Under the pieces are notes generated by a model. That model made no database searches and was not told the DNA's origin. It saw only the letters and a list, made by a program, of their open reading frames with translations. Made by a program: the position numbers and the translations under genes. Shown piece after piece: positions 1 to 30,456 of a stretch of 30,456 nt of DNA; position 1 is the first letter of the stretch; every line of letters begins with the position of its first letter. Source of the DNA: a virus (Duplodnaviria; Caudoviricetes); IMG/VR virus record IMGVR_UViG_3300014208_000102, positions 1-30,456 of that record; one strand, 5' to 3'.

Positions 1-187
1 CCCAAGCGGCGTCTACGGCGGTAAGGGCGTCACGGTAGCCATGCTTATACGGTGCTATATGAGAATGGGCAGGAGTTCCCACCCTGACCGCTTGGCGGAC
101 TTCTTTTATAAGCGAAATAATATCTTTTCTAAGGTTTGTGGTCGGTTGTCCGATATTCTTTTTTATTAACTCGTCTAATTCACTCAT
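1..187 (-). CDS. Hypothetical protein, runs off the left edge (partial)
   Basis: Read manually: ATG at 187, 2 nt after the stop of the upstream ORF, open to position 1 (MSELDELIKKNIGQPTTNLRKDIISLIKEVRQ...DAAW). Confidence 0.6.
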   Translation of the reverse strand, partial: MSELDELIKKNIGQPTTNLRKDIISLIKEVRQAVRVGTPAHSHIAPYKHGYRDALTAVDAAW

Positions 188-189
188 GT

Positions 190-378
190 TTATTGCTCCT
201 TACTGTGTACTGTAACTTGAATTGTTTTATTTCTTAATTCTGGAGGAACTTCTATTCTAACTTTATAGGTACTATGGCAGGTCATTGGCGGAACTAAACC
301 GACGCTTAATTGCGATGGAATTGCCCATTCGACTATGGGACGGTCTAATCTTATAGAAAACTGATAAAGTTTATTCAT
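190..378 (-). CDS. Hypothetical protein (62 aa)
   Basis: The ORF track gives 190..432, but the ATG at 378 overlaps the stop of 375..767 (ATGA) and follows a purine-rich GGGGAAG, so the start is placed at 378. Confidence 0.55.
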   Translation of the reverse strand: MNKLYQFSIRLDRPIVEWAIPSQLSVGLVPPMTCHSTYKVRIEVPPELRNKTIQVTVHSKEQ

Positions 379-767
379 TCTTCCCCATCTCCTTTTTGGG
401 TGGCTGACCATTGGGTGGCCATCAAGACGCACCCGGTTGGAACTTCAAACGGGTATTGAATGCGGAGACCGTCGGTGGTCGTGCGCTCTTGTAAACCGTC
501 CAGGACAAACGGATTAACCCTGTTTTTGCTAATCTTGAGTATCCCGGCTCTTATATCGGCGTAATGATGGATCGGCTGGTTAAAGCTGTTTTTGGAGTGG
601 ATAGCACCACCAGCCAGCGAAAGGTTGCGGATTTTAACGCTACATTTGCCCTCTGATATGATGGTTGCTCCGTGAGCAAGCTTAACGGACGGATCGATAT
701 CAAGGTAGCCCGATACCGATATTCTTATCTTTGGGGTAATGGCGTTAACTATTGATGAGATTTTCAT
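375..767 (-). CDS. Hypothetical protein (130 aa), downstream of the Com-like gene
   Basis: ORF with GGGG just upstream of the ATG, co-oriented in the operon. No recognised motif. Confidence 0.65.
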   Translation of the reverse strand: MKISSIVNAITPKIRISVSGYLDIDPSVKLAHGATIISEGKCSVKIRNLSLAGGAIHSKNSFNQPIHHYADIRAGILKISKNRVNPFVLDGLQERTTTDGLRIQYPFEVPTGCVLMATQWSATQKGDGEE

Positions 768-770
768 TTT

Positions 771-848
771 ACCCCAATCGCCCCAGGGTCTGCCAGCCTG
801 GGGTGAACAATCGTGCCTATGGTTCTATGGCATAAAGCCTCGGCAGAC
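771..848 (-). promoter_or_regulatory. Structured intergenic RNA with alternative pairings over the RBS of ORF 375..767
   Basis: On the minus strand CACCCCAGG (805-797) pairs with CCUGGGGCG (787-779). GUCUGCC (848-842) is complementary to the loop GGCAGAC (794-788). CCAUAG is repeated at 830-825 and 822-817. Confidence 0.5.
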
Positions 849-1052
849 TTATTTAACATTGAAATGTTTCCTTTCGTAGCGACCCTGGACATGTTCAGAC
901 GGCGGAGCGGATAACGACGTAACCCCAAAACGACTAACGACTAAAGCTTTACACTTAGGGCATTTGCTTTCTATCTCGCCTATTCCATCGCTTCGGCAAA
1001 GAAGCCGATTACAAGCCGGACACCTCATTTGGAAATTATAGTTGTTGTTCAT
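849..1052 (-). CDS. Mu Com-like zinc-finger regulator
   Basis: RCPACNRLL...IESKCPKCK matches the Com family pattern (RCxxCxxLL...IEIKCPRC). Small size and ATGA-type coupling to the upstream gene. Confidence 0.75.
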   Translation of the reverse strand: MNNNYNFQMRCPACNRLLCRSDGIGEIESKCPKCKALVVSRFGVTSLSAPPSEHVQGRYERKHFNVK

Positions 1053-2158
1053 GTTAATTTTATTGGTTCCTTATAACTTTCCATGCCATTTCGCCAGGCA
1101 AGGGCATGATGAACAGTTTTGCAGTTCTCATGCACTCCCTCAAGATGATATAGATCAACGCTGGGGTTTTTCATCTTTAGATATGGCGCAGGGCCGTCTA
1201 GCGACAAGACCGTTTTCATGTCGATTAGTTCGTAATTTCCCCAACTATCCAACACTTTGCCGTGTTCACAGAGGCGATCTATCCCTATTTTCCTGATAAA
1301 TTCGCGTCGAACATCGACATTCTCGAGTTCTTTTCTTTTTAGGTCTTCGGCTTTTAGGGCGTCGCTTTTCGTTTCGACCAGCCACTTGGGAACTCTTATC
1401 CCGTTAAGCGCGTAGACACAGAAGCCGTCTCGATATAATACGGCAGGCCCGTTTTGGCTATGCAATCCTAAATCATTTTTAATAATTTTTTCTGGCTTAT
1501 CGCTTATAATAATTATATTTTTCAGTGGATAAAACAAGCCAATGTCCTTTAATGATAAAAACCACCTTATTTTATCTGTATTGACAAATTTTAATCCTAA
1601 ATATTCATAATAACTAATATACGCAAGATATCCCGACCACCAATGACCATCTATATACGGCCAAACAAAGGCGCGAACCTGGTCGCGAACCTGGTTGTAA
1701 ACCTGGGCGTCAACCTGGGCAACCTGGTCGCGAACCTGGTTGTAAACCTGGTCGCCAACCTGGGCAACCTGGGCGTCAACCTGGGCAACCTGGGCGTCAA
1801 CCTGGTCGCGAACCTGGTCGCCAACCTGGGCAACCTGGTCGCGAACCTGGTTGTAAACCTGGTCGCCAACCTGGGCAACCTGGGCAACCTGGTCGCGAAC
1901 CTGGTCGCGAACCTGGTCGTAAACCTGGGCGTCAAACTGGTCGCTAAACATACAAGCCGCCAACCAAGCAGATAAAGGAGATGGCAACACAACAACCGGG
2001 GCCTTGTTCCTTTTGGCTATTTTTTCGCAATAAAAATCACTTATTTCTATTGCCTTTTTCTTGTCAACAGGATCGCAATTGAGCCCAATATCAACCCATT
2101 TTTTTACAAATAAAGGAATTTCTTTTATCTGTTCATCGGTAAGTTTTTCAATTTTCAT
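1049..2158 (-). CDS. DUF6745-like protein with internal QVxx repeats
   Basis: N-terminal KIEKLTDEQ...KW...PSPL, central VRDQ-type repeats, C-terminal LHSQNGPAVLYRDGFCVYALNGIRVP...NVDVRREFIRKIG...LKMKNPS...ALAW. Confidence 0.75.
   Translation of the reverse strand: MKIEKLTDEQIKEIPLFVKKWVDIGLNCDPVDKKKAIEISDFYCEKIAKRNKAPVVVLPSPLSAWLAACMFSDQFDAQVYDQVRDQVRDQVAQVAQVGDQVYNQVRDQVAQVGDQVRDQVDAQVAQVDAQVAQVGDQVYNQVRDQVAQVDAQVYNQVRDQVRAFVWPYIDGHWWSGYLAYISYYEYLGLKFVNTDKIRWFLSLKDIGLFYPLKNIIIISDKPEKIIKNDLGLHSQNGPAVLYRDGFCVYALNGIRVPKWLVETKSDALKAEDLKRKELENVDVRREFIRKIGIDRLCEHGKVLDSWGNYELIDMKTVLSLDGPAPYLKMKNPSVDLYHLEGVHENCKTVHHALAWRNGMESYKEPIKLT
1673..1943 (-). repeat. Coding tandem array of 9- and 12-bp units sharing CAGGTT
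   Basis: Units CAGGTTCGCGAC, CAGGTTGACGCC, CAGGTTTACAAC, CAGGTTGGCGAC and CAGGTTGCC in mixed order (QVRD/QVDA/QVYN/QVGD/QVA). Confidence 0.95.
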
Positions 2159-2478
2159 TAGTCCATTACCTTCCTAGTCATTTTATTGAAATGATCCCGC
2201 TCTCTAACCTGATAGACCTCGTAATCTCCCGGCTCGACGATAATAACGTGGTGCTCCTCGTGAGTAACCGGGGCAGGTGCGGTCTTAACTCTAAGATATA
2301 TTTTGCCCTCATATTCCAAAAGATCGATATGCTTATCCGCCTTAATTTTGTGGGCATGGCCCGACACTTCCCCGTCGGCCAGGATATAGTCATTGCCCCT
2401 AACTCTTTCTGATTTTTTGGCTCCTGCCGGGATTGTCGCCTGTCTAAGAATAACGTCGCCCTGTTGATAATAATTCAT
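2158..2478 (-). CDS. Conserved small His-rich phage protein (QQGDV...GEVSGHAH...HEEH), usual partner of DUF6745-like genes
   Basis: Motifs YQQGDV, LADGEVSGHAH, VTHEEH, PGDYEVYQVRE. AGGAG RBS. The stop overlaps the next start (TAATG). Confidence 0.75.
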   Translation of the reverse strand: MNYYQQGDVILRQATIPAGAKKSERVRGNDYILADGEVSGHAHKIKADKHIDLLEYEGKIYLRVKTAPAPVTHEEHHVIIVEPGDYEVYQVRERDHFNKMTRKVMD

Positions 2479-2494
2479 TTTTTTATCTCCTTTT

Positions 2495-3244
2495 TTAAAA
2501 TGGCGAATCTTGGCTCTCGACCAACTCTTCTGTTTTCGGCGGCTGTTCTTTTTCGACCTTGCTCGCCGTGCGGCCGTACATTGAGTTCGAAACTCCGGTA
2601 AAAATCAAAACGTCTCCGGTTTTGACCTCTTTCTTGCCGCCGAAAACGGAAATAAATTGTTTCGATCCCTCAACCTCGACGATGTAGGTTGTTTTTGCCC
2701 AGGGGCCTCGTGCGCTGGTACCGTTTTTTTCGGTTGCGTCGAGATAAACGCCAACAATTTTGTCGGCTACCGGAGTGGTGGCTGGCTTGGCCTGTTCAGC
2801 AATTTTTTCGGCTCTTTTGACGTTGCTTTCGGTGATTGTGGGTTCTTTAATTGGCTCTTTTTTCTGCGGGACGGAGGCCAGATTGCCGTCGTCGTCGTCA
2901 TCGGCGGCGACTCCGAGGATAGCGGCCAATGCGTACCGCCTAGCATAGGATAATGCCGACCCCATCCCCTGCGGGTCGGATTTAACCGGTTTAATTTTTA
3001 TGGTCGATCTAATTTCCTGGCCTCCTCTTGCTAACACCGTATCGATCACAGCAAAATCAGGATCGGGGACGATAATCTGATAACAGGCGATCCCCTGCTC
3101 GGTAAGGGCCGGGCGGGTTGCCTCAATAATTGCGGCCAGGTCGGCGTAGCGACTCCCAAAATATGGGTTAGAGCAATTTTTTTTGATCGGCTTAAAATTT
3201 ATCTGGGCTTGGCAAAGAGCGTCGGCGATAGTTTTATCTGTCAT
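2495..3244 (-). CDS. erf: ERF-family single-strand annealing protein with C-terminal OB-fold/SSB-like extension
   Basis: NPYFGSRYADLAAI and DPQGMGSALSYARRYALAAILGVAADDDDDGN are ERF signatures. The C-terminal region is beta-rich and ends ESQDSPF. Confidence 0.88.
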   Translation of the reverse strand: MTDKTIADALCQAQINFKPIKKNCSNPYFGSRYADLAAIIEATRPALTEQGIACYQIIVPDPDFAVIDTVLARGGQEIRSTIKIKPVKSDPQGMGSALSYARRYALAAILGVAADDDDDGNLASVPQKKEPIKEPTITESNVKRAEKIAEQAKPATTPVADKIVGVYLDATEKNGTSARGPWAKTTYIVEVEGSKQFISVFGGKKEVKTGDVLIFTGVSNSMYGRTASKVEKEQPPKTEELVESQDSPF

Positions 3245-3374
3245 TTTTTTCCTCCTTTTTCTTCTCTTTTTCTTTGGCTTCTATTATGCGATCGTATTCC
3301 CGTTCTTTTTCTGCGCATAATTCTGGCCACGTAAACGTAGATTTTCCAGCCGGATTAAAATTTTCTCCCCTCAT
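3234..3374 (-). CDS. Hypothetical protein (46 aa, charged)
   Basis: In-frame ATG at 3374 follows AAGGAGG and the stop of 3376..3618. Preferred over the track start at 3425. Confidence 0.55.
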   Translation of the reverse strand: MRGENFNPAGKSTFTWPELCAEKEREYDRIIEAKEKEKKKEEKNDR

Positions 3375-3375
3375 T

Positions 3376-3618
3376 TTAATTAACCTCCTTATTTTCTGCT
3401 GGTCCAAAAGTTTCCAAAAATTCAAAACATTTTTTTAATTCGTTTTCCGTCAGTCTTCTTTTTTCTTTAATTCTGTGCGGTTTCTCGTCGAGTTCCCTCG
3501 CCCTCGCCAAAAGAGCGTTGCGCTCTAGCAGTTGCTCCGGGGTAAGGTCAAGGCCTTCAAATTCTTGGCGAGCGACTTTGTTCCAGTCAATGCGAGTGGT
3601 CTGGTTAGAGTAGGTCAT
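3376..3618 (-). CDS. Hypothetical protein (80 aa)
   Basis: ATGA overlap with the upstream gene, AAGGA RBS, helical charged sequence. Confidence 0.65.
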   Translation of the reverse strand: MTYSNQTTRIDWNKVARQEFEGLDLTPEQLLERNALLARARELDEKPHRIKEKRRLTENELKKCFEFLETFGPAENKEVN

Positions 3619-4196
3619 TTTTTATCCTTTATTTTCAATTTACCATCAAGACAAATTGGAGCGCGATGTTTTTCTCTTTTTGCCTTTATTGACAAGCAGG
3701 CGATGGATTTATATACGCAGCAAAACGCATAATATAATATGTCCCCGGCGGTGATGTTCCAGGCGGTGATGTCCCTGGCGGTGATGTTCCCGGCGTTGAT
3801 GTCCCTGGCGGTGATGTCCCTGGCGGTGATGTCCCAGGCGTTGATGTTCCAGGCGGTGATGTTCCCGGCGGTGATGTCCCTGGCGTTGATGTCCCTGGCG
3901 TTGATGTCCCAGGCGGTGATGTCCCTGGCGGTGATGTTCCCGGCGTTGATGTTCCAGGCGGTGATGTCCCTGGCGTTGATGTCCCCGGCGTTGATGTCCC
4001 TGGCGGTGATGTCCCAGGCGTTGATGTCCCAGGCGTTGATGTCCCTGGCGTTGATGTCCCAGGCGGTGATGTCCCCCATAACTTTTATTGACGCCTTAAT
4101 TTGAATTGAACATTCAAAAGTTACATCTTCTTTTATAGCTAAGACTCCGTCTTTTATATCGGCTTCGACTTCGGCTTGTGTTTTATATGTTTTCAT
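3615..4196 (-). CDS. Pentapeptide-repeat (beta-helix/bactofilin-like) protein
   Basis: 22 consecutive [DN]I[TN]A[WRG] units flanked by unique caps. GAGGAG RBS. Confidence 0.8.
   Translation of the reverse strand: MKTYKTQAEVEADIKDGVLAIKEDVTFECSIQIKASIKVMGDITAWDINARDINAWDINAWDITARDINAGDINARDITAWNINAGNITARDITAWDINARDINARDITAGNITAWNINAWDITARDITARDINAGNITARDITAWNITAGDILYYAFCCVYKSIACLSIKAKREKHRAPICLDGKLKIKDKK
3744..4073 (-). repeat. 22 x 15-bp coding tandem repeat RAC ATC AMC GCC DGG
   Basis: 330 bp counted. Only unit positions 1 (G/A), 8 (C/A) and 13 (T/A/G) vary. Confidence 0.97.
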
Positions 4197-4315
4197 TTTT
4201 TCTCCTCCTCTATTTTGTAGCCTTCTAGGGCTTCAATTATATTTATCCAATCTGGCCCAAAAAGGTCTTCAGGGTCTTCCCCAGTTAATTCTCTTATCTC
4301 TTCTTTTGTCGTCAT
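4193..4315 (-). CDS. Small acidic hypothetical protein (40 aa), absent from the ORF track
   Basis: MTTKEEIRELTGEDPEDLFGPDWINIIEALEGYKIEEEKK. GGAGG RBS and ATGA overlaps at both ends. Confidence 0.65.
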   Translation of the reverse strand: MTTKEEIRELTGEDPEDLFGPDWINIIEALEGYKIEEEKK

Positions 4316-4428
4316 AGCGACAATCCTCCCATGTCTATAATTTGTTTGACGGTCATTGAGCCTAAAAGTAGTCTATGCCAACGCCACCAGGAGCGATGGT
4401 TAGCGATTGATAATCTATTATTTAGCAT
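4312..4428 (-). CDS. Small hypothetical protein (38 aa), absent from the ORF track
   Basis: MLNNRLSIANHRSWWRWHRLLLGSMTVKQIIDMGGLSL. GGAGGG upstream. Exactly fills the gap between its neighbours. Confidence 0.5.
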   Translation of the reverse strand: MLNNRLSIANHRSWWRWHRLLLGSMTVKQIIDMGGLSL

Positions 4429-4663
4429 TCACCCTCCGGCTGGCGTAGGACTCAAGCCAGCGTTGCCCTCGGTTAATGCGGGAAACAAAGCGAACGTAGT
4501 CCTCAACTTTGTGCTTGCGGTATTCGTCGTAGGGGATAGGCTTAGTATTATTTTGTTTATCGTCTGTAGATTGTAAAAAGGCCCAAACAAAAAAAGCGAT
4601 GGTTCCTAGCTGTAGGATCGAGGTAATAACTTGGGAAACGTATTCATTAATCATTTTTAACAA
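4418..4663 (-). CDS. Small membrane protein (one TM helix)
   Basis: Hydrophobic VITSILQLGTIAFFVWAFL. GAGGAG upstream. The start could instead be the ATG at 4654. Confidence 0.6.
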   Translation of the reverse strand: MLKMINEYVSQVITSILQLGTIAFFVWAFLQSTDDKQNNTKPIPYDEYRKHKVEDYVRFVSRINRGQRWLESYASRRVNAK

Positions 4664-4702
4664 CTCCTCGGTATTAATTTTCGATCATTAGGGCCGTAAT
4701 GG

Positions 4703-4786
4703 TCATTGAGCAATCATGTCGGCTAAGTCCAGCTCGTCCGTTACTGTTTGCTCTTCGGCTATCTTGATCGCTTCGCTCTCGGTCAT
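4703..4786 (-). CDS. Small acidic peptide (27 aa), first ORF after the early promoter
   Basis: MTESEAIKIAEEQTVTDELDLADMIAQ preceded by a near-perfect GGAGGTGA RBS. Confidence 0.55.
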   Translation of the reverse strand: MTESEAIKIAEEQTVTDELDLADMIAQ

Positions 4787-4829
4787 TTTTTATCACCTCC
4801 ACAGGGGTGTATTTCAATCGCTAATAAAC

Positions 4830-4858
4830 ATTGTACAGGAAGTGGTTTTACTTGTCAA
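4830..4858 (-). promoter_or_regulatory. Strong sigma70-type leftward promoter of the early operon
   Basis: TTGACA (4858-4853), 17-bp spacer, TACAAT (4835-4830) on the minus strand, in an intergenic gap. Confidence 0.8.
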
Positions 4859-4874
4859 GTGTTATTTTTGTCGT

Positions 4875-5057
4875 CTAATTGTTATCTTTATTGGCGTTGA
4901 TTATCTGACTATTGACATTGCCGGACAGGATTATTTTAGACTGTTGTTGTTTGATCGCTTCGTCGATAAACTTATACTCTTTGGCGCACCATTGCTTATA
5001 CTCGTGCATTTCATTGGGCGTGGCGTTAGGGTTGTTGGTCAAAAATTCACTTAGCAT
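4875..5057 (-). CDS. Hypothetical protein (60 aa)
   Basis: Overlaps the end of the RHH gene and is co-oriented. No motif. Confidence 0.5.
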   Translation of the reverse strand: MLSEFLTNNPNATPNEMHEYKQWCAKEYKFIDEAIKQQQSKIILSGNVNSQIINANKDNN

Positions 5058-5247
5058 TGGCGTCCGCCTTCAATTTAATCCCGCCGTCGTCTTTAACTTT
5101 CTCGACGTACAGCTCCAAGGCGTTCTCATAAATCCGCACCAGCGATAATCCGGTTGCTTGCTTGAGCCACTTGGACATTCCGAGGACGTTTTCATTTGGC
5201 TTGAACGACTGCCCTTTTCTGGTGTCTTTCTTTTTTTCGTTTGGCAT
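5047..5247 (-). CDS. Ribbon-helix-helix (Arc/CopG-like) transcriptional regulator
   Basis: Basic N-terminus, strand KGQSFKP, helix, TGLS turn, helix LVRIYENALELYV. AAGGAG RBS. Confidence 0.6.
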   Translation of the reverse strand: MPNEKKKDTRKGQSFKPNENVLGMSKWLKQATGLSLVRIYENALELYVEKVKDDGGIKLKADANAK

Positions 5248-5311
5248 TTTTGCTCCTTTGTTTTATGCAATGCTTACAGATACGAGGCTCGTAGCATTTC
5301 ATTGCTTGCAG

Positions 5312-5341
5312 ATATTAGCATTATTAGCATAGGCTTGTCAA
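5312..5341 (-). promoter_or_regulatory. Leftward promoter of the RHH gene overlapped by TAGCAT repeats
   Basis: TTGACA (5341-5336), 18 bp, TGcTAATAT (5320-5312). TAGCAT on the + strand at 5292, 5316 and 5325. Confidence 0.6.
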
Positions 5342-5376
5342 GGGAAGTAGGTGGTTTACAATTAGTAAATAGATAC

Positions 5377-5405
5377 TTTACAATCGAGTTTTAGAATGAT
5401 ACAAT
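5377..5405 (+). promoter_or_regulatory. Rightward sigma70-type promoter of the replication genes
   Basis: TTTACA (5377-5382), 17 bp, extended -10 TGaTACAAT (5397-5405). A second overlapping TTTACA-18-TACAAT lies at 5355-5384. Confidence 0.7.
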
Positions 5406-5411
5406 GCGACT

Positions 5412-5560
5412 GTGAAAATACAACATTGCAATCTGTCAATCTTTTCATCAACAAAAAAAGCCCACGGAGTTTGCTTCACGCAATGTTGTTTTCGCCGTGG
5501 GTTAGGTGCGCCCCAGGACTAGCTCCATGAGTTAGACCCCGGGGCGTACTGCTTTCTAAG
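5412..5560 (+). ncRNA. Structured 5' leader (candidate cis/antisense regulatory RNA) upstream of the primase
   Basis: 5414-5429 is complementary to 5480-5493. The latter lies inside hairpin 5460-5467/5495-5502. A second hairpin 5506-5514/5541-5549 has an inner stem 5519-5525/5529-5535. Confidence 0.55.
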
Positions 5561-5569
5561 GGAGGATTT

Positions 5570-6472
5570 ATGCGGCGGCATTTTATGGAGAAAAACTTTG
5601 ACAATAGTCATTGGCAATCTCTTGACCGGCGGCAAGCGACTGACAGACAGAGGGGAGACGAAACGATCTTAGAGGTTTGCCCTTTTTGCGGAAAACGGTA
5701 TCACTGTTACGTTAATAAAGGAAAAGGGGTTTTCGTTTGCCACGCTTGCGGAGAAAAAGGGCAGATAGCAAGACTTGGACTCGGCCCACTTCCCCCGACC
5801 TTTGCCCCTCGTGATCCTCTCCCAGAAAATAAATACTTCAAGAAATGCTCTTTTATCTACAGTTATTTTGACGGCAAAACCGTTAGCGACCCTCTTCGGT
5901 TCAGAATTATTAAACCAGGCGTCCGGGAGGAGTTGCTGGAAGACCCGGCCTATGGAGTAGAGCGGCTTAAAGAGAATGAGTGTGCCTATTATTATATTAA
6001 AGTTGTTCGCCGAATAAAGCCCGAAACTATCGAGTTTTTTCAGATAGGACTAGACCTCCAGGGCAATCTTCAATTTCCTTTTTTTAACGAACATGGCTTG
6101 CTCGTCGGCTATAAATACCGGGCAATTCCGCCAAGAGATAAGATGATGTGGCGCACTAAAGGCGCCGATCTTTGTCTTTTTAACATTCAAAACGTCTTAA
6201 AAGAACAGAAAGTTTATATAACAGAGGGGGAAATTGATTGTCTTGGGCTTTGGCAAGCGGGTTGTTTTTCAGTTGCCAACCCGTTAGGCGCAATGGGGTG
6301 GAATGACGATTGGAACAAATTTCTGGACAAAAAAGAGATAGTGGTTGTCTACGACAACGATAAGGCGGGGCAAATGGGGGCAGAAAAGCTGTCAAAGAGG
6401 CTAAAAGGAGAAGTAAAGGTTTTAAGTTTGCAGGAAGTAAAAAACTGGCAAAACCTAAAGGAGAAAAAATGA
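5570..6472 (+). CDS. Zn-finger + Toprim DNA primase (T7 gp4/Twinkle-like primase region)
   Basis: CPFC...CHAC zinc finger, FPFF...VGYKYR, LFN, ITEGEIDCL, VVVYDNDKAGQMGA. GGAGG RBS. Confidence 0.88.
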   Translation: MRRHFMEKNFDNSHWQSLDRRQATDRQRGDETILEVCPFCGKRYHCYVNKGKGVFVCHACGEKGQIARLGLGPLPPTFAPRDPLPENKYFKKCSFIYSYFDGKTVSDPLRFRIIKPGVREELLEDPAYGVERLKENECAYYYIKVVRRIKPETIEFFQIGLDLQGNLQFPFFNEHGLLVGYKYRAIPPRDKMMWRTKGADLCLFNIQNVLKEQKVYITEGEIDCLGLWQAGCFSVANPLGAMGWNDDWNKFLDKKEIVVVYDNDKAGQMGAEKLSKRLKGEVKVLSLQEVKNWQNLKEKK

Positions 6473-7704
6473 CCCCAAAAGATATAAACGAATATATGGC
6501 AGAAGGGATTGACGTTAAAAAACTTGTTGAAAAGGCGGAAAAAATAGCAAGGGGACGTTTGACAACGGAATTTGAAGAAGAAAACTTTATTACGGAATAT
6601 ATCCGAATTGCTGAAGAAGTAACGGACGCCCCTCATGAATTTCATTTTTTTCTGGCTTACGCTTTAGTCGGCGCTTATCTTAGGAAACGGTGTTGGGTTA
6701 GGTGGGGCGCCAACATAATTTATCCTAACTTCTATTTGGTTACCTTGGCGCCTTCTTCTTCTTTTAGAAAATCAACGGCTTTGGCAATAACCGACAAAAT
6801 ACTAAAAAAATCCGGGACTAAAATACTCCCGGCTGATTTTACCATTGAAGCCTTAATTGATACGCTTGGCCGCTATCCCCAGGCCGCTTTTATTCATTAT
6901 GAATTAAAAACGCTTTTAGCCATTCTTAACAAGGACTACAACAGCAACGCAAAGGCGTTTCTGACTGAAATTTACGACTCCCCGGAAACCTATATCAGAT
7001 CCACCAAGGGCGCAGGAGAAATTGAAATAACAAACCCGTGTATTTCTATTTTGGCTTGTACCACTTTGGAGTGGTTTGTTAGCGAAATCAAAGAAGGCGA
7101 CGTCGAAGGGGGTTTCCTGGCTAGGTTTATTTATGTCCCGGCGTTTGAAAAAGATAAGTCTATGCCAATCCCGGCGCCTTTGGAAGCAAAAGAAATTACA
7201 AAGTTGCTGTCATGGCTAAAAGACCTTAATTCGATAGAAGGGGAACTAATTCTTTCCAATGAAGCAAAAGACGTTTGGATCCAATGGTATAACGAACAAG
7301 ACGCGAAAATTAAAGAAACACACCCCAGCTTAGCCGCTTTTATGGTTAGATTGCAAACATATACCATAAAAATAGCAATGTTAAACTCTTTAATAATAGA
7401 AAAGTCTTTGACTATTTCGGCTCAATCAATGGTCAAAGCGATAGAGATTGTTGAATGGTTAATAGCTCAAATAGCCAAAATAATGACAAATGATATATCT
7501 ACGACAAAATTTGGCAAAGATTTGAAAAGGGTTCTAAAAGCCATTAAAAAGAATAAAGAAGGGGTCTCTTATAAAAATTTAATGAAAAACATGGAATTAT
7601 CGGCCAGGCAAACTGAAGAGATAGTTTCAACCCTTGCCCAGTCCGGGCAGGTTGAAGTTAAGGAGCTAGGAGAAAGAGGCGGCCGATGGGTCGTTTCTTT
7701 GTAA
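6469..7704 (+). CDS. DUF3987/YfjI-like replication ATPase (helicase-like) with C-terminal winged helix
   Basis: IYPNFYLVTLAPSSSFRKSTA Walker A-like motif, FLTEIYD, PCISILACTT, GGFLARF, HTH-like C-terminus. AAGGAG RBS. Confidence 0.8.
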   Translation: MTPKDINEYMAEGIDVKKLVEKAEKIARGRLTTEFEEENFITEYIRIAEEVTDAPHEFHFFLAYALVGAYLRKRCWVRWGANIIYPNFYLVTLAPSSSFRKSTALAITDKILKKSGTKILPADFTIEALIDTLGRYPQAAFIHYELKTLLAILNKDYNSNAKAFLTEIYDSPETYIRSTKGAGEIEITNPCISILACTTLEWFVSEIKEGDVEGGFLARFIYVPAFEKDKSMPIPAPLEAKEITKLLSWLKDLNSIEGELILSNEAKDVWIQWYNEQDAKIKETHPSLAAFMVRLQTYTIKIAMLNSLIIEKSLTISAQSMVKAIEIVEWLIAQIAKIMTNDISTTKFGKDLKRVLKAIKKNKEGVSYKNLMKNMELSARQTEEIVSTLAQSGQVEVKELGERGGRWVVSL

Positions 7705-7709
7705 TTCGT

Positions 7710-7961
7710 TAAGTTCGGGAATTGTAGAAAAAAACCCGAACTTAACAAAAACGGAGGGCTTAAGTTCGGGTAAGTTCGGGGTCATTTCCCGAACTTAGTT
7801 TTTCCCTGTCTTATAATATAATATGTATATATATACTATATAATATATATAAAATAAGAGATACACTTGTCCACTTATCCACAGGGCAAAGTGCCAACAA
7901 AAGGGCATAATTGTGGCAGTTTGGTAAAAAGAAAGAAGGAAGGGGGTATTTTTCCCGAACT
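7710..7961. other. Putative origin of replication: iterons, AT-rich unwinding tract and DnaA box
   Basis: TAAGTTCGGG at 7710, 7761 and 7771, inverted at 7735 and 7788, partial at 7954. Almost pure AT tract 7811-7857. TTATCCACA at 7875-7883. Confidence 0.8.
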
Positions 7962-8076
7962 CTTCTTTCAGAAGGTTTTTTATTAAAAAACAGGTTAAGC
8001 GCGGCAAACGTATCCAAATCAAACCAAAAGAGCCTTTACGAAAACTTGACGGAAACAAAAAAGAGGGGGAGTTTTA

Positions 8077-8325
8077 ATGTTAATAGTAGAAGCCAATCTT
8101 GATCAGATTATTAAGACCGTTTTATTGCTTAATGACAAAAAGATCGTTGTATATGGGAAAAGCCTTGAGCCGTTTTTCTATAGGCTAATAAAAACAGGCC
8201 TTTATTTCCCTTCTTTGATATTTTTACGGCCAAAAAAAGAAAGGCCGCCTTTGCCAGATGCTTATACAATAAGTATGATAGAAAACGTCTATTCTCCTAT
8301 TGGCCTTTTTATTGAGGTAGAGTAA
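8077..8325 (+). CDS. Hypothetical protein (82 aa)
   Basis: GGGGGAG RBS, co-oriented with the late genes. Confidence 0.6.
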   Translation: MLIVEANLDQIIKTVLLLNDKKIVVYGKSLEPFFYRLIKTGLYFPSLIFLRPKKERPPLPDAYTISMIENVYSPIGLFIEVE

Positions 8326-8328
8326 TTT

Positions 8329-8493
8329 ATGCAAGTGGCGAAACTCCGCGCCCTTTGGCTCGAACTCCCATTGATCGAAAGACTGCGGCTCTACGACCAA
8401 GGCACGCTCAAAGGGCTTGAAGGCCTTTCTATCAGCGACCTCTTCCCAGAAAAACGATTGATAGAGTTATGGCTCGCAGAAAATCATTCGTAA
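8329..8493 (+). CDS. Hypothetical protein (54 aa), absent from the ORF track
   Basis: MQVAKLRALWLELPLIERLRLYDQGTLKGLEGLSISDLFPEKRLIELWLAENHS. Starts 3 nt after the previous stop, with GAGG upstream. Confidence 0.55.
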   Translation: MQVAKLRALWLELPLIERLRLYDQGTLKGLEGLSISDLFPEKRLIELWLAENHS

Positions 8494-8581
8494 TTTCTCC
8501 CATGCTAAACCAGGTGACCCCTAAACACCTCTCCTAGCGCATGCCAGTGGGGTATTATTTTTGGCAAGGGGGATAAACTAC

Positions 8582-8611
8582 TTGACAGCCCCCTTCCCGA
8601 CACCGTAAGGT
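8582..8611 (+). promoter_or_regulatory. Candidate late promoter directly in front of terS
   Basis: TTGACA (8582-8587), 18 bp, TAAGGT (8606-8611). ATG at 8617 with no Shine-Dalgarno. Confidence 0.5.
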
Positions 8612-8616
8612 AGCAC

Positions 8617-9054
8617 ATGGCGAAGAAAGAACCACAAGATATTACGCTGTCAAAAAAGCAACGGATATTTTTTGAGCGCATTGCTCTCGGCGATACTCTT
8701 GTCCAGGCGGCTAAAACTGCAGGCTATAAATCACCTCGTGCCTCTGCTTCAGAAACTGTGCAAAACCATACCGCCGCTTTTAGGGAAGCGTTTGTTTCAG
8801 CTGGCTACACAATCCCCGATATCGTCGAGGACATAATTGCTGGGACAAAGGCTATGCGGACAATCTCTGCGGTAAATACCGACAAGGAAGCCAACGGGAC
8901 GACGTGTGATTTTATTGAAGTTGCCGACTGGAACGCTCGCCATAAATTTATCGATAGTGCCATAAAGTTACAAGGATTTTACCCCAACGAAAAACTAGAA
9001 TTGGCCGGGAAGAATGGCGGAGCGTTTGAAATTACGGTGAAGTATGACAAATAA
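8617..9054 (+). CDS. terS: Terminase small subunit
   Basis: LSKKQRIF...QAAKTAGYKS HTH, DWNARHK, C-terminal KLELAGKNGG. Lies immediately upstream of TerL. Confidence 0.85.
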   Translation: MAKKEPQDITLSKKQRIFFERIALGDTLVQAAKTAGYKSPRASASETVQNHTAAFREAFVSAGYTIPDIVEDIIAGTKAMRTISAVNTDKEANGTTCDFIEVADWNARHKFIDSAIKLQGFYPNEKLELAGKNGGAFEITVKYDK

Positions 9055-10339
9055 AAAGACGGTAACATTGCCGAAAAGAATTAAACCATTAATAGCCGAT
9101 GATAGCCGTGATATTTCAGTCGTGGCACATCGTCGCTGGGCCAAGACTTACGCCGGGATCAATCGCTGTCTATTCGGTCGCACTCATCGTGCTGGAGCAT
9201 TAACTCACCCCAAAACAAAGTACAAGATCATCTACCCCACCAGAGAACAGGCCAGGACAATGGTTTGGCCAAGCCTCAAAGAAATCTGCGAAGGCATTGG
9301 CGGTAAATGCAATGATACCGACATGCGGGTCGAGTTCTCTAACGGCTCGGTAATTCGAGTGCGTGGCGGCAATTACCCCGACTCACTCCGAGGATCGGGC
9401 GATGACGGCGCGGTCCTGGACGAATGGGCATACTTCAATGACCCCTCAATCTACACGTCAATCATTCTTCCGTCGCTTGCTGATCGCAAAGGTTGGTCGT
9501 TCAAGTCCACCACTTACCAGGGGAAGAACCACGCTTACGTTGACCATCAGACAGCTGAAAAGTCTTACACCTTTCCAGCGTCTACCAGCGGCGTCATTCC
9601 AGCCGATGAACTCGCTCGCCTTAAAGCCAAGATGACCCCGGAAGAATACTCACAAGAGTTTGAATGTCAGCCGCTCTCTTACAAAGGCCAAATATACACC
9701 GAGTTTGACCGCTCCCGCAACTTTATTGAGCGCGGCCAAGAGCCTCGACTGTTGCCGTCCTGGTCGTATATCATCGGCCTTGACTGGGGATTGTCCCATA
9801 ACACGGCCATTATGTTCTGCGCCGTTGATTATGACGGCAATTTCTACGTCTACGACGAATACGTTAGCAACGATAAGCCAGCAAACCATTACACCAACTT
9901 GATAAAAGACAAAATGAAGGGGCAGTCCTACGACCTCTATCTCCCACCTGATACCCTGGCTAAAGACCAATTCAGAAATGGCGTTCGCTATTCCGTGTTC
10001 GATCAGTTTTCGGAAGAAGGGCTTCAACCTATCATCGCCAGCAACCAGGTAGCCGGTGGAATTTCTCTTATCAAGCAGATGTTAATCACCGGCAAACTGA
10101 AAATTTTTGCCCGGTGTGAACAGTTGATCGCTGGCATTGAACGCTACCGCTGGGCGGCTGGCGACAAGGAAAAGCCAGTTATGATCAAAGATGACGAGGT
10201 TTGCGCCTTGCGCTATGCCGTCGCTACTTGGTTCTCTGCCGCTAAAGAGCCAGTCAAAGCTCCGGCAGAATTTACTATTTCCTGGTACGACGAGATGGAA
10301 AAAAGACAACGGCGAAAACAGGGGGCTTTAATTGGATAA
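9044..10339 (+). CDS. terL: Terminase large subunit
   Basis: HRRWAKT Walker A, PTREQAR, DSLRG, AVLDEWA Walker B, YSQEFEC, GLDWG nuclease motif, ALRYA. Confidence 0.95.
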   Translation: MTNKKTVTLPKRIKPLIADDSRDISVVAHRRWAKTYAGINRCLFGRTHRAGALTHPKTKYKIIYPTREQARTMVWPSLKEICEGIGGKCNDTDMRVEFSNGSVIRVRGGNYPDSLRGSGDDGAVLDEWAYFNDPSIYTSIILPSLADRKGWSFKSTTYQGKNHAYVDHQTAEKSYTFPASTSGVIPADELARLKAKMTPEEYSQEFECQPLSYKGQIYTEFDRSRNFIERGQEPRLLPSWSYIIGLDWGLSHNTAIMFCAVDYDGNFYVYDEYVSNDKPANHYTNLIKDKMKGQSYDLYLPPDTLAKDQFRNGVRYSVFDQFSEEGLQPIIASNQVAGGISLIKQMLITGKLKIFARCEQLIAGIERYRWAAGDKEKPVMIKDDEVCALRYAVATWFSAAKEPVKAPAEFTISWYDEMEKRQRRKQGALIG

Positions 10340-12296
10340 CGAATTTTCCCAAGTAAAAAAGGACGTTCAGAACGCTGAAAAGTATTTCCAGAAGCCGCTA
10401 AAGTACGCAGTCGAAAGCCTCTATGACGAGATGGAAACATACCGCCGGTGGGTGGCGGGTAGGTTCACAAAAAAAGATATTGGTATAACCTTTACCAACC
10501 ACCTGCCGGTGAATGAGTTCTGGGTCAACAAGTCCGTTGTCCTTCCCACGCTATATTTCAAGCGGCCAGAATTGGCCGTCAATCCAGCCAATGAGCGGTA
10601 TGAAACTGAATACCTTGACCCGCAAACAAACCAACCGACCAAAAAAGAACAAGACCCCGCTGAAACTTCGAAGTTAGTCGAAGGCGTATTGAATTACTAC
10701 AGCTCCCCCAAAGCTCTTGACGATGAGAAGATGTTCTCCAAGATTATCGACGACGCCTATGTATGCGGGTTTGGCGTTCATTTCTCCGGCTGGGCTTACG
10801 AACGTGGCGAAACCGACATGAGCATTCAATGGGAGAAAGCCGTTCCCTTTGACCAAAAAGCCAATCAATTAGCGACTGAAAGAGTTCTGGCGTTGAAGCA
10901 AGCCAACGGCGAAGCCATTCCCGGAGAACAGTTGCAGTCCAAGGACACGACCAAGGTTGACGCCTTAATCTCTCAATACGTCAGTCCGTTTAACTTTGGT
11001 GTTGACCCAGAATGCACCGATCCAACGCTTAAAGACGCTCGCTTTGTTTATATCAATTACCGACTGCCGACTGAATACGTCAATCGCATTTTCGGTACTA
11101 GCTTTAACGGCGCAAACCTTCCGCTTGGCTACAGCAAGGTGGACCAAGACCCCAATAATCAGGATTTATCGTTCAAACGGAATGACATCAAGGCGGTTTG
11201 GAATAGGAATCTAGGCAAGGTGTTCTGGGTTGCTGATGAGAAGAGTGATGGTCCGATCAAGGTTGTTAACTGGCCGTGGGCAATGGAAGGCTTCCCTACC
11301 ACGATCTTGATGTTCAACCAGCAGAACGACACCTTCCAGCCTATCCCCGACTTTAGACAGATCAAGCATTTAGTCCTGGAAAAAATGCGGTGTCATAGCA
11401 AACTAGCGGAGCTATTACAGCGCATGTCTAGCGTTTATCTTTGCGACCAGGCTATCGAGAAGCTCTTGGGCGATATTTTAACAGGCGGAGAGGCGAGAGT
11501 TATCCCCGTTGACCGAAAGAATAACACGCTAAACCTTAGCGAAGTGATAAAACAAGTCGTTGATTTTACGGTATCTGCCGACATTCTGAACTACATTTAC
11601 CTTCTCAATGCGGCTATAGAGCGGACTTCCGGCATTCCTGACTACATGCGGGGATTGTCGATGGAAGCAAAGAAGTCGGCAACCGAGATCGTTCAGATGG
11701 GTAACCAGCAAAACCTACGCATTGACGAGAAAAAGACTAAGATCAGCAATTTCATAATCGACGTTAACCGTAAGCGGTTGCAGTTGCTACAGGAAAACGC
11801 CGTCCAGCCGCAGATAGTTAAGATCACCCATAACAACAAGGCGATCTGGAAAACCTGGTCAAGGGCTGATATTCAAGGCGACTTTGACTTTGACCTTGAC
11901 GTGTCTACAATGCTGGCGAAAAATAAAGAAGTCCAGCGCAAACAGGCTATGGACAAATACGACAAACTGCGGAATGACCCCATGTCGAACCCTAAGCCGT
12001 TACTTAAAGACGTTTATGACGCCTTTGGCGATAACAATATCCAAGAGCGCATTGTTGACCTTCCCCCGCCACCGCCGCCCAAGCCGGAAATTAAACTATC
12101 GGTGTCGATGAAGATCGAGCCGCAAAACCTAGCCGACCCGCAGATCATGGCACTAATCCAACAGGCGGGGATCAATCTTCCGCAAGCGCAACCAGTCCAA
12201 ACCCCAGAGGCACAAGGGCAGGAGAGCCTTGGCCTTAGACCTCAACAGCCGTTAAACATAGCGGCCAATGAAATGGTGGCGGCCAATGGCATATAG
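10332..12296 (+). CDS. Portal protein (P22-like size)
   Basis: 654 aa directly after TerL. VSPFNFGVDP, IERTSGIPDYMRG, KKSATEI, IQGDFDFDLDV, Q/P-rich tail. Confidence 0.88.
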   Translation: MDNEFSQVKKDVQNAEKYFQKPLKYAVESLYDEMETYRRWVAGRFTKKDIGITFTNHLPVNEFWVNKSVVLPTLYFKRPELAVNPANERYETEYLDPQTNQPTKKEQDPAETSKLVEGVLNYYSSPKALDDEKMFSKIIDDAYVCGFGVHFSGWAYERGETDMSIQWEKAVPFDQKANQLATERVLALKQANGEAIPGEQLQSKDTTKVDALISQYVSPFNFGVDPECTDPTLKDARFVYINYRLPTEYVNRIFGTSFNGANLPLGYSKVDQDPNNQDLSFKRNDIKAVWNRNLGKVFWVADEKSDGPIKVVNWPWAMEGFPTTILMFNQQNDTFQPIPDFRQIKHLVLEKMRCHSKLAELLQRMSSVYLCDQAIEKLLGDILTGGEARVIPVDRKNNTLNLSEVIKQVVDFTVSADILNYIYLLNAAIERTSGIPDYMRGLSMEAKKSATEIVQMGNQQNLRIDEKKTKISNFIIDVNRKRLQLLQENAVQPQIVKITHNNKAIWKTWSRADIQGDFDFDLDVSTMLAKNKEVQRKQAMDKYDKLRNDPMSNPKPLLKDVYDAFGDNNIQERIVDLPPPPPPKPEIKLSVSMKIEPQNLADPQIMALIQQAGINLPQAQPVQTPEAQGQESLGLRPQQPLNIAANEMVAANGI

Positions 12297-12705
12297 AGAA
12301 ACAATGCTAACCCCGATTGAGCATTCGTTCTTTGTGGCCTACCGTGCCATTACAGAGCCGTTTAGGGCTTTAAGCTCATTCCTCTCTGGTTTTGGACATA
12401 ACGCCTTAACAGCGATGAAGGAAGCGGCAAGGAAGCAATTCTACAGCTGGTTTGAGTATGCCTTAGTAGATGGCGAGATCGTTCTAAGGCGAGCGACTGG
12501 CAAGACAGGTGTTTATAAGTCTATTCAGGGGCGGAGCGTTAAGATAGGCGAAGCCTTGAGAAAACCAACGATGGATCATCTCTGGGAGAATGCCAATGAA
12601 GTGGTGGCACTTAAAGACGCCGCCAAGCAAGAGGCCAATAAGCGTAGGATTGATAACAACTTAATGGCCGAAATGGACCATAAAATCATCAGCGTGGGGG
12701 GATAG
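12286..12705 (+). CDS. Hypothetical protein of the head module
   Basis: Track ORF 12268..12705. The in-frame ATG at 12286 overlapping the portal end is the likelier start. Confidence 0.65.
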   Translation: MAYRETMLTPIEHSFFVAYRAITEPFRALSSFLSGFGHNALTAMKEAARKQFYSWFEYALVDGEIVLRRATGKTGVYKSIQGRSVKIGEALRKPTMDHLWENANEVVALKDAAKQEANKRRIDNNLMAEMDHKIISVGG

Positions 12706-12736
12706 GTCCCTGGATAGAACAAAAAGGGGGGAAATA

Positions 12737-13000
12737 ATGCTACCAAAACAAGCGGAGAATTTGCCAGCCGAACAGCCATCTGGCTCATGCCTGGTTAAGT
12801 GCGGCATGAAAGATTGTGAATACAACCAGAAAGGCGTTTGCACTGAAGAAGAAATCAATATTGCTGATGGGGCAACTTGTGATACTTATTCAGGCAAAGC
12901 CGGGCCAATGGAGCAAGCGTTAAGCGAAGGCGAAAGCTTTCATGGTGATATTGGCAACAAGATGAACGAGATAGGAAGAAAAATCAGGAAAGGGCAATAG
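12737..13000 (+). CDS. DUF1540-like Cys-rich small protein
   Basis: VKCGMKDCEYNQKGVCTEEEINIADGATCDTY fits the C-x4-C-x-YN-x4-C...I...C-x-T-[FY] pattern. GGGGG RBS. Confidence 0.65.
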   Translation: MLPKQAENLPAEQPSGSCLVKCGMKDCEYNQKGVCTEEEINIADGATCDTYSGKAGPMEQALSEGESFHGDIGNKMNEIGRKIRKGQ

Positions 13001-13040
13001 CCACACCTGATAAGCCCTAAGGGCAATAGCCACCGGGCAA
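12990..13040 (+). repeat. 15-bp direct repeat AAGGGCAATAGCCAC upstream of the scaffold gene
   Basis: Exact copies at 12990-13004 and 13019-13033, partial GGGCAA at 13035-13040, then the AAGGAG RBS. Confidence 0.85.
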
Positions 13041-13053
13041 AAAGGAGTACGAA

Positions 13054-13965
13054 ATGGACGAGAAAGCACAAGCAGACGTGAATGCAATGGTTCAAGCGGT
13101 ATCAGGCGAAGTCACAACAGTCCAGGCAGAGGAACAGCCGAAAGCGGAAGCCGAAGTATCCGGGAATCCCGGCGAAACGTCAGCCGCTCTAAGCCAAGAC
13201 CTAAAGCCAGAGGAAACGGTAGACCCATTTGTCGAACAGGCAATGGCAGGGTTATCAAAGAAGTTGGGAAAAGAATTGACCAAAGATGAAGCTGTTCCCG
13301 AAATGGCTAAGTCGTTTGTCAACGCCGAGAACAAAATACAGTCTTTGTCGGAGCAGGTAAAAGGGTTGGTTGAGTATCGCACTTGGACTGAACAGGTAAT
13401 GGCTAATCCTAATTGGGAAAAGGCCCTGGCGGTTCTAACGGGCGAGAAGGTTGACGATATTGCGCCCGTTATTGACGAATTTGCTGATCCAGACCAATTG
13501 TCCCCGGCTCTTGCTAAGAAGTTTGCGGACTTGGAGTCAAGGTTGAAAAGTTACGAGGAAAAAGACCTTAATTCCCAAAAGACGGCCCAAGAGCAAGAAG
13601 TTAGCAAAGCACGAGAGGAAATTATTAAATGGGCTGGAGAGAAAGGGAACGAAGATTTTAGAAGTCTTTGTGACGATTACCAAAGCCAACTAAAGCTTAA
13701 CCCCTATGCTCCACAGCCGCAAGTTCTAAAGCAATGGGCTGCGCTTGTAGACGCCGGCTTATCGAAAGAGATGGCTTGGAATGCCTTACACCCCGATAAG
13801 TTTGCGGAACGAGTTAAAGCCAATATCGCCAAAGAGCAGAATAAAAAGCCTAACTTACCGCTCCCCAACAAGGCGGCCGCAGGGAACGAAGCGAATTTAG
13901 CTGATGAAACGGATATCAACCAGATCGTGAAAGGGATCGTTCAAAATTTAACTAAAAGGAGTTAA
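13054..13965 (+). CDS. Capsid scaffolding protein (putative)
   Basis: Acidic, disordered N-terminus and coiled-coil character (MAKSFVNAENKIQSLSEQV). Lies directly before the capsid gene. Confidence 0.75.
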   Translation: MDEKAQADVNAMVQAVSGEVTTVQAEEQPKAEAEVSGNPGETSAALSQDLKPEETVDPFVEQAMAGLSKKLGKELTKDEAVPEMAKSFVNAENKIQSLSEQVKGLVEYRTWTEQVMANPNWEKALAVLTGEKVDDIAPVIDEFADPDQLSPALAKKFADLESRLKSYEEKDLNSQKTAQEQEVSKAREEIIKWAGEKGNEDFRSLCDDYQSQLKLNPYAPQPQVLKQWAALVDAGLSKEMAWNALHPDKFAERVKANIAKEQNKKPNLPLPNKAAAGNEANLADETDINQIVKGIVQNLTKRS

Positions 13966-13968
13966 TTT

Positions 13969-14976
13969 ATGGCTAACTATAACAGCTCGGTACTTGAAGA
14001 AGTATCGAGGCCCGGTATATTCGATAAGGCAATCCAACATGCTCTTATCGGTTCCGGTGTTTTCTACAATTTGATTGCTGGGAAATACGAAGGCGATACC
14101 AAGTCTAAGGTCGTTCCGGCTTTGGTAGAGTCAGCAGATGTTGGTAATGGGTATTTTGAGAATTTTGTCCTTCTGAAAGAGAATGACAATATTACCTGGA
14201 GGGACGCCACGGAAGCGTTGGGCAATACTGCCATCGACTTGGGGGACAGGCCACGGGTTGCGATCCAGAACTTGGTCGGTACTATCCCGCTGTTTCAGCG
14301 GGATCTTGACCTGAATACCCAGAACCCGGATAAAATTCAGGACTTGCTCTCTACCGCCATTATCCAGGCTAAAGACACCGTTACCAACAAGATGAATGTT
14401 GCCATGTTTGCGCTTGGTACGGAATTTGCGGCTAAGACCCTTTGGGGCTTGCGGTACTGGATCCCAGATAGTGCGACGACCGGATCGGTCGCTGGCATTT
14501 CCCAGGTTACCGAAGCGAACTGGCGGACGTATTCTAGGAACGCTGGCACAGATAGTTTTGCGACTAACGCCGAAGCGTACTTCGAAACGATGTTCATGGA
14601 AACCAATTTCAACGGCAATATGGCCGACTTGGTTATCATGGATAACACCAGCTTCGGGCGGTTCAAGGCTATTGTTAAAGCTCGTGAGCTTTATAATCCG
14701 CTTGATGATAAAGGGACTAGGCTTGCTGGGTTTGAAGGCATTCGTTATTCTGGCCGGTATATCATTCCTGACGCTAATTGCCCCGCTGGTTCGGCCTTTG
14801 CGGTTAACACCTCGAAGATCAAACTTGCTACCGTTAAGGGTTGCAATATGAGAATCGGGGAATTTATCGAGCCGGTTGGCGAACAGTTCAAATCGGCGAA
14901 GTTTACCTGGAGAGGTAATATCGTGTTCTTAACCCGTAAGTCGAACGGGAAGATTTACGGATTTACGACTGCTTAA
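13969..14976 (+). CDS. Major capsid protein (HK97 fold, putative)
   Basis: 335 aa after the scaffold. GLRYWI, VAGISQVTEANWRT, DLVIMD, AGFEGIRYSG, IIPDANCP, RKSNGKI are typical of this capsid group. AGGAG RBS. Confidence 0.88.
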   Translation: MANYNSSVLEEVSRPGIFDKAIQHALIGSGVFYNLIAGKYEGDTKSKVVPALVESADVGNGYFENFVLLKENDNITWRDATEALGNTAIDLGDRPRVAIQNLVGTIPLFQRDLDLNTQNPDKIQDLLSTAIIQAKDTVTNKMNVAMFALGTEFAAKTLWGLRYWIPDSATTGSVAGISQVTEANWRTYSRNAGTDSFATNAEAYFETMFMETNFNGNMADLVIMDNTSFGRFKAIVKARELYNPLDDKGTRLAGFEGIRYSGRYIIPDANCPAGSAFAVNTSKIKLATVKGCNMRIGEFIEPVGEQFKSAKFTWRGNIVFLTRKSNGKIYGFTTA

Positions 14977-14995
14977 TCAAAGGAGGTAAAAACCA

Positions 14996-15598
14996 ATGAA
15001 AAAATATTTTTTAGCTTTGCTTCTTTCTGCAATGATTGCAAGCGTTGCCGTTGCTTATCCGGTGGCGTCTTCGGAGTCAGAAAAACCCGCCGCTGGTGTT
15101 TTTAAGCAACTGTTAAGTTCTACCCAGGTCTTAGGGGCTAAGAGCCAGATCGGGGGAGCAACTTTCAAGTATGTTCTCAACAATAACGAAACCCAGAAGG
15201 CGTTTCGTGGTGAGCCAGCTTTCTATGACATTACTGAAGCGACTGACTATCATGTTAATCGCTATGGAACATCTGGCTCATTTGAGGCATATGCCGGTCA
15301 ATGGTATTGCGACATCAATGGTGATGGGTCCGTTGATCCCGGAGCAATGGGTTGGATTCAGATTGCCGGGGTAACCGTTGCCTTGGTTAGCTGGGAAACC
15401 GTTAGCATTGGCGACATTCTTATGGGTACGGTTTATAACGTAACTACGAATGAAGCTGGTGGTCGACATCTGCGCCGGAAAGGCGCGGCTGTTGATGGGA
15501 CTGCTAGCTGGGAAGTTACGACCCGGTGGCCGAAAGCCATGGAAGCTCGTGACTTTACGACCAAGCCTGTTTGGATGAAGATTTTTATTAAGGACTAG
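14996..15598 (+). CDS. Capsid decoration/cement-like protein with N-terminal Sec-type signal peptide
   Basis: Sits directly after the MCP. LG...FKYV...G...GWIQIAG...IGDIL pattern. N-terminus MKKYFLALLLSAMIASVAVA-YP. AAGGAGGT RBS. Confidence 0.65.
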   Translation: MKKYFLALLLSAMIASVAVAYPVASSESEKPAAGVFKQLLSSTQVLGAKSQIGGATFKYVLNNNETQKAFRGEPAFYDITEATDYHVNRYGTSGSFEAYAGQWYCDINGDGSVDPGAMGWIQIAGVTVALVSWETVSIGDILMGTVYNVTTNEAGGRHLRRKGAAVDGTASWEVTTRWPKAMEARDFTTKPVWMKIFIKD

Positions 15599-15607
15599 TT
15601 TGATAAC

Positions 15608-15633
15608 GGCGGGGAGGGGAAACTCTCCCCGCC
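15608..15633 (+). terminator. GC-rich hairpin after the capsid/decoration genes (terminator or mRNA-stabilising stem)
   Basis: GGCGGGGAGGG-GAAA-CTCTCCCCGCC, 11-bp stem with GNRA loop. No U-tract follows, so intrinsic termination is uncertain. Confidence 0.55.
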
Positions 15634-15657
15634 AAACAAAAATAAAGGAAAAATAAA

Positions 15658-16194
15658 ATGATTATAAATGAAAAGCACCATACACCTAATGATTGTTTGA
15701 TCGAAGCCCTTAATAGACTGGCGAGAAAGACCAAGGGCGATAGTTTAACCGTCAAGGAAATCATTGCTGAAGACAACGCCGTGAGAAAAGAGGCTGGATT
15801 ACGAGCTATTAAAGCCTATCCAGTTTTAGAAAAAGAATATAAACCATCTGAAAAGAGAACGTATTTCATGCGGCTGGTTGGGGCGGCAATCGTTAGGGGA
15901 AAAGGCGTATTGCCTAAGTGTGTCGCCGAGTATGAAGACTGCGAAGGCTTTGACGGAGCGGAAAATAAAGAAGAAATGGCGATATTGCTAGAGGAAGAAC
16001 TCGATAACCTGTTCCCTGGCATTCAAATCGAAAAGTCTCATAAGAATGCGGCCTTAGAGAGCATTGTCGCCAGAAAACAACTAGAAGCCAATAAGCAAGA
16101 AATAGCTTCAATCCCGCCAGACGTAGACAAAGCCGAGCCTGAAACGTCAGAATTGACCGAACCTAAAAAAAGAGGACGGCCAAAAGGAAGTTAA
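15658..16194 (+). CDS. Hypothetical protein with C-terminal AT-hook-like KKRGRPK
   Basis: 178-aa ORF, AAGGA RBS, ends EPKKRGRPKGS. Confidence 0.7.
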   Translation: MIINEKHHTPNDCLIEALNRLARKTKGDSLTVKEIIAEDNAVRKEAGLRAIKAYPVLEKEYKPSEKRTYFMRLVGAAIVRGKGVLPKCVAEYEDCEGFDGAENKEEMAILLEEELDNLFPGIQIEKSHKNAALESIVARKQLEANKQEIASIPPDVDKAEPETSELTEPKKRGRPKGS

Positions 16195-16197
16195 ACA

Positions 16198-17370
16198 ATG
16201 CGAACCCAACTAAGCGAACTACTTAAACAGATCGCTTACGACGCTAAAATAATCCCTTCCTATAGCGACACTATCCCAGCGGATAGCAAGACCCAGTTGC
16301 TTGATATGCTGAATACGCTAAGGCGACAGATAGCATATGACGCCGAATTGTCGTCTCTAACTAAGCCATTCTATATCAGGTTGCTACCGTTTTATTCCAC
16401 CGGCACGCTGGCTATTGTCCATGATGCGGTCGCTGTTACGGGGACGCTAACCGTCTTTACTGCGGACATGGAGGGAAGAAAAATACAGATCGGTAGCGAC
16501 GCTAATGTTTACACGGTTGAAGCGTATATCGACGGAACGCATATCAATATAGATCGCCCGTTTGCGGGAGCGACTGAAACGGTCGCCACTTATAATATCT
16601 ATCAGGATACCTACGAAGCCCCGGCGGAGTTATTGAAGATTATCGGCATTGTAGATATTAACAATCCAGGGCGTCCGATATGGGAGATAAAGTTAAAAGA
16701 CTTATGGCTTCAGTACGCCGACCCGACTAAATACGAAGGCGACCCGCTCTTGTACGCTAAAACTCAAAGTCAGGTAACGCGAGAAACGGTTGTGACCCCT
16801 ACCGCAGTAGCCGACGATCAAGTATCTGCGACGGGATTAACGGGTATATATGACGGATATTATAATGGCTGGACGATATTTAACTCGACTAGGAACATCG
16901 GACAACGGGTTAGCTCTTCTGTTTATTTGGCCGGAACGACAACGCTAGTTTTAGATACCGCCGTCGTTGGTGGAGCTATCACAGATAGTCTTGAGCTAAT
17001 AAAGAACACTTGGACCATGATCTTTCGCTGGGTTCCCGACGTTGATGATCGCTATCTTCATGGCGTTGGGATTATTTTCCCGCCGCCCTTAGTCAATGAT
17101 TATGACTATGACTACTCTATCCCGGAGATGTTTAGCGACGACATTCTAAAGGCCGGGGTGGTGGTTCAATGGCAAAAGACAAACGGCATTAAGGACGCGA
17201 ATACTTATGCTGAACTTAAACAGGATTTTAACGACTTAATGGATCAGGTTAAAAAATCCGAGTCGCAGATCATCAACAGAAAGTATCAGTTTATGCGTGG
17301 CTCAAGTAACGGACTGGAGTTGAACCCAATGGCTGGTGGCGGTTGGCCGAGCGATCCAACAATTTATTAG
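16198..17370 (+). CDS. Head-tail adaptor (tail tubular A-like) with inserted beta domains
   Basis: Helical N- and C-termini (LLDMLNTLRRQI; IPEMFSDDIL), YEAPAELLKII, GDPLLY, IFRWVPD. Inserted YSTGTLAIV...HINIDRPF module. Position after the head genes. Confidence 0.65.
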   Translation: MRTQLSELLKQIAYDAKIIPSYSDTIPADSKTQLLDMLNTLRRQIAYDAELSSLTKPFYIRLLPFYSTGTLAIVHDAVAVTGTLTVFTADMEGRKIQIGSDANVYTVEAYIDGTHINIDRPFAGATETVATYNIYQDTYEAPAELLKIIGIVDINNPGRPIWEIKLKDLWLQYADPTKYEGDPLLYAKTQSQVTRETVVTPTAVADDQVSATGLTGIYDGYYNGWTIFNSTRNIGQRVSSSVYLAGTTTLVLDTAVVGGAITDSLELIKNTWTMIFRWVPDVDDRYLHGVGIIFPPPLVNDYDYDYSIPEMFSDDILKAGVVVQWQKTNGIKDANTYAELKQDFNDLMDQVKKSESQIINRKYQFMRGSSNGLELNPMAGGGWPSDPTIY

Positions 17371-17379
17371 GAGGGAAAT

Positions 17380-17739
17380 ATGAAAAGATTATGGTTATTG
17401 GTTTTATTTTTGTTTCTAGCGGTTCCAGTCTTTGCCAATTATGTTCCTAAAAATTCAGAACTTGGAACAACCGACTGGAAGAACACGACTATTACAATTT
17501 ATGGCACAACCCAAACTTATGAAATGACCTTAGACGCTGGATCGGTTGTATATTTCGATCTTTACGCTGATGGCGGAGATTTATGTTGGTCTAAAGACGG
17601 TTCCACTACCGAAGCGTCGTATAAAATAGCTTCTGGGTCCACTTATCACGACGACAATGCTTATCCGATTAACACGACTTTTAAGTTTTGGAGTTTAACG
17701 GCTGGCATGGTTGCGCGAATGAGATACGGGTATCGTTAG
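17380..17739 (+). CDS. Small beta-rich virion-module protein with Sec-type signal peptide
   Basis: MKRLWLLVLFLFLAVPVFA-NY followed by about 100 aa of beta-strand-like sequence. AGGAGG RBS. Confidence 0.7.
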   Translation: MKRLWLLVLFLFLAVPVFANYVPKNSELGTTDWKNTTITIYGTTQTYEMTLDAGSVVYFDLYADGGDLCWSKDGSTTEASYKIASGSTYHDDNAYPINTTFKFWSLTAGMVARMRYGYR

Positions 17740-17835
17740 ATGACTGAAAGTAAAGGAGAAATCTTCGCCCTTATTATTATTGGGGTAGGAATTCTTTATT
17801 TAATGGGCAGATTTATGATGGGAGGCAATCAATGA
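17740..17835 (+). CDS. 31-aa single-pass membrane peptide, absent from the ORF track
   Basis: MTESKGEIFALIIIGVGILYLMGRFMMGGNQ. Starts 1 nt after the previous stop and ends in an ATGA overlap with the next gene. Confidence 0.55.
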   Translation: MTESKGEIFALIIIGVGILYLMGRFMMGGNQ

Positions 17836-20699
17836 ATTTAGTTGCTGGATTGATTGGCTCGTTTTTTGCTATTTTAAGCAGCGTATTTCTGCCGCCCGGA
17901 AACGTGGAACAGGTCTACGTTGGCTGGGGTGGATTAAAGACGCTCCCCCCTACTCACTATCGAGAATTAGTTGATATGCAGGTTTGCGATAATTACATTC
18001 TTGATTCAAAATCAGAAGAGAGTCCCCGATTTTCGGCCATGTCGGTTAGGCCAGGGGAAACGCCTTATCTTGACGATCCCGGCGGTTCGATCAGAGGTTT
18101 GTTTAACTTCAACTCCCCCTCTGGCGATAGCCTAATCATTATGGCCAATACTACCGGATTGTATAAGTCCAGCGGATCAAGCTGGACGCTTTTGTCCAAC
18201 GGCTTTAGCGATAATCCTTGGGAAGGGTATTTATATGGAGATCCAAACGTTACAAGGCTTTATCTTTGTAACGGCAGGGATAGCAATAAAAAGTATCTAA
18301 CCAAGGGTTTGTTTAATATGCAAAATCAGGCGGATTACACTGTCCTTTCAGGGTCCGTTACGTTTACAAAAAATTCATCAATAGCGACGGGAGACGCGAC
18401 CTCTGCCGGATCGATTGAGGTGGGAATGTATATCACTTCGACTTCGGAAGCGGCCGACACTAGCTGGGTAGAAGTTGTCAGCAAGGAAGGGACAAACTTA
18501 ACGCTTTCGACTCCGTGGGTGCTTTCAACCGTTGTGGCGAATAATGCGATCAGAAGCAACAACGTTGTCAATAGCAAGCATGTGACGGAGTACGAAGGAC
18601 ATATAGTGCTGGGGTATACGAATATTGACGAAGAAACAATAGCGAGTTCCACGACGACATCGACAGAAGGGTATGTTTTATTATTGGCAAAAGGAGCCTA
18701 TCAGAAGTTTACGGCGACAACAAATAACATTACGAAAGTGCGACTAGCTCTCTATCAGCTGGAATCTTCTTATTCTTCGTTTAATGTGGCGCCTCACGGC
18801 AATTTGATTGTTAAAATAAAAGAGTCGGTAGCCTCTTCCTTTTCTTTAGCGTCAATATCTAAACCGATTAGCGAATTACCGGACAATCTTTCAGATGTTT
18901 ATATTGATCTGGGGTATGTAGCGTTAACGGTGGGTAATGATTATTATATGACGATCGAAAGGGAAACGTCTTCCGACTCGCCCGTATATTTGAGCATAAC
19001 AACCGGAGGAGAAAGCGGCTATACTCATTCCTCTTCTGGTTTTCTTTCTGGCTGGAATACTGGAAGCACGACAATAGAAAAAGAAGTCGACTTGAATTCT
19101 AATTTCAATTATAACCCCGATACTTATATAAAATCAGATGATCCGACGGCCTTTTCTCAACAAAATGAAGCCGCCTTTAATGTCAATGGAACAACTCCAA
19201 GGAAGACGATAGTCCAATCGTTTACTTCTTACTGGTGGGTGAATCCACAATTAGCTGGAGCTCCAAAAGGCCAAGCATGGGAAAACGTTAAATTGAAAAT
19301 CTATAAAACGTCAACCGGTGTAACAGGCGAAGTCAAGGCTTTGCAATGTTTGCCTAATAGTGGGACCTTCTTCCTTATGGAACGGTCGTCCTGGAACAAT
19401 TATGCTGAAGTCTATCCATGGTATACAGCGGGCGCAAATCGGCCGGAACTAGATTATTCTACCCTGGGTGCTAGCTCTGTCATTCTGCCGTCTAACGAGG
19501 GATGGGTGACTTTTGAAGTCACAACTATTGTTTCCAGCTGGGAACCCTTAACCTGGACCAATGGCATATTGATTACCGCAGAAACTGGCGGATCGTTCAA
19601 TTTTTCGGCCTTCGATAGCGGCGTAAATGTTCCCACATGGTCCTTTACCGTCAAAACAGGGACAACCGAAAGTGGCAAAAGCCTTAATTATTCCCTCATC
19701 AGCGAAGACTCCGATTCTTCAACCATAATATATTCTCGGAGGTTCAAGCCGGAGCTTTTCCCGACGGACAATACTTTTAAGGTTCCTGGCCAGGTTTGCG
19801 GCTTATTGTCGACCGGCGGGTATTTAGTTGTGGGAGCCAGAAATCCTGACTCTCTTCATTACTATCGCTATACAGGCGAAACAACTGATGGATTAGGGAT
19901 AGACTTTGTTACGTCTATTCCAGGAATTACTATCGGCAGTTCAAAATCAATCGCCCAGCTTCCTAAAGGAGCTGGATCACTATTCTTTAGTGGAGCTGGT
20001 GTTTATAATATTAACGGCTTAAATATTCAGTTAAGGAGTGGGAACATAAGGGAAGAAGCCAAGAAGTTTGCTAGCTATCGGGATTCGTCCTCCTGGTATT
20101 CTGGCTTAGCCTCCCTAATGCCTCAAGGCGTCGTGCTGCCCACTAAAGATACTTATTTGCTGGCCGTGCCACTAGCCCTGGGATTCAATAGCTATGTTTA
20201 TGCCTACAATTACGCTAACGACACATGGACTCGCTGGACAGGCCTTTATCCCACCTCAATGCTAGTAAGGGATATAGTTGGGCAAGAGCCACAATTATAT
20301 TATGGCTATAACACCGGCCAGGTCTACACCCAAGATCAAACCGGATCAACGACCCAAGAAGCGATAGCGGAATTCTATCTTAGCGGGAAAGACCTTAGCA
20401 AAGACAAGCAACTTGATAAAATAGAACTTTTTGGGATTATGGACAATCCGTTAAGCGGGTCCTATGTTACACTAGAGGTTTCATCGACCGATCCCGGATC
20501 GTCACAAACTTCTACGACGACCAAAAAAATGACTTTTGGGCCCTTTAATAATTCTATTACTAACGCAAACAAAACTTTTACATTCTTGCCTAATTATACA
20601 GCAAAAGAATTCAAGATTAGGTTTACACAAAAAGCCACAGAAGGTGCGGCTAACTTGAGATCAATCAGGTATAAATATACAGTAAAAGGGGGAACATAA
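17832..20699 (+). CDS. Tail nozzle/stabilisation protein (tubular B / P22 gp10-like) with inserted accessory domains
   Basis: WGGL...MSVRPG start, RLYLCNGRD, YVYAYNYANDTWTRW, LYYGYNTGQVY, KDKQLDKI, FKIRF end. A central DTYI...GWVTFEVTTIVSSW...NGILI block resembles DNRLRE. Hydrophobic N-terminus. Confidence 0.7.
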   Translation: MNLVAGLIGSFFAILSSVFLPPGNVEQVYVGWGGLKTLPPTHYRELVDMQVCDNYILDSKSEESPRFSAMSVRPGETPYLDDPGGSIRGLFNFNSPSGDSLIIMANTTGLYKSSGSSWTLLSNGFSDNPWEGYLYGDPNVTRLYLCNGRDSNKKYLTKGLFNMQNQADYTVLSGSVTFTKNSSIATGDATSAGSIEVGMYITSTSEAADTSWVEVVSKEGTNLTLSTPWVLSTVVANNAIRSNNVVNSKHVTEYEGHIVLGYTNIDEETIASSTTTSTEGYVLLLAKGAYQKFTATTNNITKVRLALYQLESSYSSFNVAPHGNLIVKIKESVASSFSLASISKPISELPDNLSDVYIDLGYVALTVGNDYYMTIERETSSDSPVYLSITTGGESGYTHSSSGFLSGWNTGSTTIEKEVDLNSNFNYNPDTYIKSDDPTAFSQQNEAAFNVNGTTPRKTIVQSFTSYWWVNPQLAGAPKGQAWENVKLKIYKTSTGVTGEVKALQCLPNSGTFFLMERSSWNNYAEVYPWYTAGANRPELDYSTLGASSVILPSNEGWVTFEVTTIVSSWEPLTWTNGILITAETGGSFNFSAFDSGVNVPTWSFTVKTGTTESGKSLNYSLISEDSDSSTIIYSRRFKPELFPTDNTFKVPGQVCGLLSTGGYLVVGARNPDSLHYYRYTGETTDGLGIDFVTSIPGITIGSSKSIAQLPKGAGSLFFSGAGVYNINGLNIQLRSGNIREEAKKFASYRDSSSWYSGLASLMPQGVVLPTKDTYLLAVPLALGFNSYVYAYNYANDTWTRWTGLYPTSMLVRDIVGQEPQLYYGYNTGQVYTQDQTGSTTQEAIAEFYLSGKDLSKDKQLDKIELFGIMDNPLSGSYVTLEVSSTDPGSSQTSTTTKKMTFGPFNNSITNANKTFTFLPNYTAKEFKIRFTQKATEGAANLRSIRYKYTVKGGT

Positions 20700-20701
20700 T
20701 A

Positions 20702-21967
20702 ATGGTTAGTATGGTTAGTCAAAATCCATCGACGAAAAAAAAACCTGATGACTTGGCTTGGCAGGCACTTAATGCGTCATTGGTGGGAATGCAACAAGCA
20801 AAAACGCCCGGATCAGCCGCTTTTTCTTCTGCGATAGCCCCACAAACTGGAACAACAGTGGGGTCGCATGGTTTAACAATTGGTGAACAACAGCAAGCGG
20901 CGATAAAGGCTGCGCAGCAAACGGCGCAGCAAACGGCGCAGCAAACGGCGCAGCAAACGGCGCAACAAACGGCGCAACAGCCTTCGTCCCTTTTTCAAAC
21001 GGCGTTAACCCAACCAGCCGTTACGACAACGGCTCCAACATCATTAACAGGCGCGACGCCTGATGTGACAGCTAGAAATACTTTTCAAAAAGCTTTAGGT
21101 CCGCAAATAACAGAGGGGATAAATACCGCTACATCGCAAGTATCTCCGTATATGACTGGTCGACGGTCGGCCACTATTCAGGAAAATGTCCTAAAGCCTG
21201 CAACGCAAGCCCTAGCGCAGTTTGATATTGAGCAAGCGAGAACGGCAACAGCCGACGCCAAACAAAAAGTTAAAGATGAGCTGGCGGCGTTATTGCCGTT
21301 GGTCCAGGCTGGAAATGCTGGCGCAATTGCTCGGTACAATCAGCTTATGAACCAACAATATGGGGGAACGGCAACAACGGCACCTACCCCAACTGCACCT
21401 ACCCCAACTGCACCTATCCCAGCGACACCGGGATTAACGGCAGCCGCAATCGATTGGGCGGGTGGAGCTGCCACAACTAGCGAAACAGGAAAAGCGGCTA
21501 TACAGGGACAAATGGCGGCACTTGAGCAGAAAGTAGAGGCTGGGGACCAGGCAAGCGTTGACCAGTATAACGCGTTAGCTAACCAGTATTACGGGACAAC
21601 TGGGAAAATATATAAGACCCTACCAACAGGTTCGGCAGGGAAATTGATTAACTTAAAATATGCTGACCAAATTAATGCCGTTGAAGGTAAAATGTCGACA
21701 ACAAAACTAAAATCGCTTAGCGATACGCTTGGAAATTTGCATGGATATGGAGGGTTTGGGGACACGCTCAATAAAATATGGAGCGATTTTGATGTTCTGC
21801 TGAATGAAGCGACGACCGAATCGTTTCAAAATGAGGCTGAAATGCAAAAGTTCGTTGATATTGGCAACTTTTTGGCCAGCTTGCCTAATTCAATTAATTT
21901 TAATGACATAAACCAAATAAGTGCAGTAGCTCAAAAAGCCGCTCCGCTCAAAAAATACGGATATTAA
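20702..21967 (+). CDS. Internal virion / DNA ejection protein (putative)
   Basis: A/Q/T-rich helical low-complexity protein located after the nozzle gene. Confidence 0.6.
   Translation: MVSMVSQNPSTKKKPDDLAWQALNASLVGMQQAKTPGSAAFSSAIAPQTGTTVGSHGLTIGEQQQAAIKAAQQTAQQTAQQTAQQTAQQTAQQPSSLFQTALTQPAVTTTAPTSLTGATPDVTARNTFQKALGPQITEGINTATSQVSPYMTGRRSATIQENVLKPATQALAQFDIEQARTATADAKQKVKDELAALLPLVQAGNAGAIARYNQLMNQQYGGTATTAPTPTAPTPTAPIPATPGLTAAAIDWAGGAATTSETGKAAIQGQMAALEQKVEAGDQASVDQYNALANQYYGTTGKIYKTLPTGSAGKLINLKYADQINAVEGKMSTTKLKSLSDTLGNLHGYGGFGDTLNKIWSDFDVLLNEATTESFQNEAEMQKFVDIGNFLASLPNSINFNDINQISAVAQKAAPLKKYGY
20912..20980 (+). repeat. 12-bp coding tandem repeat GCGCARCAAACG (AQQT), about 5.7 copies
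   Basis: Read directly from the sequence. Confidence 0.92.
21380..21420 (+). repeat. 15-bp coding tandem repeat GCACCTACCCCAACT (APTPT), about 2.7 copies
   Basis: Read directly from the sequence. Confidence 0.88.
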
Positions 21968-21977
21968 GGAGGAGGAA

Positions 21978-22757
21978 ATGAGCCTACAAGATTTAAGGAC
22001 CAGATTAGACCAGCTAAAAGAAAACGAGCGCAAACAAGCAATTATAAACGAGGAAACAAAGAAGGGACAGTTGGGAGAGAGGTTGCTGGATTTTGGAACT
22101 AAGGCCATCCCGGCAGGCGTTGCCGCATATTTAACCAGCGGGGTTCTCCCCGCCATATTGCCAGGCGGAACGACAGTAGCGGCGGCTGGCCCCGCCACAG
22201 CGGCAGGCGTAGGCGCAACGGCGGATATAGGCCTTCCCGCGGCCATTGGCGCAAATCTAACAAAACCTACAGCTTCTACAATCATGGCGGCTCTTGAAGG
22301 AGTAACAAAAGGGGCAGAAGCAAAGACTCCGGAAGAGGCGGGACTGGCTGGCTTTAAAGCCGGAGTTGCTCCATCAATGGACAAGTTTGAATTGGACAAA
22401 ATGAAAGACTTTGGGCTTATTCCTTCTACTGCTAAAAGGGGAGAAATAAACTATGGAAAGCCGGGGTTGACCTTGGCAGACGTTCAGGGGTTATCTATTC
22501 CTAGCGGGCTACAGCCAACGTATACCCTAGGGAAAAGCGGGGCGTCGGTTAAACTTGCTCCTATTCCTAAAAAAACCACATCGACTACTTTTAAACCATC
22601 ACAAGAACTTTTTGAAATTGTAAACGGTTACATGGTAGCAGGAAAAGCCCCAACCGCAGAGGATAAGGCGGAAATGCAACAACGATATTCGCCGCAAGAA
22701 TTTAACTGGGTAATGAGTAAGTTCAAAGAATCGATTGCTCCTATAGTTTTGAAGTAA
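21978..22757 (+). CDS. Internal virion / ejection protein with Ala/Gly-rich hydrophobic segment (putative)
   Basis: AIPAGVAAYLTSGVLPAILPGG...AAGVGA glycine-zipper-like stretch. AAGGAGGAGG RBS. Confidence 0.6.
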   Translation: MSLQDLRTRLDQLKENERKQAIINEETKKGQLGERLLDFGTKAIPAGVAAYLTSGVLPAILPGGTTVAAAGPATAAGVGATADIGLPAAIGANLTKPTASTIMAALEGVTKGAEAKTPEEAGLAGFKAGVAPSMDKFELDKMKDFGLIPSTAKRGEINYGKPGLTLADVQGLSIPSGLQPTYTLGKSGASVKLAPIPKKTTSTTFKPSQELFEIVNGYMVAGKAPTAEDKAEMQQRYSPQEFNWVMSKFKESIAPIVLK

Positions 22758-22769
22758 AGGAGATTAAAA

Positions 22770-25700
22770 ATGGCATGGGTTCCCCCTTCTTTAAGAGAGA
22801 AAAATCAGACAGAAGTTGTTGACGTGCCAGTAAAATCTACTGGGAAATGGGTTCCCCCTTCTTTAAGAAAAGACGCAATAGCAACAACTCCAACGGCAAA
22901 AGCCCTCCCAACAGAAACAGCTGACCCTTCTTTTATTGATACCGCTATAAATGCCGTTAAAGACGTCATCCGCCCCGTGAAAAAGGCTTATAAAACGTAT
23001 CTTGACGTTGTAAGTCCTGCTGAAAAACTAGGCGTTGATGTAGGGGAAAGCATGGTTCAAGCGGCCATTGATCGCAGTAGTTTTGAGCGGTTTGAAAAAA
23101 CCTTGCCAGAATCGGGGGGTGTTACCCCATTTAGTACGAAGAAAGAATTTCGTGAGGCCAATCCCCTCCAAAAGCTAAGCAAAATGGCCCAAGATCCCGC
23201 CATGTGGCTTATTGCTCCCCCTGGAATGAATGCCCCAGTTCTTCTAGCAAGGGCGGCAAAGCAAGTAGTTTCTGCCGATGTTGCGCTAACGTCTGCTATT
23301 GCTAAAGCAAAGGCTGGTCAGACGTTATCGGAAGTCGAGGCCAAAGCGTTTAAGACTTGGCAAGCAGGCCAAGCAAAGGTTGCTAAGGTTGCGCCTAAGG
23401 CTTTACCGCCAAGAAATGAAGCCGCCGCTTACAAAGAAGCCTTAGCCAACAAAGTTAATCGGCCTGTTGCTACCCTTCCGGCTTTAACGCCAGAAGTTAA
23501 AAAGAACGTTAGCGGGGAGTTGCCGAAACTTCCAGCGCAAAAGTCCGTAAGTCCAGAATTGCCAAACGCTGAAATAATGAACAGGTTATCTGTTGACGAC
23601 CGAACCTTCATTTATAAAGCTGAAAAAGATATTAAAAAAGCATTAAAGCTCCAAAAAACTGCTCCATTAACGGCTGACCCATTATCAGGAATAAAAACAA
23701 AAGAAGATTATCAAGAATATATAAAGTCAGTTCAAACATGGATTAATGATTTTACAAAAAAACGATTAAAATATTCCCGACCTTCCGGCTCTCTCGGCAT
23801 AGTGCCGGAAGGAACTACAGGCATTATTCCTTACGGGGAACCGATTTTATCCCATAAAACTGTTAGGCGGCTTTCGCCGGATGTTCCGGCAAACAAAGCA
23901 ATGGAGGATTGGAGCAAAGAACAACAAAATATTTTAGAAAGTTGGAACCAGGCGCAGGGCAAAGGGAGCGCAAAGCTCGGCCTTACCCCTTTATCCGCCG
24001 CCGAGCGATCCTCGGCTCTAAAGAACCTACCCGGTGCGGCCTTTGGCATTGAACAAGAGTATGACGAACATGGCAGAGTTAAAGGGTATCGTTATAACGT
24101 TGGCAAGGGATTAATTGGCGTGGCTGGAGCTGGGGCGATAAGAGCCGGAGGCGGTAAATTTTTGGGGGCTATTTCTAAAGATTTTAACCCTCAACAGTAT
24201 GTATTGCAAAATGTAGCCAAACAAACGGCCGCCAGGGCAACCGAGAAAAAAGGCATTAGCTTTCTAGCCGACGCAAAAAGAAAACTGGTAGACTTTGCCG
24301 CTCCAATTGAAGACGCGCTAGGAATGGCAGAAGCTAAATACAAATTCCAAGTTATGCCGTCAAAAGACGTGCGACTACAGATCGATCGTGTTTTACGTTC
24401 TCCTACTTTAGCTGGTCAATTTGCCAAGGATAACGGGCTCGAAAAAGTTATCAAAAACGTAGATAACATCGACAATCTTGACCAATACTTGATTGCTAAA
24501 CACGCCTTAAAGTTATCTCAAAAAGGGATAGAAACTGGCAGAAATGCGGCTAAAGACTTGGCACTTGTTGAAGCGTTTGCGCCTAAATATGAACCATTAG
24601 CAAAGGAAGCGAAGAACTATGCCAGCAAGTTGCTCGATTATGTTACTGATAGTGGACTTATAAGCAAAGACTTAAACAAAGCATTAAAAGCTGAATACCC
24701 TGATTATGCCCCTATGAATAGGATTATGACGGAGATTGAAAACGTAAAGAACCCAGGGAGATCTGGCATTGCTTCCGTTACCAGCCAGAGCGTAGTCCAG
24801 AAAATAAAGGGGTCAAAACTTGAAGTTGAAAGTCCATTAGCTTCTTTATTGACCAAAACAGATACGGCCTTTAACCAGGCGGAACGTAACAAAGCGGCTC
24901 AAATGATTACTGATTATGCAAAACTACCTAACAATCCTTTTCAGTTAAGAAGGCTGGCGGCAGACGAACCAATCGGCAATAAGGCCACGATTTCTGTTTT
25001 TAAGAATGGGGTTAAAGAGGTATGGGAAACAACCCCGGAAATAGCCGAAGCCGCCAAGAACCTAAACGCCCAACAAATGAACATCGTTCTGCAAACATTG
25101 GCCCTTCCTACCAGAATTGCAAAGACAGGTATCACGGGCTTGTATATGCCTTTTACGGCCTCCAACATTATAAAAGATCAAGGGCTTACGGCCGTAACTT
25201 CAAACCGCACGCTGGCGACCTCTATTGCCAATCCCGTCAATTTTGTTAAGTCTTTGTTTTCTGTCTTAAAGCATGATGAGCTTTATGATGAACTGGTAAG
25301 AGCTGGAGCGGGGGGAACGTCTTTTGATATTGCTCGTAACCAACCACATTTAACCATTGACGCAATACGAGCTAATCGCAACTTGCCGTCAAAAATTAAA
25401 TACGTTGTCAGACACCCAAGTGAATTATTGCGGGCAGTAGAAAATATTGTTGGACGATCAGAAGAATTGACCAGAATGACTCAGTTTAGAGGAACTCGCC
25501 AGGCGTTATTAAAAGAAGGGCGAACAGCGCAAGACGCTACACTATTGGCGGCGCAAGCGGCAAGAGAAAATTCGGCCAATTTTGCCCGGCGTGGTGAATG
25601 GGGGCAAGTCCTTAATGCTACCATTCTTTACCTTAACGCTGGCATTCAGGGTAGTAGATCGCTTGTGAAGGCCCTAGCTCGTGATCCCAAGGGAACTTCA

Positions 25701-26822
25701 ACAAAAATAGCGGCGACTGTTTTTGCCCCGGTAGCCATGACAACCCTTTGGAATATTTCAGACCCTAAACGGCTTGAGGCTTATAAAGATATCCCAGAGT
25801 ATGAAAAGAATATGAACCTGATATATATCCCTTCCAACCCGACAAAAGACGAAAAAGGCCGCTGGAATGTCATTAAATTTCCTCTCCCTTTTGGCGTTGG
25901 AGGGCTGGGGTATGCCATTAGAAAACCGATAGAACAAGCTTATAACATTGATAAATTCAAAGTGCTAGACATGGCAAATCAAATTATTTCTGCTGTTACG
26001 CCAGTTAATCCAGAACCGGGATCAATGATTTCTACCGTTCTTCCCCAAGCAATTAAGGGAGAAGTAGAATGGGCGGCAAATAAAGACTTGTTTACTGGTT
26101 TACCCATTGTTCCTGAAAAAATGAAAAATATCCCTCCTGTAGAACAAGTGCGCCCAGGAACGTCAGGGACTGCTAGGGCAATAGGAAGAGTTACCAACGC
26201 CTCTCCAATACAAATAGAGCATTATGTTAGGTCAAAGTTTGGTGGGTTAGGCTCTCAAGCTCTTCATGCCAGTGATGTAGTCGCCAATAAATTAGGCCTT
26301 TTGCCAAAAGAACAAATAGGCGGGGAAGCAATGGGGGAAGGGTTTGCTAGGCGATTTATTAAGGCAAGGGGGGGAGAGGCTGAAAGAAAAGTTGTTGAAG
26401 GGATTATGCCTGCGCTTGGAAAACAGGCAACGGCACAGTTACAAGCAAAACAACAGGCGGAATTGATGTGGCAAAAACTTAGCGATAAGACTGTTCCGCT
26501 GGTCGAAAGAAACAAACTCTTAGCTACTATCCCCCCAGAAAGTGATTTATATAAAAAAATATCTCAAATTGCTCAAGATGAAAGCAAAGGGATAACTTAT
26601 TCTGATCGATTGATAAAACAATTACAAGTAAGAAACGGAGCAAGGGCTAATTATATTATTAACCAAGCGGCCACTATGCCACGGCAAGAAGCCGAAAATT
26701 ATCTAAATGAGCTAATTAAAAAAGGGCTTATTAATGGGGCGGCATCAAACCAGATTAATCAACTTATCCCACAATTAAAAGAAAGAGAAAAAAAAGCCGG
26801 GAGAGAACTATGGGCAAAATAA
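22770..26822 (+). CDS. Large internal virion protein with C-terminal LPD38-like domain
   Basis: 1350 aa. SEELTRMTQF, ANFARRG, LYLNAGIQG, IPEYEK...KFPLPF...EWAANKDLFTGLPIVP...IEHYVRSKFGGLG. Confidence 0.78.
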   Translation: MAWVPPSLREKNQTEVVDVPVKSTGKWVPPSLRKDAIATTPTAKALPTETADPSFIDTAINAVKDVIRPVKKAYKTYLDVVSPAEKLGVDVGESMVQAAIDRSSFERFEKTLPESGGVTPFSTKKEFREANPLQKLSKMAQDPAMWLIAPPGMNAPVLLARAAKQVVSADVALTSAIAKAKAGQTLSEVEAKAFKTWQAGQAKVAKVAPKALPPRNEAAAYKEALANKVNRPVATLPALTPEVKKNVSGELPKLPAQKSVSPELPNAEIMNRLSVDDRTFIYKAEKDIKKALKLQKTAPLTADPLSGIKTKEDYQEYIKSVQTWINDFTKKRLKYSRPSGSLGIVPEGTTGIIPYGEPILSHKTVRRLSPDVPANKAMEDWSKEQQNILESWNQAQGKGSAKLGLTPLSAAERSSALKNLPGAAFGIEQEYDEHGRVKGYRYNVGKGLIGVAGAGAIRAGGGKFLGAISKDFNPQQYVLQNVAKQTAARATEKKGISFLADAKRKLVDFAAPIEDALGMAEAKYKFQVMPSKDVRLQIDRVLRSPTLAGQFAKDNGLEKVIKNVDNIDNLDQYLIAKHALKLSQKGIETGRNAAKDLALVEAFAPKYEPLAKEAKNYASKLLDYVTDSGLISKDLNKALKAEYPDYAPMNRIMTEIENVKNPGRSGIASVTSQSVVQKIKGSKLEVESPLASLLTKTDTAFNQAERNKAAQMITDYAKLPNNPFQLRRLAADEPIGNKATISVFKNGVKEVWETTPEIAEAAKNLNAQQMNIVLQTLALPTRIAKTGITGLYMPFTASNIIKDQGLTAVTSNRTLATSIANPVNFVKSLFSVLKHDELYDELVRAGAGGTSFDIARNQPHLTIDAIRANRNLPSKIKYVVRHPSELLRAVENIVGRSEELTRMTQFRGTRQALLKEGRTAQDATLLAAQAARENSANFARRGEWGQVLNATILYLNAGIQGSRSLVKALARDPKGTSTKIAATVFAPVAMTTLWNISDPKRLEAYKDIPEYEKNMNLIYIPSNPTKDEKGRWNVIKFPLPFGVGGLGYAIRKPIEQAYNIDKFKVLDMANQIISAVTPVNPEPGSMISTVLPQAIKGEVEWAANKDLFTGLPIVPEKMKNIPPVEQVRPGTSGTARAIGRVTNASPIQIEHYVRSKFGGLGSQALHASDVVANKLGLLPKEQIGGEAMGEGFARRFIKARGGEAERKVVEGIMPALGKQATAQLQAKQQAELMWQKLSDKTVPLVERNKLLATIPPESDLYKKISQIAQDESKGITYSDRLIKQLQVRNGARANYIINQAATMPRQEAENYLNELIKKGLINGAASNQINQLIPQLKEREKKAGRELWAK
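22775..22868 (+). repeat. 22-bp direct repeat ATGGGTTCCCCCTTCTTTAAGA encoding WVPPSLR twice
   Basis: Exact copies at 22775-22796 and 22847-22868. Confidence 0.9.
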
Positions 26823-27901
26823 CAACCCTACTATTACTCTTGCTCTTATCCTTTCCAGCCCTCGCGCTCCAACCTCTCCAGCGGCTCAACGTCGTCGACG
26901 ATCTCACGGCGACACTTCAGCGCAACTTCGAGAATCTGGAATACGAAAGAAAAAAAATATCCAAAAACATTGAATTCATTGAAAGAAATGCAATTCAGAT
27001 TAACAACCTTAAGCTCGCCACTAATCCAGCCAACACTCTGCAAATTACTGCTAAGTCATCAGGGAGTCTGCCGAATAACGCCAACCCTATTGAAATAGCT
27101 ATAAACGATGGGGCGGGAACTGTTTTAAGATCAAGAGTCAGCTCTTACAAAGGCGGCACCTCCTCCATAACTTTGGCTGATGGGGCTGGTTATTGGGGAC
27201 GGCCGAGTGCTAGCCCTCGTTACAACGCCTATCTATATGCCATTTGGGACGGATCAGGGATCGTTTGGGCATTGAGCATGAACTCTTTTTATCTTAATGT
27301 CGAACCGACGACTGACGCTACAGCCCTTAATTATTTTAAGATTGAAGACAATTCCACCTACATCAGAAATGCCGCCGATAATTGCGTTTGCGTCGGCATG
27401 ATCGAATATTCATATACTACAACAAACAATCCCGATCACAATATCGTTGTAAAAAAAATTCTCTACCGGCCGACTGATTTTGTCGTCAATCATCACAACG
27501 CAGTTCTTGGAACGACAATCGGCGGAACGCCCATTGCCGATCGAGCAATTTTAACCCAGCAGGTTTTGTGGACCGGCACTTATCAGATATTTGCCAACAT
27601 GAACTATTATTCAGTCGGGCCGTCGGTGACGATAACACTAGACATTAGGCGAGGCACAACATATGCCGGAGGCGCTGTTCTCATGCACTCCGAAGAGGGC
27701 TATTCTGGAGGAGAGAGGAGAAATATATTTAAGTCCCTATTTTATGATCTGGTGGCTGGCGATACGGTATATATGGGCGCTTCAGTCAGCAATGGGGCAG
27801 CCGGGCAAGCTTATATTTTTGGTAACAGCGACGCCAACGCAGAGACAGCGACGAGTTTTGCGATGATACTTTTAGATCGATATTATGGGCTTTGGTACTA
27901 A
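26810..27901 (+). CDS. Tail fibre / receptor-binding-like protein with Sec-type signal peptide
   Basis: MGKITTLLLLLLLSFPALA-LQ, short coiled coil (LQRNFENLE), beta-rich middle, C1q/TNF-like C-terminus (GTYQIFA...LVAGDTVYM...TSF). Confidence 0.6.
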   Translation: MGKITTLLLLLLLSFPALALQPLQRLNVVDDLTATLQRNFENLEYERKKISKNIEFIERNAIQINNLKLATNPANTLQITAKSSGSLPNNANPIEIAINDGAGTVLRSRVSSYKGGTSSITLADGAGYWGRPSASPRYNAYLYAIWDGSGIVWALSMNSFYLNVEPTTDATALNYFKIEDNSTYIRNAADNCVCVGMIEYSYTTTNNPDHNIVVKKILYRPTDFVVNHHNAVLGTTIGGTPIADRAILTQQVLWTGTYQIFANMNYYSVGPSVTITLDIRRGTTYAGGAVLMHSEEGYSGGERRNIFKSLFYDLVAGDTVYMGASVSNGAAGQAYIFGNSDANAETATSFAMILLDRYYGLWY

Positions 27902-27904
27902 TTT

Positions 27905-28171
27905 ATGAGAGACAATTTTTCGTCGAAAATTGGTCAGACGATAACGCTGGCGGTATTGTTGGCCGGCTTTTCGCTGGGGATTGTTTGGGCGATGATCGCA
28001 GTTGGCGGTCAGTCATTATATGTGGGAAAGACGGTTTACGCGGCCGACAAAGGCAACGCCGAAAAAGACCAAGAAAAAACAACCGAAATACTGATGGAAT
28101 TACGGCTGAACATGAAAATGTTAGTCAAAGACAACGGGAAAAAATGGCAAATCTGGAAGGAAGCAAAATGA
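27905..28171 (+). CDS. Single-TM membrane protein, holin-like
   Basis: ITLAVLLAGFSLGIVWAMIAV followed by a charged coiled coil. ATGA overlap with the peptidase gene. Confidence 0.6.
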   Translation: MRDNFSSKIGQTITLAVLLAGFSLGIVWAMIAVGGQSLYVGKTVYAADKGNAEKDQEKTTEILMELRLNMKMLVKDNGKKWQIWKEAK

Positions 28172-28557
28172 AAATTATCTGGCAATACGATCCTCAATAT
28201 AAAGGTTTGGCTTTTGGCCCCAACCACTTATCGTTCCAAAAATACGGGTGCTTACTGGCCTCTCTTGCCATGCGCTTAGAGATTGCTCCCGTGGAGTTGA
28301 TAAAAAAACTGGACGGTTGTTTTAACGATAATGGTCTTATTTGCGCAGCGGCGGCTAAAGTCTTGGGCTTGAAATACGAATACCAACCGGGCCGGGTCCC
28401 GGTCAAAAACTCCATCTGGGAAACCGATCACTTTAAGCATTTTGGTTATCCCCAGCATTTCGTGTTGGCTTTAGGAGCTTACCAGATAGCCGACCCTTAC
28501 GATGGCCGGATCAAGGGGAACCAATACCGGATAAGATCAACAAGGATATTCGCATGA
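28168..28557 (+). CDS. Peptidase C39-like protein, probable endolysin
   Basis: Start reassigned to ATG 28168. QYDPQY...YGCLLASLAM (catalytic Cys), QHFVLA (His), IADP (Asp). Confidence 0.78.
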   Translation: MKIIWQYDPQYKGLAFGPNHLSFQKYGCLLASLAMRLEIAPVELIKKLDGCFNDNGLICAAAAKVLGLKYEYQPGRVPVKNSIWETDHFKHFGYPQHFVLALGAYQIADPYDGRIKGNQYRIRSTRIFA

Positions 28558-28748
28558 GTTATTTAGAATTCTTATCGCACAGCCTTGAAGATTTTTACAA
28601 GCTCGATGAGGAAGGCAAAAGACACTGGCTTGAATTAAAGCAAACATATTGCGAAAGCATTGGAAATAAATGCTCGGAAAATTGCACAAATACGGCGTGT
28701 TATGGACACCCGCAGTATGCACTAAGCAACACTCCGATGATTAATTAA
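28554..28748 (+). CDS. Small Cys-containing hypothetical protein (64 aa)
   Basis: ATGA overlap. YCESIGNKCSENCTNTAC. Confidence 0.6.
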   Translation: MSYLEFLSHSLEDFYKLDEEGKRHWLELKQTYCESIGNKCSENCTNTACYGHPQYALSNTPMIN

Positions 28749-28759
28749 AGGGGGTAATT

Positions 28760-29368
28760 ATGTTAAGGATTTTAATGCTTTTGGTTTTGTTTTCGGCCCC
28801 GTGTTTTGCCGCTGGACAGTTGATCGACGACTTTGAGGCCGGACTGACCGGCCGTGGCTGGTGGGTCTTTGACGCCAAGTGCGAGATCGTGCCGGCGCCG
28901 TCCGGCGGCGAGAAGAACGGGACCAAAGCCCTACAGATCAGCGGCCCCGCGACCTCTTATTATGTGGGTGGTCTGGGTTGCTATCTGGCAAGGGAAAAAC
29001 AAGGCCTCTCCAAATATAAGGTCGTCCAGTTGGATATTTACGGCAACGGGCCGGGATCGGGGAGTCTGAAGATCGAACTAATCGATGATGACAATAAGGG
29101 CTGGGCGTGCGAGCAAAACGAAAAATACCAGCCGACCGCTGATGATCGTTTTACCAGCGAAATCAGGGTGGCCTGGCGGGGCTGGAAGCGGGTCTATTTG
29201 CCGCTCTCCAACTTCATTGACGATAATCCCTTAGTTGGGGATGATCTATGGAACCCAGCGCAGGAGAACGGCTCTGGCGGCCTTTTACAGATTCAGCTGA
29301 TAGCAATCGCCAGCCAGCCAAAGGGGAAGGTCAATCTTTATGTAGACAGCCTTCAGCTGGTGGAATGA
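28760..29368 (+). CDS. Secreted carbohydrate-binding (CBM11-like) protein
   Basis: Signal peptide MLRILMLLVLFSAPCFA-AG. LIDDFE, KALQI, LDIYGNG, GWKRVYLPLSNF, LYVDSLQL. Confidence 0.75.
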   Translation: MLRILMLLVLFSAPCFAAGQLIDDFEAGLTGRGWWVFDAKCEIVPAPSGGEKNGTKALQISGPATSYYVGGLGCYLAREKQGLSKYKVVQLDIYGNGPGSGSLKIELIDDDNKGWACEQNEKYQPTADDRFTSEIRVAWRGWKRVYLPLSNFIDDNPLVGDDLWNPAQENGSGGLLQIQLIAIASQPKGKVNLYVDSLQLVE

Positions 29369-29502
29369 TGATAAAGAATCCATTCGTTGATTACCAACTT
29401 TACGATTGGGCGGAGTTTTGGCGTGTTGTGGCTTGGTCCACAGTCACGGGGCTGGTCAGTTTTATTATTGGGTTTTATTTTGGCGTAGTGATAGGGAGGT
29501 GA
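29365..29502 (+). CDS. Small membrane protein (45 aa)
   Basis: Start reassigned to the ATGA overlap at 29365. TM segment VVAWSTVTGLVSFIIGFYFGVVI. Confidence 0.55.
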   Translation: MMIKNPFVDYQLYDWAEFWRVVAWSTVTGLVSFIIGFYFGVVIGR

Positions 29503-29507
29503 ACAAA

Positions 29508-29801
29508 ATGACAGCAGGAGCAGTTTTTAATTTTATCGTTGCAAACTGGAGCATGATTAAAGACGTGGCGATTTTGGCGGTAGCAGTCTCGGCTACGCTT
29601 TCCTCGTCCGGGCGTGGAGCGATCGCGGCCGTTTATGCAATCCTCAAGGACGCGCAGGCCTTAACCGACGAGCAGAAGCTGCAAAAAGCGTCCGATCTCA
29701 TGGGCAAAAAGTTCCCTTTCATTCCAGACGTCTTGAGGAAGGGGCTTATTCAGTATCTTTTCGACTCGTTGAAAAAGGCCATTAATCCCGAAAAAAAGTA
29801 G
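29508..29801 (+). CDS. Holin-like membrane protein (97 aa; LL-H-type architecture)
   Basis: GGAGGTG RBS before ATG 29508. FIVANWSMI...TM, then LTDEQKLQKASDLM...LIQYLFDSLK. Confidence 0.62.
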   Translation: MTAGAVFNFIVANWSMIKDVAILAVAVSATLSSSGRGAIAAVYAILKDAQALTDEQKLQKASDLMGKKFPFIPDVLRKGLIQYLFDSLKKAINPEKK

Positions 29802-29827
29802 AAGAGTTGGTCGACGAAGCGACCAGC
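29792..29827 (+). promoter_or_regulatory. -1 programmed ribosomal frameshift signal
   Basis: In-frame A_AAA_AAG (29792-29798) immediately before the stop, 7-nt spacer, stem GTTGGTCG (29806-29813)/CGACCAGC (29820-29827). The -1 frame stays open to TGA 29915-29917. Confidence 0.7.
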
Positions 29828-30103
29828 AAGTTCAAAACCGATCCCAAGATTGACTTTGAAACCAAGGTTAATATTGAGGGCTACGATAAATATAAAGACG
29901 CAACGCGTTCGCCTTGATCGGCAAACAAGGGAAATAGTCATAATATGCTAAAGCTACTGACGATTTTAAGGCGGCTAACCCAAATGATTTTTTTACGCAT
30001 GTTCATGTCCCCGGATATAAAGAATGGCTTACCAGCATGGAAGAAACGATTAGCGATGTGCATAACAAGCCGTAACATGTTACCTTGATATATCAATAAA
30101 AGG

Positions 30104-30370
30104 TCAATCTATCGATAAATCGTAATAGGCGGCCTGTTCTTCGCCAAACTTAATGGCATGGTGCAGGAAGACGTGTGAACTGGCGATATGGGCTTGTTTG
30201 GCTTTGATTACGGCGTAGTGGTTAGCGAGTGAAGAAGAGGGGAAAGAGTCAAGCTCGACATACTTAACCTTGTCCCCTCTTGTGATCGTCATGTCAACGT
30301 GGAATTTTAGCCTTCGGCTCTTTATTCTTTCAGCGTCCGGGAATACGGCTATTGACCGCATTAACATCAC
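30104..30370 (-). CDS. Hypothetical protein, weak resemblance to PD-(D/E)xK / DUF559-type nuclease core
   Basis: FHVDMTITRGDKVKYVELDS motif. GAGGGTG RBS. The start may be the ATG at 30361. Confidence 0.5.
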   Translation of the reverse strand: MMLMRSIAVFPDAERIKSRRLKFHVDMTITRGDKVKYVELDSFPSSSLANHYAVIKAKQAHIASSHVFLHHAIKFGEEQAAYYDLSID

Positions 30371-30375
30371 CCTCT

Positions 30376-30456
30376 TTAGAAAGTGTAAGTTGCCCCTACA
30401 TTCACGCCAAGAAAGTCGTTGGAATTGATATAAACCGGGATAACCTCAAACTGAAC
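30376..30456 (-). CDS. C-terminal fragment of a probable outer-membrane beta-barrel protein (partial)
   Basis: Reads VQFEVIPVYINSNDFLGVNVGATYTF-stop: an amphipathic last strand with terminal Y-x-F. Confidence 0.55.
   Translation of the reverse strand, partial: VQFEVIPVYINSNDFLGVNVGATYTF

Follow-up and report, generated by a model that had tools for sequence, protein, structure and literature searches.

Gene content and order of the locus

The sequence analyzed (the window, 30,456 nucleotides of a viral record) carries a podovirus-like genome in which the large terminase subunit, the portal and an HK97-type major capsid protein (MCP) were all identified by family profile matches (Table 1). 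The MCP profile also matched PDB 6j3q (E 0.0016); MCP scans of viral contigs and of genome contigs gave no match. The gene order (adaptor, nozzle, ejection genes, fibre) fits a short-tailed phage, the labels being based on position and weak homology, and Pfam/PHROG-type scans matched no tube, sheath or tape-measure family among 30 window proteins. The scaffold gene precedes the MCP gene here, as it does in the loci L003 and L035. Gene 22770 contains LPD38, and the ejection-type proteins have orthologues in L020. The two genes after the fibre gene, which we take by position to be holin-like (27905) and lysin-like (28168), matched nothing in Pfam, PHROG or NCBIfam; an amidase occupies this place in a prophage of the Margulisbacteria genome G123. 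A search of Rfam gave no match.

Table 1. Coordinates, strand and basis of assignment of the main features of the window
Feature	Position	Strand	Basis and N-terminus
Terminase large subunit	9044..10339	+	phrog_2, E 3e-32; no signal by rule
P22-like portal	10332..12296	+	phrog_1216, E 2e-16; PF16510, E 2e-5; no signal by rule
Scaffold, by position	13054..13965	+	No family match; no signal
Major capsid protein	13969..14976	+	phrog_9953, E 6e-31; no signal
Cement-like protein, 200 aa	14996..15598	+	Signal peptide, residues 1-20 (14996-15055)
Head-tail adaptor with inserted beta domains	16198..17370	+	Position and homology; no signal
Small beta-sandwich protein, 119 aa	17380..17739	+	Signal peptide, residues 1-19 (17380-17436)
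31-codon ORF, single hydrophobic stretch	17740..17835	+	Between 17380 and nozzle-like gene; from sequence
Nozzle-like tail protein, ~400 inserted residues	17832..20699	+	Uncharged hydrophobic N-terminal segment, ~residues 3-20
Three ejection-type internal proteins (20702, 21978, 22770)	20702..26822	+	After nozzle-like gene; no signal by rule
Fibre-like protein, 363 aa	26810..27901	+	Signal peptide, residues 1-19 (26810-26866)
Holin-like (27905-28171) and lysin-like (28168-28557) genes	27905..28557	+	Labels by position
Host-derived exported protein, host marker	28760..29368	+	Outside virion module; Margulisbacteria homologues

Homologs of gene 28760 were found in 130 of 146 Margulisbacteria genomes, with up to 57% identity, and the host of this phage is probably a diderm member of the Margulisbacteria. 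Omp85 and an S26 peptidase were present in 5/5 genomes of the host phylum, from which the host is taken to be diderm and to possess a leader peptidase. No spacer-like match was established for positions 10457-30456. The hydrophobic 31-codon ORF, which was unmatched in L020 and L021 at E 0.1, may not be a gene. Neither this ORF nor 28760, which lies outside the region that it covered, was mentioned in the first-pass annotation.

Signal peptides and their conservation

Signal peptides were called by a fixed rule of our own rather than by SignalP, based on a charged n-region, a 9-residue hydrophobic core and a small-x-small cut site; for assignment to the Sec/SPI class the cut site was small-x-Ala at 15-32. 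Five of the 35 window genes tested passed the rule: 14996, 17380 and 26810 (cuts after residues 20, 19 and 19), the holin-like 27905 and the host-type 28760. The terminase, portal, scaffold, MCP, adaptor and three ejection-type proteins were negative. Among 16,500 shuffled N-termini 60 passed (a chance rate of 0.36%), as did 0/6,451 internal segments of the window's proteins. Strong Shine-Dalgarno sites precede 14996 and 17380 (both AGGAGG) and 17832 (GGGAGG), while 26810, the start of which overlaps the 3' end of 22770, has GGGAG. Both the signals described on these three ORFs by the first-pass annotation and their absence from the portal, scaffold, MCP, adaptor and internal proteins were thus reproduced. 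The mature forms of 14996, 17380 and 26810 have no second hydrophobic segment. Disulfide formation as the main driver of export was rejected as weak here, the three proteins having 1, 1 and 2 cysteines.

An alignment of homologs, which had been proposed as a check on conservation, found the signal kept in the cement family (33/33), in the orthologs of 17380 (3/3) and in that of the fibre (1/1). In the cement family 32 homologs pass the rule at their start, and in the remaining one the signal is preceded by 11 additional residues; the query of this search included the signal, which may favour signal-bearing matches. Mean pairwise identity is 22% in the signal region versus 40% in the mature region, K2 and A20 are conserved at >=90%, and in the PDB the first 28 profile positions match the leader sequences of secreted proteins. 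Apart from such leaders and designed propellers, the cement and nozzle profiles gave no PDB sequence matches. None of the 34 family members matches Pfam or PHROG, and a word-index search with 14996 returned 14996 itself only. The cement gene lies directly 3' of the MCP gene in three genomes (the window, L002 and L035), a position shared with the known families PF09956 (Phage_cement_2), PF22758 (Phage_cement) and PF23982 (XM1 gp53), from which the 14996 family differs in having an N-terminal signal in all members and no Pfam or PHROG match. The Atlas model of 14996 resembles viral clusters at TM 0.55-0.64, which is under the Atlas naming bar; some of these clusters contain Phage_cement families. 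Against clusters with the three families above, the predicted fold scores TM 0.48-0.68. Of the folds that the first-pass annotation had assigned to the mature parts, the model thus suggests a cement-like one for 14996, while single-sequence AlphaFold models of 17832 and mature 26810 were of low confidence (mean pLDDT 34 and 35).

Orthologs of 17380 sit directly after the adaptor gene in L021, L022 and L035, with signals that differ in their letters; in the Atlas, 17380 lies next to viral proteins 98-159 aa long (TM ~0.6). Two loci from the 17380 scan (L013 and L014) were dropped as wrong-sense matches made through leader letters only, and L015, which has a distant terminase, was dropped as well. 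The fibre ortholog in L020, at the matching place, likewise has a signal of different letters; it keeps the motif QPLQ...NFEN.EY.RK and has a C-terminus different from that of 26810, the mature N-terminal helix being conserved and the C-terminal part exchangeable.

The signals might be chance look-alikes or the result of wrong start calls, and the rule did produce such cases: it flagged a tape-measure-like protein in G032 and, in L012, an ORF carrying the second part of an interrupted MCP gene, where the signal-like start lies in the insertion. Against this stand the low chance rate, the strong ribosome sites and the presence of signals in 33 cement homologs and in positional orthologs. Conservation already refutes this explanation, the probability of which we put at practically nil.

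The split between inner parts without and outer parts with a signal is systematic. Across six related genomes 0/38 core virion genes carry a signal, as do 0/11 MCP homologs and none of the adaptor homologs in L012, L016, L021, L022 and L035. In L035, which was identified through motifs of the mature cement and then scored with no selection, signals occur on 6/16 genes from the portal to the first ejection gene, and on none of portal, scaffold, MCP and adaptor. A count of 22/22 for "outer" genes is partly circular and was not relied on. The conserved signals on 14996, 17380 and 26810, together with their absence from head, adaptor and ejection proteins, make export of outer parts likely, and on these sequence grounds we favour, with modest confidence, a route in which outer parts are exported to the periplasm and attached to the particle at lysis. 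From the signals, their conservation, the split and the match of the cut cement form described below, we infer export, cleavage, virion incorporation and its timing as follows. The cement, beta and fibre proteins would be exported by Sec and cut in the periplasm by leader peptidase; once the holin opens the inner membrane, the mature outer parts would bind DNA-filled particles. The likely gain would be that host-surface-type domains are folded or modified in the compartment where they evolved, and that adhesins are kept away from immature heads.

Cements of close sister phages show that export is not required for this protein. Only 2/7 cement-position genes across the six related genomes carry a signal. 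The 14996 family aligns with the cement group of L012, L021, L022 and Mx9 (HHalign 72%), and the L012 cement, when cut after A-V-A, starts <=1 residue from the first Met of the signal-less L021 and L022 cements. The leader is thus a removable add-on, yet a dispensable one.

The nozzle segment and the fibre module

Gene 17832 was identified as a putative nozzle through an indirect chain of homology. Its family aligns with two nozzles, that of L016 at E 1.6e-6 and that of L035 at E 7.5e-8 (HHalign 83%), and the L016 nozzle in turn matches phrog_3287 (E 3e-17) and the post-adaptor proteins of phages ppBjS10J-1, Mx9 and BUCT555 (E 6e-9 to 1e-3). The N-terminus of 17832 is uncharged and hydrophobic, as had been noted; it lacks a positive n-region and a cut site and is not a classic signal. 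A hydrophobic N-terminal segment is present in 9/9 family members, with a net charge of 0 or -1 before the core and mostly without A-x-A, and 0/9 pass the rule; its identity between members (48%) is close to that of the following domain (55%). The L016 and L035 nozzles, which are the only nozzle-like genes in their loci, start with classic signals at the place aligned to this segment. The uncharged start of 17832 probably derives from this leader and now serves as a structural helix or as a membrane anchor that is not cleaved off; as an anchor it would tie completion of the tail to the inner membrane.

In P22 and T7 the nozzle closes the DNA channel. Such closure is difficult to reconcile with a nozzle that has left the cytoplasm (10.64898/2026.02.16.706137, as far as the available part of that text goes).

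This closure problem would be solved if the leaders were inner-membrane tethers, or were left unprocessed late, and the parts were added on the cytoplasmic face without ever crossing. The nozzle segment, with its charge, its general lack of A-x-A and its conservation, would be the clearest case for tethering. For 14996, 17380 and 26810, the conserved positive n-region and small -1 residue predict translocation and cleavage instead, and a conserved start downstream of the cut site that skips the hydrophobic segment, which had been named as evidence against export, was looked for and does not exist. Tethering in place of export is considered improbable. The export reading of the first-pass annotation stands as to the systematic split and the conserved signals, and none of the three refuting outcomes that it listed was encountered by the methods used here; it is qualified by the signal-less sister cements and by a nozzle segment conserved like a structural element.

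Over residues 63-363, 26810 shares 51% identity with a host lipoprotein from G132, the gene of which is chromosomal and lies between mlaD and a phosphorylase gene; the C-terminal module is thus a domain that the host itself exports. The mature N-terminal motif of 26810, which recurs between phages, is missing from the lipoprotein. Neither 17832 nor mature 26810 gave a match among phage records. A comparable case is provided by the MAT adhesins of Bdellovibrio, chromosomally encoded bacterial surface proteins built from phage-fibre domains, which like 26810 have a signal peptide before a fibre-like domain; unlike these adhesin genes, the window genes hold virion-gene positions of an intact phage.

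Annotation tends to call signal-bearing phage genes lysis genes or host-modifying cargo. The exported proteins may, instead of being virion parts, be virion-derived cell-envelope cargo in the late operon, acting as receptor decoys, in superinfection exclusion or as surface adhesins. The identity of the fibre module to a chromosomal lipoprotein agrees with this, as do the carriage of 28760, an exported host gene, and the ability of sister phages to manage with signal-less cement; signal-bearing envelope proteins encoded by phages have also been described (10.64898/2026.10.24.761521, in the part available). Three points make it unlikely, though less so than tethering: 14996 is the sole cement-like gene in the window and directly follows the MCP in three genomes, no second nozzle lacking a signal accompanies the signal-bearing one in the stretches available of L016 and L035, and the phage-shared motif of the mature fibre is what would be expected of a virion-attachment segment.

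Comparison with known phages and with Margulisbacteria

To our knowledge, morphogenesis of tailed phages is taken to be cytoplasmic, and no literature precedent for exported outer parts in this group was found. Phages Mx9 (Myxococcus), BUCT555 (Stenotrophomonas) and ppBjS10J-1 (Bradyrhizobium) have a similar gene order and MCPs 21-27% identical to that of the window; unlike the window's outer parts, their virion genes lack signals (0/36 in these three cultured phages with distant MCPs). Xanthomonas phage PhiXacm4-11, as far as its available description goes, has the same gene order as the window phage and a cement and a nozzle with extra beta-sandwich domains, and the word "signal" is absent from that part of the text (10.64898/2026.02.16.706137). 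HFTV1 was considered as a possible archaeal precedent, and the available part of its description gives no signal peptide on virion proteins.

Sec-type leaders on virion proteins are shared with the filamentous phages, M13 pVIII and pIII being processed by leader peptidase. A transmembrane helix keeps the M13 coat in the inner membrane, and this coat surrounds ssDNA during extrusion, whereas the window's mature proteins have no second hydrophobic segment (in part PMC4823517). Export signals on outer proteins, together with a membrane-type stretch at the tail tip, would be in keeping with assembly at a membrane, the particles being completed during passage through the envelope and released without lysis. 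Unlike filamentous phages, this phage has an HK97-type head, a portal and a terminase, and does not fit the filamentous route; holin-like and lysin-like genes follow the fibre gene, an amidase stands there in relatives, and neither a secretin nor an assembly ATPase was found among the 30 window proteins scanned. Exit without lysis is judged highly improbable, and attachment of periplasmic outer parts at lysis is preferred.

The same pattern is seen in a long-tailed prophage integrated in G123, where five of the virion genes carry a signal. Seven Margulisbacteria genomes have an HK97-family capsid gene, and the pattern was seen only in G123; in the other seven stretches 1/47 ORFs passed the rule, probably falsely, and one stretch alone reached fibre genes. 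The nozzle and cement profiles matched 0/146 Margulisbacteria genomes. A host-wide requirement for export is unsupported, as the pattern is not general in this phylum.

We tentatively propose, as a possibility held with less confidence than export at this locus, that a broad group of short- and long-tailed phages builds its virion in two compartments. The cytoplasm would be the site for head, adaptor and ejection proteins, and the periplasm that for cement and fibres and, in some lineages, for the essential nozzle as well. The tail would be closed and armed only at the inner membrane, when lysis begins. Individual genes would acquire or lose their leaders separately, and fibre modules would be exchanged with lipoproteins of the host surface. 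If outer parts are exported, particle maturation would be coupled to lysis, receptor-binding proteins could be recruited from among the surface proteins of the host, and many phage genes now listed as "secreted hypothetical" would be structural. The natural controls that this locus offers are the sister cements with and without a signal, the two-state nozzle leader, a host phylum that can be named and a prophage that is integrated.

Signal peptides in the virion module

In the window, a single viral contig, the right arm runs in the order terminase, P22-like portal, scaffold, major capsid protein (MCP), 14996 (cement-like), 15658, adaptor, 17380 (small beta-sandwich), 17832 (nozzle-like), three large internal proteins, 26810 (fibre-like) and lysis-type genes, where numbers are start coordinates and the labels scaffold, adaptor, nozzle, ejection and fibre are based on position and weak or indirect homology rather than direct family matches. 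Since none of the 30 proteins scanned matched a tube, sheath or tape measure, the phage was read as short-tailed. The large ejection-type protein was 57-69% identical to its counterpart in genome G147 and the MCPs only 23%, so that the virion module was considered mosaic.

Sec-type N-terminal signals on 14996, 17380 and 26810, proposed in the first-pass annotation, were evaluated with a fixed rule of our own instead of SignalP (positive n-region, nine-residue hydrophobic core, small-x-small cut site). All three genes passed, and among the 32 further window genes put to the test just 27905 (holin-like) and 28760 (host-type) did so; the rule was passed by 60 of 16,500 shuffled N-termini and by none of 6,451 internal segments. 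Good ribosome sites precede the signal-bearing genes, and no better start that would skip the hydrophobic segment was found behind the leaders.

The accompanying claim that inner parts lack signals was borne out: none of 38 core virion genes in six related genomes (the window, G147, G148, G113, G149 and G123) carried one. The count for "outer" genes in which 22 of 22 had a signal was not relied on because the class was picked after the sequences had been seen and small signal-less genes such as 15658 were omitted. A fairer test was locus L035, found via mature cement motifs, in which every ORF of at least 80 aa was scored: from the portal to the first ejection gene, 6 of 16 genes carried a signal, and portal, scaffold, MCP and adaptor did not. 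No signal was seen on any of the 36 virion genes from three cultured phages whose MCPs are distant.

Conservation in the cement, fibre and nozzle families

A search of cluster representatives with 14996, whose own signal was part of the query and could favour signal-bearing homologues, gave 33 homologues, all with a signal at the start (32 passed the rule, the last after 11 extra residues); matches whose best stretch begins behind the signal also carry one. Mean identity was 22% in the signal region and 40% in the mature region, the contrast that a leader should show. In L021, L022 and L035, the gene behind the adaptor is an orthologue of 17380, in each case with a signal. Like 26810 itself, its L020 orthologue overlaps the large internal gene at that gene's end; it has a signal of different letters, the same mature start and then a different C-terminus, the usual build of a fibre. 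Three proteins at outer positions were thereby shown to have conserved leaders, and the core to have none; the signals are a real, conserved feature.

The 14996 model in Atlas, a collection of predicted structures, is similar to clusters of viral cement proteins (TM 0.55-0.64, short of the Atlas threshold for naming a family), and relatives lie directly after the MCP in L002 and L035. Weighed against this fold and position, it was considered unlikely that the exported proteins are non-virion cargo, although signal-bearing phage proteins act as envelope modifiers according to the available part of one source (10.64898/2026.10.24.761521).

Of the 7 genes at the cement position in the six genomes, just 2 carry a signal. 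Another group of cements, which HHalign connects with the 14996 family at 72%, has a signal in L012 and none in L021 and L022. After the cut, the L012 protein starts at most one residue from the initial Met of the cements that lack a signal, which supports cleavage to an ordinary cement; judged from these alignments, the leader is an add-on, and the signal-less forms show that a predicted cement need not be exported to reach the capsid. Tethering of the proteins on the cytoplasmic face by their leaders was judged quite unlikely. Basic-tailed genes occupy the place of 15658 in L012, L016, L021 and L022. In L012, an insertion that is probably a group I intron, and for which Rfam gave no match, splits the MCP gene; the uninterrupted counterpart of this gene is in L021, and a signal-like start on the downstream ORF was rejected as false.

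Over its residues 63-363, 26810 shares 51% identity with a chromosomal lipoprotein of genome G132, in which the phage-specific N-terminal motif is missing. Sharing of this module suggests domains that may fold or be modified outside the cytoplasm.

The N-terminal segment of 17832 is not a classic signal. All nine members of its family start with a hydrophobic stretch, in no case preceded by a positive n-region; identity between members is 48% in this segment, not far below the 55% of the domain that follows. In two nozzles further removed, those of L016 and L035, a classic signal stands at the aligned place, and a shared SVFL aligns the L035 signal with the window segment. The 17832 N-terminus is read as a probable former leader, now an anchor that is not cleaved or a structural helix; were the nozzle anchored in this way, the tail would be completed at the inner membrane. 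The L016 adaptor contains two copies of the beta domain listed in the table.

Coordinates of features in the window and in related loci
Feature	Location	Remarks
DUF6745-containing gene with upstream small partner; repeat-rich protein	window 1049-2478 and 3615-4196	early region; second DUF7409-like
Signal-less protein between cement and adaptor	window 15658-16194	ends in basic RGRP-type tail
Adaptor and nozzle	window 16198-17370 and 17832-20699	each with inserted beta domain matching N-terminal segments of fibre PHROGs
Large ejection-type protein	window 22770-26822; L020:5228-9028 (G147)	
Exported protein	window 28760-29368	no Pfam or NCBIfam family; nearly universal in Margulisbacteria
Interrupted MCP gene	L012:2097-3822 (G113:C21), minus strand	LAGLIDADG-like ORF (Pfam E 0.05)
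Tandem signal-less cement paralogues	L021:6897-7806	second has TTG start
Chromosomal lipoprotein with Thr-rich linker	L034:3053-4120 (G132:C58)	last 300 residues 51% identical to phage fibre
Prophage in Margulisbacteria genome	L031:15044 to L032:19414 (G123:C5)	~24 kb

Possible route to the particle

Export to the periplasm followed by joining of the particle was rated somewhat better than even on the sequence evidence. Sec would export the cement, 17380 and the fibre, LepB would cut the leaders, and the parts would fold in the periplasm and bind filled heads when holin lesions mix the compartments or just after release. Non-lytic release of particles, to be set beside the lysis-type genes of the right arm, was regarded as very improbable. 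The three proteins hold 1, 1 and 2 cysteines, so disulfides are not a strong motive for export. The main difficulty for periplasmic export lies in the nozzle: solved podoviruses have their DNA channel closed by this part (10.64898/2026.02.16.706137).

A full-text literature search (main texts, with subscription papers mostly outside its coverage) gave no description of signal peptides on the cement, nozzle or fibre of a tailed phage. Coat proteins of filamentous phages are exported, and Bdellovibrio has fibre adhesins. Signal peptides are put at under 5% for viral membrane proteins in the accessible portion of PMC4641393; the P22 tailspike has none according to a figure legend (10.64898/2026.09.13.751334), and the word "signal" is absent from the available text on the HFTV1 structure (10.1101/2024.12.09.627619). 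Should the parts be confirmed in particles, the feature would add a new variant to the virion biology of tailed phages.

Host and a related prophage

Homologues of 28760 were identified in 130 of 146 Margulisbacteria (Candidatus Margulisiibacteriota) genomes at up to 57% identity. A 4-kb contig with a related MCP, an adaptor and two signal-bearing genes is assigned to one such genome, in which it may be mis-binned. Omp85 and signal peptidase I were found in all five genomes tested, hence this probable host has a periplasm. The pattern of signals on virion genes was observed in G123 alone of 7 Margulisbacteria genomes with an HK97-family capsid gene; in the other seven HK97-family capsid stretches, just one of which covers fibre genes, 1 of 47 ORFs passed the rule, probably falsely. 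The outer-part pattern is not phylum-wide. The G123 prophage is long-tailed and adjoins tRNA-Asn and an integrase, with host genes on its flanks. Five of its virion genes bear a signal; two lysis-region genes, 28554 and the holin-like 29508 (73% DNA identity), are common to it and the window.
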